IMG/VR virus record: IMGVR_UViG_3300027985_000918 | Span: 248,001 to 312,000 of that record | Strand: one strand, 5' to 3' | Length of the DNA stretch: 64,000 nt | Part shown: piece by piece, positions 1-64,000 of the stretch | Numbering within the stretch: position 1 is the stretch's first letter | Layout of the letters: each line of letters opens with the position of its first letter | Program-made: the position numbers and the translations under genes | The notes under the pieces: generated by a model | Told to the model about the DNA's origin: nothing | The model's database searches: none | The model's input: the letters and a program-made list of their open reading frames with translations, nothing else

Positions 1-1
1 T

Positions 2-1744
2 AACGGTTTCGACTCGTCCGGTGTACGGGTTGACCTGGGAGACCTCAACGGCTGTGCCATTTACCTCAACGGTAACATCGGCTTTCGTCGCAGGAGTCCC
101 ATCCCCGTGTCCCTTGACCAGGGGGCCTCTCTTAGTCTCCAGCCAGCTCTTCGTCAGGGCTTCCGAGCCGGTAAAAAGGCTGGACTCTTCGTGCAGGAAG
201 TTCCAAGCCCCGGAGAAGATCGTGGAGCTAGCCGTGAGATGCAGCCGGCTCAAATCCAGGATGATGGGATCCACCAGAGAAGTGGTATTGGATGCTACCA
301 GGGCGACCACTGAAGTAGTCGGGGTGGCCGGGGGCCTCAGATTCGCCAAGGGGGTGGCGTACACGGGCTGCTCGTCGAACAGCCAAACAGCCTGCCCCAG
401 CTTCTGGTTGTACACGATGGACAGGGTGTGGGACCCCGAAGTCCAGTCGTACCCATAGAGAACCTGGCTGAAACCTCCAGGCCCAGTGTGGATCAGAAGA
501 TACGGCGCTCCCATGACGCCGTCGTAACCACACCACAGGTCCGCTTCGGTTTGGTTCGTGTCCAGAAACCCGAGCCCGAACACATCCACCGCCAGAGCGG
601 CCGGGGTGAACGACACCCTCTCAAAGTTCAGGTCCACCCGGAGGCTAGAGCCTGTTGCAGGCCTTCCCGTCAGGTCCACAAACCCGAGCCCCGAATAGCC
701 TGGAGCTGGAGACAGAGTCAGGCGGTAATTGCCTCCCGACATCTCCCCTGAAGCCCCACTGCCGATCAGGATCGGCAGATAGTCCGGGCTGGAAATGGTC
801 GTAGGGTCCCCGTCCTCAGCATCCCAATCCACCGAGAACGCAGGGGACAAACGGCTCCGGTACAGGATGGATGTCTGCCCGAGCGTCCGGATCTCCACCT
901 TCTTGCTGTCCCCCTCGAAGGGGAACGTGACCTCTTGGGCTGTCAGTTCCACGGGATAAGGTGGAGTGACCCCTCGGGCATCCTCGAATCCCCACTCGTC
1001 AGTACTCAGGATCGTCTTGTGGGGATTGTCCGAAGGAGATGTGGGATACTCCGCCACCGGCAGCATCTCCTGATCGAACGTGACCAAGAGCTTGTTCCCC
1101 GCCGTGGGGACGATGGTATGGGCAGGGGCCTCCCCTCGGGTTAGGATGGAGATCTCACTGGCCTGAGCGGGGTTCCCACCCAGGTCTACCGGGCCATCTA
1201 CCCTCAGCGTGTAGGTTCCGCCGAGAGTGGTTCCCGTGTGCGTGAGAATGACTGAAGTCACCTCCGACACATAATCCCCAGCCGCCACATCGGTGGTCCC
1301 CACGTTACCCACCCGGACATTGGAGACAACAGAGGGCGCCCCCGTCACAGGGATGAGGATGTAGCTGGAAGGGTCCAAAAGGGCGGGGGCCCCGGGCTGC
1401 ATTCCCTCGGAGAAGAACACCTCAATCTCGAACCCGTTGAGGCTCAAAGCAGAACTGACCTGCGGAGCAACCACATCCGTGGAGCCGTAGCTCCCGAGGC
1501 CGTAAGGGTCACCACCATAGCCCCCGGTCACCGCTAGCGGGCTTGTCGGCCAGTTGGAAGCCCCCCCGTAGGCCCCCAAACCGTAGCCAGTCTCGCCCCA
1601 GATGTCGGAGTACAGGCCATAATCCACGCCGCCGTACCCGGCGCCAGGTGGATGCGGGACGCACGCCAGCGTCCCCCCTTCGATGGGGAAGGGGCCGAAC
1701 CCGAAGGGGCTCTGGGAGAAGCAGACGCTGGGATCGGTGCTCAA
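2..1744 (-). CDS. Large virion structural protein, N-terminal part (truncated by window edge; not in ORF track)
   Basis: TTG start at 1744 preceded by GGAGG. The frame reads (M)STDPSVCFSQSPFG...GGYGGDPYGLGSYGS...FDQEMLPVAEYPT...SQVNPYTGRVETV in the segments I translated and runs off the left edge. Co-oriented with the baseplate/fibre genes. Confidence 0.8.
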   Translation of the reverse strand, partial: MSTDPSVCFSQSPFGFGPFPIEGGTLACVPHPPGAGYGGVDYGLYSDIWGETGYGLGAYGGASNWPTSPLAVTGGYGGDPYGLGSYGSTDVVAPQVSSALSLNGFEIEVFFSEGMQPGAPALLDPSSYILIPVTGAPSVVSNVRVGNVGTTDVAAGDYVSEVTSVILTHTGTTLGGTYTLRVDGPVDLGGNPAQASEISILTRGEAPAHTIVPTAGNKLLVTFDQEMLPVAEYPTSPSDNPHKTILSTDEWGFEDARGVTPPYPVELTAQEVTFPFEGDSKKVEIRTLGQTSILYRSRLSPAFSVDWDAEDGDPTTISSPDYLPILIGSGASGEMSGGNYRLTLSPAPGYSGLGFVDLTGRPATGSSLRVDLNFERVSFTPAALAVDVFGLGFLDTNQTEADLWCGYDGVMGAPYLLIHTGPGGFSQVLYGYDWTSGSHTLSIVYNQKLGQAVWLFDEQPVYATPLANLRPPATPTTSVVALVASNTTSLVDPIILDLSRLHLTASSTIFSGAWNFLHEESSLFTGSEALTKSWLETKRGPLVKGHGDGTPATKADVTVEVNGTAVEVSQVNPYTGRVETV

Positions 1745-1798
1745 GGGGCTACCTCCATGCCTACCGTACCGGACTCATACGGGAGACCGGCGGCGGCA

Positions 1799-4700
1799 TT
1801 AGATGATGAACCAGTTGGTTCCGTCGGAGTACACCGTCAGTGCTGCGTAGTCCGTGACCATGGTGAAGGATGGGTTCCCGTCGATGGTCTCCAGCCCAGA
1901 AGGAAGGACGTTGATGTTGTCCGTAAAGGCGTTCCCTACCTCATCCTTGATAGTCACCCTCCGCCCTGGCATCGGGGTAGGCAGGGTGATGTTCAGGGCA
2001 ACACCCCCTGTAGCAGTATCCACCCCGACAATGGCCTCCGAAGTGACAATCAAGTCTGTCGTGGTGTGGGCGTACTCCTGAAGAATGGCCCCACTAACAT
2101 TCAGAATGCTGTTGGCAGGGCAGTCCAACTCCACAGCACGAACAAATGTTCCTGCGCCCCAGGTGGCGCCGCTACCAACCCTCAGCTCGCCGAGAGCCAC
2201 CAACAGATCCCCTGGGGCACCTGCCGGGACCATATCCCCCACAACACCCACATCCGCAGGGGGGCCAAGGGATGCGGTGGTCAGACGGAGGAACCCACCA
2301 AAGTCCGAAGCGATGACTTTCCCGTCGCAAGACGTGTTGATGGTGTTCACCACCGTGGCGAGATCATCACCATCCGAGAAAGTTGGGGCGAAAACAGTTC
2401 CGTCATCGGTTTGGAGGACTAGAGTACCGCCACCTCCTCCGAGAGAAAGCGGTCCCGGGAATGCCAGCGCCGCCGTCAGTGTGCAGGCTGTGGCGGTGTT
2501 GACCTCTGCCAAAACAACCGACCCGTGCCCTCCGCTGGATTCCGCCCCGGGAGCCAGAACGATGTCGCCGGGCACCTGGCCTGCCACCAATTGGTTCCCC
2601 GCCTGGATGTATACGTTGCCGGCCCCAACAACATCCACGTTCCCGCTATCCACACGGGACCCTGCCTGGATGTACACATTGCCAAGGCCCCCCTGGTTCG
2701 AGGCGTCCTTGTCTTTGGACCGCATCCGCAGATGGTATGTGTCGTCCTCCGTGGCAGCGCCGTCCTGCGCCCCGGCCACGATGAGACTGGAGGGGAAAGG
2801 GCGAAGTCCGACGTAGCCCGAAGGGTACACGGCTCGACCCATGCGGAGGATCGGCCCAAAACCGAACGTATTCGGGCTGATCGAGATCTCGGATCCCAGG
2901 CCGTCCACAGCCAGGGGTCCGAGATCTAGGCGCCCCTCAACCTGGAGGCCACCGTTCAGGTCAGGATCAATGCCTGCAACGAGGGGGCTAACAGCCCCCG
3001 TGATCTGGACGGCACCGTCATCCGCCAGGATGGCCCGCCCAAGCCCTGCCCCCAGAACAATCGGGTTTGGGCTCACCAAGCCATCGTAAGCCGTGCTCAG
3101 GCTGTAGAAGGGAGAGATGCCCAGAGGCATCACCAAGTTCAGCAGCGTGTCGATAGCCAACTGGACTGTGGAGTTGGGATCGAGCTGTGCGGGAGCAGGA
3201 ACCGCCGGAGACAGGTCGTTGCCATCGTACCCTTGCCAATCTCCGTAGTAGGCCGTCGAGTAGGCAGGCTGCCAAGCCACAACGTCTGGCGTCCCCGTGG
3301 TGAAGAGGAATGGGGTGGGCGGGGATGTCCATTTGGCCTGGATTAGCCCACTCGTCCTCACCTGCACCGTCCCAGCCGCCTGAGAGTCGTCCACCCGGAT
3401 CTGGCCATCCACCGTGCAGTGGTGGATCTCCGGGGTCACATCCCCGGCCTTCGATCCGGGGGCTCCGCCGAACCCCGAGAAGTCGAAGGTCACTCCACCC
3501 GACCCAGCCGGCGGGAAGAAAGTGGAGTCCTGGAAAATCATCTGGTCGCCGTAAGCCCGAACCGGGATGCCGTTCTCCGACGACATTTCCGACCGCAAAA
3601 CTGTGACGCCCCCCGTCGCCATCTCGAACAAGCGGGGGTTTACCAGAAGGCAAGTCCTCCGGGCTGAGACGTGGCACTCGTTCAGGACGAAAGCCGTCTG
3701 GGGGGTATCCACCCGAATGGCGGTGTCGTCGTCAGAATTGTCGGCATAATGGATGAACGTACTGTGGTCTGCCGAGAAATACACTGGATTGACCGCATGG
3801 GCGACATCCACGCAAGGGCCGACAGTCCCACCAGTCCCTTCCTGGACGACCGCACACCCGAACATGGTGATGAGCCCGCCGTTGATGTCAAGGACCGGCG
3901 TAGTGGTGGCGTTGTCCGTGTTCTCCAGGCGGAGGTTCGCCAATTGGCAGCCCGCCATCCCCGTTCCATTGTAGGCGTGGGTCCCTCCAGCGGCATTGGC
4001 TGTGCGAAGAACCACATCATGGGCGCCGCCGTAAAACGAATCCCACTGAAGGGAGCTGTCCCCATAGACATGGATATACGGGTAGAACGTGACGTCCTCC
4101 ACGTACAGTCCGGGGCGGACCCGAATGATCCAAGGCTCGTCCTCGCTCGGAGCGGATTCCCCCCGAGCAGCATAGTTGAGGACATAGGAGATGGCGTCAC
4201 CGATGGTCGAAAAATCGCCATGCTTCTCAGCGGTCAGCTCAATTTCGGAATCCGGCAAGGTGAACGTGTTGGTCGGATCATCCGAGTTTGCGGCGTAGTC
4301 TCGTCCCCGGTTGGCATCCACGTACAAGATCCGTCCCGAAGTGGAAGCCCTCCGCAGAAGAGACACCATCCTGTTGACGTTCTCGTTCTGGTCCAGGGAC
4401 CAGCCCTTGGCGGAGGCATCGACTGGAACCGTCCCCGTCTCGTCCCGGCGCTCCCCAGCAGCCACCAGCTTCATTCCACCGAACCGAGTCAGGTACCGGA
4501 GGCGAACAAACTGGGTGCTCTCTGTCGGAAGACCCTGGTCCACTACGAGACGGAGTAGGTACGACCCCTCGTTATCCACCACGAATCTAGCGACCGGGCC
4601 GGTGCTGCCTTCGGGAGCCAACAAGGTGGCCACCGAGGGAGCCCCTGTCTCGTCAGCAGGGGAATCCGCAATGGTCCAGGCATAGGTTGTGGCGGTGTCC

Positions 4701-4822
4701 AAGGACTCCAGAACGACCTCATTGCCTCTTCGCAGGTCATCCCGGCTTGCTTCGGACAGAGGTGCCCCCACCTGCGGGCCACCGGGGATCTCGTTTACGG
4801 TGCTTCTGATTCGAGCGGACAT
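1799..4822 (-). CDS. Tail fibre/tailspike-like protein with putative right-handed beta-helix (pectin-lyase-like) domain
   Basis: 1007 aa. ILYVDANRG...DFSTIGDAI...IIRVRPGLYVEDV resembles the cap of beta-helix domains. C-terminal VDTATG..ITLP....GRRVTIKD..GNA...NI...IDG...YSDGTNWFII is a common phage fibre module. Lies downstream of wedge genes. Confidence 0.7.
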   Translation of the reverse strand: MSARIRSTVNEIPGGPQVGAPLSEASRDDLRRGNEVVLESLDTATTYAWTIADSPADETGAPSVATLLAPEGSTGPVARFVVDNEGSYLLRLVVDQGLPTESTQFVRLRYLTRFGGMKLVAAGERRDETGTVPVDASAKGWSLDQNENVNRMVSLLRRASTSGRILYVDANRGRDYAANSDDPTNTFTLPDSEIELTAEKHGDFSTIGDAISYVLNYAARGESAPSEDEPWIIRVRPGLYVEDVTFYPYIHVYGDSSLQWDSFYGGAHDVVLRTANAAGGTHAYNGTGMAGCQLANLRLENTDNATTTPVLDINGGLITMFGCAVVQEGTGGTVGPCVDVAHAVNPVYFSADHSTFIHYADNSDDDTAIRVDTPQTAFVLNECHVSARRTCLLVNPRLFEMATGGVTVLRSEMSSENGIPVRAYGDQMIFQDSTFFPPAGSGGVTFDFSGFGGAPGSKAGDVTPEIHHCTVDGQIRVDDSQAAGTVQVRTSGLIQAKWTSPPTPFLFTTGTPDVVAWQPAYSTAYYGDWQGYDGNDLSPAVPAPAQLDPNSTVQLAIDTLLNLVMPLGISPFYSLSTAYDGLVSPNPIVLGAGLGRAILADDGAVQITGAVSPLVAGIDPDLNGGLQVEGRLDLGPLAVDGLGSEISISPNTFGFGPILRMGRAVYPSGYVGLRPFPSSLIVAGAQDGAATEDDTYHLRMRSKDKDASNQGGLGNVYIQAGSRVDSGNVDVVGAGNVYIQAGNQLVAGQVPGDIVLAPGAESSGGHGSVVLAEVNTATACTLTAALAFPGPLSLGGGGGTLVLQTDDGTVFAPTFSDGDDLATVVNTINTSCDGKVIASDFGGFLRLTTASLGPPADVGVVGDMVPAGAPGDLLVALGELRVGSGATWGAGTFVRAVELDCPANSILNVSGAILQEYAHTTTDLIVTSEAIVGVDTATGGVALNITLPTPMPGRRVTIKDEVGNAFTDNINVLPSGLETIDGNPSFTMVTDYAALTVYSDGTNWFII

Positions 4823-4865
4823 GGTCTCTCCGTCGGGGTTAGTCGACCCTCATTCCTCTGAGCCC

Positions 4866-4880
4866 TATAGGCCATCTACA
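4866..4880 (-). promoter_or_regulatory. Candidate late promoter motif (TGT-N6-CCTATA)
   Basis: Minus-strand TGTAGATGGCCTATA, about 45 nt upstream of the ATG at 4822; one of six similar motifs. Confidence 0.55.
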
Positions 4881-6306
4881 AGAAGAAGAGGTTGGAGGCG
4901 TCTTCCCCTTCGATCTCCCTGGGTTCCTGCACACCGAGGCGATCCACCTCGACGTAATAGCTCTGCCCCGAAACCGACTGCGGCATCCGGGTGTCCAAGC
5001 GCAAGATGCTGGGGGCCGCCCTAACCTTGGTTGCTGGTCCCGGAGCAAACCCTACCCGGCCACCATAGGAACCCAGCACCGTCTTGAGCGGGTAAGAACC
5101 CGCATTGGGACCCGAGGAGAAAGTCAACACCTCCCCCTCTACTGCTAGTGCCCAGTTCTGGTCAGTGTCGGTGATGTCCGAACCGGATACAGTCGCTGTC
5201 CCACTCAATCCCGTGGGGCTGGTGGTGTAAGCCCTTGCCGTGCTGTCGTCTCCGCTGGGGAACACCGCCAGAGCCTCCACCCGATAACGGCCCCGCTCTC
5301 TCCGATCCGTGGAGGCCGAGGTACCCTCCTGTCCCCCAGCATGGATGCCGTTGGGCCCAGATGTGACCACCAAAGGGGCTCCGACAGAGATGCTGGAGAA
5401 ATCTCGGGTCACGTCCTGGAATAGGTTGCGGGTGGTCAGAGTCCGCCCCGCTGTCCCCGTGATCTGCTTGGCCCCAGCGCAGTATCGGCGAAAATCCTCG
5501 TAGTAATAGGTGTCCATGTGCCAGCTCATGGAAGCGTCAAAGAGCTGGCTGAACGTCTCCGAAAACAGATGCCGGTATTCGTACAGAGTGTGGGCGGGCT
5601 TAAGCGCCCGAAGGACAATGCGGACGTTCTCCGCCAGAGTGAAGGGGTCCTCGGGAAACCGCTCCAGCCCCGTAACAGCATCGAGGTAGCTCACGCTAAC
5701 CTCGAACGTGAATTGATCGTCCAATCCCCAAGCGCTGCCAGACCCCAGTCTGCGGGCTTCCACGGCCTTCTCGATGACAGTGAACGTGATGTCCTGGACA
5801 AGGTCCGGGTTTGTGTAGCGGGCAAGGCCCTGGGTGGCCTTGCCCGTCTCATTCAGGGCCTCTCCGATGGTGCCTTTGGTCGCCCCCTGGAGCAAAAATC
5901 GGACCATGCTCTGGAGGAACTGGCGGTAGGTCAGGTCGCCCTGGAAATCTGGGTATCCGTCCGACTTGGCGTCCGGGAACACAAGCTGGCCGAGGACCTG
6001 GAACAGGAACTCGGACCGGGTGAAGTCGTACATGCCGTCCGCCCACACTTCCTGGGCGGTGACCTGGAACTCCGCAATCTGCTCTGCCGCAGCTTGGAAC
6101 TGGAGGGTGTAGAAAGGCCCGCTAACCTGCGAGATGTAGTTGCTCGGCAGGAGCTGGAGGAACACCTTCATAATGGCGTCCGCCTGGTCCCGGACCTTCT
6201 GTTTGTGCTCCTGGGACCCCTGGAGCTTCTGCTCGGGGTATACCGGCTCCGGATTCTGGGACACAAACCCAGGCAGGAGGTTTTTGCTGGCAGGCTTGTC
6301 AGCCAC
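4876..6306 (-). CDS. Baseplate wedge protein (P2 gpI/Mu gp48-like)
   Basis: 476 aa; LLPSNY near the N-terminus and the RALKPAHT motif typical of gpI/gp48-class wedge proteins; follows the J-like gene. Confidence 0.7.
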   Translation of the reverse strand: MADKPASKNLLPGFVSQNPEPVYPEQKLQGSQEHKQKVRDQADAIMKVFLQLLPSNYISQVSGPFYTLQFQAAAEQIAEFQVTAQEVWADGMYDFTRSEFLFQVLGQLVFPDAKSDGYPDFQGDLTYRQFLQSMVRFLLQGATKGTIGEALNETGKATQGLARYTNPDLVQDITFTVIEKAVEARRLGSGSAWGLDDQFTFEVSVSYLDAVTGLERFPEDPFTLAENVRIVLRALKPAHTLYEYRHLFSETFSQLFDASMSWHMDTYYYEDFRRYCAGAKQITGTAGRTLTTRNLFQDVTRDFSSISVGAPLVVTSGPNGIHAGGQEGTSASTDRRERGRYRVEALAVFPSGDDSTARAYTTSPTGLSGTATVSGSDITDTDQNWALAVEGEVLTFSSGPNAGSYPLKTVLGSYGGRVGFAPGPATKVRAAPSILRLDTRMPQSVSGQSYYVEVDRLGVQEPREIEGEDASNLFFL

Positions 6307-6318
6307 GGGTCACCCCCT

Positions 6319-6402
6319 TCACATCATCTCCAGGGCCAAGTTCTCAGAATCCTTGCGGGCCAGATACCCCCGTGCTACCCGGATGGCTGCATCCTTACCC
6401 AT
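6319..6402 (-). CDS. Putative 27-aa peptide MGKDAAIRVARGYLARKDSENLALEMM
   Basis: ATG overlaps the J-like stop (TGATG) and the ORF fills the gap before the next gene. Confidence 0.4.
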   Translation of the reverse strand: MGKDAAIRVARGYLARKDSENLALEMM

Positions 6403-9400
6403 CACCCGTTGCTCCCGTACACTCGTTCCAGGTAATCGGAATCCTCGTCGAAGGTAAGGTCAATCTCCCCAAGCTCCAGGTATTCCGTAGGCCCTGGCTC
6501 GATGTTCTTGACCCCGGTGTCTCCCTGCACCTGGTATGTCACTGTATAACTGTGTCCGACGGGGGTATCCGCCTTCGGCATCGAAACCAGGATGCGATCC
6601 TGGGTGATCTCTTTCCTCTTCTGGATGATCTCCGCTGCCGGGGCGAACGGGTACGCCGCCCGAAGAGTGGCGTCATCCGAATACCCTGGAATCTCCAAGC
6701 CCTGATTGCCGATGATGAACGTGGCCCTGGCACTATTGATGATGGGTACCCCGTTGATGTTTGGGGCCAATACCAGATTGTCCAACAGCTCTTCGTCCTC
6801 GAACACCCCCCGGAACTTCGTGCTCTCCCCACCCGTGTCCGAAGTGGACGATTCCAATCGGTTCTTCAACAGCCAAACATTCGTGGTGCCAGAAAGGGCA
6901 TTCCACTGACTCACCGAGTACACATCCGCCGCCTGGCTGGTCGTGAGGGCTTCTCGGACAACCTGAGCACCATCCCCCTTTGACATCTTGGTCAGCGGTA
7001 CGACCGGGTAAGCCACCCCCGAGACAGAGTCGATGATCCCGAGCACATCGGCCTGTCGGATCGGCTCTCCCAGAGTCAATGCCCCAAAGTACCTTGCCAA
7101 GGCCGTGCGGATGTTGCCATCCACCGTGTCCACAGACAAATTCCGCCGGCTGGAGTTCACCAGGACCACCGTCGCCGTGATGTCCACCGGGACGTTGACG
7201 GCCTCCTTCGTGAGAACGTCCGCCGTGATGTGCCGGTCCGGATCGATCTCGTTCTCAGTTAGACTCACCAGAGCGTTGGACGTGTACTTGACGGTGAAGT
7301 TCTCATCGTACTTGTAGCTGATCAGTAGGGTCTGACCCTCGGAGATGGAAGATCCCGAAGTCACCCGAATACCCATAGGAGTCGTCGGGTCCCCTGCGAT
7401 GATGGTGTAGTCGGGACTGGCCGAAGCAAAAGGCCCGGTGTAAGTTGTCGTCCCCGTCCCATCTTTGACCACCACCGAGTACGGGTTGGCCCCAAGCCGA
7501 TTGACGTACTCGATCCCGTCCAGGATGACATGTTGCTCGTTAGTCACCTCGATAGGTGTCCCGCTGGGGATAGATTCCCCCGTGTCCGTAAGCGGCTCGG
7601 TTACCTTGACGTAGTCCCCTGCTTCGGTGGACCTTCCCAACAAAAGAGGATCGCTGGCCTGGAAGAGGTCGTAGATGGACTCATCCAGCTCTCCGGAAAC
7701 CTCACCTGTCAAACTCACCACCTCACGCACAGGCTGGCGAGTGAAAACGTGCTTGTTGCTCGTCCGGTAACGGTAAGAACCCTGGACGGCATCGGTCAAA
7801 GACAGAGAGGTCGGGTCGTTTAGACTGGTATCGAGTTGGATGATGTTGTACGCCACCACCTCGACATTGGTCAGATCGAACGAGGATCCCTGCGTCTCGT
7901 TGACCAGCTCGATGCCGTAGTCGGGATAATCCAACATCTCAATGATTGGATTGTCCTCGGAAAGATTGGAGTCCACCGCCCGCAGCCGCAGATCTTTCGG
8001 GTCCCCCACAGGCTCGAACTGGATTCCATGCTTGGTCTCGAAGGAGAAGGCGAAGCTGTCCGTCACAGTGGACATGTTCTCGCCCCTCAGCCAGATGTCT
8101 ACCTTCCCCCCGACGTGGACCCCGTTCTCGTTACGGTCCCTCATCATGAGGGGGTGACCGGCGTCCACCACGTTGACCTGCTCAACCCCCGGAACGTCCA
8201 CGGCCTTCTGGACGTAGCCCTGGAGAGTCCCGGAATCCACTGAGGACAGAGCATTCATAGCCCGGGAAGCCAGGTCACGGTTCGATTCTTCCTCCAGGCC
8301 ACCGAAGACGGCGGAGTCGTTGTACACCTGCACTCCGATGGGGGCACCCTCGACCGTCCCCTTCTGCCCAGGTGCCAGGTTCCCCGACACCCCCACGCTC
8401 TCGGCCTGCACGAACGCCGTAGCGCTGTACCTACCCGTGATGGGGTTGAAAAAGCTGCCTGCCCCCGAACTGGTGATGGCAATGGAACTGGTCAGGCGGT
8501 ACGCCTGGCCACCGATGACCACCCGAGTCCCGATACCGAACGTGATGCTCGTGGTAGGCCGGTTGTTTGTGTAGATAGTCACCGAGCCCCGGGCTCGGCG
8601 GCCGGGACGACGGGTCTTCCCGAAATTCGAGGCTAGCTTATCGAACGTATTGTCGATGAGCTGCTGGACGGAGGCGTTGGTATCCAGGAAAAATGCCTGC
8701 TTAAGGGCAATCTTGTAGTCCGACTGCTCGACCGGAACCGAAACCCCCGACAAAGTCGGATCGTCGATGGGGAGCAGGGTGGCGAAGCTCCCCGCCCGAT
8801 GCAAGAAGTCGATGATGAACCGCTGCCTCTCTGCTTCCGTGGAGAAGGGATCGATGAAGGTGTCCCGGAGGACCGATCCAGGCTTGACATCGAGCTGAGG
8901 CTGAGACCTGAAGATGCTCAGGATCGTGTCCCTCACGATGTTCTGCCGGCTAACCGCCGGGAGTGCTCCCACGTTGGGAGCAAGATCGAGAGGGTATCCA
9001 GCCACCTCGGGGCTGAGGGCCGACTCATACTCCACACCGTCAAGAAAGTAAACCGCCGTGACCACGTAGTACAGAGGGTCGGTCTTCGGAATGGCGTTGA
9101 ATCCGGCATGGGGAATTGCCGGGTAGGTTGCTGAGTTAAAGTTCGACAGGCGGTTGTGGATAAAACTGAACCGGGTCACTGTCCGAACCGACTCCACCGT
9201 GATGGTGGACCGAATCCTCGTGGCGTTCTCCGGGACCTCCAAGGCCTGGTCAAAATCCGTCTGAAGGACATTGTCGTCCCGGTCTTCCTGGGTGGCCTTG
9301 AACACCACGTACAGGGGATCAGCAGCAGTCTCTCCTTCCACCCCTGTGGCGACGTTGGCGTCTACCGTCAACTCTCCCAGTTCTGTCAGGTCCTCTACGG

Positions 9401-9917
9401 ACTCCCCCGAGATGACCAAAGCCGGGTTGATCCGAGAGTATCCCTCAGATCCCCCGCCAGGCTGGGTGGAGGCGTAGAAGTGGTACCCGATGACATCGGA
9501 ACTATCGAGCCCATCCACTGTAACCCTGACCACGTTGTTGAACCGCTCGACGTAGATGCCTGTAGGCTCATCAAGGGTGGAGCCGATGTCACTCTCCTGC
9601 ACCAGACGGGCCGTAACGGTGCTTGGCTTGGAGACGGTGCCGTTAGCGAACACCGCCTTGACACGGATGTCGTTGTCCCCTGCCAGAAGTTGGACCCCAT
9701 CCGGGAATGCCGACGGGTTCGGCACCACGAACGTGCTCCCCTCGAAGGCGATGAGGTCGGGGTCACTCGTGTATGCAGCCCCCCGGATGGAGACCTGCAT
9801 GTCCACGGTGTTGGGATCCATCTCTCCTGCGAAGTGGCGGGAGTCGAGGGTCGTCGAGAAGACGTAATCCTCTCGAAGAACTCCGTCAGGACCCTCAAAC
9901 TTGGGGTTGATTGGCAT
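6402..9917 (-). CDS. Baseplate J-like (T4 gp6/P2 gpJ class) wedge protein
   Basis: 1171 aa; DVKPGSVLRD..IDP, LASNFGKTR..G.RARG.V, G..GNLAPG, GGLEEESN..LA.R, VPGV..V.VV, GKVDIWL and late IRQADV..IIDSVSGV motifs of gpJ-family proteins. Confidence 0.85.
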   Translation of the reverse strand: MPINPKFEGPDGVLREDYVFSTTLDSRHFAGEMDPNTVDMQVSIRGAAYTSDPDLIAFEGSTFVVPNPSAFPDGVQLLAGDNDIRVKAVFANGTVSKPSTVTARLVQESDIGSTLDEPTGIYVERFNNVVRVTVDGLDSSDVIGYHFYASTQPGGGSEGYSRINPALVISGESVEDLTELGELTVDANVATGVEGETAADPLYVVFKATQEDRDDNVLQTDFDQALEVPENATRIRSTITVESVRTVTRFSFIHNRLSNFNSATYPAIPHAGFNAIPKTDPLYYVVTAVYFLDGVEYESALSPEVAGYPLDLAPNVGALPAVSRQNIVRDTILSIFRSQPQLDVKPGSVLRDTFIDPFSTEAERQRFIIDFLHRAGSFATLLPIDDPTLSGVSVPVEQSDYKIALKQAFFLDTNASVQQLIDNTFDKLASNFGKTRRPGRRARGSVTIYTNNRPTTSITFGIGTRVVIGGQAYRLTSSIAITSSGAGSFFNPITGRYSATAFVQAESVGVSGNLAPGQKGTVEGAPIGVQVYNDSAVFGGLEEESNRDLASRAMNALSSVDSGTLQGYVQKAVDVPGVEQVNVVDAGHPLMMRDRNENGVHVGGKVDIWLRGENMSTVTDSFAFSFETKHGIQFEPVGDPKDLRLRAVDSNLSEDNPIIEMLDYPDYGIELVNETQGSSFDLTNVEVVAYNIIQLDTSLNDPTSLSLTDAVQGSYRYRTSNKHVFTRQPVREVVSLTGEVSGELDESIYDLFQASDPLLLGRSTEAGDYVKVTEPLTDTGESIPSGTPIEVTNEQHVILDGIEYVNRLGANPYSVVVKDGTGTTTYTGPFASASPDYTIIAGDPTTPMGIRVTSGSSISEGQTLLISYKYDENFTVKYTSNALVSLTENEIDPDRHITADVLTKEAVNVPVDITATVVLVNSSRRNLSVDTVDGNIRTALARYFGALTLGEPIRQADVLGIIDSVSGVAYPVVPLTKMSKGDGAQVVREALTTSQAADVYSVSQWNALSGTTNVWLLKNRLESSTSDTGGESTKFRGVFEDEELLDNLVLAPNINGVPIINSARATFIIGNQGLEIPGYSDDATLRAAYPFAPAAEIIQKRKEITQDRILVSMPKADTPVGHSYTVTYQVQGDTGVKNIEPGPTEYLELGEIDLTFDEDSDYLERVYGSNG

Positions 9918-9927
9918 CCGTCCTCCG

Positions 9928-11085
9928 TCACTTAAGCATCCGACTGGCCTCTGCTGGACTCAGGCCGGTCGATTCAAGTCCAAGGAAGAGGCCGTTCGAG
10001 CCCATCAAGGCAACGACCTCGGGCACTGTGAAGATGGTGGTCAGGTTGATCGGCTCCGAGGATGCGTTCTGTACCCACACATCGATCAGAAACGTCGTAG
10101 GGTCCTGTTCATGCGGGAGGACCTGGATACTCAGAACCGAATACAGGCGCTCCTTAGGGGTCACTACCTGTACCTCGGACTGAGACTTCTGGAGGGCCTG
10201 GAACCTGGAGAGGGCTCGCCGGATGTCGTCCTGAAGGGCTGCGGCTACGTTGCCGAGGGCCTTGCTCCCAATTCGAGATCGGAGAGTAGTCCCGTACCAG
10301 TTATGGTACGGATTGGACCCCCGGTCCGTCAACAGAATCTTGAGCGCTGCCTGCTGGAGAAGATCCTCGTTGTCCAGAAAAATGGGGCTCCCATCAACGG
10401 AAAACCTGTAGTCGTTCTCTACATAGGTAGCCCGACAACGGAGGCACCGGCGGGCGGGAACCGAGTAGGTAACCTTGAGGATGGGATTAGACTTGAGAGC
10501 AGTGACGAACTTGGGCACCCGATTCGTGATGGTGTCCGGGCGGACCTCCAAGGTCCACCCTGGGAACAAATTTCTTCCCCTGGCAGACCTCTGCCGGCCA
10601 TTGATTCCGGAAGCACCAAACCCCAAAGAAACTGCTGCCGTCCCCGTCACCCTCACGTAGCTGTCGGGACCTACCCGAGTCGTATCCGAGATGAGCAAAT
10701 GACCCCCAATGTCCTCCACCAAGGCAGTCGTGCTGAGCAAACCGAGCTGAGCCAGGCGCTTGATTACCTGGCTAGCCTTCCAGCGGACCTTTCCCTTGAC
10801 CCCCAGTGTCCCAGTAAAGGTCCCACCCGGAGTCGTAATGGTGAGGGTATCCTCGTTCTCAGTCAGTGTGAAGGGACCGGACTCAGTAGAAAAGAGCTGG
10901 GCCACCGAAGACAAACCCGTCGAGGGAATGACCAAGCCGGGATCGTCGTTCACCATGATCCGAACCGTCCCCGCAGATGCGATAGGTTGACGGGTCTGCA
11001 AAGTCCGGCGGTCACCCCCCAGACGTACCACTTCCTCCACCGTCAGATGGGGGCACGGCCACGAAAGAGCATAGTCCTGGCTCAT
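9928..11085 (-). CDS. gp25/GPW-like baseplate protein with N-terminal extension
   Basis: 385 aa; C-terminal LLQQAALKILLTDRGSNPYHNWYGTTL matches the gp25 family pattern; immediately upstream of the J-like gene. Confidence 0.75.
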   Translation of the reverse strand: MSQDYALSWPCPHLTVEEVVRLGGDRRTLQTRQPIASAGTVRIMVNDDPGLVIPSTGLSSVAQLFSTESGPFTLTENEDTLTITTPGGTFTGTLGVKGKVRWKASQVIKRLAQLGLLSTTALVEDIGGHLLISDTTRVGPDSYVRVTGTAAVSLGFGASGINGRQRSARGRNLFPGWTLEVRPDTITNRVPKFVTALKSNPILKVTYSVPARRCLRCRATYVENDYRFSVDGSPIFLDNEDLLQQAALKILLTDRGSNPYHNWYGTTLRSRIGSKALGNVAAALQDDIRRALSRFQALQKSQSEVQVVTPKERLYSVLSIQVLPHEQDPTTFLIDVWVQNASSEPINLTTIFTVPEVVALMGSNGLFLGLESTGLSPAEASRMLK

Positions 11086-11132
11086 TACGGGGTCCTCGGG
11101 GCTCCTAGTCTCCGCTTCACTTTACCGGGGCT

Positions 11133-11147
11133 TATAGGCTGCGAACC
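11133..11147 (-). promoter_or_regulatory. Candidate late promoter motif (GGT-N6-CCTATA)
   Basis: Minus-strand GGTTCGCAGCCTATA upstream of the ATG at 11085. Confidence 0.6.
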
Positions 11148-11167
11148 GGGCCCCAAGCCTAAGGGTA

Positions 11168-11195
11168 GGTAACACCGAACCCTTAACGGGTAGGT
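11168..11195 (+). promoter_or_regulatory. Candidate ECF-like promoter GGTAAC-N16-GTAGGT
   Basis: Upstream of the plus-strand DUF4419 gene; the same architecture occurs at 46860, 47199 and 59286. Confidence 0.55.
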
Positions 11196-11240
11196 GAGCA
11201 GGGCTAAGCGAAGAAACCTGCGAGCCTATCAGGAGGACCT

Positions 11241-12305
11241 GTGAGCTATACTTTTCAGGTGGGGGACTTCCCCATCGGTGAACACTTCAAGAGGAGCCGA
11301 CCCCCCATGCGCCATTGGCTAGCGGGTCGAGGGGATCACCGGGAACGTGACAGGAACTCGGTCCAGAGCAAGGTACAGGGGGTCACCCTCTACAGCTCCC
11401 CCACCGAAACCGTGGGCGGGACCAGCCCCTTGTTCCACACGCTGGGGTACGCCTTCAACAGCCACTGCCCGATGGTGCTCACCCCAGACTCGGTCTGGCT
11501 CACCATCCTCACCGGCCTCACCCACCACATCGACACAGACCCCGAAGGCCTGCGGACTCATTTCGTGAACTTCGAGGGGCGGCAAACGCTGACGTACCTC
11601 GCTGGGGGGGACCGCTTCTCCAAGGACTACCCAAACATCGTCATCCCCTACTTCGCAGAACAGCTCCAAGACTTCATCGGCAAGAAGGCCGACCTCATCG
11701 TCAACAACTTCAGCACCACGACGCCAGAGGACCGGGTCTCGTCCCAGGTGGCCCTCATGGGGGCCATGAAGCACTGGTTCGATTACAAGATGATGTTCTG
11801 CTGCAACCTCACCCGGATCACCGTCGAGGGGACCCCAGAGGACTGGGGCAACATCATCGACCGGGCCGGGGCCCTGACCGAGTTCGGCCTGGGGTGGTGG
11901 ACAGACCACCTGATCCCGATCCTCGACGAGATTCGCAAATCGGCGGAGGGCACCCCGAGCATCGAGTTCTGGAAGAACGCCTACCTCAAACACCGCAAGG
12001 GTTCGGGGAGCCAGTACGATGTGTCCGGCTGGATCAACGCCCTCTACCCCTACGTGGCGGGCACAAAGGGGAAGATGCGGCAGAACCCCTACGTGGACTG
12101 GCAGAAGGACCACGGGGGGCGCTACCCGGGCCTCGATTCCGACGATTTCCCGCTGGGGATCGTGAAAGCTCCGGTCGAAATCAACGACAACGGCCACGTC
12201 GTCCGGGCCGAGTTCGTCGGAGGCCTCGTGGGAGTCTCCATGGCGGACGACTTCACCGTGAAACCCGTCTCCGGAATCGCTCTCCAGGAATTGGAGGAAG
12301 CATGA
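11241..12305 (+). CDS. DUF4419 domain protein
   Basis: 354 aa; H.P.VL.PD.VWL.I, FVNFEG, FSTTT..D, LMG.MK.WFDY, IT.EGT.EDW and SGWI..LYP motifs; AGGAGG RBS before GTG. Confidence 0.85.
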   Translation: MSYTFQVGDFPIGEHFKRSRPPMRHWLAGRGDHRERDRNSVQSKVQGVTLYSSPTETVGGTSPLFHTLGYAFNSHCPMVLTPDSVWLTILTGLTHHIDTDPEGLRTHFVNFEGRQTLTYLAGGDRFSKDYPNIVIPYFAEQLQDFIGKKADLIVNNFSTTTPEDRVSSQVALMGAMKHWFDYKMMFCCNLTRITVEGTPEDWGNIIDRAGALTEFGLGWWTDHLIPILDEIRKSAEGTPSIEFWKNAYLKHRKGSGSQYDVSGWINALYPYVAGTKGKMRQNPYVDWQKDHGGRYPGLDSDDFPLGIVKAPVEINDNGHVVRAEFVGGLVGVSMADDFTVKPVSGIALQELEEA

Positions 12306-13024
12306 AACCTTCTGAACTGTATGCCCGTACCCCGTCCGCCGTGAGCTACAACCTATACTTGCTCAGCCGAGTCCTGGAGGAAGAGGGGCTGTACAACATC
12401 GACCCCGGGAGCAGAAACCAAAAACTCAGGAAGGTCGAGATCCGCATCTACAAGGACTTCGTCTTCGATGATCGTCGCACATGGACACTGCTCTCGGCCT
12501 TCTTCGAGGGGAAGCCCGTATTCATCCTCCAACAAGCAGGGAGAGAGGGGGGTGACCACACCGAGACATTCATCACCGACCGTGAGCAGTGGCTGGGGCT
12601 GATCTACTATGCCCGGTCCCTATGCCCCGAGGACGACAACCCGGTGTACGATCCAGAGGAGGACATCGAGAACTTGGACCAGTTCTATGGATGCTCCCTG
12701 AGCACTACCGACTGGGACGGGATCTCCCGCAGGGATATACTGTACTGGGCGGGGAATGGATTCTTCTCCGAAGGGACGCCCAAGTGGCTCAAGACTCTGA
12801 CGGGCCTTACCGGAGAGGCAGCCCTCCAGGGAAAACTGGGGAGCTACAGCCACCCCGAAGAACTCGTCTACCTGATCGGGGAGCACCTTGTCACCCTGTG
12901 CCCCACGAACACCACCTTCGTGGTGAAGGTGGACGGTGAGACCATCATCGAAAGGGCCTACCCCCTCTGGGAGGAGCTGCGGGAATACATCCGCTGCTCG
13001 GTCATCGAGTTCGCCTCGAAGTAA
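12302..13024 (+). CDS. Hypothetical protein (about 240 aa)
   Basis: True start likely the ATG at 12302 (ATGA overlap with the DUF4419 stop, GGAGG upstream) rather than 11894. Confidence 0.7.
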   Translation: MKPSELYARTPSAVSYNLYLLSRVLEEEGLYNIDPGSRNQKLRKVEIRIYKDFVFDDRRTWTLLSAFFEGKPVFILQQAGREGGDHTETFITDREQWLGLIYYARSLCPEDDNPVYDPEEDIENLDQFYGCSLSTTDWDGISRRDILYWAGNGFFSEGTPKWLKTLTGLTGEAALQGKLGSYSHPEELVYLIGEHLVTLCPTNTTFVVKVDGETIIERAYPLWEELREYIRCSVIEFASK

Positions 13025-13903
13025 TCACCCTCCCAGGGGATCCCGGATCTCGTCGGTCACGTCTGCGAACGTGAAATCGAGAAACCCCACCTTCATACTG
13101 GACCGGAAGGCCCTAACCTGCTCGGGGCCCTCCAGATCGAACAGCAACTCGTAGAAGTCATTCACCAGGCTGGGCACCGTTAGCCCAGTCGAAAAGCGCT
13201 CCCCATCAAGGACTGGGAGGGCATCAAGACTCCCTCCGAAGGCCTGCATGAGAACCTGGTCCCGCTCCAAAGTGAGCTGCTCACGTAGGTCCATCTGCTT
13301 GATGATCCTCCATTCGAGGTCTTGCAACTTCTCCTTGATGGCCTGGTTTGCCCACTCCCTCATCTTGTTCATGGCCTTGGCAGTGGTGAGATCCGACTGG
13401 CTGACCCGCCCACCGAGACGTGCAGGGTAGTACCTATTCGTGTTCAGGTATCCCCCCTGGTGTCCCGTATACCCCGAGCCCCCCGTCTCGTGGGCAGGAT
13501 TGTTGGCCTCCACACTCCGAGGAGCCACCACACCACCGTGAGGGTAGGTGGTTCCAAGTCTAGGGGTCCCGTCGTCGGTCTGCCCCATCAACCGAGTCAT
13601 GTCCGGCATCCAGAACGGAGAGATATCCAGAGGGTTTCCTCCGTTGGCGATGTACGCCTGTACCAACTTTTCCAAAGTCGAATTGGGAGTCACGCTGACC
13701 CCCATCCGCTCTTCTGTGACAGCGTAGGACCCGTCTGGGTTCACTATCTGACGGTACTCCACCTGCACAAAGCCGATCCTCTCGATCTCTGCGTTCAGGG
13801 TGTTGATACGAGAAGCTACGTCCCGCCGCTCCCTCAGCAGCCATGAGCTGAACGCCCGGAAATATCCCGGGGGGAAGAACGACATTTTGGAGAAAGAGGC
13901 CAT
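13025..13903 (-). CDS. Hypothetical virion-associated protein
   Basis: 292 aa ORF with GAGG RBS, in the structural operon. Confidence 0.7.
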   Translation of the reverse strand: MASFSKMSFFPPGYFRAFSSWLLRERRDVASRINTLNAEIERIGFVQVEYRQIVNPDGSYAVTEERMGVSVTPNSTLEKLVQAYIANGGNPLDISPFWMPDMTRLMGQTDDGTPRLGTTYPHGGVVAPRSVEANNPAHETGGSGYTGHQGGYLNTNRYYPARLGGRVSQSDLTTAKAMNKMREWANQAIKEKLQDLEWRIIKQMDLREQLTLERDQVLMQAFGGSLDALPVLDGERFSTGLTVPSLVNDFYELLFDLEGPEQVRAFRSSMKVGFLDFTFADVTDEIRDPLGG

Positions 13904-13911
13904 ATTTCACC

Positions 13912-16900
13912 TCACAAAACGTCCGGCTCATCGTCGGGGGGAGTGGGATCCAGTTCGGGCAGATTCTCCAAACCGAACACTGGGATCGGCTGATTGAACG
14001 ACGTAGACTGGTAGGGGTTGCTCGACCCATCGTCCAATTGCAAAAGCTCAACCAAGAAGGAAGGGACCAGAGGGGCCACGATGGCGACCCCGCCCCCGTA
14101 GGACAAAGAACTGTCCGAAGGCTTGTTGTCTGCCGTGATGAACTTCTGGAGGATGCCGTCAGTCCCAGAGGCGGACAGCAACAGGGCGGAGCACTGGGGG
14201 AGGCCAATCGAGAACCCAAGGATGCTTTGGATGAGAGAGTTGACCCGCCGGATCAAGTTCTGAAGCTCGATGATGCGGTCCTCGACGAACTCGATGTACC
14301 TGAGGATGGACTCGATGATGCCCTTGCTGGCCTCCGACAGAGCGTCAAGCCACTGCTGGAGGGTGTCGAAAAAGTTGTCTAGCCCCGGGAGGGTGTCCAA
14401 AAACCGAAGGGCAATCCACTCCCCATCCTGCGGAGGGCGGAGAGCTACTGCTGAGGCTACCCCGAGCACCAAAGCAGACTGGCTATACAGAATGCCGTCG
14501 TCATACTGCCTAAACAAGGTTCGACAGAAGTGAGCGCCCGCCAGGGCGGGGTCTACATCCGAAACCTGCTTGTCTTGAGCGGCCACCCGCATGGTGGAGG
14601 CATTGAAATAGAACACCGGAGACATGTCCGCAGAGCCCTGCTTCCTTGTCTGCCCCCGAAGGGCCTGCATGTAAGACACGACCTCCGATGGGATCCGAAT
14701 ACCCCCATCCTCTTGGATGTACCTCTCATAGAACATGCGAATGCTCGGAGAGGACTCTGCCAGCACTCCCAGTACCTGCTCGGCCGGGATCTCAACCTCG
14801 TAGTCCCACCCCTGAATGGAAGAGGGGTCCACCTCAATGAAATCCCCACGGCGCCCCCGGATGAGGGGATTCTGCGGGGTTAGCTTCAATACCGCCTCGA
14901 CCAACTCTTCTGGGACTTCCATGCTGTAGAGGTTCGGGGCGAACCCCAGCTCCCTCCAGACCCCCGGGGAAGGGGCAGGAATATCACTTAGGTCGGGGTG
15001 CAGGGGCTCTTTCCCCAGCTCTTCCTCCAAGCTGTTAATTTCGTCAATCAGGTCTCGGGTATCCGAGTCGTCGGCAGCCTCGAACATCTCCACCAAACGG
15101 TAGTCCGTGCTCAAGGCATCGAGCCGCTCGTTCTCCGAGGTGATAGCGTCTGCTCCGGGTTCCTCCCCGGCAGCTCTGAGAACGTCGAGAATGGTCGCAG
15201 ACCTCAGCTCGATGGTGTTCTGGGCGATGAACTCGTGGAGGTCAGGCCGAGCCCCGATCTGGTCCATCAAGTCCTTGGCATACCTTCGGCATCGCTCCAA
15301 AAGGTCCTGGCGGAATGCCTGAGGGCTCTGCCCCTTCTTCTCGATGTACGCCTTGAACCCTTCTCCCGGAAACATACGGTCGAGGATTCCTTTGTAGGGT
15401 TCCAGCGACGTAGGGATCAGAGCGACCCCGGGAACCATGAACTGGTGTTGCTTCGCCAGCTCCTTTTGGTCTTCCGGAAGCCCCTCCACCTCGTCGATGA
15501 GGGGAAGGTCTGACCGGCTCAGACAGAGAACCAAGAGAGCCGTGGTGACAGCGTCCAGGAACTCCTTTGTGTTGACGTTGGGGAGGGTAGCCTTGAAAGC
15601 AGGGCTCCATGCCGACTTCTCGGCGTTCTTCTCTTGGGGAACTCGGAACAGCCCTCCGGGGTCATTGCCTAGATCCTGCACCTTGTCGAAGTCGAGGGCA
15701 TACCCAGGGAAGGTACGAGACCCTTCCACGGTGTTCGCCAGAGCTTCCTCATCGAGAACCGAAGCGATACGAATGTAGTAGGTGTTGGCCTTGCCGAGAT
15801 CTTTGACCGTCACCTGCCCATCCGAACCCACCCTGAACTCTGCCTGGTGGGGCAGGTCCTCGTACTCGATGACGAGGCTGTATTCCTCGTTCGCCCAGGA
15901 GGCGAGCATGGACCCAGGGACAGCAAACGTCCGCTGGAGATAGTATGTGTCACCCTCCCGCAGTTGAGCGAGATCGATGACCTCCCCAGAGGCTCGGCTC
16001 TTGAGGCCATACACCGCAGTCAGGCCATCCTTGAACTGGTTGAGTCCTGCCACAACCCTGTTCCAGGAATGCCTCTCCACAGCCCCCGCCAGGAGGTCTT
16101 TGCCCCCATACAGAATGTAGGGCTGGCCGTTGCGGTCGAGTACCGTTCCCGCTTCTCGACGGGAACGCCGCTCAGACTCCCCGCTCTCCGGCTCCTTTTT
16201 CTTGGCGTCGTTCTCAGGACGATTGAATGCCAGAGGGATACCCTCTTCCCGAGTCCCGATGGTCACCAGGAAACCCGCAGGACCCACCGGAGAGAAAGGG
16301 TTAAAAGAAGACTTGCTCGAAGTAGGCTGGACCTTCCAGGTGACCTTCATCTTCTCGGGAGGGCCGGCCTCAATCCGCACCAGGTTCTCCAGGGCGTCGA
16401 AGACGTTCCCATTAGCCTGGTTGCCATGCTGGATGCCCGTTACCACCGGGACCGGGGGGGACCCGGAGGGGTTGAAGCTCTGGTTGAACATATCCAGGAG
16501 CTGGCGAACGAACTGAACCAGTCGGGAGATCCCCGAGAAATCCACCGACAAGTAGAAGAAAGCGGCGAACACCTCCACCGCTGAGGACACATCTGGGCGG
16601 GTGGGGTCCGTGAAATCGGTCATCCGGGCGACCATCCGCCGCTCGTACTCGGTGAACCCTCCCCGCAGGTCATCGTAGGGATGCTCCAGCAGAGCCCAGT
16701 CCCCCGTGATGTAGATCCCCAAATCCTTCAAGTTGTCAAGCAGGGCGTTGATCTGGTCGATGACGGCCTGCACCAAGGCGGCGAGGGGATCCAGGAAACC
16801 GACGGCAAACGCTTTGATGAGCTGAAGAGCTTCCAAAGCGATGTCCAGGAACGCCAGCAGAAACTCTGCGATGCTGTTGATCGCCTCCCGCACGTCTGTC

Positions 16901-16953
16901 AGGAAGTCCGGCAGCTCGAAGCTGATCGTCCCCCATTCCCCGAACCCCGCCAT
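13912..16953 (-). CDS. Large hypothetical virion protein with amphipathic helical termini
   Basis: 1013 aa, coupled to the upstream ORF (TAATG); both termini are long hydrophobic helical stretches. Confidence 0.75.
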   Translation of the reverse strand: MAGFGEWGTISFELPDFLTDVREAINSIAEFLLAFLDIALEALQLIKAFAVGFLDPLAALVQAVIDQINALLDNLKDLGIYITGDWALLEHPYDDLRGGFTEYERRMVARMTDFTDPTRPDVSSAVEVFAAFFYLSVDFSGISRLVQFVRQLLDMFNQSFNPSGSPPVPVVTGIQHGNQANGNVFDALENLVRIEAGPPEKMKVTWKVQPTSSKSSFNPFSPVGPAGFLVTIGTREEGIPLAFNRPENDAKKKEPESGESERRSRREAGTVLDRNGQPYILYGGKDLLAGAVERHSWNRVVAGLNQFKDGLTAVYGLKSRASGEVIDLAQLREGDTYYLQRTFAVPGSMLASWANEEYSLVIEYEDLPHQAEFRVGSDGQVTVKDLGKANTYYIRIASVLDEEALANTVEGSRTFPGYALDFDKVQDLGNDPGGLFRVPQEKNAEKSAWSPAFKATLPNVNTKEFLDAVTTALLVLCLSRSDLPLIDEVEGLPEDQKELAKQHQFMVPGVALIPTSLEPYKGILDRMFPGEGFKAYIEKKGQSPQAFRQDLLERCRRYAKDLMDQIGARPDLHEFIAQNTIELRSATILDVLRAAGEEPGADAITSENERLDALSTDYRLVEMFEAADDSDTRDLIDEINSLEEELGKEPLHPDLSDIPAPSPGVWRELGFAPNLYSMEVPEELVEAVLKLTPQNPLIRGRRGDFIEVDPSSIQGWDYEVEIPAEQVLGVLAESSPSIRMFYERYIQEDGGIRIPSEVVSYMQALRGQTRKQGSADMSPVFYFNASTMRVAAQDKQVSDVDPALAGAHFCRTLFRQYDDGILYSQSALVLGVASAVALRPPQDGEWIALRFLDTLPGLDNFFDTLQQWLDALSEASKGIIESILRYIEFVEDRIIELQNLIRRVNSLIQSILGFSIGLPQCSALLLSASGTDGILQKFITADNKPSDSSLSYGGGVAIVAPLVPSFLVELLQLDDGSSNPYQSTSFNQPIPVFGLENLPELDPTPPDDEPDVL

Positions 16954-17189
16954 TAGCTACCTCCCCCGTGCTTAATCAGGGCGAGCTTCTGCAAGGCCTC
17001 AGCCTTCTTGCCTTCCCACTCTGCGAGCTGCTGCTCCAGGATGCTGCGAAGGCTAAGGAGTGCCCGAGCCTGCTCGGTGGCAAATGCTGGACGAAACGTA
17101 GTCCCCCCACCGGCATCCCCCCAGGCCCCAGCCTTCCGGCCAATCTTCTCCAACTCCTGCCGAGCCTCTTCGGGTGTCAACGGTTTCAT
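16953..17189 (-). CDS. Small hypothetical coiled-coil protein
   Basis: 78 aa; overlaps both neighbours (ATGA and TAATG). Confidence 0.65.
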   Translation of the reverse strand: MKPLTPEEARQELEKIGRKAGAWGDAGGGTTFRPAFATEQARALLSLRSILEQQLAEWEGKKAEALQKLALIKHGGGS

Positions 17190-20100
17190 GAAGCGTTCTC
17201 CACAGATTCTTCGAGCCGGGCTACCCGCTCCGCCTCGGCCAGTCTCTTCGGAAGCTCTTCGTCGAAAAGGTCGATCCGCTGAAGAGTACCCCGTACCGTA
17301 TCAGTCCGATAGGCCAGCCAAGCGTAACGGGTAGGCCGGAACCTGTCCTCAATGTCCAGGACAATGTCCACCCTTTCTGGCAACACGGGCCTCACCGAGC
17401 TACCCCCATTGGCATCGGCCGAGAACGAGGTGTAGGCCCCCACCGGCTGGGCCAGGTCCACGTCTCCCGCCGTCGGGAAAGGGTTGACACCGTCGTAAGT
17501 CCTGCATCCGATGTTGGTGTCCGGCATCAACGAATCCAGGCGGCGATCTAGGACCCAGAATCGACGGTCCAAAATCGACAGGCAGTCCTCGGAGTTCAGA
17601 TACGGGGAGATGTTGACCTGCCCGATCAGACTCGTCACCGATACATTACCGAGCACCCCCAACCCGTCGAGAGGATCATTCGGGAGACCCACATCATGGG
17701 CGTGTAGCTCGTTCTGGAAGTCCCAGTAAGTACCATCCTTGCGCCCGCCCATGATAGACCGAAGCTCCTGAATCCAGGACAGAACCCGCTCCCGGTTCAT
17801 CAACACTAGGTCCACGGCCTCATCTGAGAAGAGCTGGCTCGGGCGGATGATGCGGTAAGAGAACGGGCGGATGGAGTGTGTATCCCCTGTGTAGGTCTCG
17901 TACCCCCCGATGGTTTCCCGCACCTTCGTCGGACGGAGATCCATCTGCCCCTCTCGGCCGTCGCCCGTCAGAGCCGAACCCGAGATGGTCGGAAGGATGG
18001 AGTACCCGAGGATCGGCTGGTAAGTGGCGTTCTCCGGAAACACCACATCCGTCGTAGTCCCCCCCACACGGGCTCCGGCCAATGTGCATGTCCCGTCCAC
18101 AACAAGGGTGGCCCCGTCGATGTCGGTGACCCGATAGAATCCCCGGTTGTCGTCCAGAATGTTGGGCTCACCCGGGTCGTATCCCGTCCTCTGAGGCCCC
18201 CCCGAGATGTAGGCCCCCACATCCCCGATGGGCCGTGCTCCCCGTTCGCCGGACTGGGGGATCTTGGGAGTCGGGTCGAGGATAACAATGTCCCCTCGGA
18301 GTACCCCCTTACTGGCCCAGCTTCCGGTGTTCTTGTCATCCCGCATTCGGTTGACCACCGAATCGTAGTCTGCCGTGACCGCCTCCACGTACCCACCTCT
18401 CTCAGTGGCATAGTCGGCATCGGTCCGGGTGACCTCCTTGAACGTGATCAGTTCCAGAAGCTGCTCGGCGCTCTGCTCGTGGGGAACCGGGGCCTGTCGG
18501 AGCCAGATCTCGAACCGCATACCCCCGTTAGCCTCCAAAGTGGCCTTCGGGGTCTGGAGGCCAGGGGCCTCCAGCTTCAGCTCAACCTCAGACAGCACCC
18601 CCACAATGGGAACCTGCTCGATGAGTGCCCCATCCTCATCCAAAAGGCGGAACATGTCCCCAGCATGGATGTTCACGTCGACACTGTTGAACGGCCCGAG
18701 GTTGGTACCCAAGAGTCCCGTCTCACCTCCGTTCCACACGTCCGGGGCCAGGGGGGCCGTGACGACATCGGCATTGTACGTCATGCCGAAGCCGTCCGCT
18801 TCTACCAAGCCGAACTGCTTGGCCGTCGTGCTGTAGGTTGTGATCCTACCTCGCCGAATCTCATAGGCGTACCGGAGGGGACCGAACTGATCCCCCAGGT
18901 CGTTGAACAGCCGATGGAACCGCCGGATACGGCGAACCTCGAACTGCACCGATTCAGGATTGGCATAGGGTACCCCGCTAGAGTTGTAGTCCGAGAAGTC
19001 CCTCACCCCCACCAAGGGGTAAGGGGCTGCCGTCCTCTCCACCAGGCGGGCCTGAGTGAAGCTGTAGGAATTGACGGGGGTCGGGAAACTCGGCTCCAAG
19101 AAGATGCCGCTCTGCGCCCAGAACCCCGGAGTTGGGCCTGTGGGATCTCCCAGGTACACCACCGTGTTGGGAAGCAAAGCTGCCACCCACTGCCCCGCCG
19201 AATGCCCCAGCGGGTCGTAGATGCTCCCCCAATCCAGATCCGGGACCGCCGACAAGTCGATGCTGCCCGCCACATGGGCGTACACCACAGGATCAGCATC
19301 GGCGTGGAACTGGTTGGCGGACACTCGGGCAGCCTCAGCTACCTCGATGGCTCCACCGCCACCCACATCCGTGATCTGCCCAGCAGTAGCGTCGTAGGTG
19401 ACGACAGCTCCGCCTGGTCCCTCGAAAGTCACCAGGCGGAACCCGTGGATGACCTCCTGAAGAGCGGTGAGGCTATGATGCCCAACCACGCTGGAGCTAT
19501 CTGGGAGGCCATTCCCCCGCACATCCACCGTCAGGGAATCGTGGCCGGCAACCATAAGCCCAGTGGTGTTGACCAGGTCCGTAGCGGCCACGGGAGTCCC
19601 TGTGGCATCCCGCAGATCATTGAGGGTGAACGTGGTAGGGGTCTTGAACGTGATGTTGCCAGACCACAGTGCCTGGGCGTACTCCGCCGCAGTAGCTGCC
19701 GACAGCTTCGTCAAGTCCCGGCAGATGAACACCCGGTTCCCTACCCCAGGGAACCTGGACGTGGAAGTGACGGTCAGCACCCCCGTGCCGGAATCCCAGC
19801 CCACCACCCGGGGGTACACCTCGGTGATCCACCCGCTGCCGCCCCCCGCCGTACAGGACAGCGTAACCTGGAGGACGTGGTTGATGGCGTCGTTCTCACC
19901 CACGGCGTGCTTGACCAGGTACGTCCCCGCTTTCGTACAGGCCCGGTGAGTGCCATCGTTGGACCGCTTGACGACCAAAACATCACCGGGCTCCACTCGG
20001 GCGAGGGCACCACTGTTGATGGTCGGGTCCATGACCCGCCCTTCAACCAGGGTGAACTGGACAGCAGAGAGGTCGGCGTTGTTCTCCGACTCCATGAACC

Positions 20101-23100
20101 CGCTGCCCGTGCAAATGGTCCCGAGAGGTCCCACATCCGACGACGGAATAGCGGAAAACTTGATGTCCGTGGCCCCTACGTTAGCATCCAGGATGCCCTC
20201 GAAGGCCACCGCCTTGATGGATCCCCCGACAGGAGAGGACCACGTCCCCCCCGCCAACTCGTTTGCGATGTCGGCGGCCGTCTTTCCAATGAATGTCAGT
20301 GGTGCCCCCCCGTTGACATTCCGGTTGATAGTGGACGACACCCCCGCCACGCAAGTGACCTCCTGCACCAGCAGGTCAGTCTCCAAACTGGTCGAGGAAC
20401 CCGGATGGGGATGCACACTTCCCCGAAGGCGAGCCTTGCGGAAGTCGATGACTTCATGGAAGGTTAGGCGGTCCTCGTCAATGTAAGCCGTGTCGCTTTC
20501 ACCCCGGGGGGCCGCCCAACCGTTGTACGTGTCGATGTCGATCGCTACGTCGTACTCGTACTTCAGGGCTCGGCGGTATCCCGCTGCCAGAGGGTTGAGC
20601 TGGGTGTACGGGACGAACCATGTCGAAGTGCTGTCCCCCGCCATCGGGGTGACCACCAAACGGAGGCCTCCCGTGTTCTCCGTCACCACCAGCTCACCCA
20701 CGTCACCGGGATGGTTCGCTTGAAGCCCCACCAAGTCCCCCACCGCACTGGCAACCGCCGAGATATTCAAGGGGGCCGCTGCCTGGATGAGAGCCTGGGA
20801 AGCAGGGTCATTGATCGCTGCCGCCAGGCTGGTGGCGGTAGCGATGGCTGACCCCGAACCGGCCACGTCGTCAAATTGCTGGAGGGCTGCCACGGCGCCG
20901 CCGTTGACCGCAGTGAACACAACTCCGCTGATCACAACCTGGTCACCGGCAGCACATCCGGGCAACACCTGCACAGAGCCCTGGGCCACAGGAAGACCCA
21001 GAAGAAGGTGGTCCATGAGGGAGCCCACGGATGCCCCAGTGATGACGATGTGGCGGTTTTGCTCGAAGGGCGCCCCCAAAGGAGCAGGGTCCGTCGTGCC
21101 AAAAACCGCCGAGAGCCCCAGGGCAGTAAGCCCTGGGAGCCCAGAGACCGTCTCCGTGACGGTCACATCCGTCCCCTGAATCACAATGCGGAACAACTCG
21201 TCCCCACCGTTCGGCATCGGGTTTCCGCTGGGGGTGTTCGTGATGAGGACATCATCACGGGCCAGGAACCTGACCGTGATTTTGTTGTTGGCCTTGGCCC
21301 CCGCTGCCGACCAGATGCTGTTCAGGTTGCCGGTCCCCGCCGCCGTCCCGTCGTTCAGGGCGAGCTGGGTGATGGAGCTGAAGTCCAGGACGAGAGTGTC
21401 GGTGACAGCATCCCCATTCGAGTCGTACTCGTACAGGAGGCATCCGCTGACGGGATCGTTCTGGGGGTCATCCCCTACGTACCCATCCACATGGACGATG
21501 GCGTTATTGAGGATGTACCTCACAGGAGAGCCCGTAGGGCCTCCTGGGGCCACCGGAGGCGTGGTCTGAGTGACGAACCGGGGTGGCTCAAGGAACGCAA
21601 CACCGGCGGCAGGAGAGGCCACTGCGGCCACGTTCAGCAGACCCTCGGCCCCCACGGGGACAGTCCCCTGGCCCACCTCCATCAACAGGAGGTCATAGGG
21701 ACGCAGGGCCTCTTCCCCCACCCCGGCCGGGAAGGGGTCCACACCAGCCATGAGCACGCCCGCCTCTTTCGTGGCGGGTCCTCCCTGGAAGGGGGTCCCC
21801 ACGTCTGCGAAGTTGTTGCCCGAGGTGTCCAAGATCTCGCCGTCGTTGCCGACGATCTCGTCAGGGTAGATGTACGTCCCGCCGCTCTGAGCGAACACCC
21901 CGAACAGGTTGGACATCACCGAGGCGTCGCCCAGACGGTCCAACTCCGTGTTCCCAGACCTCAGGTACGGGATGGCGTAGTCCCCATCGTCGTCCGTGGA
22001 CCCCCCCAGCAGTGCGGGGAACTCCAGAGGGAGGGTACGGTCGTACACGAACTCGACAGGGCCCTCCAGGGGGCTCAGCGGCCTCGGAGCCTTCTGGCCG
22101 AAGATCTCTTTAAGGCCAAAGAAGTAAGGATCATCGAAGCTGGGCAGGGTCGTGTCCACGATCCTCCCATCGGGCTTCACTGAGAAATCGAACCCATTAC
22201 GGAAGATGTCGATGGCCGACCCCATCTCACGCAGCTCGGCAATAGTCGGGGGGTCCGAGATTTCTACCCCTTTCCCAAGTGTCGGAGAAACGTAAATGGT
22301 GTCCCCCTGCTCCAGGGGGAACTCGTGGAGAGGAGTACCGAGAATTCCCTCGGTGCCCACCAGGATGTTGTTCGGATTGTCCAGGAGGGTACCGGAGCTG
22401 TCTGCAAATCGGATGAGGCACCCGAATTGCACATCATAGACATGCAGAGTGTCGAGTACGGGGGTTCCGAACACCGACAACAGACTGACGTTCTGTCCGA
22501 TGTGCGTGCTGCCGTCAGGCTGTCCCCAGAAGATCTGGTCCCCGGTCACGAAACCTGGGAGGGCCAGTTCGGGATCCCCAGCCTCAGCATCCGCCAGATC
22601 TCCACCTTGGGAGATGAGCCGACTCACGTCGAGAAGCCCCGACTCTGGGCTCACCGGAACCTCAGACAGGGGGAGCTGGGTGACGATCATGCAGGGTTCG
22701 ACGATGTCCGCTGCGGGAACCCCCACATCAAAAGCGTCCTGGAGGATGCCGTCCGGGAAGTACCCCCAAACCCTCGCCCTTGCCCGGCGAGGACGGAGTG
22801 CCGAGTCCGAAATGTTCGTGATGCCCCCCAGGACGGGGTTGCTCACCAAACCGATCTCCGATCCCGTCGTTCGCTTGATGCCGCCGTCGATGCTGCGACC
22901 ATAGGTATAGATGCCGGGATCTCCCGTGGCTTCATCTGCCCCAATACCCGGATAGGTTAGGAAAAACGCCTTGGCTTGAGTGGGGAACAGGCGGCTCAGG
23001 AAGTGGCTGGAGGACATCCTCTTGAAGTCCACCCCTCCCTGAAGGGAGAAGTACGGGTACACGGGGAGTAGCTTGATGCGGGGCCTTCGCTTGGATGCTG

Positions 23101-26100
23101 CCACCCGATCATCCACGTCGTTGGTCACCAGCATCCGCTGGTGGTCCATCAACCACTGAAGACGGTCGGCATCGGGGTACGGCCCACCCAGCACACCGTC
23201 CACCAGAGTTGCCGCCGTGGGCTCTACCAGGTTGTCAGTCTCCAAGAAGATAAGATCGTTCGAGGGGTCCGCCTCATTGACCACCATGCTCCACAGGTTC
23301 TTAGGCTGCAACACCCCGGTGATCTCATCCTCGTAGCCCGGGGTGGGCCACTCCAACCCCCGACCCACAAAGAACCGGAATTTGCCGTCCTTGTCCCCGA
23401 CGAAGCGTCCGTCGATAGTCTCGGTGATCTGCTCGAAAGCCATGATGGCCTGGTTGTAGTAGTCCAAAAGCACCCGGGCGGCCCGATCTTTGTCCACCAG
23501 GTGGCGGCGCTCCCAGATGAGGCTAGTGTTGCCCTTGTCCCAGTTTTCCTCCCCCTGAGTAGTCGTGGTGAGGGATCCCTTCCCCGCCTGATTGGCCTGA
23601 GCTTCCTTGACCGCCTCCCGAATTGCCTCTGCAAGGAAACTCGTTAGAGTGGGAATGCGGAAGTAGTACGTATCCGGGCTGCGGAAGCTGTATGTGGCCT
23701 GAAGCAGGCCTCCCAGGAGCCCATTGTCCCGATCCGGCAGCGTGTTGTACAGGTAGGTGGCGAACCCCCGGGGCTCTACCACCACTCCATCTTGCACGGT
23801 AGGGCTGAGGGTACGAAGACGGGTGTGGCTCAGGATGAGCTTCTGCCCAGGACCCAAGGGGGCCTGAACCGGCTCCAGCAGCTCAACCACTCCCGTAGTG
23901 GGATCCAGGCTGTACTCGATGTTGGGGATGAGGGTCCGACCCGGCAACTCGTTGCCGTTGACGTCCGTCTCCCCGAAAAGCACCAACTCATACCCCTCGG
24001 TGTCCACCAGCGGGCCGAGGGGGAGGAACGTCCGCACCCCCGGCGGATAGAGCGGCCGGTAGCTCAGTTTGACCGTGGAGACGTTGTCCATCGAAAGGCC
24101 CGTCTCCACTGGGGCGGTGAGCGTGATCTTGGTGTACGTGCCCTCGGGGTTCAGTTCCGCACTGGCGATGGTGAACGGGTAGCCCCCGATCTCCAGGATG
24201 TGCCCGGCGATGGCAAACTGAGTGAGGTTGCCACGGAAGTTGATGGTCTTCTGTCCCTTATTGACGGGCTCGAACGGAAACTCCGATAGAGGGACCGCTT
24301 GCATAAATCCTGCAGGGGCACTGGTCGTGACGGGATTAGTCCCGTCGGGGTCCACCGCAGTAGTAACGGGCCCTGCCGAAATGACCGTCAGGACATCGTG
24401 ACCAGGGGAACGGGTTCCGACCTCTCGGGAGGTCGGGGGGAAAATGTGAACCTTCGTGACATTCCCCGCCTTGACGATGGGCTTGACGGGGTTCAACGGG
24501 TTCCGTTCTTCCAGAGGGGTCGTCCGAGGCGGGAAGTATTCGACCGCCTTCACATAGAAGCAGTTTGCCCCCAAACGGATGAGCTGCCCCGGAAAGAAGT
24601 CTGCCAGTCGGTTTCCCTGGAGCCCAAAGCTATCCACCCCTGCCTTGAGGAAGAAGGGTGGGCGGTACACCGGAGCCGAAGACACGGTATAGGACCGCTC
24701 CCCCCCGTTGGCCTCCAGAACGGCGTAGCTCACCTGGACCGGGACGTGATCCGGAATGGTCTTGGAGAGGAACGTGATCTTGAACGGGTCTCCCGGATCA
24801 TCGGGGGACTCCAGGATGTAATCGTCCCCCTGGAAGTTCTGGATCATGGCCCCGATGAACACCGTGGGATCGATACGGGTGTCCACAGTCCGGCTGTCGG
24901 TGTTGAACGTGAACGTGAAATGGTTGACCCGAGTCGCTTCGGTCTTGGTAACGAAGACCGGCAGGAACTCTTCGACCAGTTCACCCTCCTTGCGCCCTTC
25001 CATGTCAGCCTGGTAGTACCGCACCTCCACCGACTGGAGTGCCTGAAGGGGCTGCTGGAACCCCACGGTGCCTGCAATGGGATTCAAAGACACGTCGAGG
25101 CCATTCTCCGTGATCATCTGCTCGACGAAGTACACCCTCTTTCCGGCATGGGAGATCTGATCAGCACTCCCAATGTTCAGCAGCCCCGAATCCGGGTTGT
25201 ACTCGGCCATCCCGGAAACCATGTCAGCAGAAGCCCGGAACTCTTCCTGGTAGGTAACCCGAGCTTTGGCGTACCTGCTCAGCAGATCATCTGCGAACTT
25301 GATTCTCCCTGCGGGGTCCACCCCCACAGACTGAGTCAGTACCTCGACAGCCCCAGCCGGAACAGGGTCCGAAAAAACCCCGACATGAACAGGGGTGAAC
25401 TTATCCGCCCCAACCCGCAGGGAATACCGGATGCCCGTGAACCTGGTGGATCCCACCCCGGGGACATCCAGAAGGTTGTTTGCGATAGCCCCCAGAACCT
25501 CCCGGCTAAGAGGCGTCAGGATGGCCGAGTTCGTTCCGTCATCATGGGCCAAACCAAACCGGATGGAAATCACCCTCCCTCGGGAGACTGCCCCCTCTAC
25601 ATTGGCGGTGAGGGCCCCTCCCACAAATCCCAGAGGAGAAAGTACGTTGACCTTAAACGGCTCATCGGGAAGGTGGCTGAAGTTCTGGTACACCTGGTCG
25701 GCTACCACCGCCGGGTCGTACACGTCCTCCGAATACCCCCGGTACAGCTCCCACGGAATGGCCTGAAGGGCTTGCGCCAGGAAGGGGGGCTTTACTCCCA
25801 ACTCCGTCCCGCTGCTCACGGATTCCACAAGGTAGGAGCCCGCCTCATCCCCGGACAGGAGCTTAAGGCGATAACCCTCTCGGACAACAGGAAGGTAGAC
25901 TGCGGCACCCCCGGAGAATAGGGGATTTCCTTCCGTGTCCGTGGCCTGCTCTTCCGACGGCTCCAGGAAGTTGGCCGCCGGGTCCGTGAACAGGCTCCCC
26001 CCCGCAGAGTAGGCCCCCCTTCCCCCGAACAAAGCCAGGTCCCCGTACCTCGTAATGAGCACGGCGTTTCCTGGGATCCCGTCGTTGGGGAGCAGGTAAT

Positions 26101-28888
26101 CCTCACCCAACACCTGAAACGAGAACGCCCCCCCCTCGGACACCAGGAGCCCCCCTCCGATCCCTGGAGCATTCAGCAACGAGTTGCCGATGACGGAAGC
26201 AGATCCCAGGTCGATAGTTGTTGTAGGTTGCTGGAAAGTCGTGCTCAGAGAGCCTTCGGCCAGCCACAGGAAACGGCGCTCTGCGAAGTCGTGGAGGATG
26301 TCTTCGTAGTGAATGAGGGGCTTGTTGACTACCACCACCCCGTCCGGGTCTTCAATGGCGGTGACCAGGTTGAAGAACACCCCGTCCGAGTAACCCGCCA
26401 CATCTTGGAGGGGCGGATTCTGAAAGAACACGAAGGGGCCGGGCTGGACGGACTCCTGGACGATGGCGTCTTCGATACGGTCGAACGCCTTGAAATCGGG
26501 AATCCCTTTGGCCCTCCCCCGGTTCCTGGGACTGCGGTACAGCCCCAGGGCAACCCCGGAATCAGGTAGCCAGTTGTCCACTCCGCCCTGCGCCCGCCAA
26601 CCCGGAAGGAACCCGAGCTTGGCTGCCCCGGACAGATCCTTCACTGGCCCGCCCCATCCAACCTCCACCGTCCCCGTCGCCGGATCCCCCGCCTCCAGAA
26701 CGACCGACCCGTTGGAGGCATAGGCCCTACCCGTCCCAGAGATTGCGGCATTGATCGAATCAGCCACTTCCTCCGGGGTGAAGTAGTCCTTGTCTGGGTA
26801 GGCAGTCAACAGGGTGTTCGAGTTCCAAGAGTATCCCGACCCGTCGGTGCTGAAGTACAGCACCTCACCCCCCTCGAACCGGAACACAAACCGGGTCTTG
26901 GAGTACAAGCGGGCGGCCGTCGTGTGGGCAGAAGGCGTCAGGCTGGCCTGGAGGAAATAGGCAGCGTCGGCTCCTTTCTCCTTGAGGTCTGCACGGCTCA
27001 TCTTGAGCACCGACCCCAGACCATCGGAGAACTCACGGGAGATGTAGCAGACCCCCTTGGGGATGCTATGGGAGGTCGAGGGGAGGTCATCCTCCCGGTC
27101 CACCACCACCACCGACATGGCACCCTTGCGGGTGAACACGATGGTGTCCCCTACCGTGTCCTCCACCTGACGGATTCGTCCTTTGGCGTTAGCAGCAAAC
27201 GTATCGCCTCCAGGACGAACATCGGCCGGCGCCCCAGAACCCGCGGGGGCGACCCCTGTGCCGTCGGGGAAATCCATGACCCCCGAAACACCCAACCCCC
27301 GCTGCGGGCTGTTGAGAACGAACTCGTCGGGAAGGACGACAGCATCCGGGATGTACAGCTTCCCGCTGTTCTCCACAACCTGGGCGGGGGCCGTAGTGGG
27401 CTGAGGAAGGCCCGACAGACTGAGGCCGTCGTACACCACTTTGGCACCCAGATAATGCTTGTCGAACCGATCGGAGTCCGGATCCGTACTCCCCACCAGC
27501 CCCGGGGAGAACAGCAGCTTCCCTGTGGACAAAGATACCCCCACCTGGCCATCCGGCATCAACAAACCGGACAGCTCGGCGTCGTCCTCGACCAGGATGG
27601 GGGTCAAATACTTGCGTGACCCCACTCGGAGGAGGGGCCTATCCGTGGGAGACGGGATGGGGGTGATGAACAGAGTGTCGTGCGGGCTCAATTCCCCAAT
27701 GACGCCCGTACTTTCCGGAGCAAAATCACGATTGACGTACCAGACAGTCTTCCCGGCGTGCAGCTCGACGTAGGACGGGTTAAACACCAGCATCCCGTTG
27801 GTTAGGCCAACGACTCCGATGAGCTGGGGCTCCAGGGAGAAGTCAAAGCCTTCCTCCACCTGCTTGTCCAGGCGTACCCCGATCCCCAGAAAACTCCCGT
27901 CGGGGCCTGCTGCGGTACTGAGCCCATCCGGAGAGGACCCCAGACGGATCATGGCGTAGCTGTCAGAGACTGCCCCATTCCCGGGCAGGAAAAAACCGTT
28001 CTTGAGCCCCCTCGGTTTGGGGGATAGCTGGTAGACCTGATCGAACTCCAGACGGCCGAGGTCCCTCGGGGCATTGCCCTTGTACGGCTCCCAACGCTGG
28101 TTCTGCCCGTTCCACCCAAACCTAACTTGGTAACGATCGTTCCTGGTCCAGTAGAACCGGGGAGCAGCAATGGTGTACCGCACCTCGATGACTGTATCAC
28201 CTCGGGCTACACTGAGACCCCCCCCGAGGGCCGTAGAGATGTCACTCGCTACCAGACCGGATCCGGTAGGCCTGAAGATGTTGTCGTCCGTGAGGGTGAC
28301 CAAACCTGAGGAGGGGTCCGAATCCCCTCCCTGAGGCTGAACTACCAGGTATGGGATGTTTCCCTTGCGTCCGGAAGTAGGGTTCTCAGCATCCACCCAG
28401 CCGGCGTCGTCGTACTCCACATCCCCCCGGGCCACTACCAGGAACAGGATGCTCCCGATGCTGCGGAACCCATCGTCCTTGACGACGGCCTTTAGGGTCC
28501 CGTCTACCTGAGTCCCATACCCCGAAGGGATAGGCTGACCCTCGGGCCACGGATCCGGGTCATTGTCCGTGACCGTCAGGGAACCTTGGGGGATGATCCC
28601 CTCTCCCGTATCTACCCACCAGGCGGGGTCGTCGATAAGGGAGAGATTGGATGTGTTCTCCGCCCAGAACATGTACTCGACAGGGGTACTACCGGGGGAA
28701 TTGAGCACGGCCGTGCGGTACTGGTCCGCACGCACGTCCGCAAAGTCGGGGGCACCCAGAGTGTAGTCTGGCGGAAGGTCATCGGAAAGGGCACGGACGA
28801 CTCCACTGTCTGCGTCAGCCGTCTCGGGAGAGTTCGTCGGCGCAGACCGGGGGGGCCGGAGGACGTATCCTGAGAAGTCAAAACCCAT
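17186..28888 (-). CDS. Giant (3900 aa) virion structural protein, probably baseplate-associated
   Basis: Uninterrupted 11.7-kb ORF, Gly/Val/Asp/Pro-rich, located between spike and wedge genes. Confidence 0.8.
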   Translation of the reverse strand: MGFDFSGYVLRPPRSAPTNSPETADADSGVVRALSDDLPPDYTLGAPDFADVRADQYRTAVLNSPGSTPVEYMFWAENTSNLSLIDDPAWWVDTGEGIIPQGSLTVTDNDPDPWPEGQPIPSGYGTQVDGTLKAVVKDDGFRSIGSILFLVVARGDVEYDDAGWVDAENPTSGRKGNIPYLVVQPQGGDSDPSSGLVTLTDDNIFRPTGSGLVASDISTALGGGLSVARGDTVIEVRYTIAAPRFYWTRNDRYQVRFGWNGQNQRWEPYKGNAPRDLGRLEFDQVYQLSPKPRGLKNGFFLPGNGAVSDSYAMIRLGSSPDGLSTAAGPDGSFLGIGVRLDKQVEEGFDFSLEPQLIGVVGLTNGMLVFNPSYVELHAGKTVWYVNRDFAPESTGVIGELSPHDTLFITPIPSPTDRPLLRVGSRKYLTPILVEDDAELSGLLMPDGQVGVSLSTGKLLFSPGLVGSTDPDSDRFDKHYLGAKVVYDGLSLSGLPQPTTAPAQVVENSGKLYIPDAVVLPDEFVLNSPQRGLGVSGVMDFPDGTGVAPAGSGAPADVRPGGDTFAANAKGRIRQVEDTVGDTIVFTRKGAMSVVVVDREDDLPSTSHSIPKGVCYISREFSDGLGSVLKMSRADLKEKGADAAYFLQASLTPSAHTTAARLYSKTRFVFRFEGGEVLYFSTDGSGYSWNSNTLLTAYPDKDYFTPEEVADSINAAISGTGRAYASNGSVVLEAGDPATGTVEVGWGGPVKDLSGAAKLGFLPGWRAQGGVDNWLPDSGVALGLYRSPRNRGRAKGIPDFKAFDRIEDAIVQESVQPGPFVFFQNPPLQDVAGYSDGVFFNLVTAIEDPDGVVVVNKPLIHYEDILHDFAERRFLWLAEGSLSTTFQQPTTTIDLGSASVIGNSLLNAPGIGGGLLVSEGGAFSFQVLGEDYLLPNDGIPGNAVLITRYGDLALFGGRGAYSAGGSLFTDPAANFLEPSEEQATDTEGNPLFSGGAAVYLPVVREGYRLKLLSGDEAGSYLVESVSSGTELGVKPPFLAQALQAIPWELYRGYSEDVYDPAVVADQVYQNFSHLPDEPFKVNVLSPLGFVGGALTANVEGAVSRGRVISIRFGLAHDDGTNSAILTPLSREVLGAIANNLLDVPGVGSTRFTGIRYSLRVGADKFTPVHVGVFSDPVPAGAVEVLTQSVGVDPAGRIKFADDLLSRYAKARVTYQEEFRASADMVSGMAEYNPDSGLLNIGSADQISHAGKRVYFVEQMITENGLDVSLNPIAGTVGFQQPLQALQSVEVRYYQADMEGRKEGELVEEFLPVFVTKTEATRVNHFTFTFNTDSRTVDTRIDPTVFIGAMIQNFQGDDYILESPDDPGDPFKITFLSKTIPDHVPVQVSYAVLEANGGERSYTVSSAPVYRPPFFLKAGVDSFGLQGNRLADFFPGQLIRLGANCFYVKAVEYFPPRTTPLEERNPLNPVKPIVKAGNVTKVHIFPPTSREVGTRSPGHDVLTVISAGPVTTAVDPDGTNPVTTSAPAGFMQAVPLSEFPFEPVNKGQKTINFRGNLTQFAIAGHILEIGGYPFTIASAELNPEGTYTKITLTAPVETGLSMDNVSTVKLSYRPLYPPGVRTFLPLGPLVDTEGYELVLFGETDVNGNELPGRTLIPNIEYSLDPTTGVVELLEPVQAPLGPGQKLILSHTRLRTLSPTVQDGVVVEPRGFATYLYNTLPDRDNGLLGGLLQATYSFRSPDTYYFRIPTLTSFLAEAIREAVKEAQANQAGKGSLTTTTQGEENWDKGNTSLIWERRHLVDKDRAARVLLDYYNQAIMAFEQITETIDGRFVGDKDGKFRFFVGRGLEWPTPGYEDEITGVLQPKNLWSMVVNEADPSNDLIFLETDNLVEPTAATLVDGVLGGPYPDADRLQWLMDHQRMLVTNDVDDRVAASKRRPRIKLLPVYPYFSLQGGVDFKRMSSSHFLSRLFPTQAKAFFLTYPGIGADEATGDPGIYTYGRSIDGGIKRTTGSEIGLVSNPVLGGITNISDSALRPRRARARVWGYFPDGILQDAFDVGVPAADIVEPCMIVTQLPLSEVPVSPESGLLDVSRLISQGGDLADAEAGDPELALPGFVTGDQIFWGQPDGSTHIGQNVSLLSVFGTPVLDTLHVYDVQFGCLIRFADSSGTLLDNPNNILVGTEGILGTPLHEFPLEQGDTIYVSPTLGKGVEISDPPTIAELREMGSAIDIFRNGFDFSVKPDGRIVDTTLPSFDDPYFFGLKEIFGQKAPRPLSPLEGPVEFVYDRTLPLEFPALLGGSTDDDGDYAIPYLRSGNTELDRLGDASVMSNLFGVFAQSGGTYIYPDEIVGNDGEILDTSGNNFADVGTPFQGGPATKEAGVLMAGVDPFPAGVGEEALRPYDLLLMEVGQGTVPVGAEGLLNVAAVASPAAGVAFLEPPRFVTQTTPPVAPGGPTGSPVRYILNNAIVHVDGYVGDDPQNDPVSGCLLYEYDSNGDAVTDTLVLDFSSITQLALNDGTAAGTGNLNSIWSAAGAKANNKITVRFLARDDVLITNTPSGNPMPNGGDELFRIVIQGTDVTVTETVSGLPGLTALGLSAVFGTTDPAPLGAPFEQNRHIVITGASVGSLMDHLLLGLPVAQGSVQVLPGCAAGDQVVISGVVFTAVNGGAVAALQQFDDVAGSGSAIATATSLAAAINDPASQALIQAAAPLNISAVASAVGDLVGLQANHPGDVGELVVTENTGGLRLVVTPMAGDSTSTWFVPYTQLNPLAAGYRRALKYEYDVAIDIDTYNGWAAPRGESDTAYIDEDRLTFHEVIDFRKARLRGSVHPHPGSSTSLETDLLVQEVTCVAGVSSTINRNVNGGAPLTFIGKTAADIANELAGGTWSSPVGGSIKAVAFEGILDANVGATDIKFSAIPSSDVGPLGTICTGSGFMESENNADLSAVQFTLVEGRVMDPTINSGALARVEPGDVLVVKRSNDGTHRACTKAGTYLVKHAVGENDAINHVLQVTLSCTAGGGSGWITEVYPRVVGWDSGTGVLTVTSTSRFPGVGNRVFICRDLTKLSAATAAEYAQALWSGNITFKTPTTFTLNDLRDATGTPVAATDLVNTTGLMVAGHDSLTVDVRGNGLPDSSSVVGHHSLTALQEVIHGFRLVTFEGPGGAVVTYDATAGQITDVGGGGAIEVAEAARVSANQFHADADPVVYAHVAGSIDLSAVPDLDWGSIYDPLGHSAGQWVAALLPNTVVYLGDPTGPTPGFWAQSGIFLEPSFPTPVNSYSFTQARLVERTAAPYPLVGVRDFSDYNSSGVPYANPESVQFEVRRIRRFHRLFNDLGDQFGPLRYAYEIRRGRITTYSTTAKQFGLVEADGFGMTYNADVVTAPLAPDVWNGGETGLLGTNLGPFNSVDVNIHAGDMFRLLDEDGALIEQVPIVGVLSEVELKLEAPGLQTPKATLEANGGMRFEIWLRQAPVPHEQSAEQLLELITFKEVTRTDADYATERGGYVEAVTADYDSVVNRMRDDKNTGSWASKGVLRGDIVILDPTPKIPQSGERGARPIGDVGAYISGGPQRTGYDPGEPNILDDNRGFYRVTDIDGATLVVDGTCTLAGARVGGTTTDVVFPENATYQPILGYSILPTISGSALTGDGREGQMDLRPTKVRETIGGYETYTGDTHSIRPFSYRIIRPSQLFSDEAVDLVLMNRERVLSWIQELRSIMGGRKDGTYWDFQNELHAHDVGLPNDPLDGLGVLGNVSVTSLIGQVNISPYLNSEDCLSILDRRFWVLDRRLDSLMPDTNIGCRTYDGVNPFPTAGDVDLAQPVGAYTSFSADANGGSSVRPVLPERVDIVLDIEDRFRPTRYAWLAYRTDTVRGTLQRIDLFDEELPKRLAEAERVARLEESVENAS

Positions 28889-28893
28889 GCGTT

Positions 28894-29490
28894 CTACACC
28901 ACCACCGAAGTCGTCAAGGTAACCCCGGCCGAAGGTCCGGGAACTCCTACCACACTACCAGTCCCAAACCCCAGAGCAACGCATCCTGCAATGCCATTGC
29001 CGAGCCCGACCGCCATCAAGGGCATGGCAATCCCCGGACCGCTCAAGGCTGCGAGGTTGGACTGGAGCAAAGCGATGAGGGTGGCGGGATTGGACACGAC
29101 CACCTTCGACACGTCTGCTCCCACACCTACTCCGGGGGAGACCCCCAGGTAGCTCCCTGAGAGGGTGAATGCGCTTGGAACAGCCGTGCCCACGATAGTT
29201 CCCAGGGACACCCCCAGCGGGCCCCCCAGTCCAGCGGACGCCAGGGCGCCGATGACGAGAGAAGGATTGGGAGGAACCACCAGCTTACCGGACGGAATGG
29301 TGCCGCCCCCCACAGTTCCGCTGGCAGTCCCTTGCAGGGCCACGTTCTGGGGCTGGCTGATTGCCCATCCTGCTACGCTCATGGCAATTCCGGCGGCGAG
29401 GCGGTCGAACTGAAGCCCCACCATCGGAAAAGGGCAGGCAGCACGGGCCGACTGGAGATTAGCCAGGAAGATGGAGGGGTTCAGAGGCAT
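28894..29490 (-). CDS. Gly/Ala/Val-rich hypothetical baseplate protein
   Basis: 198 aa, almost uncharged; directly follows the spike-like gene. Confidence 0.7.
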   Translation of the reverse strand: MPLNPSIFLANLQSARAACPFPMVGLQFDRLAAGIAMSVAGWAISQPQNVALQGTASGTVGGGTIPSGKLVVPPNPSLVIGALASAGLGGPLGVSLGTIVGTAVPSAFTLSGSYLGVSPGVGVGADVSKVVVSNPATLIALLQSNLAALSGPGIAMPLMAVGLGNGIAGCVALGFGTGSVVGVPGPSAGVTLTTSVVV

Positions 29491-29496
29491 GGTTCC

Positions 29497-31890
29497 TCAC
29501 GGGGTCACTAGATGACCCTTGGCGCCGATTCCCCAAGTAGCAAACGGCAAATTAGTGAACGGCTCAAGAGATCCGGCGGCAAGAATGGGACCTACGTCCG
29601 GCCCGTAGATTGGGCCACTCAGGGCTACCCCCAGGGCCCCCCGGAGTGTGGCGACCCCCGAGTTCGCAGAAATGAAGATCCCCGCCAGGGCGGTCATCGA
29701 AGCCGTTCCGGCATGGGCGTTCAGGGACAGGTTGCCCGCCAGTGCAGTCCCCGTGATCCCGGCAGGGCCAAGATCCATCGACGAAGTAGTCCCTCGAAGG
29801 GTGACGGTGCCCAATGTCGACTGGTAGGTCTGATTCCCGATCTGAATCGTAGTCGAGTGGTTGCCGAGAAGGAACGTCTCTTCCCGGTCCCCGTACACGA
29901 AGTCCACCTTCTTGGCTACGATCCCAGGATAGCTCGGGATGTACGTCTGCTGGTGCAAGGGGGCGTTGGTCGGCAGAAAGGACTTCGGCCCGCTGTACAT
30001 CTCACTGGCTTTGCCGGACACCACCTGCTCATAGGTCTCCGTATTGACCTTGATGTTCTTGCCGCTTGCCAGTTCAATAAGGTCGTGACCCTTGACCCGA
30101 GTCTTCGTGGCCTCCACGTCAATGGCAGCCCCTTTGAGGAACACCTTCTTCGTAGCCTTAAGCCGAAGGTTCGTCCGAGCCTGGATGTCCACGGCAGGGA
30201 GGTCGGAGTTGTTCTCACCCCGAGACTCCGGCCCTGCGGTAGACCCCCCGCCGTAAATGGTGACCGGGCCTTTTTCCGACACCAGATGGACAGAGTTCCG
30301 GCTCTTTGTTCCCAGGGCCAGCTCTCCGTCCAACATGAGTTGGAGGGCCCCACTGACCTTGAACTTGAACCCCCCAGCCAATGCCAGTTCGACAGAGTTC
30401 TCCTTGGCTGGCCCTCCGATGAACCCTTTAAGCTGTCCCTTCTTATTGACGGACCAGAACGTGGGGCGGCCCTTGTCCAGGGGGTAGAGCTGGAACAACG
30501 TGGCGGAGTGGTTCTCAATGGGCTCTGGATTCGCCCCCGCATCCGCCTCCACTGCCAAGTCTACCGGGTCCAGTCTGGGATTCGGGATGTCCCCATCGAA
30601 GATGCGAGCTACCAGAGGCCGGCCGTATGCCTGCCGCCCAATGGGGCTGAAGGGGTTGTTCCCAACCACCGAACCCAACACCCACTCGATGAACGGAGTA
30701 TTCGGAGATCCTCCGGGGGCCTCGAAATCCGTGGGGGGGAGGCGATCCGCATCGAACATGTCCGTCTGTTCAGTGACTGGCAGACGTCCATCCGAAGTGT
30801 GACTCACCTCGATGCGGTGCTCGGTGAGAGTAGGGATCTTCGGGTCGAGGACGGCGTTCTTCGAGTTCTGGGCGGCCACCCGGAACACGGGCTTGCCCCC
30901 GTAGACCGAATCCGACTGGTGGGTCCGGTCTTCCCCCATCCCCGTCTTGTCCGTGTACCCACCCCGGGTTAGAAACAGGAACGGATCGATATTGTCGCTG
31001 AACGACAGCCCCGTATCCCCAAGGTTGCCATCGGCGTCCGCTTTCCGGCCGAACACCCGAGCGGGGGTGAGATAGCCGGCGGGCTCCGAGGAGTCGGCAT
31101 CCAGCTCCCCTTCCGAGAGGGGACGGCCATTCAGGAGGACCCTCTTCCCATCCCAGACTTTCCCGTCGGAAAACATCTGGGTAGCGAGGAGTGTGGCGTC
31201 ACGTTGAACCATCCCACTGTAGGTTCGGGTGCCTGCAAGAGCGTCGAACCGCTGAAGGGCTCGGAGTATCGCCGCTTGGTCCTGGTCTCGAAGGCGGAAC
31301 TCATTCCCCCGACGGTTGGCGAGCTGGACACCCTCATCCAGCACCAGATCCGCCCCCTGAGCAGAACTAGCGACCACGTTCCCCGGCTGCATATGCCGGA
31401 GCTTGTGCCGGATGCGGGGGAGCACCCCCCCAACCACATCGTGCTCGTACTGGCTCCCGAAATCCATCTCGTCCACGGTGAAGTTGGACGTGGTCATCCA
31501 CTCTCGACCGGGCCAGACTCCGGGGACAACCCAGTTCAGGATGACAGGGGTACGGTTGCGGTCGTGGGACGACTCCTGGGGCATCCAGCCCACGACGCAG
31601 TAGTCCCCCACCTGGGGGAGGGTGCCAAAGAAATGGCGATGCCCTGCCCCCGGAAACGTCAGGGGGATGGGGACTCGTTCGGCATCCCCGCTGGCCCCAA
31701 CGAGAATCTGAAGAGTGCAGAACAGCTCTTCGTAATCGATCTCGACTACCCGCCCAATCCCAAGCCCCCATTGAGTCTCAGAATCAGCCTTATCGATCAT
31801 CGCCTGAGCGAACATCGACGAGTTTCGGACCATAGCCGAGGTGATCACCGAAAGGGCATTGACCGGCCTACGCTGTCCTCCGTTAGACAT
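29497..31890 (-). CDS. Baseplate central spike (gp5/gpV-like)
   Basis: 797 aa; N-terminal OB-fold-like GRVVEIDY...PQVGDYCVVGW; C-terminal short beta-strand repeats; follows the hub gene. Confidence 0.65.
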   Translation of the reverse strand: MSNGGQRRPVNALSVITSAMVRNSSMFAQAMIDKADSETQWGLGIGRVVEIDYEELFCTLQILVGASGDAERVPIPLTFPGAGHRHFFGTLPQVGDYCVVGWMPQESSHDRNRTPVILNWVVPGVWPGREWMTTSNFTVDEMDFGSQYEHDVVGGVLPRIRHKLRHMQPGNVVASSAQGADLVLDEGVQLANRRGNEFRLRDQDQAAILRALQRFDALAGTRTYSGMVQRDATLLATQMFSDGKVWDGKRVLLNGRPLSEGELDADSSEPAGYLTPARVFGRKADADGNLGDTGLSFSDNIDPFLFLTRGGYTDKTGMGEDRTHQSDSVYGGKPVFRVAAQNSKNAVLDPKIPTLTEHRIEVSHTSDGRLPVTEQTDMFDADRLPPTDFEAPGGSPNTPFIEWVLGSVVGNNPFSPIGRQAYGRPLVARIFDGDIPNPRLDPVDLAVEADAGANPEPIENHSATLFQLYPLDKGRPTFWSVNKKGQLKGFIGGPAKENSVELALAGGFKFKVSGALQLMLDGELALGTKSRNSVHLVSEKGPVTIYGGGSTAGPESRGENNSDLPAVDIQARTNLRLKATKKVFLKGAAIDVEATKTRVKGHDLIELASGKNIKVNTETYEQVVSGKASEMYSGPKSFLPTNAPLHQQTYIPSYPGIVAKKVDFVYGDREETFLLGNHSTTIQIGNQTYQSTLGTVTLRGTTSSMDLGPAGITGTALAGNLSLNAHAGTASMTALAGIFISANSGVATLRGALGVALSGPIYGPDVGPILAAGSLEPFTNLPFATWGIGAKGHLVTP

Positions 31891-31893
31891 CGA

Positions 31894-34800
31894 TCAATCC
31901 TCCCCGAACAGATTGTCGAACGCCTGGGTAACCCCCTGCTCTGCCAGCTTGGCTTGGGCCTTGGCCTGCTCGTACTGAGTCAAAGCAGCTCTCTGCCTAG
32001 CGGATTCCCCGGTGGCCCCCTGGACCACGGCGTTACCGAGGTTCTGGAAGGTCGAGATGAGGCTACCCGCAGGGCGCTCCATCGCAGCCCCCCGCAAGGC
32101 ATCCTGGCGCTGCTGCCAGGCCACCGACTTGAACATGGCCTGGTTGGTCAGGAACTGAGTGGCTCTGTCCTCTTCACCAGTCCCATACCCCTTCGGAATC
32201 TGCACCCCGGGCTGGGCGAACTGCAAGAAGTTGGAATCCACGAAGGCTTCGAGCAACAGGTCAGCTTCAGCGGCCTTGCAAGAGCAGACTCGCCCGTCTT
32301 GCTGGTAGCTCAAGTCCGCCAGGGTGAAGGCAGCGTTGTTGACCGGCAGCTTGTGGATGCCCTCCTTGTTCCCGTCCGCAAACCAGTTGCTCAGATTAAG
32401 CTGGAGCAAAGAGGGGTCCTGAGAATTGGGGACGGCAAGGCCCAGGTCAAGGATCTGCTTGTCCGTCAAATTCCGGCGGAGCTGCGCCAAGGCCCTCCTC
32501 TCCACGTCCGTCGTGGCAGCCTTGCCGCTAAGGGGGATCTGCACCCGGACCTTCTTGCCTCCGTTGATCTCCTTCTCCTGCTCCACCGTGATAGTCTTAC
32601 CGGAGATAATCCCGTCCACGATGTCCTCAACCGTCTTCCGGTCCAAGAACTGAAGTGGATCCTGAGCGTGTAGGGAATCCCAAACGCCTCCCGGCTCGAT
32701 GTCCACCCCACGCCCATAGCGGTAGGACCCGACGACCTCGTACCCCTGAGCATCGGACACCGGGAACACGGGGCTGTGGATTTTCCTCCGAATGGTCGAC
32801 TGCTTCTTCTCCCGGGTTGAGCTGTGGGCCAGCACATCCACCTTCCACCGGGCAGCCAACACAGCGTTGAACTCGGCAAAGATCCTCTCAGAGTGGGCGT
32901 CTTCGTACCCGGCTTCCTTGATGGCCTGTACCCAGGCTCCCCGAATACGGGTCAGGTCCTGGAACAGAGACTCGGCCAGCTTCTCACCGACAAACGTCAG
33001 GAGATCCCGGATTGTCTTCTTCCCCCACTTCCCCCCCAGGCTCTTCTGGTCGGATGACCAGAAGAGCTGCGGCGGGCCTCCCGTGACAGGGATTACCCCG
33101 GCAATGCGAGTGTCGTCCAGACGGTAGTTGCTCAGAACTTCCCCGATCTCCAGGAACGACCCCTTGCTGACAACCACGGAGTCCGGAAGTGCGGGGAGCG
33201 TCTGGGGCAAAGGAAGGGTCTTTCCCGAGTCCAGCTCCCGGGCCATCCTATCCGCAGCCACCGAGGCCACGGTGAAGTCCGCTAGGATCGAAGACCACGC
33301 CAACCGATAGAACTCCTGGGTGGTCTGGTCCCCCGAAGGCTCCTTCTTGACGGACTTGGGGTTCAGTCGCTGCTTAAGGCGGAGGAGCACCCCTGGACCC
33401 AAGGTCACCGGCTTGCTGGCTGCCCCAGTATCCGTGGTGCCCTTGGTCTGGGTCATGTCCTGGACCGAGAACATCAACTCTCGGATCTGAGACGTGGGGA
33501 CGATCTCCCCATTCGGCCTAGCGGGGTTTGCCGTCAGCACCCGGATTCCCCGAGTGGGCTGCACCTCTCCCAGAGTGGCCTCCGGCTTCACTGTCCCCGG
33601 AACTACTGCCGAAGGAGTCCGCACGAATCCGGTAACCGTTGTCCCCTGCCATTCCGGGTCGAGGAAGCTGTTCTTCCTCTTGAGCGTAGGGGTGGTTCCG
33701 TCCGGAGGATTGCTGTACTCGACGATTTCCTGCCCCTGGTGCTGCGGGTCGGGATGAGAGGCGGAGTAGTAGCGGTACTGCCCAGGCTGAGTCCCATTGC
33801 TGAGGCTCGCCTTCTTTTCGGACAGCATGTCCAGCAGGGCATGAGTCTCTGGGATACGGCGGAGGTCCTGCCCACCCGAAAGGAAGTACCTCTCCCCGAT
33901 GGCCTTGATGAGAAACTGGAGCTGGTAGACCCCGTCTCCAGTGTCCTGCCCAAACGAGGCCTCGGTCTCGGCCCTAACGGCCTCCACCTCTCGGAGGACA
34001 CCCCGAATCTCTGCCAGCTTGGCCCTCTTCTTCTCCAGCAGGGCAGCCTTCTTCGACCCATCCCCCGCCCTGGCGATTGAACTGGTCAGCGAGTTCACCT
34101 CGCCCTGGAGAGCGACTAGGCTCTTCTGCTTGGCTTCAATCTTCTGACCGGCTGCCCGCTGCCTCTTGGCGTAAGCCTCTCCAGCAGCGATGATGTCGAT
34201 GGTCGTCTTGGGCACAACTCCAGGCGTCCCTGAGCGTTTCGTAGCCCCCTTGGCGGCCACCTCTTCGGGCAGACGGGTGTCGTCCGACAGGTAGAACTCA
34301 ACCGTGGTGGCTTTCGTCTCACCTCCCGATTCCTTGGTGGGCAAGGTCAGTGTGTACCGGCCATCCCCCTGGTCCGCTACCAGACCGATTCCTTTCTGGC
34401 TGCCCATCTGGAGGATATTCCGCAGGACAACAGGGTCATCCAGCCGCTCGATGTCTGCGCCCACCACCCAAAACAGAGGGTTGATGGCGTAAGGGTCGAG
34501 GGCCATAACTACGTTCGGGAATCCCGCCAGACGGGGATGGCCCGTCATATCAGCCACATGCAAAGGGCGGGGTGGGAGGACGGTGTTTGCCAGATCGATA
34601 GCGTCGATACCCGTCCCTTCGGGACGCCCGGGGGCGTAAAACTTCGCCCGCTTGCCCACGAGCTGAAGGTTGGTGGTACACTGCCCCCCCACGCTGTGGC
34701 TGTGGCTGAACCCGTTGCAGTAGTAAAAAGCATCTAGGTACTTGATGTACACAGGGTATCCGGGCCGCAACTCGGGGCGGACCGGGATAGTTACCTGAGC

Positions 34801-37140
34801 TGCCTTGCTCGGGGCATTCAAAATGTCCAGGCGGTTAATTGCCGAGAAAAACATCGACTTGGGGTCGTTGAAGTAGGCCGTCTCAAATGGGGCTGGGCGC
34901 CACCCGAACTGAGCCACCAAACGGTAGTCGATGTACTGACCTCGAACACCCCACTCGTTCTCGACCCCCGTCCCCTGAAGGTTCTTGAACTGGCTGCCTT
35001 TGACAGTGGCGTAGGTGGCCTGAGGCTCCTTCTCGTCTGTAGAGATCGAGATGATGTCGACGTCCTCGATGCGGTAGATCCTGGAACTGGAGGTATCCAG
35101 GTTGTACATCGGGGGCTTGAAGACGAAATCCCCATCCACATCCTGGTAAAACTCAAACCCCGTGATTTCCATAACCGCCTGGGCGATGTCGAGCTTGGAC
35201 CCGTACACCGACTCGAACATGGCAGGGGTTCCCCAATTGCCAATATCACTGACAAACGCCTGCATTTCTGCCAGGTTAAGCTCGAACTTGGTACCGCCCT
35301 TGGAATTGGAGTTACCGCTCGTGTTCCGAGCGAACAGGAGAGCTTCCAGTTTCCTCTGGTTGAACAGCCCCACACTGACAGCGTCCTCCATGATCTCCTT
35401 AGCCCGACCCTTCCGGGAGCTGGGATCGGAAAACCGGAACCTGACAAGCTGCTTGAGGGAGTCTGTGCTGTTACGGCCGAGAAACGTGCTCTGGGCAGCC
35501 GAAAACAGCTCCCCGCTGGCGCCGTGCATCCTCAGCTTGACCATCCGCTGGGCGAACCGCTTCTCCCAGTACCGAATGTTCAGGCTAAACAAGGACTCTC
35601 CGGCCACCTCAGAAACTGCCGACTGGTTGGACTTCGACGACATGGCCCAGCCAACGCCGCCCGCAGCTCCAACCATGTCGTGATGTAGGGTGTACATAAT
35701 CTGATAGGGGTGCATCCCCGTAAAATTGTGACCCACCATCGAAGTTTTGAGCTTCGAGTTGGAGGGCCTAGCTCCGAAGATGGAGGCATTGGTCGAGATA
35801 GTGTGGTACTGCCAGAAGTGCAACATCGAGACGGCGTTGACCGTCACCGTGTTGACGCCCCCCGACCAAGAATGAGCGACCTGAGTAACCACCCCGTGGA
35901 AAACGTGGTAGTAGGGGTAGCTCAGCAGATTTTCGATGCCCTTTCCTCCCAGCCCGTACTGATCCAGGAGAGAACCATTTGCGCCAACCCCAAAGGGACG
36001 AACAGGCACCAGATCCCCCCCAGAAGGCTCACCAGAGTCCTCCAACTCGGTGTTGGAGGCTGGGGGCTGAGGGCTGAAATCCCCCAAGTGCTCATTCCAG
36101 GGTTGCACCGATCCATTCGGCGGAGGCAGCTCTGCCACCCGCCCCTCCAAAGCAGAGAACCACGCCTGCCGCTGAGCGCCGGACTGGTTCTCACCCCCGA
36201 CCCAGACCCACTTGCGCTGGCTTCGGTGGTCCATGTGGGGGACATCGCTCCACTGGGGATTAGCGTTTGGCTCTTGGCCCCCCTTGAGATACATGCCAGA
36301 CCCACCGGGCGGAAGGTGCCCCGTCCGCTGAAGCCTTTGCATCGACGCCCACACCACAGTGCGATCCACGGCCTTGCCATTGGACGTAACGTACATATCA
36401 ACGGCTTGCCCAGTGTTATGGGCCGAATTCTCCACATGACCCCGGGCGGACACCCCCCCGTTTCCGGTAGCCCTAATGTTGACGTTCGTATAGCCCTGCT
36501 GCTCCAGGTACTGGTGCAAAGTGCTCATGGAGGCGGCGGTCTTATCGAGGTTGCTCGCAAACTGCTGGCGGCTGACCCCAGTCTCCGTCGTCCACTTTTC
36601 TGTCATATAGGGGGGGCTCTTCCCCGGCTCCAAGTACCCATACTCCCGCAGCTCTGCAATTCCCCTAGACCCAAACAGGGCCTCCCTCCCATAGCGCCCG
36701 CTACCCCCCTTGGCAGACTTCTGTCCAGAAAACTGGGCAGGTGGCGAAAGGGTCATTGCCTCCCCTGCTACCCCAAGACCCGCTTTCACCTGTGGCTCCG
36801 CCAGATTGTGAAACAACCCCTTCACGGGGAAATAACCCCGCATGTAGATGTGAACTTCGAGACCAGGGGTCAGGATGAACTTGGCATCCCGGGCAAAACT
36901 GTCCGAGTGGTGCAAAGGGATGGACAAAGTGAAGTTGGCCGATGCCGACCCCGGGTCAGTACCCGCATCCACCGACACCTCGGTGATGAACCTCTGGATG
37001 TCGATCCTACCGTTGCACTTTGGGCACCCCGGCAACGTGGTATCCCCGTTGATGTACACCAGAGCATCGGGGGTATGCTGCACCAGCTCCCGGCTGTCCA
37101 GTCGCCAAGTGCCAACGTATGGGCGATTCTCGATGCTCAT
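31894..37140 (-). CDS. Baseplate hub (gp27/gpD-like) protein with inserted M15-type Zn peptidase domain
   Basis: 1748 aa; GFEFYQDVDGDFVFKPPMY and IPVRPELRPGYPVYI hub-like motifs; SAHNTGQAVD...PHMDHR peptidase motif at residues about 239-306. Confidence 0.75.
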   Translation of the reverse strand: MSIENRPYVGTWRLDSRELVQHTPDALVYINGDTTLPGCPKCNGRIDIQRFITEVSVDAGTDPGSASANFTLSIPLHHSDSFARDAKFILTPGLEVHIYMRGYFPVKGLFHNLAEPQVKAGLGVAGEAMTLSPPAQFSGQKSAKGGSGRYGREALFGSRGIAELREYGYLEPGKSPPYMTEKWTTETGVSRQQFASNLDKTAASMSTLHQYLEQQGYTNVNIRATGNGGVSARGHVENSAHNTGQAVDMYVTSNGKAVDRTVVWASMQRLQRTGHLPPGGSGMYLKGGQEPNANPQWSDVPHMDHRSQRKWVWVGGENQSGAQRQAWFSALEGRVAELPPPNGSVQPWNEHLGDFSPQPPASNTELEDSGEPSGGDLVPVRPFGVGANGSLLDQYGLGGKGIENLLSYPYYHVFHGVVTQVAHSWSGGVNTVTVNAVSMLHFWQYHTISTNASIFGARPSNSKLKTSMVGHNFTGMHPYQIMYTLHHDMVGAAGGVGWAMSSKSNQSAVSEVAGESLFSLNIRYWEKRFAQRMVKLRMHGASGELFSAAQSTFLGRNSTDSLKQLVRFRFSDPSSRKGRAKEIMEDAVSVGLFNQRKLEALLFARNTSGNSNSKGGTKFELNLAEMQAFVSDIGNWGTPAMFESVYGSKLDIAQAVMEITGFEFYQDVDGDFVFKPPMYNLDTSSSRIYRIEDVDIISISTDEKEPQATYATVKGSQFKNLQGTGVENEWGVRGQYIDYRLVAQFGWRPAPFETAYFNDPKSMFFSAINRLDILNAPSKAAQVTIPVRPELRPGYPVYIKYLDAFYYCNGFSHSHSVGGQCTTNLQLVGKRAKFYAPGRPEGTGIDAIDLANTVLPPRPLHVADMTGHPRLAGFPNVVMALDPYAINPLFWVVGADIERLDDPVVLRNILQMGSQKGIGLVADQGDGRYTLTLPTKESGGETKATTVEFYLSDDTRLPEEVAAKGATKRSGTPGVVPKTTIDIIAAGEAYAKRQRAAGQKIEAKQKSLVALQGEVNSLTSSIARAGDGSKKAALLEKKRAKLAEIRGVLREVEAVRAETEASFGQDTGDGVYQLQFLIKAIGERYFLSGGQDLRRIPETHALLDMLSEKKASLSNGTQPGQYRYYSASHPDPQHQGQEIVEYSNPPDGTTPTLKRKNSFLDPEWQGTTVTGFVRTPSAVVPGTVKPEATLGEVQPTRGIRVLTANPARPNGEIVPTSQIRELMFSVQDMTQTKGTTDTGAASKPVTLGPGVLLRLKQRLNPKSVKKEPSGDQTTQEFYRLAWSSILADFTVASVAADRMARELDSGKTLPLPQTLPALPDSVVVSKGSFLEIGEVLSNYRLDDTRIAGVIPVTGGPPQLFWSSDQKSLGGKWGKKTIRDLLTFVGEKLAESLFQDLTRIRGAWVQAIKEAGYEDAHSERIFAEFNAVLAARWKVDVLAHSSTREKKQSTIRRKIHSPVFPVSDAQGYEVVGSYRYGRGVDIEPGGVWDSLHAQDPLQFLDRKTVEDIVDGIISGKTITVEQEKEINGGKKVRVQIPLSGKAATTDVERRALAQLRRNLTDKQILDLGLAVPNSQDPSLLQLNLSNWFADGNKEGIHKLPVNNAAFTLADLSYQQDGRVCSCKAAEADLLLEAFVDSNFLQFAQPGVQIPKGYGTGEEDRATQFLTNQAMFKSVAWQQRQDALRGAAMERPAGSLISTFQNLGNAVVQGATGESARQRAALTQYEQAKAQAKLAEQGVTQAFDNLFGED

Positions 37141-38468
37141 CGGCCGAACGGCTCCGGTCTACTCGCCAGGGTGGGGGGCGCCGCTACCTCCGTGGCAGGG
37201 ACGGCCGTAAAACCGGACCTCCCCCTGGCGGGAGGAAGTGGCGTCCCCTGAGAGACACCGGATCCCTTGCCACCAGTGGTCTGATCCGTCGACCAAGCCT
37301 GAGGCTTGGTCGACCCGAACAAGCGGTCGTCCACAGTACCCCCAAGCCCGACGCTAAGAGCCCCCTCCCGGTTCAGGTCCTGGCGCTGGGCCAACCGAAA
37401 ATCCGACAGGCTCCTTGTAGGGGCCCGCATGGGGGTCACCACCAAGTTGGACTGGGAGGCATCTACCATCGTGGAGACCTTGAACTCCATCTCGAATACC
37501 ACCCCTCCGAGCTGGTTGGCCTCTTCGTATGTGTAGCTGAAGCTCTCCATGTTACCGTAGTAGATCCACCCGTCGTAATGGATGCTGATCACCCCAACGA
37601 AGTGGTTAGCGTTGCTCTTGCCCACCGTGTCGTAGATGTAGCCGTTGTTCCGGTAAAACGTCAAAGCATTCATCAAGTTCTGCCAAGACGCAGAGTCCCG
37701 CCGGCTGGCAAGCTGGACCCCCCGCCCCCCCGAATAAAACGCCCCGCAACGGGCGCTGATACTCAGTGTGGGCTGTTCTTCTCCCCAAGCCTGGAACACG
37801 TACCCAAACCGGGTCCGATCTTGGAACTGCTGGAGCTTCGTGAACGACATGCTCAGAGACTGCGGATTGATTAGCAGTACCAGTGGAGGGGTGTTCAATG
37901 CAGCCTGAAGCTGCATGGCAATATCCACAGCGGTGAACATATCGGTGATGGCGGGCTTTCCCAAAGAGTCAGGAGGCGTCCCATCTACCAGGAACAGACC
38001 ATCGGGGTCATCCCCCCCCTTCGCCTGAGCGTCCCCCGACTTCGAGACGAACTGTTCCACCGAGGTGGCGGGGGCCCCCAAACTTCCGAAGGCGAACTGA
38101 CGGCCGATGGCCCCCCGAGCCGACCCAAAACCCTGGCTACTCCGCAGAGCATTGGAAAACGTCCCGATCCCTTTGTCGTTCGTCTGATCCGTGAACGCCG
38201 GATCGTTGGCGAACACGAACGGAGGTTCGATGCGGAAGATGAAAGGAGACAGGCTCCGCAGGAGCTGGTTAGCCCCATCCACCGGGATGGTGACGTTGGG
38301 CTCGTACTCAACGGTCAACCCAGGCCCGACTTGCAAACCTTCGTAAGCTAGGGGAGGAGGCGGATTTCGGATAGCCTTGTCGTCCACCACCTTGGCCTTA
38401 CCCGAATTCCCAATAGAGGGGTTCGACTGGCCCCGAAACCGACTGGCATTGCCGCTAACGATGGTCAT
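37137..38468 (-). CDS. Tail tube initiator-like baseplate protein (paralog 2)
   Basis: 443 aa; LLINPQSLSMSFTK...RTRFGYVFQAWGEE resembles tube-fold initiator proteins; position after the tape measure gene. Confidence 0.6.
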   Translation of the reverse strand: MTIVSGNASRFRGQSNPSIGNSGKAKVVDDKAIRNPPPPLAYEGLQVGPGLTVEYEPNVTIPVDGANQLLRSLSPFIFRIEPPFVFANDPAFTDQTNDKGIGTFSNALRSSQGFGSARGAIGRQFAFGSLGAPATSVEQFVSKSGDAQAKGGDDPDGLFLVDGTPPDSLGKPAITDMFTAVDIAMQLQAALNTPPLVLLINPQSLSMSFTKLQQFQDRTRFGYVFQAWGEEQPTLSISARCGAFYSGGRGVQLASRRDSASWQNLMNALTFYRNNGYIYDTVGKSNANHFVGVISIHYDGWIYYGNMESFSYTYEEANQLGGVVFEMEFKVSTMVDASQSNLVVTPMRAPTRSLSDFRLAQRQDLNREGALSVGLGGTVDDRLFGSTKPQAWSTDQTTGGKGSGVSQGTPLPPARGRSGFTAVPATEVAAPPTLASRPEPFGR

Positions 38469-38471
38469 GGT

Positions 38472-39272
38472 TTACTCCACCGGCCTCCCCTGCTCATCCA
38501 ACGGCACCAGCTCCTGGGCCACATCTCGAATGGCGTCTCGACGCACCACTCGGCCGCTTCCCGGCCCCTCGCCCGGAATCACAGACAAAATCTCGCCGGA
38601 CAGGCTGCGGAGGCCTTGCACCGTGCCCTCCCCCGTCACCCCGATAGACTGACGGGCTGGCGGATTCCATGGCATTGATCGAAGCCTCAACACCTCGTGG
38701 CTGATCGTAAACTCTGCCGTGAGGTTGAACATGTAAGGTTTATCCGCCACCTCTTCCACACCGAACGTAGAAAACCATCCGTAGTAGATGCCCCCATCGA
38801 AAGTTACTTTGATGATGCCCTGGAATGCGATCTGGCCGGACTGGTCATACACGGCGCCGTTTTGGTGGAACAGCGCTCGGATGTCCAGGTACTTATCGTA
38901 AGCAATGGTCTCCCTCCGGGTTCCTCCGATGTCGAGGCCCCCTCCCCCCGTCACGTTGCTCAGCCCCGAATACAGGCGTTTGAATCCCCCAGTTGCCATG
39001 TTGAAGCTGATAGTCCGGACTCCGTCCCCCCAGTGCTGCTCGACCCACCCTCCCTTGGTCTGAATCCTCTCAATAACCTTGGAGTAGCTCACCGTCATCG
39101 AGCTAGGGTTGACATGCAGCACCAGTTTGACCCCATCCGGGAGAATGGATGTCTCCTGGTCCGGGGCCAGAATGTCGAACACCACAGGACGGATCCCCTG
39201 ATTGGGGTCAAACTCGTCCTCCGGGCTACGGAAGGCCGAGCTGAAGACTGGGGTGCGGGCTCGGTTCGACAT
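38472..39272 (-). CDS. Tail tube initiator-like baseplate protein (paralog 1)
   Basis: 266 aa; LHVNPSSMTVSYSK...QTKGGWVEQHWGD, clearly similar to the adjacent gene. Confidence 0.6.
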   Translation of the reverse strand: MSNRARTPVFSSAFRSPEDEFDPNQGIRPVVFDILAPDQETSILPDGVKLVLHVNPSSMTVSYSKVIERIQTKGGWVEQHWGDGVRTISFNMATGGFKRLYSGLSNVTGGGGLDIGGTRRETIAYDKYLDIRALFHQNGAVYDQSGQIAFQGIIKVTFDGGIYYGWFSTFGVEEVADKPYMFNLTAEFTISHEVLRLRSMPWNPPARQSIGVTGEGTVQGLRSLSGEILSVIPGEGPGSGRVVRRDAIRDVAQELVPLDEQGRPVE

Positions 39273-39277
39273 CTACA

Positions 39278-42200
39278 TCACCCCACTCTTCCGGCCATGA
39301 CCCGCTTGAGCTTAGATTGGTTCTGGGTCCACCCGTGGGGGCTGGCGTACTCGTGGTAGTTGATGTACACGTCACCGCCCCCTCCCCCGCCTCGACTTAG
39401 CGGACCACCAGCCTTGCTAGCGACCACCTGCACATCATCCTGAGTGCTAATCCTCTGTCCGTACACACCACCTTTACCAATGTGCATTAGGTAATCTTGT
39501 GCCACACCAGCAGCTTCAAACACGGGGAGGCCCATCTCCGTGAACTTCTCACGGACGGACTTACCGCCGACAACCGTGTCCAGATGCTTAGCAATCTCTG
39601 CAGGCATCTCCCCCGACTCCCGATATTGGGTTGCCAAACCCAAAAAATCGTCCCGGAGGAGTCCTGTCTCAACTCCGGAGAGTCCTGCCGCCATCTGGGT
39701 AGCCATATTCTCCGCAGTCAGCATTGTGGCCTGCTTTCGCCACTCCTCCCCAATAGCCTTGGGTGCTTCCCCGCCCTTCCCATGAAGCCTTTGGGTTCGA
39801 CGCCAGTCCTCCCTCCCATAAGCCATCAAAGCATCTTCCTGGGCCTTCTTGATCATGTCCTCACCGGACATTGGCGCAGTGCCAACACTGGCCCCCCTAC
39901 CCCCCTGAGCCCCCAAACCCACGGTTGCCAGCAGCCCAAAGTGCCTTTCCCGTGCCTGGGACTGACGAGCAACCAGCTCTTCTTCGGACCCCACCCCCTC
40001 CCGAAGAAGCATTCTCTGCACGCCTTTTTTCTTGATAGCGGAGATCTGCTCCTTGGACATACCAGCTTTCCCACGGAGAGCCTTTTCGATACTCTTGGGA
40101 CCCACACCAGCCTCAATATCCCTCCTCAGCTCACTAGCCCCCTTGTCCGTAAACCACCCGCTCTTGTTATAGCTCTGAGCTTCCCGCAGATGCTCCTCCT
40201 TGACCGCCTTACGGCCACGGAGAACCCTAAGCTCCTCAGCTTTAACCTTCAAGGCTGCCTGCGCCCTTTCTCTGTCGGGTCCCGAGGAAGCGTTCATTTC
40301 CTTACGAAGTTCACTCATCTCCTGGGAAATACCCCGCTCCTTCGCCCTCATGTCTCTAATCTCACGGGTATATCCGGAAACAATCCTCTCCCTCTCAGCT
40401 TTCTCACCGCCGCTAAGTCCACCCATCCAAGATGAGATCCGCTCTACCGAGGTATAGATCTGCTCCAGCCAATACTCCACGCCTCTCTCCAGAAGAGACG
40501 CAATATCCGTAGTGTTGGCGGCGATCTCTGCCGCCAACTTGATGTCGGCAGGTACCGCCTGCTGTGCGGCCTCCTTAAACACCTGACCCTGGGTCTGAAT
40601 ATAGTCCTCCAGGCTCTTGAGGCTGCTAGTACCCCACTCGATCTCTCCGGTGCTTTCATTGAACGAAGCGGCCAAGACACGCCCCTGATCGTCAATAGCA
40701 GCCCCGAACGCCTTAGCCTGCTCTCTCTGCTGCTCCGGAGTAACCTGCTTACCCTCCATCTTCCTAAGAGTGTTCCAGTTGCCATACATGGCCTCTGAAA
40801 TCCGCAAAAGTTGCTCCCTCTCCTCACCCGTAACCCCAGCCACACCCTCAAACCCCATCATCTCCCGGGGGTTCATCATGTGGAGTGGCTTTCCGATAAT
40901 AGTTTGTCCGTGAGCCATCTTGGCTGCCAACTTTCCACCCATGTCCAGAGACCCCATCCGGACAGCCCTAGCACCCCGACCACCTACAGCACCCTCGGCA
41001 ACGTCCATCAAATTCGTAAGGGAGCGAGTTAGGTCGTGCTGTCCCGTAAGACGCATACTAGCCAGCAAGCCTTCTCTCTGCTTACGGCCCATACTCCCAA
41101 GTCTCTTGGATAGACCGGCTCCCGTTGCAGTATCCAAGTCCGAAAAACCGAGGAGACCCATAATTCGGGCCTGTGCCCCCTTATCCTGCATGGTTCTGAG
41201 TTTCGAGATGAAATCCGTTCCGGTAGCCTCAGCAGACCTAGTGAAAATGCCTTTGCTCCCCCTAGTGAGCATGTCCCTCTTCCAACGGTCCTGCATGGAC
41301 TCCCCAGCAAACCCCTTGGTAAGCTGCTGAAGAAAATCACCGCCCGTCTTAGCACCGAGAACCTGACCAAGACGGATGAGCAAACCACCGGCCTCTTCAA
41401 GACGGACGTTGTACATGCCCATTCCGGATGTGGCCTGAAGAATCATGCCGTAGAATCGCTTTACTCCGAACCCAGACTCCTTGGCAGCCATCGTAACTCC
41501 GGACAATCCTTCGTTGATGTACTGAAGGTCAGCCCCCAGGTCCTCCATCCACGACCCCATATTCCCGGCCATGTCTTGTGCAGAGACCCCCAGGAGCTTT
41601 GAATAAGCCAGAGCGGATTGGGTATACTCCCGCAACCTCTCCATCTCATCATTGAATCCCGCAGCCTCCGCCCTCATCTCCCTCAGAGTCTTCCCCGCAT
41701 CAGCATAGGCACCAAGGATCACCAAATGGTCCTTAGCGGTTGTCCCCCAGATGTTGTTGAAGGCAAAGGCCCCTTCCCCTGCGGTAAATGTCCTTCGCAC
41801 ATCGGCGATTTTTTTGCCTACGTCGTCGAACACACTCCCTAGTTCAGCCCCAGCTATCCCGCTTTCCAGAATAGTCCGGTTCAACTGCTTCATCTGGGAT
41901 TCTGCCGAGATGAAAATGGCCACCAAAGCTGCTACGGAGCCCACCAAGGCCCCCACTGCCAAGATGTAGGGACCGAGCTTAGACAAAAGGCCACCCACCT
42001 CACCCAACGCCTTGGCAAACCCTCCGCTTCCCTTGGACCCTGCCTTGATTGCTGCTCCCCCAGCCGCCTGGACCCCTTGCCCCACCCCCTTGATGGCACC
42101 AGAGAAATCTCCCCCCCTGAGCTGCTCGAACAGCCCCTTGGCGCCGTGAGCACCCGCCCCGAGGAGACCGCTAACCCCTCGGTACCCCTGAGCTGCTTGC

Positions 42201-42571
42201 AAAGCGTCCTTCCGCCGCTGATTGATACGAGCTAGCTGCCGCTGCTCAGCCTTGAACCGTTTCTCCATGGCCTGAGCCTGAATTTTGGCAGCCTTGGTAG
42301 CCCCATCCTTCTGAGCTTCCTCGATCAGCCTGGAGAGCTTAGTGTATGTGTCCGTCAACCCCCGAAGATTCTTGCCCGAAAACCCCGTGCGGAGGGCATC
42401 CCCGATGGTTTGACCGAATGTAGATTCAGCCTTCTTCTGGACCCGGGACCACTTGGAGAGGAAGTCCCGGTCGTCAAACGCCATGACCTTCTTGATCTGC
42501 TTGGCGACGGCATCGGCCCCGGCAAGCTCAAGATCTGCAATCAGCCGAATGACGGTTTCCTGGTTACTCAT
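39278..42571 (-). CDS. Tape measure protein
   Basis: 1097 aa; Ala/Gly/Lys/Arg/Met-rich helical composition, hydrophobic stretch ILAVGALVGSVAALVAIFI, canonical position after tube and chaperones. Confidence 0.8.
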   Translation of the reverse strand: MSNQETVIRLIADLELAGADAVAKQIKKVMAFDDRDFLSKWSRVQKKAESTFGQTIGDALRTGFSGKNLRGLTDTYTKLSRLIEEAQKDGATKAAKIQAQAMEKRFKAEQRQLARINQRRKDALQAAQGYRGVSGLLGAGAHGAKGLFEQLRGGDFSGAIKGVGQGVQAAGGAAIKAGSKGSGGFAKALGEVGGLLSKLGPYILAVGALVGSVAALVAIFISAESQMKQLNRTILESGIAGAELGSVFDDVGKKIADVRRTFTAGEGAFAFNNIWGTTAKDHLVILGAYADAGKTLREMRAEAAGFNDEMERLREYTQSALAYSKLLGVSAQDMAGNMGSWMEDLGADLQYINEGLSGVTMAAKESGFGVKRFYGMILQATSGMGMYNVRLEEAGGLLIRLGQVLGAKTGGDFLQQLTKGFAGESMQDRWKRDMLTRGSKGIFTRSAEATGTDFISKLRTMQDKGAQARIMGLLGFSDLDTATGAGLSKRLGSMGRKQREGLLASMRLTGQHDLTRSLTNLMDVAEGAVGGRGARAVRMGSLDMGGKLAAKMAHGQTIIGKPLHMMNPREMMGFEGVAGVTGEEREQLLRISEAMYGNWNTLRKMEGKQVTPEQQREQAKAFGAAIDDQGRVLAASFNESTGEIEWGTSSLKSLEDYIQTQGQVFKEAAQQAVPADIKLAAEIAANTTDIASLLERGVEYWLEQIYTSVERISSWMGGLSGGEKAERERIVSGYTREIRDMRAKERGISQEMSELRKEMNASSGPDRERAQAALKVKAEELRVLRGRKAVKEEHLREAQSYNKSGWFTDKGASELRRDIEAGVGPKSIEKALRGKAGMSKEQISAIKKKGVQRMLLREGVGSEEELVARQSQARERHFGLLATVGLGAQGGRGASVGTAPMSGEDMIKKAQEDALMAYGREDWRRTQRLHGKGGEAPKAIGEEWRKQATMLTAENMATQMAAGLSGVETGLLRDDFLGLATQYRESGEMPAEIAKHLDTVVGGKSVREKFTEMGLPVFEAAGVAQDYLMHIGKGGVYGQRISTQDDVQVVASKAGGPLSRGGGGGGDVYINYHEYASPHGWTQNQSKLKRVMAGRVG

Positions 42572-43947
42572 TAGCGGCTACCTCCACGCTGGACCCCGAA
42601 GATCTCCGGGTTCACCAGGTTCTCGACACCCGCTTCCTCGGCCATCCTCCTCTGCTGCTGGAGGTAGGCCCGAACCTGCGGATTAGGGTGATTCAGCTCG
42701 GGCTGTGGAGGTGGTACAGGGACACCCTGTGGCTGAGGGGGTGCCCCGAACTGAACCTTCCGATTCTCCAACGAGTTCTGGATCTGGTCGTGCCTTTCGA
42801 CAGCATGGGGGTCTGCGTCGGCATACCGGCCATCGGCAGTCTTCTGGACCGCCCCCCGCCTCTGCTCCTTGACCAGGAAGTTGTTGATGTACCTCTCGTT
42901 CTTGGCCTGCTGATCATCGTAGATCCGGCGACCCCGGGGCTGGCCCACGTTACGCTCAGCCAGGATCTGCTGGAGCTGGGCAGGACTGTAGGCCACCAGA
43001 GACAAGGGCTCCATGTCCGCTGCCTCTCGCCGCTCGATCTCCCGATGTAGGGCCGCACGACGGGCCTCCCGCTGACGATCTTCCTCCGCCCGGCGAGCCA
43101 TGATCTGGTTCTTGTACGACTCGACAATCATGTCGTGCTGATCCATGTCGCCATCAACCCAGCGGCGGTACTCGTCCGAGAGCTGGTCAGGACTCTTGGG
43201 CTGGTGGATGACGGCGCCAATGAGATCACGGTTCTTGTCCTTGAGGTAACCCTCTCTATCTACCTTCCCCACACGATAGTAGTAGAACCGATCCATGACA
43301 GACTGGCGGCGAGCCTGTTCCTCTCGGTGCCGCTGCTTGTCCTTGGTATCGATCTTCTGGATTCCCTTGGGAGCCTGGGTGGAGGCGACCAGCTTGAACC
43401 CCTCCCACTGCTGGTCTGCCGTCTGCTTGTCGTCCTCCACCATGTTGAACGCCATCCAGATCTGCTGGATGAAGTTGACCCCCAAACCTACAGCTCCTGG
43501 CACACCCAGATGGTGAGGGAACTCAGTCCTCCCCATCATTCTCCACTTGGAACGGGCGGCGTCCTCGTAGATGTAGGATTCGACACCCTCGGCAGCTTTC
43601 TCCGCTCGGGAGAACAACCCGAGGATTGTGTTGTACAAGATGCGATGGGCTCGGGAGGGCAAGCGGCGGACCATCCGATACAGACGAGGGACGTGGTTCC
43701 CCTCCCCTAGGAGGTTGTACCCGTCTACCATCCAGATGCAGGAGGCGATAGCCCACCGTTGCCACTCTTTGTCGGAGAGGCCGTTGGCCCTGTTTCTGAG
43801 CAGAAACAAATCACCGGGGCTCAACGTCCGCAAGCAAAACCGAGTCCCCCTCACGGTGATGGCGTGGGAGAGGAACCCAGGATTCAGAAGAGCCTCTACG
43901 TCTGAGTAGTGGATCTTCCGCTGCTCTGCGGTCGTCGGAGGAAGCAT
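42571..43947 (-). CDS. Putative tail assembly chaperone 2
   Basis: 458 aa; immediately upstream of, and coupled to, the tape measure gene (TAATG). Function inferred from synteny. Confidence 0.5.
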   Translation of the reverse strand: MLPPTTAEQRKIHYSDVEALLNPGFLSHAITVRGTRFCLRTLSPGDLFLLRNRANGLSDKEWQRWAIASCIWMVDGYNLLGEGNHVPRLYRMVRRLPSRAHRILYNTILGLFSRAEKAAEGVESYIYEDAARSKWRMMGRTEFPHHLGVPGAVGLGVNFIQQIWMAFNMVEDDKQTADQQWEGFKLVASTQAPKGIQKIDTKDKQRHREEQARRQSVMDRFYYYRVGKVDREGYLKDKNRDLIGAVIHQPKSPDQLSDEYRRWVDGDMDQHDMIVESYKNQIMARRAEEDRQREARRAALHREIERREAADMEPLSLVAYSPAQLQQILAERNVGQPRGRRIYDDQQAKNERYINNFLVKEQRRGAVQKTADGRYADADPHAVERHDQIQNSLENRKVQFGAPPQPQGVPVPPPQPELNHPNPQVRAYLQQQRRMAEEAGVENLVNPEIFGVQRGGSR

Positions 43948-43960
43948 GTCACGTTACCCC

Positions 43961-45202
43961 TCAGCGTCGGGGGGTTCCCCGGCGGAACCGGGGATTCAGG
44001 CTACCGCTCGTGGACGGGTTGACCGCCACCCTCCCGGGACCCTGACCATCTGTGGAGACACTCTCCAACACCACGGGGTCTTCAGGCTTGAACACGGGGG
44101 CATCCCCGATGGTCCCAACCTTGCGATGCTGAGCCTCCCGAATGGCCTCCGTCAACTGCTCCTGGGGACGAACATCTCGGTCGGCGTACTGGGCCGCCAG
44201 ATGAGGGGGGGTTCTCCTCCCCAACCCCTGCTGGTGTGCGGCAGTCAGAGCCGAACCGTCGGGGTTCAAAGCGTTGTGCAGGGAGAGTCCCGCCTGAGCC
44301 CTCCGCTTCAACTGACGGGCATTCTCTGCGGCCACTGCAGCAGCCAAACCGTCAGTATCCCCGGTATCCACAAAGGACTCCTGGAACTCAGGGAGCAGAT
44401 CAACGGGGCTCCCCGATGTCTCCTTCTTCGGATGGGGAGCTGGGGCTTCCTGCGGAGGAGGCGCCTGCGTGGGAACGATCCGCTGGCGAGCCTTCGAGGG
44501 ATGAGCTTCCGGAACGAAAGGGATGAACCCATCCTCATCGGAATCGTCCAGAGGCTCTTCCTCATCGGGATCTGCGGTTTCAGCGGTGGTCTGGGAGGGG
44601 TCCGGGCGCTCCACCCCGTTCATCTCTGCCATCCGATGGACACGGTTGGTGAACGGGTCCTGAATCCCGGAGGCCTCCGCCTCCTTGGATTCCCGCAACT
44701 CTGCCAAGCGTTCCTCAAGCCTCTGGATCTCGGTGTCGATATCCACGGGCTCAAACTCGATGGAGTCCTCCGCAACCTTCTCGACCTTCGCCAGCAGCTC
44801 TGCATACTTGCGAAACACCCCAATCAGAAGATGCCGGGTCCACCCCCGGATGATCTTCTGGAGGGCTTCGGCCTTGGGGATTTTGACGATCTTACCGTTG
44901 GGTAGCTTCTCTCCGGTTTCGATGAACTCCGCATCCCGCAGGTCTAGATCATCGATCTCGACCAGAGCGTAAGAGATGATCGCCGTCTTGAAGCGGTCCA
45001 GAAAAGCCATCGCCGTGTGCTGCTCCCCCTCCTCACCGGAGTTGAGAGCCACAGCGGCATACTTCTGCACCTCCACCTCTTCCTCGGGCATGAGAACCCG
45101 AAGTGTCATGGTGGTGTTGTTGATCTCAAAGGAGAGTTCGCCCTTACCGACTTCCTCGACTGCGGCGAGAGCCTGCTCCAGGGCTTGCAAATTGATCGAC
45201 AT
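43961..45202 (-). CDS. Putative tail assembly chaperone 1
   Basis: 413 aa; FEIN....TLRVL.PEEE.EV N-terminus resembles tail chaperones; acidic/Pro-rich C-terminus; between tube and tape measure. Confidence 0.55.
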   Translation of the reverse strand: MSINLQALEQALAAVEEVGKGELSFEINNTTMTLRVLMPEEEVEVQKYAAVALNSGEEGEQHTAMAFLDRFKTAIISYALVEIDDLDLRDAEFIETGEKLPNGKIVKIPKAEALQKIIRGWTRHLLIGVFRKYAELLAKVEKVAEDSIEFEPVDIDTEIQRLEERLAELRESKEAEASGIQDPFTNRVHRMAEMNGVERPDPSQTTAETADPDEEEPLDDSDEDGFIPFVPEAHPSKARQRIVPTQAPPPQEAPAPHPKKETSGSPVDLLPEFQESFVDTGDTDGLAAAVAAENARQLKRRAQAGLSLHNALNPDGSALTAAHQQGLGRRTPPHLAAQYADRDVRPQEQLTEAIREAQHRKVGTIGDAPVFKPEDPVVLESVSTDGQGPGRVAVNPSTSGSLNPRFRRGTPRR

Positions 45203-45238
45203 GTGCAGCTTCCCTCTTCACGATGAATCGTATACAGA

Positions 45239-45386
45239 GAAGCAGCATGGCCTGGCCTGGACAGCTCATTCGGCGTCGGACGATCTGGCGTGACGCATCT
45301 TCCCCACCCCCAAAAAAGGAGAGGAAATCAGCACAAAAAGTCGGTTCTCATCTATCCGTAGCGTCTTAGGCCAACCCGGCTGCTTC
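45239..45386 (-). ncRNA. Putative structured cis-regulatory RNA (copy 2) in leader of chaperone gene
   Basis: Nested complementary segments gaagcagc/gctgcttc, tggcct/aggcca, ggatag/ctgtcc; shares three ordered sequence blocks with the sheath leader. Confidence 0.55.
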
Positions 45387-45450
45387 CAGGTTCAGGCCCC
45401 TTACCGGGGCCTTAGCCTACTCTACCGGGTGAGAGTGAGGAAGTGCTGAT

Positions 45451-46284
45451 TTACACGTTCAGGCTGATCGCCCCACCACCCCCGACACCGCCACCTACCT
45501 GAACAGAAGAGGCGAACGGGTTGCCAGCCTCGATGGCATTCTCCGAGAACCGGATAGACCCGAGCTGACCGATAGTGGGGTCATTGCCGGTTGCCAGGAA
45601 CTCTCCGTAAACGCTAGCAAAATCGTGGACGTCGGAAATCATCACATCCCCAGACTCCATGATCATGCCGCTATCCTTGGCGAAGGTCGTGCTCCACGTC
45701 GTGAACCAACACGCCTCGTAGATGGTGATAACGGCGCTGTGCCCACGGTTGTCGCCCGGGAAGTTGGAGTTGTCCGGAGTGACCTGGGGAAAACCGATGG
45801 CCGAGACACCGCCATCGAATTGACCAGGGGTACCGGAACGCCCAACGTTAGCAACCTGGAGATCCGCATCCACGAGGGTCGAAAACACGAGCTGCTGCTC
45901 GATATCGAACGGCCACTTGTGGTGCTTGAGCGACCGGACCGGGCCATCCACGCCAGAGGCGTAGCCCGTGGCCTGCCAGAGGTTGCTCAGGTACATGAGA
46001 GCCCTCTCGAAGCTGGCGCTCATGGGCTCGGTCACCGACGGGACCAGCTCGGCCACCTGATCACCGAAGCCGACCCCCCGAACCGGCTCTACGGTACGAC
46101 TCTCGTTCGGGTTGAAGCTGGAGACCACGCCCATCTGGTGGAGAGCGGTCGAATCCCCATAGGCAGGGGTCAGAAGGCGCACCTTCTGGGAAACGGCCGT
46201 CCTAGTGTTCGGGGAGGTCCCGAAATCATAGACGTAGCTAGTCCCCTGGAGCCCGTTCTGGGGGTTGTTGTCAAGGTTCGGCAT
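45451..46284 (-). CDS. Tail tube protein
   Basis: Start reassigned to the ATG at 46284 (GGAGG RBS), 277 aa; SFNPNESRTVEPVRGVG.GD..AELVP and PFDIEQ...TIYEACWF.TWS tube-like motifs; next minus-strand gene after the sheath. Confidence 0.8.
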   Translation of the reverse strand: MPNLDNNPQNGLQGTSYVYDFGTSPNTRTAVSQKVRLLTPAYGDSTALHQMGVVSSFNPNESRTVEPVRGVGFGDQVAELVPSVTEPMSASFERALMYLSNLWQATGYASGVDGPVRSLKHHKWPFDIEQQLVFSTLVDADLQVANVGRSGTPGQFDGGVSAIGFPQVTPDNSNFPGDNRGHSAVITIYEACWFTTWSTTFAKDSGMIMESGDVMISDVHDFASVYGEFLATGNDPTIGQLGSIRFSENAIEAGNPFASSVQVGGGVGGGGAISLNV

Positions 46285-46346
46285 CTCAGTCCTCCACGAG
46301 GGGTATGGTGAGGGCACAAAGGCTCTCCGCTCACACTTGTGTGGGC

Positions 46347-46361
46347 TATAGGCCCGCAATC
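46347..46361 (-). promoter_or_regulatory. Candidate late promoter motif (GAT-N6-CCTATA)
   Basis: Minus-strand GATTGCGGGCCTATA upstream of the tube gene; downstream GCGGAGA is shared with the 11133 copy. Confidence 0.6.
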
Positions 46362-46407
46362 GAGATCCGGCTACTTGACTTGAATGAGAGAGCACCCAGG
46401 ATGAAAG

Positions 46408-46854
46408 TTGATGAGGCGGCTCCTAACAGGACAGCCTCCCGGTGAGGCTCACCCCAGCTCGAAACTCTCTGAGGCCGAAGTACAGGCTATCCGGGAACGG
46501 GTATGTGCGGGTGAACTCCAGATGTCCCTAGCTGCCGAGTTCAAAGTCAGTCCCTCCACCATCTGCAAAATCGCCAACGGGAGGTCGTGGTCCCACCTGG
46601 GAGCCCCTCCCCCGATCCCCAAGACCCGAGGGAGTGCCCGACCCACATCCCGGCTGACTGAGGCGGACATCGAACCCATCTGCAAAGCCATTATGAAAGG
46701 CATCAAGATCCGTGCTCTGGCTCGACGCTATGGGGTTTGTCCCTCCACCATCACCAAGATCTGGAAAGGTGAGACATGGACCCACGTCCCCCGGCCAGGC
46801 CTACCGAACCTCGACCCCCCGACCACATCCAGAAAAAAGGTCTGGGAGCGCTGA
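46408..46854 (+). CDS. Tandem helix-turn-helix DNA-binding protein (HNH-associated C-terminal domain x2)
   Basis: Two repeats: GEAHPSSKLSEAEVQAIR...LAAEFKVSPSTICKIANGRSWSH and GSARPTSRLTEADIEPI...LARRYGVCPSTITKIWKGETWTH. Confidence 0.75.
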   Translation: MMRRLLTGQPPGEAHPSSKLSEAEVQAIRERVCAGELQMSLAAEFKVSPSTICKIANGRSWSHLGAPPPIPKTRGSARPTSRLTEADIEPICKAIMKGIKIRALARRYGVCPSTITKIWKGETWTHVPRPGLPNLDPPTTSRKKVWER

Positions 46855-46859
46855 AGGGG

Positions 46860-46888
46860 GGTAACAAACTTCCCTGAGGCGGGTATAG
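46860..46888 (+). promoter_or_regulatory. Candidate ECF-like promoter GGTAAC-N17-GTATAG
   Basis: About 60 nt upstream of the Hc1-like gene. Confidence 0.55.
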
Positions 46889-46947
46889 CCCCCACGGGCC
46901 GACGCCCAAACAAGCTGGGGCAAAAACCACCAGCCACAGGAGAACCA

Positions 46948-47124
46948 ATGCGCACCCAAATCGAGAACCTGATCAATCTGCTGACCAACACCCTCCCCGA
47001 CGCCGACAAGGTGGACATGGGGCAGAAGGCGGCGGGGACCCGAGTCCGCAAGGCCCTCCAGGCCGTCCGCACCGAATGTGCCAACCTGCGGAAGGAGTCC
47101 CTGGGGACGGAGAAGGTGGGCTGA
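46948..47124 (+). CDS. Histone H1-like (Hc1 family) small protein, 58 aa (below ORF-track cutoff)
   Basis: MRTQIENLINLLTNTLPDADKVDMGQKAAGTRVRKALQAVRTECANLRKESLGTEKVG; G.KAAGTR.RK...L..RKES is the Hc1-like signature; AGGAG RBS and its own terminator. Confidence 0.8.
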   Translation: MRTQIENLINLLTNTLPDADKVDMGQKAAGTRVRKALQAVRTECANLRKESLGTEKVG

Positions 47125-47145
47125 CCCCCAACATCTGACCCAACG

Positions 47146-47185
47146 GAGAAAGCCCCTGCCAGAGTACCCTGGCAGGGGCTTTCTC
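47146..47185 (+). terminator. Intrinsic terminator-like hairpin
   Basis: Perfect 17-bp stem gagaaagcccctgccag / ctggcaggggctttctc with a 6-nt loop. Confidence 0.8.
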
Positions 47186-47198
47186 GTATCTGAAGGTA

Positions 47199-47226
47199 GG
47201 TAGCCAAGAATTCTCTTTGGGTGCAT
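47199..47226 (+). promoter_or_regulatory. Variant ECF-like promoter GGTAGC-N16-GTGCAT
   Basis: Just after the terminator and upstream of the phosphoesterase; context aaggtaggtagc resembles aagggtaggtaac at 11161. Confidence 0.4.
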
Positions 47227-47250
47227 ACGGTGGCGGGCACGGAGAACCAG

Positions 47251-48078
47251 ATGAAGATCATGACGCTGTCCGATCTCCACCATGGGAAGTGGGGAACCTG
47301 GGGGATGAAGGCTGTCCAGAGGGCAGGCAAAGAGGCCAGAGACCACCAAATCGATGTCCTCCTGTTGGGAGGGGACCTGGCGGAACCTTCCCCCGAAAAC
47401 CAGTACCGGGGTGAGGTACTCTCCAAGATCATGCAGCTTCCGATCCCCCACAAACTCTGGGTCATCGGGAACAACGACCTGGAGGACCTGCGGGGTCCGA
47501 TCAGCCAATATGCCCAGGAGGCCCACTCCCTAGTGAGTGCCGACGGCATTCAGGTCCTGGACTACGCCCCCGTCACCATCGACGGCGTGACCTTCGTGGG
47601 GAACCTGGGGTGGTTTGACGGGTCACTTTGGGGGATGGGATCTACCCCCCTCATCGACCCAGAAGGCTGGGCGCCTATCTCTTTCCAGGAGGCCCAGAGC
47701 AAAACGGACGCCTGGACCAGGCATGAGCTGGGTGAGAGGATGGACCTGACCTCGGATGAGCTGTTTGAGCTGTGCCAAAACACTTTGCACTCCCACCTGC
47801 GGGAAGCGGGACAAAACCGCATAGTGGTGATGACACACACATCCCCCACCCCGTCCATGTGCATGTACGGGCACAACCCAAAATTCGACTTCCTGAACTA
47901 CTGCATGGGCTGGGATGACCTGTCGAAGAAAGCCCTCCGCCCCCCATTGTCCTCCTGGAAGCCCACTCTCCAGCTCTGCGGTCACACTCACCGCTTCAAA
48001 ATGGTCTTTGCTGGGGAAAACCCCCCACTGGTGAACGTATCGGGAGAGGGCCAGCCCCGAATCTTCGAGATCAGGTAA
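47251..48078 (+). CDS. Calcineurin-like metallophosphoesterase
   Basis: SDLH, GGDL, IGNND (GNHD variant), THT.P and CGHTH motifs; start reassigned to the ATG at 47251 after GGAG. Confidence 0.85.
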   Translation: MKIMTLSDLHHGKWGTWGMKAVQRAGKEARDHQIDVLLLGGDLAEPSPENQYRGEVLSKIMQLPIPHKLWVIGNNDLEDLRGPISQYAQEAHSLVSADGIQVLDYAPVTIDGVTFVGNLGWFDGSLWGMGSTPLIDPEGWAPISFQEAQSKTDAWTRHELGERMDLTSDELFELCQNTLHSHLREAGQNRIVVMTHTSPTPSMCMYGHNPKFDFLNYCMGWDDLSKKALRPPLSSWKPTLQLCGHTHRFKMVFAGENPPLVNVSGEGQPRIFEIR

Positions 48079-48130
48079 CCTTTCCTGGAACGGATCTACT
48101 GGAGGCTGCACCCCCAGAAGGGGGACTGAG

Positions 48131-48170
48131 AGGAGGACCGCCCTGGGGGGGTCCTCCTCCCAGGGCGGTC
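48131..48170. terminator. Hairpin(s) between convergent genes, likely terminator of the sheath gene
   Basis: 12-bp stem gaccgccctggg/cccagggcggtc, with an overlapping alternative 9-bp stem aggaggacc/ggtcctcct. Confidence 0.6.
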
Positions 48171-48175
48171 GATTC

Positions 48176-51100
48176 TTACAAACTTGCCCGGAGGTGGAAC
48201 TCAAGGGTGATGTACAGCAACGGGAACACCGGGCTGTAGTAGGCCACCACCTCAGCCACCGTCGGATCGTCCGCAGCCACGTTGGCCTTGACACCCGTGT
48301 AGGCGGAGATGATCTGCTGCTTCACCAAGGACTTCAGCATCATGCTCAGCCGGCCTTCGATCTGGGTGAGGATGCCGGGAAGAAACTTGATGCCGATGTA
48401 CCGCTCCAGAACCCCACGGCTCTGCCGCTGAACCTCGTCAGCGATCATCTGAACCGTCGGGAGCTTCAGGAGGCGGTAGCTCTCCTGGGACGGCTGGATG
48501 GTCGAGAGACCGTGACGGACCCGCAGGTACGGGGGCCGCTCTTCCAACACGATGACGCCCTTGGTTGCTACCTGGTTCATCTCGACGGCGTCGAGGCGCC
48601 GACCAAGCTGGCTGAACCCGACAAGGTTCCGTCCCGTCCACGGGGTCGCCACATCCACGCTCGGAGACACAACGGAACCGGCCAGGGCGGCGGCAATCAT
48701 CGTGCCGTCCACCAGGTGCTCCTTCGTGGATCCGAAAGCATTCGTGAGCTGGATAACCGCCACGTCCGGGTAAACCAACCGCATACGGGAGCTGTTCAGC
48801 GTCTGAGCCAAACTCATGGCGTTCTCGGGGGTCTTACCCGCCGACATGCCAATGATGCTCGTCCGCTCGCTCTTGTAGCGGATGGAGGACTGGATGCTGT
48901 TGGACCGGCTCAAGAGCTGATACAGCTCCGTGGAATCACCCCTCAGCGGGACGATGATGTCCGGGTTCACCCGACCCGGCAGCACCCCTTCCAGAGCCTC
49001 GATAGCCGCCCGGTAGCTCGTCACCGAAGCATAGCTGCTGTCGGTGTCCCGAACCACCTGCTTGATCCCCAGGAGAACGGCCCCGTTCAGGGTCGCCAGG
49101 AACGCCGCCAAGGAGACCGGATTGTCCGGGTGAATCGTGCCGTAGGCCGCCTCCACCGACGACAACTTCGTGTAGAAGGCCGTGGAGAAGTCGTCCTTCT
49201 GGTACGTGTACGTGACGTAGTACACGTCCCCGTTCAGAGGCTCGTTCCCCCCTCGCTCATAGGTGCTCACAACGGCCGTGTCACCCACCGCCATGCCCAG
49301 GGTGTTTGCCACCTTCAGCTCCAACCCCTTGAGCGCCAGAACCGGGAGGTTGGCGTCCGTGGTGAAAGTGCTGCTGACAGCGAACTGGAACGTGGCATTG
49401 ACCCCGGTGGGGTAGTTCACCCAGGGGCCGGTCGGGTTGCTGCTGTAGCCACGGGGAAGCACAGTGAACGTGAGTCCCGTGACAGAATCCCGGTAGGTCT
49501 GGCCAACCACACCGTCAGATCCAGTGCCGTTGTTCAGGACGGAGTCATTGGCAGAGCCAGATCCGTTCGGCTGGTTCGACACGACGAAGAACCCGTCGAT
49601 GCCCGCCTCACCGACCGCACCGTCCAGGCTCTCAGCGTTGACCCCCGTTCCCGGAGCCAGCCAGGAGTCCGTGACCACCGAAGCCACCGTCGGGTCACGC
49701 AGCTCGACGATGGAGCTGGTACCCAGGGACTGGCTCAAGAGGAACAGGAAATCGTTCCCAGCAGAGTCCTCAATCACCGAGGCCATCCCGAGCGTGGCGA
49801 ACATCTCGTTTGGATTCGGATTGACTGCCGTGAAGTCGAGTGCCCAGGTGGCGAACGTGCTGTGGCGGTTCTCATTCAGGGCCGACACCAGGGTACGGGC
49901 ATCGGGCAGCTCCCGCTGGGAGAGATCTCCCACCGTGAGCCCGAGAACGCTGGCAGCGGAGCCACCCGTGACCTCAACCTTGGAGAATACGTCGTACCGG
50001 GCCGATGTGAGGCCAAGACCCGCACCAACCTGGTAGACGATGCCGTTGGCGAACACTGCGGCGGCCGAGGCGCCGAACACCGTCGTAGCGGCGGCGATAG
50101 CGTCAATGATCTGGTCAAGCACCGAACCGTTGCTCGTCCCCGAAGCAGGGCCGAGGTCCGTCGCCGTGCCAGCCGCCGAAGAGGTGAACTGGACAGTGAT
50201 CGGGATGCCGTCGATGTTGATGACCAGCTCGTCGTTCGCCGCCTGGGAACCCGTTCCGTCGTAGAACACGACCTCGGGCTCAGATGTGGCAATGTCCTGG
50301 CCGCCCGTGAAACCGACCTGGCTCTCCAGGTAGGCAGGAACCACGGTGGAAGGACCACCCGCACCAAAGTCTCCTGTGGAGAGAGAGAAGCGGTCGAGAG
50401 CCGTACCCGCTCCCACCCGAAGCTCCATCTGGGCGACTTCGGACTGGGAAAGATCCCCACCAACCACCGACGGGATCAGGCGGTTGCGGAGGATAACCCG
50501 GTCGTACAGAGCACCGGATGCCCCGGCCACCGAGATGGTCTTCATCACGTCGCCAGCACACACGACGTGGGCCTGGCCTCCGCCTACGGCTGCCGCCGTC
50601 GAGAACCCCAACAGCTTGGCGAGGCTGTCGGCATCGGCAATGCCGTTGTTGATGAAGGTGAAGAACGCTTGGGCATCATCACCCGCAGCCCGGCATTTGA
50701 CCACGATGCGGCCGGAAGAGTCAGCCTCGACCACGAAGCCGGCACCGTCGAAGGCTGCTGCCGCCCCAACCCATCCCCCTGCCCCGTTCAAAGCAGCCTG
50801 TAGAGCAGCGGCGAGCGCTGCCGGACTGGTGTAAGGGCCAGCGGCCAAAGAGATAACCGCCGATGTGTAGGTACCTGCGGAATCTCCCGTGTACACGAAA
50901 CGGATGTCCGAGAAGGCCGTCAGATCCACCGGGCCGTCGATGACGGTGGCTCCCTTGTACTGAGCCATCGTGTCCGGATTGTACAGGCGCATCCCGGACC
51001 CGCCACCCACGTCCGACGCTGCTCCGGTCCAGGCTGCCACAGTGGCGATTCGGGTGGTCGAGTTGTAGTCCGTGATCGTGCGGACATCGCCCGCACCCGC

Positions 51101-53494
51101 AGCCATCGCCGGGATGAGGCTCACGTCACCGACCACGACATTCCAGCCAACGAAATACCCGTTGATGCTGCTACCGGGAACCGAGGCTGGCACCCGGAAC
51201 GTGGTGGCCGAGCCACCAGCATCCGAGGTGAACTGCACACCGTTGGCAGCCTCATTCACCGAGTCGTCCAGATCGGACACGTCGGAAGCCGTCTGAGCCG
51301 GGATGATGACCGGAATCTCGACCCCGTCGATGTAAAGGATCAGGTCCTCGTCGGTCGCCAGGGTGTAGCTCTGACCAAGGGTAGCTCCGGTGCCACCGTC
51401 GTAGTTGATCTCACCGCTGACCAAGTTCGCTGGGACACCGCCACCGTGGGTGGTCGGGTCGAGCAGGCTGATACCGGCCAGGCCAGCGTCCAGCTCCGTA
51501 TTGTCCAGACGGATGCGAACCTGGTCCGACTCATTCGGGATGAACTCGTAGGGGCCGTACCCCGGAACCGAGTACATCGCCTGAGTGGCGTCCTTGGACT
51601 CGAACTGGACCGTCACCACCTCGTTGATGGGGCCAGTGAACTCGTCGCCGGACAACCCCTCGAACCGGGCATCGGGAGTCAGCTCGGAACCGCTGGGCCA
51701 CTCCAGGGTCACTCCCGTGAGGGAGCTTCCCTTAGTCGTCGTGGAGAACGCAGCGTTGTAGATGGAGTCCCCGGCCTCATCGGTGATGGTGTACTGGCCC
51801 GTGCCACTGGCACCGATGAGGCGGGCAGTGAGGGTGAATTCCCCATCGGTCAGGGTGTTGTAGTAGAACGAGGCGTAGACCGTGGCACCCGTCGGGACGG
51901 ACTCGGCTAGCTCGATGATGTTCCCCTCGACCTTGGTCACCGTAACGGCACCCCGGTCCAGAGCGTCTTGGACGCTGTAGCCCCAAAAGGCGTTGACCAC
52001 GTCAGGCCGGTTGGTCGGGAGGTCGATGCGGCCGTTGGAGACCGTCTGGAACAGGCTGGTACCCAGAGGGGTGTTCCGACCATTACCCAGGGTCGGGGAG
52101 AACGGCAAGGTGAATTGGGTCTTGCTCTCGAAAGCGGAACCTCCGGAGGACAGAACCACCGGGGAGCAAGGGCTCATGAAGGTCTTGTCATCGACCAGCG
52201 TACCGCTGACCTGGGTCTCGTTGAACAGCTCAGAGCCCGAACTAGTGGTGTCCGCCTCGACCGTCCAGGCCGTACCCCAGAGGATCTTGTCGTCCTTCAA
52301 GACGAAGTCGGAACCCTGGTTGAACCCAACACCGTCGGGGACCTCACCAAGAGAGGTGACATCGACCACATTGTTGTGGGCAAGGTAGTCGAACGTGTTC
52401 TGCCAGGAGTTGAACCAGTAGGACACAAGGACCGTGGCGCCCACCTTCGGGGCCGTGGGCAGGGTGACCGCCCGAGTCGTCCCATCCACGCTGGTCGGAA
52501 TGACCTGAGTGCCGTTCACAAGAACCGTTACCTTCGAGGTGTCGGTCGTGGTGACGCCGCCATTGGTGCCGTCCACGATGGGTCCTTGGAACGTATAGAA
52601 CGTCTTCCGCCGACTGGTGGTCTGACCGCTCAGGAGACCGAGAGCGGAGTTGGCCGAACCGGCCCCCACCGTCACGTCGTTGGTCGCTGTCAGGCTCAGG
52701 GCACTGTGGCCGAACTGGTTCAGGAACGTGCTGGCCGTCAGGGTGCCCAGAGCTGCCGAACTGATCAGGTTGGCTACCTGCTTCATGGTATACGTGCCGG
52801 GGCTCAGCACAGATGTGTACTCCGTGCCGTCCACCGTCACGACGAACTCATTGTTGCCCGGGGTTACCACAGCACCGTTGGCATCAAGAGCATCCGCCCG
52901 CAGAATCACCGTCTCGGTACCCGGGGTTTGGGCATTTACGTCCTGGATGCCGGAGATGGCCCGGATGAGAGCCGGGTCCACGGACACCTGATCGGACAGA
53001 TCGTCCGTGATGTAGGTGTCGGTTCGGTTGAAGTAGTAGGTGACCCGCACGTCGGCATCGGCTGCCGGGGCCTGGGCCAACTCGACAATGCCCGTCAGGC
53101 CGTTCACCGACAGCACCACGATGGGGGTGCCGTTGATGGTGACAGAGACATCGGAGCGGCTGTAGGACACCGTCCCAGTACCGTCTCCGGTCACGATGGG
53201 CAGCTCACGGACCTTCAGCTTGGTGCGGACCCCGTCCCAGTTACCGACAGTCACGGCTCCCGCAGAGGAGATGGAGACCACGGCTCGGCCAGTGGCGTCC
53301 TCCTTGACACGTCGCTGGTCGATGTCAGCCGAAGACCCACGGACCACTTCCAGATTCCGCTGAATCAGGAACTCATTGCCTTCACCAATGAAAACGGGGA
53401 TTTTGAGGGTGTCGAGATTGCCCGCAATGGGGTTCTCGTACAGAGTTCGGGTGTACACGCTCGGAGGGGCGTACTGCTCGCCGGGGAAAGCCAT
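48176..53494 (-). CDS. Contractile tail sheath protein (1772 aa, large insertions)
   Basis: N-terminal YAPPSVYTRT...IPVFIGEG; C-terminal RVRHGLST...ADEVQRQSR..LERYIG.KF...DPTVAEVVAYYSPVFPLLYITLEF sheath signature; ATG at 53494 after GAGAGG. Confidence 0.9.
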   Translation of the reverse strand: MAFPGEQYAPPSVYTRTLYENPIAGNLDTLKIPVFIGEGNEFLIQRNLEVVRGSSADIDQRRVKEDATGRAVVSISSAGAVTVGNWDGVRTKLKVRELPIVTGDGTGTVSYSRSDVSVTINGTPIVVLSVNGLTGIVELAQAPAADADVRVTYYFNRTDTYITDDLSDQVSVDPALIRAISGIQDVNAQTPGTETVILRADALDANGAVVTPGNNEFVVTVDGTEYTSVLSPGTYTMKQVANLISSAALGTLTASTFLNQFGHSALSLTATNDVTVGAGSANSALGLLSGQTTSRRKTFYTFQGPIVDGTNGGVTTTDTSKVTVLVNGTQVIPTSVDGTTRAVTLPTAPKVGATVLVSYWFNSWQNTFDYLAHNNVVDVTSLGEVPDGVGFNQGSDFVLKDDKILWGTAWTVEADTTSSGSELFNETQVSGTLVDDKTFMSPCSPVVLSSGGSAFESKTQFTLPFSPTLGNGRNTPLGTSLFQTVSNGRIDLPTNRPDVVNAFWGYSVQDALDRGAVTVTKVEGNIIELAESVPTGATVYASFYYNTLTDGEFTLTARLIGASGTGQYTITDEAGDSIYNAAFSTTTKGSSLTGVTLEWPSGSELTPDARFEGLSGDEFTGPINEVVTVQFESKDATQAMYSVPGYGPYEFIPNESDQVRIRLDNTELDAGLAGISLLDPTTHGGGVPANLVSGEINYDGGTGATLGQSYTLATDEDLILYIDGVEIPVIIPAQTASDVSDLDDSVNEAANGVQFTSDAGGSATTFRVPASVPGSSINGYFVGWNVVVGDVSLIPAMAAGAGDVRTITDYNSTTRIATVAAWTGAASDVGGGSGMRLYNPDTMAQYKGATVIDGPVDLTAFSDIRFVYTGDSAGTYTSAVISLAAGPYTSPAALAAALQAALNGAGGWVGAAAAFDGAGFVVEADSSGRIVVKCRAAGDDAQAFFTFINNGIADADSLAKLLGFSTAAAVGGGQAHVVCAGDVMKTISVAGASGALYDRVILRNRLIPSVVGGDLSQSEVAQMELRVGAGTALDRFSLSTGDFGAGGPSTVVPAYLESQVGFTGGQDIATSEPEVVFYDGTGSQAANDELVINIDGIPITVQFTSSAAGTATDLGPASGTSNGSVLDQIIDAIAAATTVFGASAAAVFANGIVYQVGAGLGLTSARYDVFSKVEVTGGSAASVLGLTVGDLSQRELPDARTLVSALNENRHSTFATWALDFTAVNPNPNEMFATLGMASVIEDSAGNDFLFLLSQSLGTSSIVELRDPTVASVVTDSWLAPGTGVNAESLDGAVGEAGIDGFFVVSNQPNGSGSANDSVLNNGTGSDGVVGQTYRDSVTGLTFTVLPRGYSSNPTGPWVNYPTGVNATFQFAVSSTFTTDANLPVLALKGLELKVANTLGMAVGDTAVVSTYERGGNEPLNGDVYYVTYTYQKDDFSTAFYTKLSSVEAAYGTIHPDNPVSLAAFLATLNGAVLLGIKQVVRDTDSSYASVTSYRAAIEALEGVLPGRVNPDIIVPLRGDSTELYQLLSRSNSIQSSIRYKSERTSIIGMSAGKTPENAMSLAQTLNSSRMRLVYPDVAVIQLTNAFGSTKEHLVDGTMIAAALAGSVVSPSVDVATPWTGRNLVGFSQLGRRLDAVEMNQVATKGVIVLEERPPYLRVRHGLSTIQPSQESYRLLKLPTVQMIADEVQRQSRGVLERYIGIKFLPGILTQIEGRLSMMLKSLVKQQIISAYTGVKANVAADDPTVAEVVAYYSPVFPLLYITLEFHLRASL

Positions 53495-53512
53495 CTTCGT
53501 ACCTCTCTTCAA

Positions 53513-53642
53513 GGTGGTCAGTTTTCCAGCTCAAAAAAGCATCCGTTGTGCTTGCCGCATTTCGCCTCCCTTTGGGGGGAGGTAACCGGAAAGTTCTTCC
53601 GGAGCCCGAGTTGCGCTTATCTTTGCTGGCTATCTGACCACC
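53513..53642 (-). ncRNA. Putative structured cis-regulatory RNA (copy 1) in sheath leader
   Basis: Closing stem ggtggtcag/ctgaccacc, inner ccagc/gctgg and cgca/tgcg, hairpins ccggaa/ttccgg, cctccc/gggagg and aagca/tgctt; ends just 5' of the RBS. Confidence 0.65.
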
Positions 53643-53696
53643 GCAAAGCGGGGATGGCTTTCAGGGGCTATTTGCCCTCTGCTGATAAGCCGGGGG

Positions 53697-53711
53697 TATA
53701 GGCGTCCTACC
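53697..53711 (-). promoter_or_regulatory. Candidate late promoter motif (GGT-N6-CCTATA)
   Basis: Minus-strand GGTAGGACGCCTATA, about 200 nt upstream of the sheath ATG. Confidence 0.6.
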
Positions 53712-53714
53712 GAC

Positions 53715-54149
53715 TCACCCCTCTTTCACCTCACCCAGCCCTGCTTGCATGGCCCGGCTATTGATGCGGTTCGCCCTCACGGCGAATCCTTTCTCATCTG
53801 GGGTGATAGTTCTGTACTGCCCGTCAGGGTCTCTGGAGATCAAACGAGGGTCGACTCCTTCCCGAATGAGCTTCCTCTTGTCAGCCTGGCGCTTCTCAAT
53901 AACTGCCATGCTCTGTTCGGCGCTCTTGCCGATGACCCGGTCGATGTGGGTATCCAAGTCATGAATGCCCGTATTCTGTGGCCCCGGTCCGTTCACGGCC
54001 TTGTTGAACCTCCCGCTCACCGTCGCCGGCATCATGCGGGGCGCCAACTCACCGCAGTCGGGGCACTTCTGAGGCTCAGCCGCTTTGGATGCTTTGTTGG
54101 ATGCTGGGAACTGCACGCCGCAGTCACACTGATAGCGGTACGAAGGCAT
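53715..54149 (-). CDS. FmdB-family zinc-ribbon protein
   Basis: MPSYRYQCDCG...CPDCG N-terminus. Confidence 0.8.
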   Translation of the reverse strand: MPSYRYQCDCGVQFPASNKASKAAEPQKCPDCGELAPRMMPATVSGRFNKAVNGPGPQNTGIHDLDTHIDRVIGKSAEQSMAVIEKRQADKRKLIREGVDPRLISRDPDGQYRTITPDEKGFAVRANRINSRAMQAGLGEVKEG

Positions 54150-54168
54150 CTGGTCTCCCTAAGCCATG

Positions 54169-55023
54169 TCACGTTTCACCGTACCCGAAATCGTGCTTGA
54201 TCTTCTCCACGTCAAGGTGCAGTCCCCCATCCCACACCAGATACCGCTTGCCCAGGAGAAACAGAAGTCGGGCAGCCAATGCGGCTGGCAAAAGGGTGAA
54301 CGTCCCAAACCCAAACGAGTTCATCAAGAACCCGATGGCACTACCTGGCAGGGAAGACAACAGATCAGACAGGGACAATGCGCCTGTGAGGGCATCCGTC
54401 AGCGAGTGGATATCCCACTCGAACTCCGTCACGTTCATCCAGATCCAAATGTAAACGGCAAGCATCAACACCCTGGACATGGCTGGAGCGTACTTCCGCA
54501 GCCAGTGATCGAACTGGTCTACCTTAGGCTTGACCGACGACTGCACCCACTTCTTGAATCCCGGCAGCTTGTCCATCCATTGGGAGATGAGGCTGTTGAC
54601 GCTCAGTAGCTTGGATTCTTCCAACGTGAACAGCTTAAGGGGGAAGGTGCTGAACATCTTCCCCACCGCCTTGCGAAGGGCCTGATACCCCTGCTTCGCC
54701 AGGTCCTTGATGGCCCCGGGCAGCTCCAAAAGGGACTTGATCCCCAGCCTGTCCTTGAAGGCCTCCCAGAGCTTCTTGCTCTTGGAGAACACCTTGCCAA
54801 GCTGCTGGAGCTTCTGACGAATATTCCCGAAGGCCACCTTGCCGTGAGGGAGGAGGAACTCCCCGAACGCTTCCAGAACCTCGGGGGTGATCTCCTGGAA
54901 GTGGGCCGTCTTGGCACCTACGGAGGAAATACTGTGATGAGCCTCCCGGGCGGCCATTCGGATCGTGAATCGAACCGCCAGGCGCTGGGCATCTCTCATG
55001 AGGGTATCGTTCATCTGACTCAC
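54169..55023 (-). CDS. Hypothetical protein with C-terminal hydrophobic segments
   Basis: 284 aa; ATGA overlap with the upstream gene; VLMLAVYIWIWM and a second hydrophobic stretch. Confidence 0.7.
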   Translation of the reverse strand: MSQMNDTLMRDAQRLAVRFTIRMAAREAHHSISSVGAKTAHFQEITPEVLEAFGEFLLPHGKVAFGNIRQKLQQLGKVFSKSKKLWEAFKDRLGIKSLLELPGAIKDLAKQGYQALRKAVGKMFSTFPLKLFTLEESKLLSVNSLISQWMDKLPGFKKWVQSSVKPKVDQFDHWLRKYAPAMSRVLMLAVYIWIWMNVTEFEWDIHSLTDALTGALSLSDLLSSLPGSAIGFLMNSFGFGTFTLLPAALAARLLFLLGKRYLVWDGGLHLDVEKIKHDFGYGET

Positions 55024-56228
55024 CGAATCAGGGCGTAGCCCTTACCGACCTGGTAGTAAGGGTCCCGGACTGTGCTTAGACCCAGATGGGTCATGGCCTT
55101 GATGTTGCCTTCCTGCCCTACCAGTTCCTCATCCGAGAGCCCGGCGATGTAATTGGCCTGCTCCAGGGTAAGAGGGGTGACCTGGCGAAGGTTGACGTTC
55201 AGCGGGACGTAGGCAGCCCACTCCGTCTCCACTGTGAGTGAGAAGCTGGAGTTGAAGATGTAGTCTTCCCCCTGCTCATCATAAATCTCTTCGGACTCCC
55301 CCCCGATGGAGATGTTCATGATCTCCAGCCCCTCCGTGGAGAGCTGCCCCCTAGCGGCGCCGAACAAATACATGACGGAGTTGTCCGCAATCTCCCGCTG
55401 GTCAAACACGTCCCGGGCGAACACCTCGAAGTCCATCGTCATCTCCCACCGGCCCCCGTACTCCAGGGCGGAGGGCCGTCGGGTCGTCTCCACTACAACG
55501 GCGAGCTGGTCCCCATTGAACACCCTCCTCCCGAAAGCCAGGACTACCCCTGGAATGGCCGTGTTGTTGGCATGCCTCTCGATGATTCGGTGGGGCCCCG
55601 TGCTTTCAGTCACATAACGGTAGTCTGCCTGGAGCCACCTGCCCCCCGACAGAGGGGTAGTCAGGTTGATGACACCCGTGGGCGATCCCGAGTCGGGGTC
55701 CGTCTCCAAAGTATAGTTGGACCCCTCCACCATCATGTACCGGGCGGGCATCTCGAATAGCCGGAGAGTCCCAGCCACAGGGGAATTTGCAAGGACTCCC
55801 GTGGTGGTGTCCGATAGCATGACCTGTTCGTGGTACACGTTCAGGAGGGGGTCCACATAGAAGACCATGTTCCCGTCTTCCTCCATCACGTCCAGGTAGT
55901 AAACCCCAGGAGGACTGGGAAACACCCCGCCGTTTCTCTGGATCTCCCGGATGTCCTCCCGAACCCACTCCACCGAGTACCCCGGCTTGTTGTTCACCTT
56001 AGCCCAGTGGCAATGGCTGTACACAACCCCCCGATAGTTGTCGGCCGAGAGAGGGATATGGCTTCCACCACCCGACTTGACCACGATCCCCCGCTGGGGA
56101 CGATCCTTGAAGCTGTACTTTCCCTGGATGTTGTCGGGCAAGTCTGAAAACTTCGGGTGGGTCAGCCAGTACCTTCGCAGCTCCTGAATGAAGCGGCGGG
56201 TTAGGTAGTCGGTTAGCTGGAAAAACAT
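55020..56228 (-). CDS. Putative tail terminator/neck completion protein
   Basis: ATG at 56228 after GGAGG; MDFEVFARDVFDQREIAD..V.YL and YIFNSSFSLTVETEW resemble the terminator fold; between neck and sheath genes. Confidence 0.5.
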   Translation of the reverse strand: MFFQLTDYLTRRFIQELRRYWLTHPKFSDLPDNIQGKYSFKDRPQRGIVVKSGGGSHIPLSADNYRGVVYSHCHWAKVNNKPGYSVEWVREDIREIQRNGGVFPSPPGVYYLDVMEEDGNMVFYVDPLLNVYHEQVMLSDTTTGVLANSPVAGTLRLFEMPARYMMVEGSNYTLETDPDSGSPTGVINLTTPLSGGRWLQADYRYVTESTGPHRIIERHANNTAIPGVVLAFGRRVFNGDQLAVVVETTRRPSALEYGGRWEMTMDFEVFARDVFDQREIADNSVMYLFGAARGQLSTEGLEIMNISIGGESEEIYDEQGEDYIFNSSFSLTVETEWAAYVPLNVNLRQVTPLTLEQANYIAGLSDEELVGQEGNIKAMTHLGLSTVRDPYYQVGKGYALIR

Positions 56229-56261
56229 GGTTGCCTCCACGGGTCCTACTACGGGACCTGC

Positions 56262-56276
56262 GATAGGCTACCCACC
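56262..56276 (-). promoter_or_regulatory. Candidate late promoter motif variant (GGT-N6-CCTATC)
   Basis: Minus-strand GGTGGGTAGCCTATC upstream of the ATG at 56228. Confidence 0.45.
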
Positions 56277-56603
56277 GGGAAGGAGGCGCAGAAGCCCTCG
56301 GCCGTCGAACAGTTCGAGTCGGCCAGTAGGGGTTCGGATCAAGTCCCATGCCACTCTCTGAGGAACCCGGGCTTGGGCAATACGGTTTGCCTGGGGGGTG
56401 ACTAAGGGGTTCAGGAAGATCCCCCCCCAGTCAGGGGGCTTGATCTTGGATATGGGGATCAGATGCCAGACATAGTCCGCCACGAGGAACCCCAGATATC
56501 TCCGTTTGGGGTCATCGTAAGATCTCAGCCAAGCTCCCTTACGGAGGGCCACCTCGGCTCTCCTAAGCCACCCGCCCAGAGACCTGGAAACTACCTCCCT
56601 CAC
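56268..56603 (-). CDS. Hypothetical basic protein
   Basis: 111 aa ORF abutting the GroES-like stop. Confidence 0.55.
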   Translation of the reverse strand: MREVVSRSLGGWLRRAEVALRKGAWLRSYDDPKRRYLGFLVADYVWHLIPISKIKPPDWGGIFLNPLVTPQANRIAQARVPQRVAWDLIRTPTGRLELFDGRGLLRLLPGG

Positions 56604-56951
56604 TTACTGCCCCTTCACAATGTACGGAAACACTGCGACAGGGAGGGACTCAGACACTTTGTCGGCATACTTCCCCAACACCTGGTGACCCCCCACGAGA
56701 ATACACTTCTGGCCCAGCCCCACCAACTCGATCTGGCCTTCAGGGAGATAGGCCACCCGGTCACCGGGGACATAGGGCATGGGGATCACCTTGCCATTCT
56801 CGAACACCCGTCCCTCCCCCACCCCCAGTACGAGACCAACCTCATACTCCCGAGGAAGGTTGCTTCCAGGCATGAGGATACTCCGATCGTCCTTCATGTC
56901 GGGGACGACCACAAGGCGATTTCCGGTGGGAATGAACTGCATGGGGTTCAA
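56604..56951 (-). CDS. GroES/Cpn10-like co-chaperonin
   Basis: FIPTGNRLVV...GLVLGVGEGRVFENGKVIPM...GDRV.Y pattern of Cpn10. Confidence 0.85.
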   Translation of the reverse strand: MNPMQFIPTGNRLVVVPDMKDDRSILMPGSNLPREYEVGLVLGVGEGRVFENGKVIPMPYVPGDRVAYLPEGQIELVGLGQKCILVGGHQVLGKYADKVSESLPVAVFPYIVKGQ

Positions 56952-56969
56952 GCTCCTTGGTGAGATGTG

Positions 56970-57998
56970 TCAGTCCTCTTCGTGCTCGATGATGGCCTGG
57001 GTCAGCATCCCGTTCGCAACCGCATTCATGGGATCGGAGGCGTGCCGGATCTCAGACACCTGGACGGGGAATCTCTTCCGTCGCTTATCGAACTCCCGCT
57101 CAAAGAGCTGGAGGAAATTACCCGCCATGCTCGTACCCCCGGAGACCACCAGAGGGATGGGAGTGGGCAACTCGAACTGCCCCTTGATATCCTTGAAACG
57201 CTTGGCGATCTCGTCGAGGGCGTAGCGGATCAGCTCCTTGTAATAGAAGGTAATCGCTTCCTGCTCCCTCCCCTGAGGATTCAGAAGGTCCACCCCCGCC
57301 TCCTTGATGGCACAGATACGGGCCTGGGTGGACCCCACCGACCCGGCGACCCCAGAATCGATCCAATCCCCACCACGAGCCACCGAGAAAGACAGCCCTT
57401 CGATGGTGTTGATGGCGAGAGCCACGTTGGTCATCCCTGAGCCGAAGCTCAGAGCGATTCCGCTGAACCCGTTCTTAGCGCACTCCGAGAACACAATCGC
57501 CATCGCCTCGTTGCTAGGCCAGGGGGTGTAGCCGCATTCCTCGACGATCCTCTCAAAGACCCCCTTGTGGTAGATCACGTCCTTCTGGGGACGGTCGACA
57601 GGGGCTGCGGGGACCGAGAAGTAGCAGTGCTCCCCGGTGATTCTGGGGGGCCCCAGGATCTGCCTGATCATCATCCCGAGAACTTCCAGAGCCTCGATCT
57701 CACCGGCAGCCACCAAACCTGCTTCGAGGGGCCGCCGGGCCTCTTTGCCGAAAACGTTGGCGGTCTCCATCGCAGCATCTCCCAGCAGGAGCACGTCATC
57801 TTCTCGCTCAACGAAGCTGGTCCCCGACAGCTTGAGCATCTTCTTGGCGGACGGGGGAAGATCCAGAAAGGCATCCCGCATCCGATTGTGCTCCACCCCG
57901 TTGGGGGTCCTGCGAGCCGCCACCAAGTTCATAGTGCCGATGTCGAGCCCTACCCCATGGGGAGCCTGAGTCGTTGCTTCTTTCTTTGTGGGTGCCAT
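56970..57998 (-). CDS. Actin-like ATPase (MreB/ParM/MamK superfamily)
   Basis: Phosphate-1 GLDIGTMN, connect-1 NEAMAIV, phosphate-2 LSFGSGMTN, adenosine VVSGGTS and connect-2 NAVANG motifs; 342 aa. Confidence 0.9.
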   Translation of the reverse strand: MAPTKKEATTQAPHGVGLDIGTMNLVAARRTPNGVEHNRMRDAFLDLPPSAKKMLKLSGTSFVEREDDVLLLGDAAMETANVFGKEARRPLEAGLVAAGEIEALEVLGMMIRQILGPPRITGEHCYFSVPAAPVDRPQKDVIYHKGVFERIVEECGYTPWPSNEAMAIVFSECAKNGFSGIALSFGSGMTNVALAINTIEGLSFSVARGGDWIDSGVAGSVGSTQARICAIKEAGVDLLNPQGREQEAITFYYKELIRYALDEIAKRFKDIKGQFELPTPIPLVVSGGTSMAGNFLQLFEREFDKRRKRFPVQVSEIRHASDPMNAVANGMLTQAIIEHEED

Positions 57999-58009
57999 CT
58001 GGGGGTCTC

Positions 58010-58651
58010 CTATTCCTTGCCCGTCTTACTCTTCCGGGCCGCTTTAAGTGCCGCCGCAGCGTCGGCCACCCCGGTGCCCTTCGCTTCGGACCTCTTGACC
58101 TTAATGTCCCCCTTCACATCCGCCGACACGAGCTTGTCGGGGATGAACACAGGGGTGGGCTCATCCTGGATCGTACCCGAGGATTCCACCGACGTTCGAG
58201 GTACTGGAGAGCCAGCCACCTGCATGTTCGCCAGGGCGGCCAAGAGCCGGGACTCCATCCCTGCAAGCTGCACATGGACCTCTGCGGCTACCTCTTCCCT
58301 GGTGAGGCCTGGGGGGATCTTCTCCTCCAGTACCTGAGCCACCACTTGTGGGATCACCTGGATGAGCGCCGGAGGGGGGCTCGTGTGTGAAGTAGAAGGT
58401 GAAGCTAGGGGTTGGGGCAAAGGATTCTGGACCACGGGAGACACCCGGGGTCTCCGGGGAAGAGTTCTCCGCTCCTCAAACCTCTTGACGGGCCTAACGG
58501 AGACTGCCCCATTCTGACGAGCCCGGTGAAGATCCATTGATGCCTGAGCTTCCGCATAGGGGATGTACTGCTTGTCTCCCCGGTCGAGGGTCAGGCCCAG
58601 ATCTGGCAGCTCGATGTGTCGGCAAACGCCGGTGATTTCGGCTTCGATCAT
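58010..58651 (-). CDS. Hypothetical protein with Pro-rich linkers and basic C-terminus
   Basis: Start reassigned to the ATG at 58651 (ATGA overlap with the upstream stop); about 213 aa. Confidence 0.7.
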   Translation of the reverse strand: MIEAEITGVCRHIELPDLGLTLDRGDKQYIPYAEAQASMDLHRARQNGAVSVRPVKRFEERRTLPRRPRVSPVVQNPLPQPLASPSTSHTSPPPALIQVIPQVVAQVLEEKIPPGLTREEVAAEVHVQLAGMESRLLAALANMQVAGSPVPRTSVESSGTIQDEPTPVFIPDKLVSADVKGDIKVKRSEAKGTGVADAAAALKAARKSKTGKE

Positions 58652-59262
58652 TTGGTCGGATCCCCCTTGGCCAGATGCCGGACAATCTCCTCCACCAGTC
58701 TGCTCACGCACCTTTTCCTCCCCTTACGGATCGCCCTCTGCACGAAGGTAAACTTGGCGATACCCGGGTGAATCCAGGCGTCCTGTGTCTCGAAGGGGGC
58801 GAATCGGAGGATAACCCCTCCCCCCTTCTGCTTTAGGGGGACGATCAAAGGCAAACGCTCACCCTTGGATACCTTTCCCGACTTCTTCATACCCCTACGG
58901 CGTTCCCCGGGGGTCAGGTTGAACCGCTCAGGGTGCTCTTCTTTGTATTCCTGAGTCATCCAGGTCATTTTTCGGCTGGGGATGTCCCCAGAGGTCAGCT
59001 CTGGCATCCCATACCAGCTCGACTTGATGTCAATGGTGCTCTTACCCACGATGCGGAAACTCCAGGACTCCGCAAAATCGGGCCCCCCCTTCGGATCACG
59101 GACGGACCACCCCCTCTTGGCGAAGTCCTTGAGACCTTCCTCTATGATGGTCTCGATGAGGCACTTCGCCAGATCTTCCAGCACCTCCCGGGAGATTGGA
59201 ATCTTGGACATCTCCGACCAAGGTTTCCCATAGACACTCCGCACTCGACGGATATCACCCAT
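58648..59262 (-). CDS. Hypothetical basic protein, possible virion morphogenesis/neck protein
   Basis: 204 aa; WIHPG..K..F..RAI C-terminal motif seen in phage neck-region proteins. Confidence 0.55.
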   Translation of the reverse strand: MGDIRRVRSVYGKPWSEMSKIPISREVLEDLAKCLIETIIEEGLKDFAKRGWSVRDPKGGPDFAESWSFRIVGKSTIDIKSSWYGMPELTSGDIPSRKMTWMTQEYKEEHPERFNLTPGERRRGMKKSGKVSKGERLPLIVPLKQKGGGVILRFAPFETQDAWIHPGIAKFTFVQRAIRKGRKRCVSRLVEEIVRHLAKGDPTK

Positions 59263-59285
59263 GCGTCACCACACCGCTTCTTTCA

Positions 59286-59313
59286 GGTAACCCAAGCGGC
59301 CCCGCAAGTAGAT
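59286..59313 (+). promoter_or_regulatory. Candidate ECF-like promoter GGTAAC-N16-GTAGAT
   Basis: Upstream of the isolated plus-strand gene. Confidence 0.55.
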
Positions 59314-59335
59314 GAAACGAAGCAAGGAGAACCCT

Positions 59336-59779
59336 ATGCAGAACCTGACTGTGAGCGCCGTAAAGAACTTTTACCGCAACCCGAAAACCTCCGCCTTGCG
59401 GGTTGCCGTTTTGGCGGCCCGGGAAATCGCCGCCGAGCGGAGGACCCATGTCGATGGGTACATCAAACCGCTCTTGGCGGTGATGGACCTGCGGGACACG
59501 AAGGGAGAGCAGATTCTCGACACCAAGTGGCTCTTCCTCTGCGAGGATGAGGACGCCTGCACCGCATTCTACGCCGCCTGCGACGTGGCCCATCGGGAAC
59601 ACGGGTTCCATCTGGAACCTGGCTACTGCCCCGCCCTCGTGGCGGAGAGCAACGCCATCAACGCCGAGAACGCCCTCATCGAAGCGGCCTCCGCCCACTT
59701 CGAGGTGGACTTCACTCGCCTCTTCAAGCTGGAACAACGACGTCAGCTCTTGGACCTCCTAGTCAACGGCGTCTACTGA
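59336..59779 (+). CDS. Hypothetical protein (about 147 aa)
   Basis: AAGGAG RBS before the ATG at 59336; codon style matches the other plus-strand genes. Confidence 0.7.
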   Translation: MQNLTVSAVKNFYRNPKTSALRVAVLAAREIAAERRTHVDGYIKPLLAVMDLRDTKGEQILDTKWLFLCEDEDACTAFYAACDVAHREHGFHLEPGYCPALVAESNAINAENALIEAASAHFEVDFTRLFKLEQRRQLLDLLVNGVY

Positions 59780-59785
59780 GCTGCC

Positions 59786-61237
59786 TCAGTAGGACGTGTT
59801 CTCCCAGACCTTGGTTCGACCCCTCTTCTCGGTATTCTCGGGAACGCTGCCTTTCTCGCTCTGAAGAGGGGTCTCGGCGGGATCATCTGCCCCCTCAGGA
59901 TAGCTCGGACCTGCCCAACCCTCATCCTGGTCATAGGACCTCTCCCCAGTGACGGGCATCCTCGGGTAGATAGGGGCCTCCTGGCTAGGAAGAGGCCGGG
60001 TCTCCGGCCAGGCCAGATCTTCGGTGCCGTCGATAGGCACCCGGTAACGAATGTCGCCTTCGCTGAAGTAGCCAATGTTGAAATGTTGCTGAAGCATATT
60101 GCCCCGATGCGTCGGCCTGCGGACAGCACCAACACTGTACCTCTCGTTGGTCTGCTTCACGATGAAGTCCCGCTGGGTGATCAGCGGGGTAGGCCCCATC
60201 CAAACCTCGTAGGTATGCTCCTTACGACGGCCGTACATGGTCTGTGTGATTCGGCGCTCAGCGTCATCCGGGGCGATGATAATGTCGAAAGGACCGTCGT
60301 AACCACCAACGAAGCCTGTGCCATAGCAAATAAGGCAGTTGTTTTGTGGCTGGCTGTGGTACTCCAAGCTCCTGGGGTCCAGGGTGCAATCACAGGGGAT
60401 CCCGCTGTGCTTGCGAATGAACAGCTTCACCCTCTCTCCACCCTGCTGGAGAATCCAGTGGTTCCGCCGGACCGCCTCTTCCCAAATCCAGTCGATGCTC
60501 TCCACCTCAGCCGTGGATAGAGGACGACTCTGACTTAGAGGGGTTTCGCTGTACCCCGAGGGGGTCTCGGAATCGAGAACCACTGTGGTCAACCTGTACC
60601 AGATGAACCTATCGAGCCCTGAGACGTTGTAGTTCCGGAACGTCCAGTATTCGACCTCGACCACGGAGTCTTCAGTGGGGATGAGAGCGTTTACCGCCGA
60701 CTCCGTCCCCACATCGAACTGGGCCTGGTTGATGAGGGTCACCTCACCAGAACGCCCGAAGACGTCACCCACAGGAACCTCAACCCCGTCGATGTACAGA
60801 GTCACATCGTCCGGGGCATTTCCGTACACGGGAGCAGCACTATAGATGCTGTCCGTCCCCCTCTTGGCGATCCTCTTCTGAGTGCGGAACTGGAACTTTC
60901 GGTCGTTAGGCTTGTCACCCCTGAACACCCAGTCTTGGTTCCAGCGGACGGTCTCCCGGACAGGAATGATGTCGGTCTTGTCCTGGTAGTAGCACGAGCC
61001 GATGGGGTACTCGTTGATCCGGTAGAAAGGGCCACGGTCGGAGCTGTCAGAGCGGTAGATGTTCACCCCCACCACATGGTAGGCGGTGTTGCCGGACAGG
61101 AGGGCAGGATTTTCCCACCGGATGTCGTGGATACCCGGTGTGAACATGGACACGGCGGCCCCGTTCGTGGGTGGGAGTGGGTACCCCCCCGAACCGAATC
61201 CTGATCCCACACCCAACGGGTCCCATCCGGCCGTCAT
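59786..61237 (-). CDS. Neck/head-completion protein with Zn-binding motif
   Basis: GERVKLFIRK..G.PCDC...NCLICYGTGFVGGY motif seen in neck proteins of large myophages; 483 aa. Confidence 0.65.
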   Translation of the reverse strand: MTAGWDPLGVGSGFGSGGYPLPPTNGAAVSMFTPGIHDIRWENPALLSGNTAYHVVGVNIYRSDSSDRGPFYRINEYPIGSCYYQDKTDIIPVRETVRWNQDWVFRGDKPNDRKFQFRTQKRIAKRGTDSIYSAAPVYGNAPDDVTLYIDGVEVPVGDVFGRSGEVTLINQAQFDVGTESAVNALIPTEDSVVEVEYWTFRNYNVSGLDRFIWYRLTTVVLDSETPSGYSETPLSQSRPLSTAEVESIDWIWEEAVRRNHWILQQGGERVKLFIRKHSGIPCDCTLDPRSLEYHSQPQNNCLICYGTGFVGGYDGPFDIIIAPDDAERRITQTMYGRRKEHTYEVWMGPTPLITQRDFIVKQTNERYSVGAVRRPTHRGNMLQQHFNIGYFSEGDIRYRVPIDGTEDLAWPETRPLPSQEAPIYPRMPVTGERSYDQDEGWAGPSYPEGADDPAETPLQSEKGSVPENTEKRGRTKVWENTSY

Positions 61238-61242
61238 CTACC

Positions 61243-61587
61243 TCACTCCCCGCCGAGGGACCCCGGGAAGGGAGCCACGTTGGGGACCACCTGGACCTTG
61301 TTGTCCGGGGTGATCCTCCACGGGGTGCCCCTCTCAATCCCACAACGCTGTGCAATCCCGTCCATAACTTCCTGCCCCTTGGCCTCGATGGCGCCGATAC
61401 GCCCGAGCAGAGAGGCCTTCTTCACTTCGAGCTGGCCGATATGGTTGTAGACGGCGTTGGCCTGAGCCTGAAGTTGCTGGAGCTGGACCATCTCAGCCGG
61501 GGCCAGTTCGCCCACAAAACCCTCGGCCACCTTGTTCTCGTCGGTGGTTTCGGGGGCCTGCTGTGCGGTCTTGTTCTCTTCAAGCAT
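61243..61587 (-). CDS. Small coiled-coil hypothetical protein
   Basis: 114 aa ORF in the operon. Confidence 0.65.
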   Translation of the reverse strand: MLEENKTAQQAPETTDENKVAEGFVGELAPAEMVQLQQLQAQANAVYNHIGQLEVKKASLLGRIGAIEAKGQEVMDGIAQRCGIERGTPWRITPDNKVQVVPNVAPFPGSLGGE

Positions 61588-61647
61588 GATGTTTCCCCAT
61601 CTCAGTTACCCCCGCAACATGCGGGATGCCCCGACTGTACCCACCGG

Positions 61648-61899
61648 CTACACGTCCTGAACCTCATCCTCCACCTTCCTCTTGAGGGCGGTGAGAAAAT
61701 TCATCAAGTGAACCCCCAACCAAGACTGGAGGGTCAGCCGGCGGGCGGGGGTAATCCTGGTAGGGTGCCGGTAGAAAGAATAGTACACCACCCCATCCTG
61801 ATCCACGTACTTGTAGACCCGACGACCAACGACTGCCGCTTCCAGGATGCGCCGCTCCTCGCTCATTTCCTGGTCTTTGCTCTGCACCACATCCTCCAT
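61648..61899 (-). CDS. Small hypothetical protein
   Basis: 83 aa; GGAGG upstream; start uncertain. Confidence 0.55.
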   Translation of the reverse strand: MEDVVQSKDQEMSEERRILEAAVVGRRVYKYVDQDGVVYYSFYRHPTRITPARRLTLQSWLGVHLMNFLTALKRKVEDEVQDV

Positions 61900-62291
61900 C
61901 TCCGAGCCTCCTTCTTATCCTGGGGTGTGGCCTCCTTGAAACAGCCCGACCACCCGTACCGGAGGGCAGCCTGGTCCAAGGACATTCGGTGCCTCTCCAG
62001 GAGTTGTCTCTTGATGCCCTCCAGGTCACCGTTCATCCTGGTGACCCGCTTGCTCGACCTCTTGATCACCTTCCGCTGAACCCTCAGCTCGTCCAAAGGA
62101 ACCCCTTGAAGCTGCAAGGAGGAAGCGGGCTCGGAAGACTCCACTTCCACCACAACGATGGGATCTGCGGGGGCTGGCACTGGGGCAGATGCCGCTTCTT
62201 CGTTGGGGTTCCCTGGGGGGGAAGAAGAGCTTGGGGTATCTGCCGCCACGCACCCCCCAAGGAACAGGAGAGCCAGGAGGCTACTGGCCAC
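61863..62291 (-). CDS. Putative lipoprotein
   Basis: GTG at 62291 gives (M)ASSLLALLFLGGC, a lipobox-like signal, then a Pro/Ser linker and a coiled coil; 142 aa. Confidence 0.55.
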   Translation of the reverse strand: MASSLLALLFLGGCVAADTPSSSSPPGNPNEEAASAPVPAPADPIVVVEVESSEPASSLQLQGVPLDELRVQRKVIKRSSKRVTRMNGDLEGIKRQLLERHRMSLDQAALRYGWSGCFKEATPQDKKEARRWRMWCRAKTRK

Positions 62292-62541
62292 CTCTCTCCC
62301 GAAGAAGCTCTTTGATTTCCCGGATGTTGGCCTCGACGCCATTGAACTTTTCCTCCATGCGGAACAGCGTTTTTGAGTTCTGGCGAACCTCGGTGACCAC
62401 GTCAGCCGCCTCCGCCTGATCATCTTCCAGAACTGCCAACCTTACCTCCAGGCTCACTGCCCAGATCATAAGGGGGACGACAAGGGCCGAGAGGATCTTG
62501 AAGACCCACTCCCAGGTATTGCTGGTGGATTCGTCTGCCAT
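62281..62541 (-). CDS. Small single-TM coiled-coil membrane protein (holin/spanin-like candidate)
   Basis: 86 aa; TM WVFKILSALVVPLMIWAVSL followed by a coiled coil; AGGAGG RBS. Confidence 0.65.
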   Translation of the reverse strand: MADESTSNTWEWVFKILSALVVPLMIWAVSLEVRLAVLEDDQAEAADVVTEVRQNSKTLFRMEEKFNGVEANIREIKELLRERGGQ

Positions 62542-62586
62542 TCCGTCCTCCTTTCACGGCGGGGGCTCTTTTATCTGAAGTCGGAG

Positions 62587-62601
62587 TATAGTCAGAAGAA
62601 C
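62587..62601 (-). promoter_or_regulatory. Candidate late promoter motif variant (GTT-N6-ACTATA)
   Basis: Minus-strand GTTCTTCTGACTATA at the head of the structural operon. Confidence 0.4.
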
Positions 62602-62622
62602 GCAACCGCTAGGATAAGACCA

Positions 62623-63591
62623 ATGGCACTGCCACCCCACCTCCAAAAGTTCATGGACACCCCCATCCCCGTGCTCGATGACGGCCACGTTCAGCTTGTG
62701 GACGTGATGGGGGACGACATGACCATCGTGAATGCTGCCCGGGTCAGCTACGGCGCCGGGACCAAACGGGTCTCTCAGGACCGGCACCTCATCCGGTACC
62801 TCATGCGGCACCGGCATACCACCCCCTTAGAAATGTGCTCGATCACCTTCCGTGTTAGAGTCCCGATGGACACCTGGCGGCAGTGGATCCGGCATCGCAC
62901 GGCGTCCGTGAACGAGTACAGCACCCGCTACTCCGAGGCCATCGGCAGTGCCCAGCATGTCACCGAGTGGCGTGCTCAGGCTACCAACAACAAACAAGGG
63001 TCCTCGGGGGTCATCACCGAATGGCCTACCGACGACGTGGGCGTCGGAACCTCCTGGCACGAGCAGTTCCCAGGCACAGACAACTACGAGAACCCCGGCC
63101 AGTACCTCTCCGAACGGGAGGCCGCCCTGCACAAGCTGGCCCGTGAGGTATACGAAGAGCGCCTGGCTTTCGGCGTCTCCCGGGAGGTGGCCCGCAAAGA
63201 CCTGCCGCTGAGCACCTACACTGAAGCGTGGTGGAAGATGGACCTCCACAACCTCTTCCACTTCCTCCGCCTCCGTTTGGACCCCCATGCCCAGCAGGAG
63301 ATCCGGGAGTACGCCAGTGCCATCGCCCAGATTGTGCAGTCGTGGGTGCCTTGGGCTTGGGAGGCATTCGAGGACTACCAGCTCAACGGCCTGTACCTCA
63401 CCCGCTTCGAGGTGGCAGGTCTGAAGGCCCTGCTTTCCGAGCTGGGCAACCTGTCGGGCGGTGATACCGAGGCTGCCACCCTCATGGCGCTCAAAGGTTC
63501 GGGTCTGCCCAAGGGCCGGGAGAAGCAGGAGTTCCAGGATAAACTGGTCAAACTCCTGCCCTGTGTCAGACGTGTTTCAACGAGTACCTGA
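62623..63591 (+). CDS. thyX: FAD-dependent thymidylate synthase
   Basis: RHRTASVNEYSTRY ThyX motif, NAARVSY, RHRHTTPLEM, E.AR..LP and HAQ.EIR.YA. Confidence 0.97.
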   Translation: MALPPHLQKFMDTPIPVLDDGHVQLVDVMGDDMTIVNAARVSYGAGTKRVSQDRHLIRYLMRHRHTTPLEMCSITFRVRVPMDTWRQWIRHRTASVNEYSTRYSEAIGSAQHVTEWRAQATNNKQGSSGVITEWPTDDVGVGTSWHEQFPGTDNYENPGQYLSEREAALHKLAREVYEERLAFGVSREVARKDLPLSTYTEAWWKMDLHNLFHFLRLRLDPHAQQEIREYASAIAQIVQSWVPWAWEAFEDYQLNGLYLTRFEVAGLKALLSELGNLSGGDTEAATLMALKGSGLPKGREKQEFQDKLVKLLPCVRRVSTST

Positions 63592-63917
63592 ACAACCGCC
63601 TCACTTCCTGCCCCCACCTCAAAATCACTTCCCTGCGGGACACCGCCCGAAGCAACGCCAAATCCCGTAAGGTCCCTTTCGACATCCCCCAAGGATCATC
63701 TGCACTGCTTGTGGGATTCCCAGGAAGGGCGGATACCTCCGTCAGCCTTGATCGCAAGATCCCCGAGCTTGGGTATGTTGAGGGGAATGTGGTGCTGGCC
63801 TGCTGGGCCTTCAACCGCATGAGGCAAGATTTCAAACTTGATGTTCTGGTGAACTGCCGCCGGTTCCTCGATCGGCATGAGGCGGAGCAGTGCAAGGCGG
63901 ACTACACCTTTACGTGA
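63543..63917 (+). pseudogene. Degenerate HNH-like (His-Me finger) endonuclease remnant
   Basis: Startless frame with CQTC, AKSRKVPFDI and SLDRKIPELGYVEGNVVLACWAFNRMR; the family-typical LWDSQEGR segment lies in a shifted frame. Confidence 0.7.
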
Positions 63918-64000
63918 TCCAAAGCGCCACCACGGGTGCCATCAAAATAGGACGGTCCTCTGACCCGGAACGTCGCCTCCGAGACCTCCAAACCGGCTCC

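What the first reader, a model, noticed from the sequence alone, without database searches (positions are those of the whole stretch)
36196..36573. M15-type Zn peptidase inserted within the baseplate hub
Seen: S-A-H241-N-T-G-Q-A-V-D248 and P-H302-M-D, bounded by Gly/Pro-rich linkers that interrupt the hub N-terminal domain (RGYFPVKG...PYYHVFHGVV). Known: SxHxxGxAxD plus HxD/HxH defines peptidase M15 (LAS) peptidoglycan hydrolases. Inference: a swappable virion lysin cassette carried on the hub, unlike T4 where the lysozyme is on gp5.
Basis: partly seen in the sequence, partly recalled or inferred. Interest (0 to 1): 0.65.

Follow-up and report, generated by a model that had tools for sequence, protein, structure and literature searches.

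The report
Swappable wall-cutting enzyme in phage hub
The tail-tip hub protein of a 402-kb phage carries a zinc-peptidase-like cell-wall-cutting domain spliced into one of its loops, and related phages carry other wall-cutting enzymes, or nothing, at the same spot.

Summary
The gene at window 31894-37140 (-) encodes a 1748-aa protein. An insert-free homologue of its N-terminal region folds as a gp27/Mu gp44/VgrG-type baseplate hub (Foldseek E 4e-14).

About 280 residues (117-397) are absent from insert-free homologues. They lie between two near-invariant motifs: RGYFPVKG at 101 and PYYHVFHGVV at 409. Residues 149-348 fold confidently (pLDDT >90). The best structural match is the Streptomyces albus Zn DD-peptidase, MEROPS M15A (Z 10.0). 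Hedgehog-N and phage M15 endolysins follow.

H241, D248 and H302 are each kept in 42 of 43 homologues, and D304 in all 43. One homologue has lost all three putative ligands together. No Pfam M15 model matches directly. However, a profile of the domain retrieves genuine Peptidase_M15_3 and M15_2 proteins (hhalign 99.85%).

Among 120 hub homologues the same site holds:
- this domain (44)
- Phage_lysozyme2 (16)
- Amidase_2 (12)
- three further probable wall hydrolases
- nothing (8, with only the 21-residue basal spacer)

The insert type changes at least 49 times on the backbone tree. The nearest backbone relative (89% identity) carries a lysozyme instead.

Enzyme activity, zinc binding and the bond cleaved are untested. 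I rate this a new variant of a known kind, the virion-associated lysin.

The parts
31894..37140 (-). Gene for the 1748-aa baseplate hub protein (P0001). Its ATG overlaps the stop of the upstream 443-aa gene by 4 nt.
   Evidence: ORF list and translation. 279 homologues of 1000-1900 aa on contigs up to 528 kb.
34504..37140 (-). Residues 1-879: hub region of the gp27 / Mu gp44 / VgrG-N fold, including the inserted domain.
   Evidence: AF2 model of the equivalent insert-free region P0113:1-600. Foldseek against PDB gives 70 hits at E<=1e-3. Top hits are 9gtr_q (3.9e-14), 3cdd, 1wru (Mu gp44), VgrG1 and T4 gp27.
36817..36840 (-). Upstream anchor motif RGYFPVKG (residues 101-108), the end of a hub beta-strand.
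   Evidence: Found in all 120 listed homologues with at most 3 substitutions, at position 101 in most (75-104 in the rest).
36697..36816 (-). N-terminal linker (residues 109-148), predicted disordered. Insert-specific sequence begins at about residue 116.
   Evidence: pLDDT below 50 at residues 122-145. G+P is 25%. DNA homology to the P0013 locus stops at window 36796.
36097..36696 (-). Folded LAS-fold (M15A / Hedgehog-N-like) zinc-peptidase-like domain, residues 149-348.
   Evidence: pLDDT above 90. Z 10.0 to 1lbu. The profile retrieves PF08291 and PF05951 proteins. hhalign 99.85%.
36397..36426 (-). S239-x-H241-x-x-G244-x-A246-x-D248: the first two putative Zn ligands (H241, D248).
   Evidence: H241 42/43, G244 43/43, D248 42/43. 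Aligns with SLHYEGRAVD of Indian and Sonic hedgehog and with SxHxxGxAxD of M15_3 proteins.
36289..36306 (-). G279-G-S-G282-M-Y284: the GGxGxY motif shared with M15_3 and M15_2 proteins.
   Evidence: G282 and Y284 invariant, G279 and G280 40/43 each. Aligns with GGLGxY.
36229..36237 (-). H302-M-D304: putative third Zn ligand (H302) and an invariant Asp (D304).
   Evidence: H302 42/43, D304 43/43. Aligns with the HYD of M15_3 and M15_2 proteins. H302 lies in a beta-strand of the model.
35950..36096 (-). C-terminal linker (residues 349-397), partly disordered. Its last ~20 residues (consensus PSLLxxxGLxGxGIE) are conserved in homologues of all insert classes.
   Evidence: pLDDT below 50 at residues 361-367 and 384-386, and about 50 on average across 358-388. 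G+P is 29%. DNA homology to the P0013 locus resumes at window 35973. Consensus.
35887..35916 (-). Downstream anchor motif PYYHVFHGVV (residues 409-418), the start of the next hub beta-strand.
   Evidence: Found in all 120 homologues. It lies 21 to 388 residues after the first anchor.

Best explanation
The 1748-aa protein is the central baseplate hub of a contractile-tailed huge phage. The record is a 402,383-bp virus genome with direct terminal repeats.

A loop between two beta-strands of the hub's N-terminal domain has received a self-contained domain of about 200 residues, held by two flexible linkers of about 30-50 residues. The domain has the LAS fold (lysostaphin / D-Ala-D-Ala peptidase / Sonic hedgehog) and is closest to MEROPS M15A.

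H241, D248 and H302 are predicted to hold one Zn2+. The invariant D304 and the GGxGxY loop complete the active site.

Because the hub is a trimer, three copies would sit at the tail tip. After sheath contraction drives the tip through the outer layers, they would cut peptide stems or cross-links of peptidoglycan locally, so that the tube can reach the membrane. This is the role the gp5 lysozyme plays in T4 and that tail-associated lysins play in siphophages.

The loop is a recombination hot spot. The conserved flanks (RGYFPVKG-LYSNLAEP upstream, PSLL..GL.G.GIE..LAYPYYHVFHGVV downstream) let whole enzyme cassettes be exchanged between related phages, probably to match the wall chemistry of the host.

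Shown here: the fold, motif conservation, homology to M15_3 and M15_2, the hub fold, the insertion site and the cassette exchange.

Inferred: Zn binding, catalysis, the bond cleaved, the trimeric copy number, a role at entry, and the adaptive reason for the exchange.
For: Hub identity:
- Foldseek of the insert-free N-terminus gives E 3.9e-14 to 1e-8 against CIS, Mu gp44, VgrG and T4 gp27 hubs.
- The gene lies downstream of a 1097-aa gene that I take for the tape measure by its size and position only (no family match). In the same minus-strand gene block lie a Baseplate_J gene (E 2.7e-19) and, more weakly, a gp25-like sheath initiator (E 5e-5, below Pfam's cut-off).

Insertion:
- The distance between anchors ranges from 21 to 388 residues in 120 homologues.
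- BLAST against insert-free P0113 joins P0001 residue 126 to residue 398.

Fold and homology of the insert:
- AF2 core pLDDT above 90.
- 1lbu Z 10.0 and Hedgehog-N Z about 6. ChiX, LysECD7, Ply500, LysB4, MepA, T5 endolysin and VanX score Z 4-6.
- The profile against PDB sequences hits Hedgehog-N at E 4e-4 across the GH..SxHxxGxAvD segment.
- BFVD hits are phage 'Peptidase M15A, C-terminal' proteins and gp5 OB-fold proteins.
- Exhaustive HMMER gives 290 hits, including standalone PF08291 and PF05951 proteins. hhalign E 1.4e-30.

Active site:
- H241, D248 and H302 are each kept in 42 of 43, and D304 in 43 of 43.
- The single exception, P0048, has lost H241, D248 and H302 together. This is expected if they form one site.

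Wall-hydrolase role:
- The alternative inserts at the same site are Phage_lysozyme2 and Amidase_2, both above Pfam cut-off, plus weak SLT, glucosaminidase and Hydrolase_2-like classes.
- A homologue with an empty site has Peptidase_M23 elsewhere in the protein.
- Other carriers of this domain also have Amidase_2.

Exchange:
- There are 49 class changes on the backbone tree. The minimum possible is 9, and branches with SH-like support of at least 95% force at least 16 changes for this class alone.
- P0013 has 89% backbone identity but a lysozyme insert. DNA homology breaks exactly at window 36796 and 35973.
Against: - No Pfam, NCBIfam or PHROGs peptidase model matches the domain itself, even at E 0.1 to 1.
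- Foldseek E-values against PDB are weak, with a best of 0.047.
- The SGYR-x-P-x-x-N segment that precedes SxH in M15_3 and M15_2 proteins is absent. It is replaced by a shorter GG..G-H stretch resembling Hedgehog, whose peptidase activity is itself debated.
- Distances between the putative ligands could not be measured.
- No biochemical, proteomic or structural data exist for this uncultivated phage.
- The insertion loop's orientation in the assembled baseplate (outside, lumen or buried) is unknown.
Confidence: 0.75

Rival explanations
1. The domain is a catalytically silent LAS fold that serves as a peptidoglycan-binding or other adhesion or structural module on the tail tip. It would be comparable to the signalling-only view of Hedgehog-N.
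For: - Sequence profiles match Hedgehog-N better than any solved M15 enzyme.
- The substrate-binding SGYR..N segment of M15_3 is missing.
- One homologue, P0048, keeps the domain although all three ligand residues are replaced, so the fold can persist without the metal site.
Against: - The three ligand positions and D304 are kept in 42-43 of 43 sequences at 24% mean identity, which argues for selection on the metal site.
- Every identifiable alternative insert at the site is an enzyme class, not a binding module.
Confidence: 0.12
2. The domain is an active peptidoglycan peptidase, but its main role is lysis from within at the end of infection, or it serves both roles, rather than local digestion at entry.
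For: Six common lysin families (PF08291, PF01464, PF00959, PF01510, PF01551, PF13539) have no match elsewhere in the 402-kb record. The domain profile finds only the hub gene.
Against: - The domain is embedded in a 1748-aa structural protein with no signal or holin-linked context.
- Many endolysin families were not searched.
- CheckV rates the record 76% complete.
- Insert-free hubs exist, so their phages must lyse by other means.
Confidence: 0.08
3. The domain is a peptidase that acts on a phage or host protein, for example maturation of tail proteins, and not on the cell wall.
For: LAS enzymes are peptidases. The neighbouring genes encode very large tail proteins that might need processing.
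Against: - All characterised M15 relatives retrieved act on peptidoglycan peptides that contain D-amino acids.
- Exchange with lysozyme, amidase and transglycosylase-like cassettes at the same site only makes sense for a shared wall substrate.
Confidence: 0.03
4. The motifs are a chance resemblance in a low-complexity spacer, and there is no inserted domain.
For: There are no direct database family hits.
Against: - The AF2 fold is confident, with Z 10 to 1lbu.
- There are 290 HMMER hits, 107 of them at E<=1e-10.
- hhalign gives 99.85%.
- Insert-free homologues exist.
Confidence: 0.01

Closest known systems
Zn D-Ala-D-Ala carboxypeptidase of Streptomyces albus G (PDB 1lbu; MEROPS M15A), with the Pfam families Peptidase_M15_3 (PF08291) and Peptidase_M15_2 / DUF882 (PF05951, MepK-like)
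   Same: - LAS fold (Z 10.0, 123 aligned residues).
- Shared motifs: SxHxxGxAxD, GGxGxY and HxD, then a conserved Trp.
- Profile-profile probability 99.85%.
   Different: - No Pfam model reaches even E 0.1 on the hub domain.
- The SGYR-x-P-x-x-N segment is replaced by a short GG..GH stretch.
- There is an extra N-terminal helical part (residues 149-215).
- It is embedded in a 1748-aa structural protein rather than being a small secreted or standalone enzyme.
Hedgehog N-terminal signalling domain (Shh, Ihh, Dhh; Hedgehog/DD-peptidase fold)
   Same: - It is the best sequence-profile match in the PDB (E 4e-4), aligning GH(x4)S-x-H-x-x-G-x-A-V-D with G-HHSEESLHYEGRAVD.
- Z 5.6-6.1 over about 100 residues.
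   Different: - The C-terminal motif is H-x-D, not H-x-H.
- GGxGxY is present here.
- The context is a phage tail protein, with no signalling or autoprocessing.
T4 gp5 lysozyme on the gp27-gp5 cell-puncturing device
   Same: A wall-degrading enzyme domain is built into the central hub-spike complex of a contractile tail, presumably in three copies, and is used at entry.
   Different: - In T4 the enzyme is a T4L-type muramidase placed after the OB-fold of the spike protein gp5.
- Here it is a LAS peptidase-like domain inserted in a loop about 110 residues into the gp27/gp44-like hub fold.
- The enzyme type varies between close relatives.
Tail-associated lysins (Tal) of siphophages and gp5-OB-fold proteins with an M15A domain (for example BFVD A0A1S5R3Y7 of Pseudomonas phage pf16)
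   Same: They have a hub- or spike-type N-terminus plus a peptidoglycan hydrolase module. M15A-like folds on gp5-type proteins were retrieved by structure. Modular exchange of lysin domains is a known theme; this last point is from my own knowledge.
   Different: - Known Tal proteins carry the lysin C-terminally, after the hub domain.
- Here the lysin is an internal loop insertion with conserved recombination flanks.
- There are at least six enzyme classes plus empty sites in one orthologous hub family of huge phages.

Membership tests
LAS / Hedgehog-DD-peptidase fold (MEROPS clan MD) | Central antiparallel beta-sheet packed against helices, superposable on solved LAS enzymes | tested here: met
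   AF2 core pLDDT above 90. 1lbu Z 10.0, rmsd 3.1, 123 residues. Hedgehog-N, ChiX, LysECD7, Ply500, LysB4, MepA, T5 endolysin and VanX score Z 4-6. All top Foldseek rows are LAS proteins, although E is 0.047 or worse.
LAS / Hedgehog-DD-peptidase fold (MEROPS clan MD) | H-x(3-6)-D motif supplying two Zn ligands | tested here: met
   H241-x6-D248, each kept in 42 of 43. It aligns with the ligand motif of Hedgehog and of M15_3 proteins.
LAS / Hedgehog-DD-peptidase fold (MEROPS clan MD) | Third His ligand on a later strand, placed next to the first two | tested here: inconclusive
   H302 is kept in 42 of 43, lies in a strand and aligns with the His of HYD in M15_3 and M15_2 proteins. It is lost together with H241 and D248 in P0048.
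LAS / Hedgehog-DD-peptidase fold (MEROPS clan MD) | Binds one catalytic Zn2+ | not testable with these tools
   This needs metal analysis or a structure of the expressed domain.
Peptidase M15, subfamily A-like (Pfam PF08291 Peptidase_M15_3 / PF05951 Peptidase_M15_2) | Match to the family HMM above the gathering score | tested here: not met
   No M15 family is listed for P0001 or P0001:140-420 at E<=0.1. PF08291 and PF13539 have no match in the whole 402-kb record.
Peptidase M15, subfamily A-like (Pfam PF08291 Peptidase_M15_3 / PF05951 Peptidase_M15_2) | Detectable homology to family members through profiles | tested here: met
   The A2 profile hits standalone proteins at E 1e-6 to 1e-10. Of 25 such proteins, 14 are PF08291 and 12 are PF05951. 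hhalign gives 99.85%, E 1.4e-30. That second set was selected by the first profile, so the hhalign figure is not independent.
Peptidase M15, subfamily A-like (Pfam PF08291 Peptidase_M15_3 / PF05951 Peptidase_M15_2) | SGYR-x-P-x-x-N segment upstream of SxH | tested here: not met
   The standalone consensus is SGYRxPxxNxxxGGxxxSxH. The hub domain has GNGGVSARGHVENSAH with no YR..N.
Peptidase M15, subfamily A-like (Pfam PF08291 Peptidase_M15_3 / PF05951 Peptidase_M15_2) | GGxGxY loop and HxD(R)G..W C-terminal motif | tested here: met
   G279 G280 x G282 x Y284, H302 x D304 and W311 are conserved in 40-43 of 43 sequences and are aligned with the family motifs.
Peptidase M15, subfamily A-like (Pfam PF08291 Peptidase_M15_3 / PF05951 Peptidase_M15_2) | Hydrolysis of peptidoglycan peptide bonds | not testable with these tools
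   This needs a zymogram or muropeptide analysis.
Baseplate hub (T4 gp27 / Mu gp44 / P2 gpD / VgrG N-terminal) | Hub fold | tested here: met
   Model of insert-free P0113:1-600 (pLDDT 72.7). There are 70 PDB hits at E<=1e-3. TM-scores normalised to the target are 0.63-0.71 for 3cdd, 9g8s_q and 1wru.
Baseplate hub (T4 gp27 / Mu gp44 / P2 gpD / VgrG N-terminal) | Position in a tail/baseplate gene block | tested here: met
   On the same strand lie a 1097-aa gene taken for the tape measure by size and position only, a 266-aa gene with a weak tail-tube-initiator hit (E 0.03) and a 443-aa gene upstream. Baseplate_J (E 2.7e-19) and a gp25-like sheath initiator (E 5e-5, below cut-off) lie downstream.
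Baseplate hub (T4 gp27 / Mu gp44 / P2 gpD / VgrG N-terminal) | Trimer at the tip of the tail tube in the virion | not testable with these tools
   The phage is uncultivated and has no virion data.
T4 gp5-type spike lysozyme | Lysozyme domain following the N-terminal OB-fold of the spike protein | tested here: not met
   The insert lies between two strands of the hub fold, about 110 residues from the N-terminus. It is a LAS peptidase-like domain, not a lysozyme.

The most novel reading that the evidence does not exclude
One loop of the baseplate hub of a widespread lineage of huge phages is a dedicated exchange site for cell-wall hydrolase cassettes. It holds at least six enzyme classes, including a previously unclassified Hedgehog-like branch of the M15/LAS peptidases, and there is a second site further along the protein. 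The cassette identity would be a primary, rapidly evolving determinant of which wall chemotypes, and therefore which hosts, these phages can penetrate.
Probability: 0.3. Interest if true: 0.7.

Novelty: new variant of a known kind. Interest (0 to 1): 0.55.

Why it matters
Virion-borne wall hydrolases decide whether a phage can get its DNA through the cell wall. They are also sought after as enzybiotics.

Three results stand out:
- A single orthologous hub from uncultivated phages (their contigs reach 528 kb) shows a natural plug-and-play site. Unrelated wall hydrolases have been swapped in and out there dozens of times, even between hubs that are almost identical.
- This gives a ready-made map of permissive insertion boundaries for engineering tail-tip enzymes.
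- It gives a set of about 44 divergent LAS peptidase domains that no current family model recognises. They sit in sequence between bacterial M15A enzymes and animal Hedgehog.

It also offers a testable link between lysin type and host wall chemistry in a phage group with almost no experimental data.

Tried and rejected
Searches that found nothing or little:
- Direct family scans of the whole protein and of residues 140-420 or 150-340 against Pfam, PHROGs and NCBIfam gave only noise: Pro-kuma_activ at E 0.038 and PRK02399 at E 0.0087.
- phmmer of residues 150-340 against PDB sequences gave nothing below E 1.
- The word-index search with the domain alignment alone, restricted to candidates of 110-350 aa, gave no hit. 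Only the exhaustive HMMER search found the standalone relatives.
- Foldseek of the domain against PDB gave no hit at E<=0.001. The relationship became clear only with the exhaustive VIA-align search.
- Two literature searches for a description of lysin insertions in jumbo-phage hubs found nothing specific. This is not proof that none exists.

Method dead ends:
- First-pass single-linkage clustering of whole inserts merged all classes, because the linker ends are conserved. It was redone on trimmed cores.
- I looked for model coordinates to measure ligand distances, but none are exposed.

Insert classes left unresolved:
- Classes D and F gave no credible sequence match to any PDB entry.
- Their assignment to glucosaminidase and Hydrolase_2 rests on weak Pfam hits and language-model look-alikes scoring below 0.9.

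Hypothesis rejected:
- I considered that the protein might be a tape measure or a gp5-like spike rather than a hub. The fold search rejects this.


Full report
**1. What is at the coordinates**

The finding lies inside one long minus-strand ORF, window 31894..37140, encoding a 1748-aa protein, P0001.

The residue numbers quoted are exact:
- SAHNTGQAVD occupies 239-248, giving H241 and D248.
- PHMD occupies 301-304, giving H302 and D304.
- RGYFPVKG starts at 101 and PYYHVFHGVV at 409.

The window is part of an IMG/VR virus record of 402,383 bp with direct terminal repeats. GC content is about 60%. All large genes around the finding are on the minus strand.

**2. No direct family hit, but a large homologue family**

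Pfam, PHROGs and NCBIfam give nothing meaningful for the whole protein or the putative domain. phmmer against PDB sequences also gives nothing.

A search with residues 1-520 found 279 homologues. Of the 120 listed, nearly all are 1350-1930 aa (two shorter ones are about 1000 aa). They come from metagenomic contigs up to 528 kb.

In all 120 listed homologues the two anchor motifs are present with at most three substitutions. The distance between them ranges from 21 to 388 residues. Eight homologues have only 21 residues between the anchors, and eight more have 32-53. The segment is therefore a true insertion into a conserved scaffold.

BLAST of P0001 against insert-free P0113 aligns residues 1-126 and then resumes at 398.

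**3. The scaffold is a baseplate hub**

An AF2 model of insert-free P0113:1-600, built on a 120-sequence alignment, has pLDDT 72.7. It gives 70 Foldseek PDB matches at E<=1e-3:
- the hub-spike proteins of contractile injection systems (9gtr_q at 3.9e-14, and 7b5h)
- the MuSo2 and Mu gp44 hubs (3cdd and 1wru, with target-normalised TM 0.63-0.66)
- phiCD508, pyocin and diffocin hubs
- VgrG1
- T4 gp27 (2z6b and 1k28, about 1e-9)

The insertion site lies between strand 95-101 and strand 131-147 of that model.

The gene context agrees. Upstream on the same strand are a 1097-aa gene that I take for the tape measure (by size and position only; it has no family match), a 266-aa gene and a 443-aa gene. 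Downstream are a Baseplate_J gene (E 2.7e-19) and, more weakly, a gp25-like sheath-initiator gene (E 5e-5, below Pfam's cut-off).

**4. The insert is a LAS-fold, M15A-like domain**

Forty-three homologues share P0001's insert type. The conservation figures below are on the trimmed domain alignment.
- Invariant positions are G244, G282, Y284 and D304.
- H241, D248, H302 and W311 are each kept in 42 of 43, at only 24% mean column identity.

The AF2 model of residues 109-408 has mean pLDDT 83. Residues 149-348 are above 90, and the two linkers are below 50.

The exhaustive structural search of 48,161 PDB representatives puts the Streptomyces albus Zn DD-peptidase 1lbu (MEROPS M15A) first, with Z 10.0, rmsd 3.1 A and 123 residues. 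This is clearly above the next rows:
- Hedgehog-N, Z about 6
- VldE C-domain, 5.4
- LysECD7, 5.8, and ChiX, 5.6
- Ply500, 4.9, and LysB4, 4.7
- MepA, 4.5
- T5 endolysin, 4.2
- VanX, 4.0

Foldseek alone was weak, with a best E of 0.047, but all its top rows were the same LAS proteins.

In the viral structure library the matches are phage 'Peptidase M15A, C-terminal' proteins and gp5 OB-fold proteins.

A sequence profile of the insert matches Hedgehog-N in the PDB at E 4e-4, across the segment GH(x4)SxHxxGxAvD.

**5. Bridge to the curated M15 families**

The word-index search with the domain alone found nothing. I therefore used the exhaustive HMMER search. It gave 290 hits at E<=1e-3, of which 107 were at E<=1e-10.

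Besides hub homologues, the hits include proteins of other architectures and small standalone proteins of 140-250 aa.
- Of 25 such short proteins, 14 match Pfam Peptidase_M15_3 (PF08291) and 12 match Peptidase_M15_2 (PF05951).
- Their consensus is SGYRxPxxNxxxGGxxxSxHxxGxAxD ... GGLGxY ... HYDxRG..W.
- hhalign between the hub-insert alignment and this set gives 99.85% probability and E 1.4e-30. It aligns H241, D248, GGxGxY and H302-x-D304 with the family motifs. The second set was chosen by the first profile, so this figure is not independent. The Pfam identities of its members are independent.

The hub domain differs from these proteins in two ways:
- It lacks the SGYR..N segment and has a Hedgehog-like GG..GH stretch instead.
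- It has an added N-terminal helical part.

The domain is thus homologous to M15A-type enzymes, but it is a divergent branch that current family models miss.

**6. Active site**

I could not obtain model coordinates.

Indirect evidence is positive:
- H241 sits just before the central strand that contains D248.
- H302 lies in a later strand.
- Both alignments to known LAS proteins place these residues on ligand positions.
- The structural alignments to Sonic hedgehog end such that H302 would fall on the third ligand, if the last strand is gapless. The Shh residue numbers here are from my memory.
- The single homologue that departs, P0048, has K, Q and Y at all three positions at once while keeping D304. 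This is the pattern expected when a metal site is abandoned as a unit.

D299, which would give a VanX-like D/E-x-x-H motif, is not conserved. The invariant D304 is the better candidate for the catalytic acid or base, or possibly a ligand.

**7. The site is a cassette exchange point**

After trimming the conserved linker ends, the inserts fall into these classes:
- the LAS class: 44 homologues
- Phage_lysozyme2, PF18013: 16
- Amidase_2, PF01510: 12 (E 2.7e-15 for the representative scanned)
- class D: 11, with a weak Glucosaminidase match (E 0.002) and language-model look-alikes at 0.89
- class E: 9, with weak SLT, MltC, EmtA and goose-lysozyme matches (E 5e-4 to 0.03)
- class F: 9, with only a Hydrolase_2 look-alike at 0.87, which is a lead only
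- three singletons
- 16 short or empty sites

I built a FastTree tree from 562 backbone columns with the insert region removed.
- The insert class changes at least 49 times. The minimum possible is 9, and the shuffled mean is 70.
- Branches with SH-like support of at least 95% alone force at least 16 changes for the LAS class, 11 for lysozyme2 and 7 for Amidase_2.
- P0001's nearest backbone relative, P0013, has 89% identity but carries the lysozyme.
- P0006/P0042 and P0040/P0092 have almost identical backbones with different enzymes.

At the DNA level, homology between the window and the P0013 contig is 70-78% on both sides. It breaks at window 36796 and resumes at 35973, which is about residues 116-389.

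A homologue with a nearly empty first site, P0098, has a Peptidase_M23 domain at residues 1091-1185. That position corresponds to a gap in the alignment with P0001. A second lysin site therefore exists.

**8. Mechanism proposed**

Three tethered LAS peptidase domains would sit on the trimeric hub. They would cut peptidoglycan peptides locally after tail contraction, so that the tube can reach the membrane. This is functionally equivalent to the T4 gp5 lysozyme and to the tail-associated lysins of siphophages.

The conserved flanks allow homologous recombination to replace the cassette.

The fold, the homology, the insertion site and the exchange are shown here. Zinc binding, catalysis, bond specificity, oligomeric state, orientation of the loop and the adaptive value of the exchange are inferred.

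**9. Other lysins in the genome**

Six common lysin families have no match elsewhere in the record (Peptidase_M15_3, SLT, Phage_lysozyme, Amidase_2, Peptidase_M23, Peptidase_M15_4). The domain profile hits only the hub gene.

This leaves open a dual role in lysis. I weight it low, because many lysin families were not searched and insert-free hubs exist in related phages.

**10. Relatives and literature**

In GenBank phages the hub core matches only two records:
- an unannotated 485-kb uncultured phage, LR745208.1, at 49% identity
- weakly, a 'tail protein' of the 308-kb Tunturiibacter phage Tunturi_5

Two full-text searches found no description of lysin insertions in jumbo-phage hubs. This does not prove that none exists.

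**11. Verdict**

- The domain is a divergent M15A/Hedgehog-like LAS domain that fails the Pfam M15 thresholds.
- It is larger than the marked span.
- Activity is unproven.
- Lysin domains, including M15A-like ones, on hub or spike proteins are a known principle.

What is new is the internal loop position, the divergent LAS branch, and the scale of cassette exchange in one orthologous hub of huge phages.

Noticed in passing
window 56970-57998 (-): A 342-aa protein matches Pfam Volactin (PF25216, an archaeal actin homologue) over its full length, E 2.2e-69. An actin-like protein in a 402-kb phage may serve in genome or compartment positioning.
   Followed up: no
window 17186-28888 (-): A 3900-aa ORF with no Pfam match lies between the hub operon and the baseplate wedge genes. 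It is one of several giant structural-module genes here, alongside those of 1778, 1171, 1013 and 1007 aa.
   Followed up: no
P0098 residues 1091-1185 (hub homologue; corresponds to about P0001 1343-1383, window about 32992-33114): A homologue whose first insertion site is nearly empty (32 aa) carries a Peptidase_M23 domain, E 2e-34, at a second site in the C-terminal half. The hub family therefore has at least two lysin insertion sites.
   Followed up: partly
P0048 residues 160-397 (hub homologue): This is the only LAS-class insert in which H241, D248 and H302 are all replaced (by K, Q and Y), while D304 is kept. It is probably a decayed, non-catalytic copy that is retained in the hub.
   Followed up: partly
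P0125 (1270 aa) and P0131 (969 aa): Proteins of other architectures combine the same LAS domain with an Amidase_2 domain. The divergent LAS branch also occurs in other large, probably bifunctional lytic proteins outside the hub family.
   Followed up: partly
window 48176-53512 (-): A 1778-aa ORF has weak DUF2460 and DUF4815 matches, E 8e-5 and 8e-4, both below cut-off. It may be another tail or baseplate component.
   Followed up: no
window 40001-42000: There is a strong local GC skew (-0.25) and a dip in GC content (0.55) inside the 1097-aa gene that I take for the tape measure.
   Followed up: no
whole record G000 (402,383 bp): There is no match to PF08291, PF01464, PF00959, PF01510, PF01551 or PF13539 anywhere in the genome; even the hub's own LAS domain escapes the two M15 models. 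The phage's endolysin, if separate, belongs to another family or an unrecognised one.
   Followed up: partly

Follow-up and report, generated by a model that had tools for sequence, protein, structure and literature searches.

What are two long non-coding gaps doing in the tail-gene cluster of a huge phage, one in front of the tail sheath gene and the other in front of a second tail-module gene, and do they carry the same RNA? The 64,000-nucleotide stretch analysed here (henceforth the window) is part of a 402,383-bp IMG/VR contig, and a first-pass annotation of its sequence had proposed that both gaps contain one undescribed cis-regulatory RNA, acting through protein binding, processing or translation and setting tail-protein stoichiometry. 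The observation was fully confirmed, since every block, spacing and stem that had been listed is present, on the minus (mRNA) strand. The interpretation as an undescribed cis-regulatory RNA is largely right, though not supported in every part, and it is the related phages, rather than the two copies in the window, that support it.

Two leaders in the tail-gene cluster

The first gap (220 nt, 53495–53714) lies between a Zn-ribbon gene and the tail sheath gene (48176–53494, 1772 aa; PHROG 2839 tail sheath, 1.2e-23 over the C-terminal part; 676 homologues of about 1770 aa). The second (248 nt, 45203–45450) separates a tube-like gene from the gene we refer to as B (43961–45202, 413 aa). Unless stated otherwise, all features are on the minus strand. 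The B protein has an N-terminal alpha/beta domain, a Pro-rich linker and a C-terminal NPRF motif, but gave no match in Pfam, PHROG, PDB or Foldseek searches. The tube-like protein (45451–46287; the ORF runs to a GTG at 46395, but the probable start is the ATG at 46287) is highly conserved, with 69–93% identity across the clade, and its homologue in phage Tunturi_5 is annotated as a virion structural protein. The setting originally described needs one correction, as the sheath and the tube-like gene are not a contiguous module: two plus-strand genes, a metallophosphoesterase (47221–48078) and an HTH protein (46408–46854), lie between them and leave further non-coding stretches there.

Both leaders share AGAT[AG]AG (53616–53622 and 45347–45353), ATGCG[GT]CA[AC]GC (53550–53560 and 45288–45298) and TGAGCTG (53527–53533 and 45262–45268), with spacings of exactly 55/48 and 16/19 nt, followed by TGAAGAG (53505–53511 and 45214–45220) 10 and 11 nt before the start codons at 53494 and 45202. 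The stems are CCAGC/GCTGG (53625–53629 and 53526–53530) and GGTGGTCAG/CTGACCACC (53634–53642 and 53513–53521) in the sheath leader, and GGATAG/CTGTCC (45352–45357 and 45259–45264) and GAAGCAGC/GCTGCTTC (within 45379–45387 and 45236–45246) in the B leader. The sheath gap folds better than its shuffles (z = -3.40, 0 of 200 as good), the B gap less clearly so (z = -2.11, 6 of 200). However, comparison with shuffled sequence, which had been named beforehand as a possible refutation, showed that the similarity between the two gaps is not by itself more than chance: local and glocal alignment scores fell inside the range of dinucleotide shuffles (17 versus 17.2 +/- 2.2, and 111 versus 105 +/- 7). 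The combined pattern is unique in the window, but it was derived from these two sites and it hits more than 119 unrelated viral contigs.

Comparison with related huge phages

To resolve this, homologues of the B and sheath genes were retrieved with their flanks. In this clade of huge phages (sheath about 1,770 aa) long leaders sit at the same two places, gaps of 224–257 nt are conserved in front of B, and 24 distinct B leaders share the architecture described below. A covariance model built from B leaders only (R1) finds the sheath leaders of other genomes (relatives L190 at E = 5e-6, L149 at 2.5e-5 and L126 at 0.013), and all 40 of its hits in 1.33 Mb are on the sense strand and lie in one of the two leaders. 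After one iteration, the resulting model (R2) gives 50 hits, all on the sense strand and in or next to these tail genes, 49 of them in these two leaders. Rfam searches gave no hit at gathering thresholds and only noise at E < 10, and we found no paper describing the element. It is a sense-strand, conserved, structured RNA element, present in both leaders as one family.

The repeating module consists of a C-rich/G-rich hairpin with a bulged U (CCUCYCC...GGRGA[U]GG), the motif UNAGAY, about 35–43 nt rich in purines with NGAY repeats, and a YUUGNGCUR box, and leaders carry one to three modules. Two of the three blocks shared in the window turned out to be specific to this genome and not to the family, as AGAT[AG]AG and ATGCGNCANGC reduce to UNAGAY/GAUG-type motifs in relatives, and the AUG is not conserved. 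The stems first picked correspond to helices with covariation across genomes (P1 and P2 in the B leader, the P1b and P2 equivalents in the sheath leader), although P2 shows conservation but no genome-specific covariation.

In the B leader, a long stalk (P1, P1b and P2) encloses one module. From the 5′ end there is a -10-like promoter candidate, GGTAGAGT (45419–45426); a GGTAnnnT element is present in 20 of 24 B leaders at -187 to -244, against 0.14 expected, its function being inferred. The hairpin GGCCCCGG-U-AAGGGGCC (45395–45411) follows, probably at the 5′ end of the transcript, where a role as 5′ stabiliser is inferred. Next come the 5′ strand of P1, henceforth X (GGAAGCAGC, 45379–45387), which resembles a Shine-Dalgarno sequence, the 5′ strand of P1b (CGGGUUGGCCU, 45368–45378) followed by UAAGAC (45363–45368), and the 5′ strand of P2 (GGAUAG, 45352–45357), which overlaps AGAUGAG (45347–45353). 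A first box (UUGUGCUG, 45329–45336; family consensus YUUGNGCUR, from two leader alignments) precedes the module hairpin P3 (CCUCUCC-U6-GGGGG[U]GG, 45304–45324, with a bulged U), then GGAAGAUG; R1 detects this region (45295–45355) at E = 1.4e-9. The second box (AUGAGCUG, 45259–45269), which contains TGAGCTG, overlaps the 3′ strand of P2 (CUGUCC) and is followed by the 3′ strands of P1b (AGGCCAGGCC, 45249–45258) and of P1, henceforth Y (GCUGCUUCUCU, 45236–45246). Y is also the anti-Shine-Dalgarno strand, complementary to the Shine-Dalgarno region of B, henceforth Z (AGAGGGAAGC, 45208–45217). In the window, Y pairs with X at -15.2 kcal/mol or with Z at -16.3 kcal/mol.

The P3 hairpin was 87% paired across aligned cells, against 44–63% in slid controls, with compensatory changes in 5 of 7 pairs and 0 of 500 shuffles as good, and its many U-G pairs fix the strand. 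P1, examined on a MAFFT alignment that was not fitted to any structure, was 90% paired against 26–61% when slid, with 4 of 7 pairs compensatory (for example A-U 11 and G-C 5 at one pair). Cognate duplex energies were also compared with those obtained by permuting partners among genomes: X:Y gave -13.08 versus -11.03 +/- 0.45, Y:Z -15.01 versus -12.13 +/- 0.48 and P1b -12.45 versus -9.75 +/- 0.51, each with 0 of 5000 permutations as low, whereas the X:Z control showed no effect; both pairings of Y thus co-vary genome by genome. Given that the sequences are phylogenetically related, these shuffle and permutation counts are not true probabilities. For P2 the mean duplex energy was -6.89 against a shuffled -4.79 +/- 0.40, with the variants GGACAG, GGACGG and GAUAG/CUAUC.

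The sheath copy in the window is a weak, degenerate member. Its module hairpin H1 (CCCCGC-UUU-GCGG[U]GG) plus UCAGAUAG (53630–53653) is a partial R2 hit, and a second partial hit (53518–53546) covers the box UUUGAGCUG (53527–53535), which overlaps the 3′ strand of P2; the two partial hits reach only E = 2 and 3.9 window-wide, and 0.007 (H1) and 0.014 (box) within the gap, these E-values being rough. The same H1 element in the nearest relative, L142, scores E = 4e-4. A long-range helix, the P1b equivalent, joins GGUGGUCAG (53634–53642), which overlaps the 3′ strand of H1, to CUGACCACC (53513–53521), just before the Shine-Dalgarno region; in L142 the partner reads CUGACUACC, which keeps every pair (G-C becomes G-U). 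Inside it, CCAGC (53625–53629), the 5′ strand of the P2 equivalent, pairs with GCUGG (53526–53530). A P3-like hairpin without a bulged U (CCUCCC-CCCAAA-GGGAGG, 53565–53582), followed by CGAAAUG, gives a weak R2 hit (53558–53582, E = 0.21 within the gap). The Shine-Dalgarno region (GAAGAGAGG, 53502–53510) pairs with 53644–53652 in the minimum-energy fold, but this pairing is weak evidence as it is not conserved in L142.

A putative translational switch and its alternatives

The explanation we favor, with moderate confidence, is that both gaps are 5′ leader RNAs of one undescribed family that, in a clade of huge phages, sits at two syntenic places, before the giant sheath gene and before the gene that follows the tube-like protein. 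In the B leader, Y (GCUGYUUCCC) can pair with the 5′-proximal X (GGAARCAGC), closing the stalk around the junction, or with Z (GGGRAA...) directly in front of the start codon. In this view a closed stalk would leave the ribosome-binding site free while an open one would let a Y:Z hairpin hide it, the riboswitch-like logic of a translational ON switch. Of the three modes first proposed, the sequence evidence points most directly to translation; a role in tail-protein stoichiometry remains a reasonable guess. The module hairpin looks like a copy of the Y:Z start-site hairpin, with a G-run resembling a Shine-Dalgarno sequence and often an AUG about 8 nt later, and R2 weakly matches the start-site hairpin of B itself in relatives L193 and L209. 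We therefore think that the effector most likely recognises that hairpin type, and would be a phage protein or the 30S subunit rather than a metabolite, its binding to the junction and modules setting the balance. The sheath copy would be a degenerate two-module version with its long-range helix ending next to the Shine-Dalgarno region. The comparisons establish the family, its strand, its two positions, the covarying helices and the mutually exclusive X:Y and Y:Z pairings, whereas the regulation of translation, its direction and the effector are inferred.

Removing X in silico lowers the predicted Shine-Dalgarno accessibility from 0.43 to 0.32 (paired Wilcoxon p = 0.0002), but the predicted equilibrium accessibility in native leaders does not differ from that of leaders with a shuffled upstream part (B, 0.405 versus 0.414; sheath, 0.354 versus 0.394), so that these thermodynamic predictions do not themselves show regulation. 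Sheath leaders vary in module number and most lack a conserved closing helix. The element also appears dispensable, as the closest relatives by B protein (L127 and L128) carry a small ORF instead of the B leader, and the more distant LR745208.1 and cultured phage Tunturi_5 lack the motif.

Among the alternatives, all of which we consider unlikely, a metabolite-sensing riboswitch survives best. Here the junction (UNAGAC, the boxes and the base of P3) would form an aptamer for a small molecule, such as a nucleotide or an energy signal, which would lock P1 and turn on translation of tail genes. The architecture is typical, with P1 closing a multi-helix junction with about 20 highly conserved unpaired positions, a 3′ strand of P1 that doubles as the anti-Shine-Dalgarno strand, and two predicted states that are nearly iso-energetic. 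However, the one to three modules of sheath leaders and the frequent absence of their closing helix fit repeated binding sites better than one fixed pocket, the linkers vary in sequence and length, close relatives dispense with the element, and no known aptamer matches.

Slightly less likely is a processing or stability element, in which the long irregular stalk would be an RNase III-type site or would pair the 5′ end to protect the mRNA from 5′-end-dependent decay, any effect on the Shine-Dalgarno region being secondary. The stalk has about 20 or more base pairs with internal loops, like the RNase III sites between phage T7 genes; X lies 0–25 nt downstream of the conserved -10-like element, so P1 probably pairs the very 5′ end of the transcript; and the window copy has its 5′ hairpin. 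This explains neither why Y co-varies with the Shine-Dalgarno region nor the conserved single-stranded boxes and bulged-U hairpin, and many sheath leaders have no long stalk.

A processive antitermination site of the nut or put type, loading a factor onto RNA polymerase to read through the very long tail operons, seems improbable. The leaders do precede very long genes and operons (the 5.3-kb sheath; B followed by genes of 458, 1097 ... 3900 aa), a box followed by a hairpin recalls boxA-boxB, and some boxes read GCUUUUUA, which is like boxA. Yet the hairpin loops are not conserved, whereas boxB recognition is loop-specific, consensus scans found no terminator-like sites in or after the leaders, and the Y:Z pairing is left unexplained. 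DNA-level operator or promoter sites for a phage transcription factor or RNA polymerase, with incidental stems, are very doubtful. The short conserved boxes repeated in one orientation, the nearby promoter-like elements and the divergently transcribed HTH gene next to the tube-like gene would suit them, but there are compensatory changes in four helices, including many U-G pairs that would be C-A mismatches on the other strand, co-variation over about 140 nt, and hits on the sense strand only. Finally, leader-peptide control, suggested by an SD-like run, an AUG and an in-frame UGA inside the conserved box (TGAGCTG) in both window copies (9- and 10-codon peptides starting MR(Q/H)A), whose translation would remodel the leader, is contradicted by the relatives, in many of which (L134, L138, L139, L147, L179, L207) AGAC replaces the AUG, while the ORF ranges from 1 to 26 codons, the peptide is not conserved and the spacing between G-run and AUG falls to 1 nt in L126.

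Genomic setting of the two leaders

The stretch analyzed is part of a 402,383-bp IMG/VR contig of an uncultured huge phage, with a GC content of about 60% and nearly all genes in this part located on the minus strand. Several of them are very large (3900, 1772, 1748, 1171 and 1097 aa). The 1772-aa ORF at 48176–53494 is a tail sheath, given that its C-terminal part matches PHROG 2839 (1.2e-23) and that it also matches the sheaths of phage G, SPO1 and Tunturi_5 by tblastn. Directly upstream of the sheath leader, here and in most related loci, an FmdB-type Zn-ribbon protein (144 aa, 53715–54149) is encoded. The second gap precedes a 413-aa ORF of unknown function, henceforth B (43961–45202), for which no match was found in Pfam, PHROGs, PDB sequences or Foldseek. 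B follows a tube-like virion protein (45451–46287/46395) that is far more conserved (69–93% identity) than the sheath or B. Its annotated-length ORF starts at a GTG (46395), but relatives indicate the ATG at 46287, and the AlphaFold model was of too low confidence (pLDDT 31) to suggest a fold. Between the sheath and the tube-like gene lie two plus-strand genes, a double-HTH protein at 46408–46854 (HTH_7, 4.5e-9) and a calcineurin-like metallophosphoesterase at 47221–48078 (7.8e-11), while the overlapping minus-strand ORFs at 46728–47549 and 47623–48294 have no family hits and are probably spurious. The term "sheath-tube module" used in the first-pass annotation is therefore only loosely correct. 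An HTH gene in this divergent position recurs in relatives (loci L127, L128 and L133; L numbers designate the loci of relatives).

The first-pass annotation had described two long gaps sharing three sequence blocks with similar spacing and several stems, and this observation held, as every block, spacing and stem was present on the mRNA strand where it had been placed. Both gaps fold into closed multi-branch structures, with z = -3.4 against shuffles for the sheath gap and z = -2.1 for the B gap. However, the two gaps are not more similar to each other than shuffled versions are, and the three-block pattern, which was derived after the fact, returned more than 119 unrelated hits when IMG/VR viral contigs were scanned with it. 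The window alone therefore cannot separate homology from chance. The interpretation offered at that stage, an undescribed cis-regulatory RNA, was partly supported by the comparison with relatives described below.

A first metagenome scan with the C-terminus of the sheath found nothing. B has homologues at 33–62% identity and the sheath has 676 homologues of about 1770 aa, and their contigs showed that a gap of 224–257 nt upstream of B is conserved, with 24 distinct B leaders sharing the architecture, and that long leaders also occur upstream of the sheath. The leaders share a module made of a hairpin with a C-rich 5' strand and a G-rich 3' strand ending in G-R-[U]-G-G, where the U is bulged, followed directly by UNAGAY, then by a purine-rich stretch of about 35–43 nt containing NGAY repeats, and finally by a YUUGNGCUR box. 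The TGAGCTG block of the first-pass annotation is this box, whereas its other two blocks are local variants of UNAGAY/GAUG motifs. In the closest relatives by B protein (58–61% identity) the RNA motif is absent and a small ORF of 94–117 aa occupies the place of the B leader (L127 1735–2088; L128/L129 about 9658–9942). No motif was found either in the more distant relatives LR745208.1 and the cultured phage Tunturi_5.

One RNA family in two leaders

A covariance model (R1) was built only from the module hairpin (P3) region of 20 B leaders and searched over 1.33 Mb from 78 loci. It gave 40 hits at E < 1, all on the sense strand and all in a B leader or a sheath leader. They include sheath leaders of genomes that contributed nothing to that part of the model (L190 at 5e-6, L149 at 2.5e-5, L146 at 2e-4 and L126 at 0.013). 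After one iteration, the resulting model (R2) gave 50 hits with the same distribution, with one weak exception just after a sheath gene (L179, E = 0.3), as well as two weak hits on the start-site hairpin of the B gene itself. In the window the B copy scores E = 1e-9. The sheath copy gives only two partial hits on the correct strand, at 53630–53653 (hairpin plus UCAGAUAG) and at 53518–53546 (ACGGAUG...UUGAGCUG), with E = 2 and 3.9 over the window and 0.007 and 0.014 when only the gap is searched. The nearest relative, L142, gives 4e-4 and 0.007. The sheath copy here is therefore a degenerate two-module member, accepted mainly because it lies at the syntenic place.

RNAalifold on the MAFFT alignments predicted almost nothing because the stems are out of register, so structures were given by hand and checked with slid and shuffled controls. 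The P3 hairpin is well supported, with 87% of cells paired against 44–63% in slid controls, compensatory changes in 5 of 7 pairs and no shuffle out of 500 doing as well, and many U-G pairs fix the strand as RNA sense. On a MAFFT alignment of 24 B leaders that was not fitted to any structure, the long-range helix P1 (GGAARCAGC with GCUGYUUCC, about 140 nt apart) is 90% paired, against 26–61% in slid controls, and 4 of 7 pairs are compensatory. Two further helices extend it into a stalk. P1b has genome-specific complementarity (-12.45 kcal/mol against -9.75 +/- 0.51 when partners are permuted among genomes, 0 of 5000 permutations as low), while P2 (GGAYAG with CUGUCC) is conserved rather than co-varying. 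The stems of the first-pass annotation map onto these helices: in the B leader, GAAGCAGC/GCUGCUUC is P1 and GGAUAG/CUGUCC is P2; in the sheath leader, GGUGGUCAG/CUGACCACC is the P1b equivalent and CCAGC/GCUGG is the P2 equivalent.

Alternative pairings in the B leader and their possible meaning

In B leaders the 3' strand of P1 (Y) is complementary not only to the 5' strand (X) but also to the Shine-Dalgarno region (Z) just before the start codon, with values in the window of -15.2 kcal/mol for X:Y and -16.3 kcal/mol for Y:Z. Across the 24 leaders the cognate mean for X:Y is -13.1 kcal/mol, against -6.95 +/- 0.5 with Y shuffled and -11.0 +/- 0.45 with partners permuted, and for Y:Z it is -15.0, against -9.5 +/- 0.5 and -12.1 +/- 0.48, respectively. 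Both give 0 of 5000 permutations as low, and an X:Z control shows nothing. X, Y and Z thus co-evolve as a three-strand, two-state system, in which a closed stalk leaves the Shine-Dalgarno region free and an open stalk allows a local Y:Z hairpin to cover it. These strong, mutually exclusive and co-varying pairings were established for B leaders and not for sheath leaders. Removing X in silico lowers predicted accessibility from 0.43 to 0.32 (p = 0.0002). On the other hand, predicted equilibrium accessibility in native leaders equals that of leaders with a shuffled upstream part, i.e. no net sequestration of the Shine-Dalgarno region relative to shuffled leaders was seen, which fits a balanced switch but is not positive evidence of regulation. 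A conserved -10-like element, GGTAnnnT(G), lies 0–25 nt upstream of X in 20 of 24 B leaders (45419–45426 in the window), against 0.14 expected per leader; it is a candidate phage promoter, and X is therefore probably at the 5' end of the transcript. A CTATA(C/G)CC element, seen by eye only, lies upstream of the sheath leader at 53693–53713 (within the dyad TCGGTAGGACGCCTATACCCC) and upstream of the tube-like gene at about 46340–46352 (GGGCCTATAGCCC), and similar strings occur in many relatives' sheath leaders; it may be a second promoter type.

Box 1, the YUUGNGCUR-type box preceding P3, together with the 5' strand of P3 resembles Y, and the 3' strand of P3 plus UCAGAUG resembles Z plus the start codon. 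The module is therefore a paralogue of the real start-site hairpin. An attenuator-like third register (X with box 1/P3 5' strand, and P3 3' strand with Y) was tested and is not supported, as there is no genome-specific complementarity and the energies are barely above shuffles, so the module is more likely a recognition element than a shifting strand. The freely varying loops, the conserved bulge and flanks, the variable number of modules in sheath leaders and the repeat-rich linkers favour, by inference only, a protein or the 30S subunit over a metabolite as the effector. What the analysis shows is a real, conserved, undescribed cis-acting leader RNA family of huge-phage tail genes with, in the B leader, well-supported alternative pairings that free or cover the Shine-Dalgarno region; that these pairings regulate translation, what effector would bind and the physiological role can only be inferred.

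Although we consider it unlikely on present evidence, the leaders might be an assembly-feedback device built from decoy start sites. In this view a phage protein made from this tail module, or the Zn-ribbon protein (a candidate trans factor), would bind the bulged-U hairpins that copy the real ribosome-binding hairpin. Binding would shift the balance between stalk and anti-Shine-Dalgarno pairing, so that translation of the sheath and of the genes downstream of the tube-like gene follows the pool of unassembled tail parts. This would be a new class of protein-responsive riboregulator specific to huge phages.

Very little is known about how huge phages (above 200 kb) control expression of their structural genes, and almost none of this clade is cultured. 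The leaders would represent a covariation-supported, clade-wide RNA family in front of two key tail-module genes and a candidate new family for Rfam, with an explicit and testable putative switch of three short strands that gives a concrete handle on post-transcriptional control of virion assembly in these phages, and with an unusual design in which the sensor contains copies of the regulated ribosome-binding hairpin. If the effector is a tail or assembly protein, it would parallel flagellin/CsrA-type homeostasis in a virus; if it is a metabolite, it would be a new riboswitch class.

Comparison with described RNA elements

No Rfam 15 family reached its gathering threshold in the window or in seven relatives' loci (129 kb in all), and at E < 10 the two gaps give only noise, the best being the serC leader at 16.6 bits against a threshold of 35. 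Full-text literature searches found no description of the motif. A 2023 catalogue of 8,495 unnamed and unannotated candidate structured RNAs from IMG/VR intergenic regions (PMC10690425) may contain fragments of it. That catalogue uses the same data source (IMG/VR phage contigs) and concerns the same kind of object, covarying intergenic motifs of 29–151 nt, some of them directly upstream of genes; the paper does not mention sheath, tail or jumbo phages.

Two features expected of translational riboswitches are present in B leaders, namely a conserved structured domain supported by covariation (P1, P1b and P3, with about 24 invariant or nearly invariant columns across 24 leaders) and a strand that pairs either with the putative sensor helix or with the Shine-Dalgarno region. 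As in translational ON riboswitches such as the add adenine riboswitch of Vibrio vulnificus, P1 closes a conserved multi-helix junction and its 3' strand is shared with a hairpin that sequesters the Shine-Dalgarno region, so that a closed P1 frees the ribosome-binding site. The leaders differ from these in having no known ligand and no sequence or structural match to any Rfam aptamer, and in that the core contains a hairpin that mimics the start site, in a unit repeated in variable numbers in the sheath leaders. The coat-protein translational operators of RNA phages (the MS2, Q-beta and PP7 hairpins) also consist of a short hairpin with a single bulged base that carries or adjoins a Shine-Dalgarno sequence and an AUG, is recognised at the stem and bulge rather than by a fixed loop and links virion-protein supply to translation. 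Here, however, the bulge is a U near the base of the stem, the loops are free to vary, the hairpins are decoy copies upstream of the real start site in a dsDNA huge phage, and any binding protein is hypothetical. Phage lambda cIII mRNA and other two-conformer leaders similarly have two mutually exclusive folds of the 5' region, one of which occludes the Shine-Dalgarno region, with the balance set by a trans factor (RNase III in lambda), but the sequence and architecture are different, and here the competing strand lies about 140 nt upstream and closes a junction. With repeat-binding attenuation proteins (the TRAP trp leader, and CsrA on the hag flagellin leader) the leaders share purine-rich triplet or tetramer repeats (NGAY; some are ACGGAU-like GGA sites) lying between alternative helices upstream of a gene for a self-assembling structural protein. 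Nevertheless, the repeats are irregular, GGA is not universal (e.g. L134 and L138), no TRAP or CsrA gene was seen in the loci, and the conserved boxes and the bulged-U hairpin have no counterpart in those systems.

An RNase III processing site requires about two turns of near-continuous double-stranded RNA and cleavage by the enzyme; in B leaders P1, P1b and P2 add up to about 20–25 bp with internal loops, cleavage remaining hypothetical. Sites acting at the DNA level are argued against by the U-G pairs, the long-range covariation and the strand bias. A lambda-type nut site was rejected because the loops of the module hairpin vary freely in sequence and in length (4 to 8 or more nt), unlike the conserved GNRA-like loop of boxB, and the box only loosely resembles boxA. 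A terminator-based attenuator was rejected because a consensus scan found no terminator-like site in either gap, the hairpins being followed by UNAGAY or by the start codon and not by U runs. A leader peptide (uORF) was attractive in this window, with an SD-like run, an AUG and a UGA inside TGAGCTG, but was rejected because the AUG is replaced by AGAC in many members and the frames are 1–26 codons long without a conserved peptide. A kink-turn, which has tandem sheared G-A pairs with an invariant A on the non-bulged strand next to the C stem, fits the window's sheath copy (CCAGC-AAA-GA opposite UU-GA-GCUGG) but was rejected because across the family the position in YUUGNGCU corresponding to this A is A, U, C or G. 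For the TPP riboswitch, the L138 B leader reads CUGAGAC...ACCUGAU by eye, resembling the THI-box core, but this reading was rejected, as RF00059 does not hit L138 and other members lack these strings. A T-box leader has a stem I with a specifier loop and the conserved T-box sequence that pairs with the tRNA NCCA end; the GGGUGGU runs resemble the T-box core by eye, but this reading was rejected, as neither gap gives a T-box (RF00230) hit even at E < 10.

In L003 (about 2500–2920) a gene with repeated NUMOD-like motifs, probably a homing endonuclease, lies directly upstream of the B homologue and is followed by the same GGTAGAGT element and a short leader without the motif. Genes near the tail module of other relatives (L134, L136, L137, L139 and L130) include a Ribosomal_L12-domain protein (alone or fused to VIT/VWA), an RRM_1 protein, Hc1 histone-like proteins, Cpn10 and ROS/MucR, which are unusual for a phage structural region. 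In the window, GC content drops to 0.55 and GC skew to -0.25 at 40001–42000, inside the 1097-aa gene (39278–42571), suggesting a compositionally odd or repetitive segment. The single 3900-aa ORF (17186–28888), plus further ORFs of 1748, 1171, 1013 and 1007 aa, lie downstream in the same orientation.

What the first reader, a model, noticed from the sequence alone, without database searches (positions are those of the whole stretch)
56604..58651. Actin-like ATPase, Pro-rich partner and GroES embedded in the neck gene cluster
Seen: an actin-fold ATPase with all five motifs, 11 nt downstream of a protein with a small N-domain, Pro-rich linkers and a basic tail, followed by a Cpn10 homolog; all are co-oriented between neck and terminator genes. 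Known: jumbo phages use tubulin PhuZ for positioning and capsid transport, ParM works with an adjacent adaptor, and T4 gp31 is a GroES analog. Inference: an actin-based cytomotive or assembly system expressed late, with the upstream gene as adaptor.
Basis: partly seen in the sequence, partly recalled or inferred. Interest (0 to 1): 0.78.

Follow-up and report, generated by a model that had tools for sequence, protein, structure and literature searches.

The report
Volactin-type actin with adaptor in huge phages
A 402-kb phage from a hydrothermal vent encodes, inside its neck and tail genes, a close structural relative of the archaeal filament protein volactin plus a conserved tether protein, which suggests that many huge phages run their own actin-like cytoskeleton late in infection.

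Summary
Window 56970-57998 (-) encodes a 342-aa actin-fold ATPase. It is a clear member of Pfam Volactin (235 bits against a cut-off of 35). Its AF2 model (pLDDT 94) superposes on Haloferax volcanii volactin at TM 0.91 with 35% identity. MreB, MamK, ParM-like proteins and actin are far more distant (TM 0.73 or less, about 15% identity).

The gene 11 nt upstream (58010-58651) encodes a small N-domain, a Pro-rich linker and a conserved C-terminal tail ('FIP' motif, helix, basic end). The pair lies between neck-like genes and a tail-terminator-like gene, upstream of a 1778-aa sheath gene. This order recurs in scores of huge-phage contigs.

The partner was found in 77 of 77 assessable loci. In relatives without the actin gene, the partner keeps its N-domain but has lost the C-tail (50/50 against 0/11). 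A complex prediction gives weak support for the tail docking on the actin (0.40 against 0.00 in controls).

The GroES is real but lineage-specific, and the genome also encodes a GroEL elsewhere.

Best reading: a filament-plus-adaptor system tied to virion neck/tail assembly. Polymerisation, expression timing and cargo are untested. I found no mention of it in the huge-phage papers I checked.

The parts
56970..57998 (-). Volactin-family actin-like ATPase (342 aa)
   Evidence: Pfam PF25216 at 234.9 bits against cut-off 35; no other actin-fold family reached E<=0.01, and FtsA scored only 13.6 bits. AF2 model pLDDT 94.3. Foldseek: volactin D4GU28 at TM 0.91, rmsd 1.7 A, 35% identity. MreB, MamK, BeeR and actin at TM 0.73 or less.
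58010..58651 (-). Adaptor candidate (213 aa): N-domain, Pro-rich linker, helices, C-terminal tail
   Evidence: ORF. A homologue lies upstream of the actin in 77/77 assessable loci. Alignment A3. AF2 model. No Pfam, PHROG, NCBIfam or PDB match.
58481..58651 (-). Partner N-domain (aa 1-57): five strands plus a helical hairpin
   Evidence: pLDDT 94-98. No significant fold match. Retained as a short stand-alone protein in 7 of 11 relatives that lack the actin.
58013..58165 (-). Partner C-tail (aa 163-213): 'P-x-F-I-P' motif, acidic/Ser stretch, Ala-rich helix, basic end. Proposed actin-binding module.
   Evidence: F169, I170, P171, A198 and L202 are conserved. Present in 50/50 loci with the actin and 0/11 without it. 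Residues 173-206 contact the actin in the complex prediction, ipSAE 0.40 against 0.00 in controls.
56604..56951 (-). GroES/Cpn10 homologue. A lineage-specific insert, not part of the actin system. Likely start is the ATG at 56942.
   Evidence: Pfam Cpn10 31.1 bits and phrog_3188. Found only in the window and in L003/L013. The genome encodes a GroEL at G000:C1:5014-6528.
56268..56603 (-). Unknown 111-aa ORF in the variable slot between the actin and the terminator
   Evidence: No family hit. No homologue in 79 related loci.
55020..56240 (-). Tail-terminator-like protein (p406)
   Evidence: Atlas leads to SP10_terminator, Phage_tail_terminator and T4-gp15. tblastn hit to the annotated tail terminator of Tunturiibacter phage Tunturi_5, E=1e-7. 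Conserved downstream of the actin.
58648..59262 (-). HK97-gp10-like neck / tail-completion-like protein (p204). Its stop overlaps the partner's ATG.
   Evidence: Atlas feature and structure leads to HK97-gp10_like and Phage_tail_S. ATGA overlap. Found in 72 of 79 loci.
59786..61237 (-). Neck/adaptor-like protein (p483) with a Cys-rich motif
   Evidence: Weak Atlas structural leads to T4_neck-protein, Phage_H_T_join_2 and Minor_capsid_1 over residues about 255-389. Conserved in 60 of 79 loci.
48176..53512 (-). Giant tail sheath protein (1778 aa)
   Evidence: phrog_2839 tail sheath, E=1.2e-23 over residues 1427-1773. Conserved downstream.
53715..54149 (-). Zn-ribbon protein (144 aa) between the terminator and the sheath
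   Evidence: Zn_ribbon_8 at 30.3 bits, below the cut-off of 34.4. Syntenic in 59 of 79 loci and in L168.

Best explanation
Proposed mechanism: a two-part actin-like system carried by a large clade of huge tailed phages.

- The 342-aa protein is a volactin-family actin. It is inferred to bind ATP and to polymerise into dynamic filaments, as its characterised archaeal relative does.
- The upstream protein is its adaptor. Its C-terminal 'FIP'-plus-helix tail docks on the actin, partly on the helices that line the cleft between subdomains IA and IIA. ParR's C-terminal helix binds the equivalent cleft of ParM (from my own knowledge of that system).
- The adaptor's N-domain is an older member of the neck/tail gene block. 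It is inferred to bind a virion assembly intermediate, such as the neck of a filled head or the terminator end of a tail.
- Because the pair appears to be co-transcribed with the neck, terminator and sheath genes, the filament would gather or move very large heads and tails so that they can join.

Shown: family membership, fold, gene pairing, strict co-occurrence of the C-tail with the actin, and operon-like packing.

Inferred: polymerisation, late timing, and the identity of the cargo.

The GroES gene is a separate accessory; its probable partner is the phage's own GroEL.
For: - Family and fold: Pfam Volactin 234.9 bits, nothing else significant. AF2 pLDDT 94.3. Volactin at TM 0.91 and 35% identity; next come salactin, MreB, MamK, actin and Arp2. 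Volactin forms dynamic filaments in vivo (PMC10869688).
- ATP-site motifs are conserved in 38 relatives.
- Strong constraint: the actin is 60-85% identical across 79 loci, against medians of 32-52% for its neighbours. It is the most conserved of five genes in 49/49 loci. Mean pairwise distance is 0.34 against 0.45-0.47 for p406 and p483.
- Inteins sit in its phosphate-2 and GGDW motifs in relatives.
- The partner lies upstream in 77/77 assessable loci.
- Start/stop overlap and the 11-nt gap are seen directly; no promoter-like site was found, and terminator-like sites were at the chance level.
- C-tail present in 50/50 loci with the actin and 0/11 without. 7 of those 11 keep an N-domain-only protein.
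- Complex prediction: 0.40/0.40/0.30 against controls of 0.00, rated 'weak support'. Partner residues 173-206 contact actin helices 147-155, 170-178 and 321-340, among others.
- A C-tail-like motif also lies upstream of a 49%-identical homologue (L008) and on the cut contig L005.
- Neighbours are neck- and terminator-like.
- No tubulin gene in the genome.
Against: - No polymerisation, ATPase or expression data exist. No RNA run was listed.
- The complex score is a weak pass only, and my own alignments were used rather than the calibrated kind.
- The N-domain has no recognisable fold relative, so its cargo is a guess.
- The pair is dispensable for this virion type. A 536-kb relative rated 100% complete has the same neck-terminator genes but no volactin and no tubulin.
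- Actin distances track those of the neighbours only weakly (rho about 0.3, against 0.72 between the neighbours). The cassette may move between phages, or the signal may be saturated.
- Phosphate-2 opens with Ser rather than the usual Asp, so the nucleotide chemistry may differ.
Confidence: 0.55

Rival explanations
1. Genome positioning or segregation, as in ParMRC or AlpAC. The adaptor binds phage DNA through its N-domain or basic tail, and the filament moves or anchors replicating or episomal phage genomes.
For: - An adaptor-plus-actin gene pair is the layout of AlpA/AlpC in prophage CGP3, where the adaptor ties phage DNA to filaments (PMC4446434).
- Some volactin-family members carry an N-terminal ParB HTH domain (P0147, P0159).
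- The adaptor ends in a Lys/Arg-rich tail.
Against: - The pair is embedded in, and overlaps, neck and tail genes rather than replication genes.
- The N-domain persists in that block without the actin.
- No iteron or centromere-like repeats lie within 56000-60000, and no tandem arrays nearby.
- The N-domain is not a ribbon-helix-helix or HTH by its predicted secondary structure.
- No ParM profile match.
Confidence: 0.18
2. Host cell remodelling. The phage actin alters host shape, size or division (a volactin- or MreB-like role) to make room for very large virions, with the partner acting as a regulator or anchor.
For: Volactin itself affects cell shape, and its filaments touch the membrane by their tips (PMC10869688). 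MreB proteins are among the next-nearest folds.
Against: - The C-terminal helix is Ala-rich and lacks the large hydrophobic residues I would expect in a membrane-targeting helix (that expectation is my own knowledge).
- There is no transmembrane segment in the partner model.
- The position in the neck-tail block, and the neck-module origin of the adaptor, are not explained.
Confidence: 0.12
3. A non-polymerising actin-fold ATPase that acts as an assembly chaperone (Hsp70 NBD- or EutJ-like) for neck or tail proteins, possibly together with GroES/GroEL.
For: - It lies among assembly genes.
- EutJ and FtsA appear among the fold hits at lower rank.
- GroES lies next to it in this genome.
Against: - No HSP70 profile hit even at E<=10.
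- There is no substrate-binding domain; the 342 aa are wholly the actin fold.
- The best matches are filament formers.
- GroES is absent from 78 of 79 related loci.
- A conserved tail-bearing partner fits a filament adaptor better.
Confidence: 0.1
4. A virion component: the actin-fold protein or its partner is built into the neck or tail of the particle.
For: The genes lie between neck and terminator genes, where gene order often mirrors assembly order. The N-domain-only form persists in that slot.
Against: - An intact ATP site is conserved.
- A complete relative with the same neck and tail genes lacks the actin.
- I know of no actin-fold virion protein (my own knowledge).
- The partner's N-domain may well be a virion or assembly protein, which is compatible with the best explanation.
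Confidence: 0.05

Closest known systems
Volactin (VolA, HVO_2015) of Haloferax volcanii; Pfam PF25216
   Same: Same Pfam family (235 bits). Predicted structures superpose at TM 0.91, rmsd 1.7 A, with 35% identity. Volactin forms dynamic filaments in vivo (PMC10869688).
   Different: This one is encoded by a bacteriophage. A bacterial host is inferred from an 84-nt tRNA-Tyr, the long-arm type I know as bacterial (my own knowledge), and from a GroEL/GroES pair. It sits in a neck-tail gene block with a dedicated partner, whereas the volactin paper notes that volactin-binding factors are still unknown. A role in cell shape is not indicated here.
AlpC/AlpA of Corynebacterium prophage CGP3
   Same: A phage-encoded actin-like protein co-transcribed with an upstream adaptor that binds it (PMC4446434).
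   Different: A different actin family. AlpA binds phage DNA and the pair is expressed early for replication. Here the pair lies in the morphogenesis block, and the adaptor's N-domain belongs to the neck module.
ParM/ParR/parC type II plasmid partition
   Same: The logic of filament plus adaptor, with a short C-terminal segment of the adaptor predicted to dock on the actin, partly at the IA/IIA cleft helices.
   Different: No ParM profile match. The adaptor gene lies upstream, not downstream. The N-domain is not ribbon-helix-helix. No centromere-like repeats were found nearby.
PhuZ tubulin spindle of nucleus-forming jumbo phages
   Same: A phage-encoded cytomotive filament in very large phages. 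PhuZ is reported to position the phage nucleus and deliver capsids, which is a functional analogy to what is proposed here.
   Different: Tubulin fold, not actin fold. This genome has no tubulin gene. PhuZ has no known gene-linked adaptor of this kind (my own knowledge).
Salactin, MreB, MamK, BeeR, crenactin and actin
   Same: Same actin fold. They are the next-best structural matches (TM 0.59-0.73).
   Different: About 13-17% identity and no profile-level match. They have different partners and cellular roles.
GroES (Cpn10) / T4 gp31
   Same: The adjacent 112-115-aa protein passes the Cpn10 threshold. The phage also encodes a GroEL homologue.
   Different: It is a true Cpn10 homologue rather than a gp31-type analogue. 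It is confined to this phage and one close relative, so it is unrelated to the actin pair.

Membership tests
Volactin family (Pfam PF25216) | Profile score above the curated gathering threshold over the full length | tested here: met
   234.9 bits against 35; residues 16-335 cover profile positions 3-321 of 321. The genome scan agrees.
Volactin family (Pfam PF25216) | Fold closest to the founding member, H. volcanii volactin | tested here: met
   Foldseek rank 1 is D4GU28: TM 0.91/0.90, rmsd 1.7 A, 35% identity, E=8.7e-36. Rank 2, salactin, is at TM 0.72.
Volactin family (Pfam PF25216) | Forms dynamic filaments in cells | not testable with these tools
   Shown only for the Haloferax protein (PMC10869688). 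Needs biochemistry or imaging.
Actin-fold (ASKHA) ATPases | Five conserved motifs: phosphate 1, connect 1, phosphate 2, adenosine, connect 2 | tested here: met
   D19/G21/T22, E164, G186/G188, G287/G288/T289 and G330 are invariant or at least 90% conserved in 38 sequences. Phosphate 2 opens with Ser184 instead of Asp.
ParMRC (type II partition) | ParM-family actin by profile | tested here: not met
   No ParM/StbA hit even at E<=10.
ParMRC (type II partition) | Adaptor whose C-terminal peptide binds the actin | tested here: inconclusive
   ipSAE 0.40 against 0.00, rated 'weak support'. Backed by the 50/50 against 0/11 co-occurrence of tail and actin.
ParMRC (type II partition) | Centromere of repeated adaptor-binding sites next to the operon | tested here: not met
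   Only chance-level two-copy repeats in 56000-60000, and no tandem array near the genes.
ParMRC (type II partition) | Adaptor with a ribbon-helix-helix DNA-binding N-domain | tested here: not met
   The N-domain is five strands plus two short helices. No DNA-binding fold was matched.
MreB/Mbl | MreB_Mbl profile (PF06723) above threshold | tested here: not met
   No hit for this protein. The structural match is only TM about 0.65 at 15-16% identity.
Hsp70/DnaK | HSP70 profile and a substrate-binding domain | tested here: not met
   No HSP70 hit. The 342 aa are entirely the actin fold.
AlpC/AlpA-type phage actin system | Early expression and a DNA-binding adaptor | not testable with these tools
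   No RNA run was listed. The genomic position among neck and tail genes argues against early expression.
GroES/Cpn10 (adjacent gene) | Cpn10 profile above threshold, and a GroEL encoded in the same genome | tested here: met
   31.1 bits against 21.1. A 540-aa Cpn60 homologue lies at G000:C1:5014-6528.

The most novel reading that the evidence does not exclude
A large, environmentally widespread clade of huge bacteriophages runs its own volactin-type actin cytoskeleton. A neck-module protein that has gained an actin-binding tail hooks filled heads or finished tails onto the filaments for transport or head-tail joining. This would be an actin-based counterpart of the PhuZ tubulin spindle, and the first natural binding partner described for the volactin family.
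Probability: 0.35. Interest if true: 0.85.

Novelty: new variant of a known kind. Interest (0 to 1): 0.72.

Why it matters
Cytoskeletal systems encoded by phages are so far known mainly from the PhuZ tubulin of nucleus-forming jumbo phages and a few ParM/AlpC-type actins tied to DNA. This case differs in four ways.

- The actin family involved has so far been characterised only in haloarchaea.
- It is conserved at 60-85% identity across scores of huge-phage contigs of up to 619 kb, from many samples.
- It is wired into the neck-tail morphogenesis block.
- It has a partner whose domain make-up changes with the presence or absence of the actin.

If the model holds, it gives a testable case of filament-assisted virion assembly in bacteria. 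It also provides a candidate volactin-binding motif, a point the volactin paper left open. The two huge-phage reviews I checked, the Al-Shayeb 2020 study and two marine/aquatic surveys do not mention actin homologues.

Tried and rejected
- Sequence search of the actin against PDB chains gave only noise, with aquaporin Z at E=0.17.
- PHROGs and NCBIfam gave nothing for the actin, the partner, p204, p406 or p483.
- The diverse alignment A1 was too divergent for a locus scan, so I used the closer set A2.
- BLAST of the partner against the N-terminal extensions of longer volactin-family proteins found no fusion. Those extensions are ParB HTH domains or unknown.
- Fold searches of the partner in PDB and AFDB clusters found no significant named fold. 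tblastn of the partner against GenBank phages found nothing.
- Expression could not be checked. Only DNA runs from hydrothermal-vent samples hold the sequence, and no RNA run was listed.
- Identity-to-window correlations were uninformative because actin identity plateaus. Pairwise-distance correlation was used instead.
- One genome search failed on syntax. I then dropped a taxon survey around the 'Thermoplasmata' MAG, because its contig looks like a mis-binned phage fragment.
- A labelled phylogeny against MreB, ParM, MamK and AlfA was not built, because I had no tool-supplied sequences for those families. Profile and fold ranking answer the same question.
- I rejected the idea that GroES belongs to the system, and the idea that the clade infects archaea.
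Full report
**Where it is.** The window is positions 248001-312000 of a 402,383-bp IMG/VR virus record with direct terminal repeats. The sequence is held by hydrothermal-vent metagenome runs. All genes discussed here lie on the minus strand. In order of transcription they are:

| Gene | Coordinates | Identification |
|---|---|---|
| p483 | 59786-61237 | neck/adaptor-like |
| p204 | 58648-59262 | HK97-gp10-like |
| partner | 58010-58651 | adaptor candidate |
| actin-like gene | 56970-57998 | volactin family |
| Cpn10 gene | 56604-56951 | GroES homologue |
| p111 | 56268-56603 | unknown |
| p406 | 55020-56240 | tail-terminator-like |
| p284 | 54169-55023 | unknown |
| Zn-ribbon protein | 53715-54149 | Zn_ribbon_8, below cut-off |
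| sheath | 48176-53512 | 1778-aa tail sheath |

The stop of p204 and the ATG of the partner overlap as ATGA. The partner-to-actin gap is 11 nt and is preceded by AGGAG. The Cpn10 gene most likely starts at the ATG at 56942, behind an AAGGAG. A consensus scan found no promoter-like site in 53000-63000. Terminator-like sites occurred at the chance level (9 against 7.8 expected). The block therefore reads as one transcription unit. That is an inference from the spacing, not a measurement.

**The observation.** It is confirmed. The 342-aa protein matches Pfam Volactin at E=2.2e-69 (234.9 bits, cut-off 35) over its whole length. Even at E<=10 the only other hit is FtsA at 13.6 bits. An alignment with 37 relatives down to 32% identity shows the five actin-fold motifs conserved: D19/G21/T22, E164, G186/G188, G287/G288/T289 and G330. 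One family-wide peculiarity is that phosphate-2 opens with Ser184 rather than Asp. The partner has a small folded N-domain, a Pro-rich disordered linker, two helices and a basic C-terminus. The Cpn10 match passes the threshold (31.1 against 21.1 bits).

**What the actin-like protein is.**
- Sequence search against PDB chains found nothing.
- The AlphaFold2 model is confident (mean pLDDT 94.3, pTM 0.91).
- Against Swiss-Prot models the first hit is volactin of Haloferax volcanii (D4GU28): TM 0.91, rmsd 1.7 A, 35% identity, E=8.7e-36. Salactin follows at TM 0.72 and 16% identity, then MreB, MamK, FtsA, Arp2 and actin.
- Against solved structures the best hits are MreB, MamK (TM 0.73), BeeR (0.70), actin and crenactin, all at about 13-17% identity.

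The protein therefore does not cluster with non-filament ASKHA enzymes. It is a member of the volactin family, whose founding member forms dynamic filaments in living cells (PMC10869688). Polymerisation of the phage protein itself is inferred, not shown.

**How widespread it is.**
- The word-indexed search returned 2036 proteins at E<=0.001, and the best 120 clusters were all at least 65% identical.
- The exhaustive search over 50%-identity representatives found 1028 clusters at E<=0.001.
- A scan of IMG/VR found 157 loci. The 80 kept lie on contigs of up to 618,736 bp.
- Two GenBank 'uncultured phage' genomes carry homologues: LR745208.1 (485 kb, 66% identity, same gene order) and LR756511.1 (595 kb, 29% identity, different context).

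The host is probably bacterial. The genome encodes 30 tRNAs, including an 84-nt tRNA-Tyr of the long-arm type I know as bacterial (my own knowledge), and it also encodes a GroEL/GroES pair. A 9-kb contig binned as a Thermoplasmata archaeon carries a 67%-identical copy. That contig also holds the end of a partner gene and a sigma-like gene, so it is most likely a mis-binned phage fragment.

**Synteny.** In the 80 loci the order p483 - p204 - partner - actin - [variable slot] - p406 - Zn-ribbon - sheath recurs almost everywhere. The actin is 60-85% identical to the window's copy (median 64%). The neighbours have medians of 32-52%. In all 49 loci that hold the five genes, the actin is the most conserved. 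Those loci were chosen by actin similarity, but the loci seeded with p406 show the same pattern. The mean pairwise distance is 0.34 for the actin against 0.47 and 0.45 for p406 and p483.

Such constraint is what one expects of a polymer whose surfaces are largely contact surfaces, though that is an argument, not a proof. Actin distances correlate only weakly with those of the neighbours (rho 0.29-0.32, against 0.72 between the two neighbours). Either the signal is compressed or the cassette sometimes moves between related phages.

**What the flanking genes are.** This rests on leads rather than family membership.
- p204 resembles HK97-gp10-like and P2 gpS-like proteins.
- p483 gives weak structural leads to T4 neck, head-tail joining and SPP1 gp15-like families.
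- p406 gives leads to tail-terminator families. It also hits the annotated tail terminator of Tunturiibacter phage Tunturi_5 (25% identity, E=1e-7), which likewise lies just upstream of that phage's sheath gene.

**The partner.** HMMs of its N-domain and C-tail found a partner gene upstream of the actin in 77 of 80 loci. In the other three the actin sits at the contig edge, so the pairing holds in 77 of 77 assessable cases. In a few loci a homing-endonuclease-like ORF separates the two genes.

The conserved parts are:
- the N-domain (about 57 aa);
- a 'P-x-F-I-P' motif (F169, I170, P171);
- an Ala-rich helix (A198, L202);
- a Lys/Arg-rich end.

The N-domain is modelled at pLDDT 94-98 as five strands and a helical hairpin. 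It has no significant match in PDB or AFDB clusters. Only one such protein is encoded in the genome.

**A natural deletion experiment.** Scanning IMG/VR with the terminator-like p406 found 234 relatives. In 61 loci both p204 and p406 are visible, so the interval between them is complete.
- 50 loci contain the actin. All 50 have a partner with both the N-domain and the C-tail.
- 11 loci lack the actin, and none of them has the C-tail.
- Of those 11, 7 keep a short (about 130-180 aa) protein with the N-domain, a Pro-rich stretch and a basic end. The other 4 lack both.

Fisher's exact test gives p = 2e-12, though the loci are phylogenetically related, so this overstates independence. One of the actin-less genomes is 536,053 bp, rated 100% complete, and has no volactin-family or tubulin gene anywhere.

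Two conclusions follow:
- The FIP-plus-helix tail is the actin-specific module.
- The N-domain and the basic end have a job in the neck/tail block that does not need the actin.

The pair is therefore an accessory of this virion type, not a building block of it.

**Does the tail bind the actin?** A complex prediction with two actin copies and the full partner scored 0.40, 0.40 and 0.30, against 0.00 for all three controls. The tool's verdict was 'weak support'. That mark was reached by 58 of 80 solved complexes and 2 of 110 mismatched pairs, but passes at 0.60 or under are weak. The confident contacts involve partner residues 173-206. On the actin they involve residues 28-40, 61-65, 72-75, 104-114, 147-155, 170-178, 197-198 and 321-340. 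In the model's secondary structure these include the helices that line the cleft between subdomains IA and IIA. From my own knowledge, ParR binds ParM at the equivalent cleft, and many actin-binding proteins bind actin there. Given the prior from gene linkage and co-occurrence, I take the interaction as likely but unproven. A similar tail lies upstream of a 49%-identical homologue (L008). A weaker one (E=0.002) lies upstream of a tandem pair of volactin paralogues in L009.

**GroES.** It is present only in the window and its closest relative (85% actin identity). It occupies a slot between the actin and the terminator that holds different genes in different phages, or none. The genome encodes a 540-aa GroEL homologue near position 5-6.5 kb, its probable partner. 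GroES is therefore not part of the actin system.

**Mechanism.** The best-supported reading is a filament-plus-adaptor system acting with the neck and tail genes. The actin polymerises, the adaptor's tail docks on it, and the N-domain holds an assembly intermediate. The benefit would be to bring together very large heads and tails, which I would expect to diffuse poorly in a crowded cell (my own reasoning, untested). I put this at about 0.55 overall. Confidence differs a great deal by step:
- family identity, about 0.95;
- adaptor relationship, about 0.75;
- virion-assembly cargo, about 0.4.

**Rivals.**
- DNA positioning of the ParMRC/AlpAC kind. For: ParB-HTH fusions elsewhere in the family, and the basic tail. 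Against: the position in the genome, the absence of repeats, and a non-DNA-binding-like N-domain.
- Host shape remodelling.
- A non-polymerising chaperone.
- A virion component.

**Novelty.** Phage actins with adaptors are a known kind (AlpAC, PMC4446434; ParM-like systems of plasmid prophages). This is a different actin family, in a different genomic setting, with an adaptor that appears to derive from a neck-module protein. I found no mention of actin homologues in two huge-phage reviews, the Al-Shayeb 2020 study or two marine/aquatic surveys. None of the 14 listed volactin papers (17 hold the term) concerns phages, judging by title. I rate it a new variant of a known kind.

Noticed in passing
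relatives P0121, P0123, P0125, P0128, P0131, P0142, P0154, P0167, P0170, P0176 (aligned to window aa ~184-210): Volactin-family genes of about 700 aa carry inteins with HNH or LAGLIDADG endonucleases. There are at least four different insertion points, inside the phosphate-2 motif (S-F-G-S-G-M-T-N) and before G-G-D-W. P0121 is 63% identical to the window's protein.
   Followed up: partly
P0147, P0159; L009:732-4112: Some family members carry an N-terminal ParB HTH domain. In L009 such a fusion lies directly after a second, plain volactin paralogue and a coiled-coil ORF whose end weakly resembles the partner's C-tail.
   Followed up: partly
P0168 (1160 aa): A volactin domain is fused to Wzz/GNVR and a ParA/MinD-like (BY-kinase-type) ATPase. 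This is probably a cellular polysaccharide-chain-length protein with an actin head.
   Followed up: no
G000:C1:5014-6528 (-), outside the window: The phage encodes a 540-aa GroEL (Cpn60) homologue, the probable partner of the GroES at window 56604-56942.
   Followed up: partly
G000:C1:9128-57275 and 158402-158477, outside the window: ARAGORN finds 30 tRNA genes in the phage genome. One has anticodon CTA and is called 'Pyl', so it is a possible amber suppressor. The tRNA-Tyr is 84 nt, the long-arm type.
   Followed up: no
L011:7296-7802, L057:3135-3920, L071:5522-6331: In several relatives an ORF that looks like a homing endonuclease is inserted between the partner and the actin gene.
   Followed up: no
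L005 (QMTU01000018.1, 'Thermoplasmata archaeon' MAG): This 9-kb contig has a 67%-identical actin, the cut end of a partner gene, a sigma-like gene and a TldD-like gene. It is probably a phage fragment binned into an archaeal MAG.
   Followed up: partly
window 17186-28888 (-), 31894-37140 (-), 6402-9917 (-): There are very long minus-strand ORFs of 3900, 1748 and 1171 aa in the tail region. The 1778-aa protein matches a sheath family only over its last ~350 residues.
   Followed up: no
window 62623-63591 (+): A ThyX flavin-dependent thymidylate synthase (Thy1, E=1.4e-51) is transcribed divergently from the structural block. It is syntenic in some relatives.
   Followed up: no
window 59312-59779 (+): A 155-aa ORF lies on the opposite strand in the 523-nt gap between p483 and p204. 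This interval varies in length among relatives (about 1.5 kb in L003).
   Followed up: no
window 54169-55023 (-): p284, between the terminator-like gene and the Zn-ribbon gene, has a weak GspL-like hit (16.6 bits, far below the cut-off). It was found in only one other locus.
   Followed up: no
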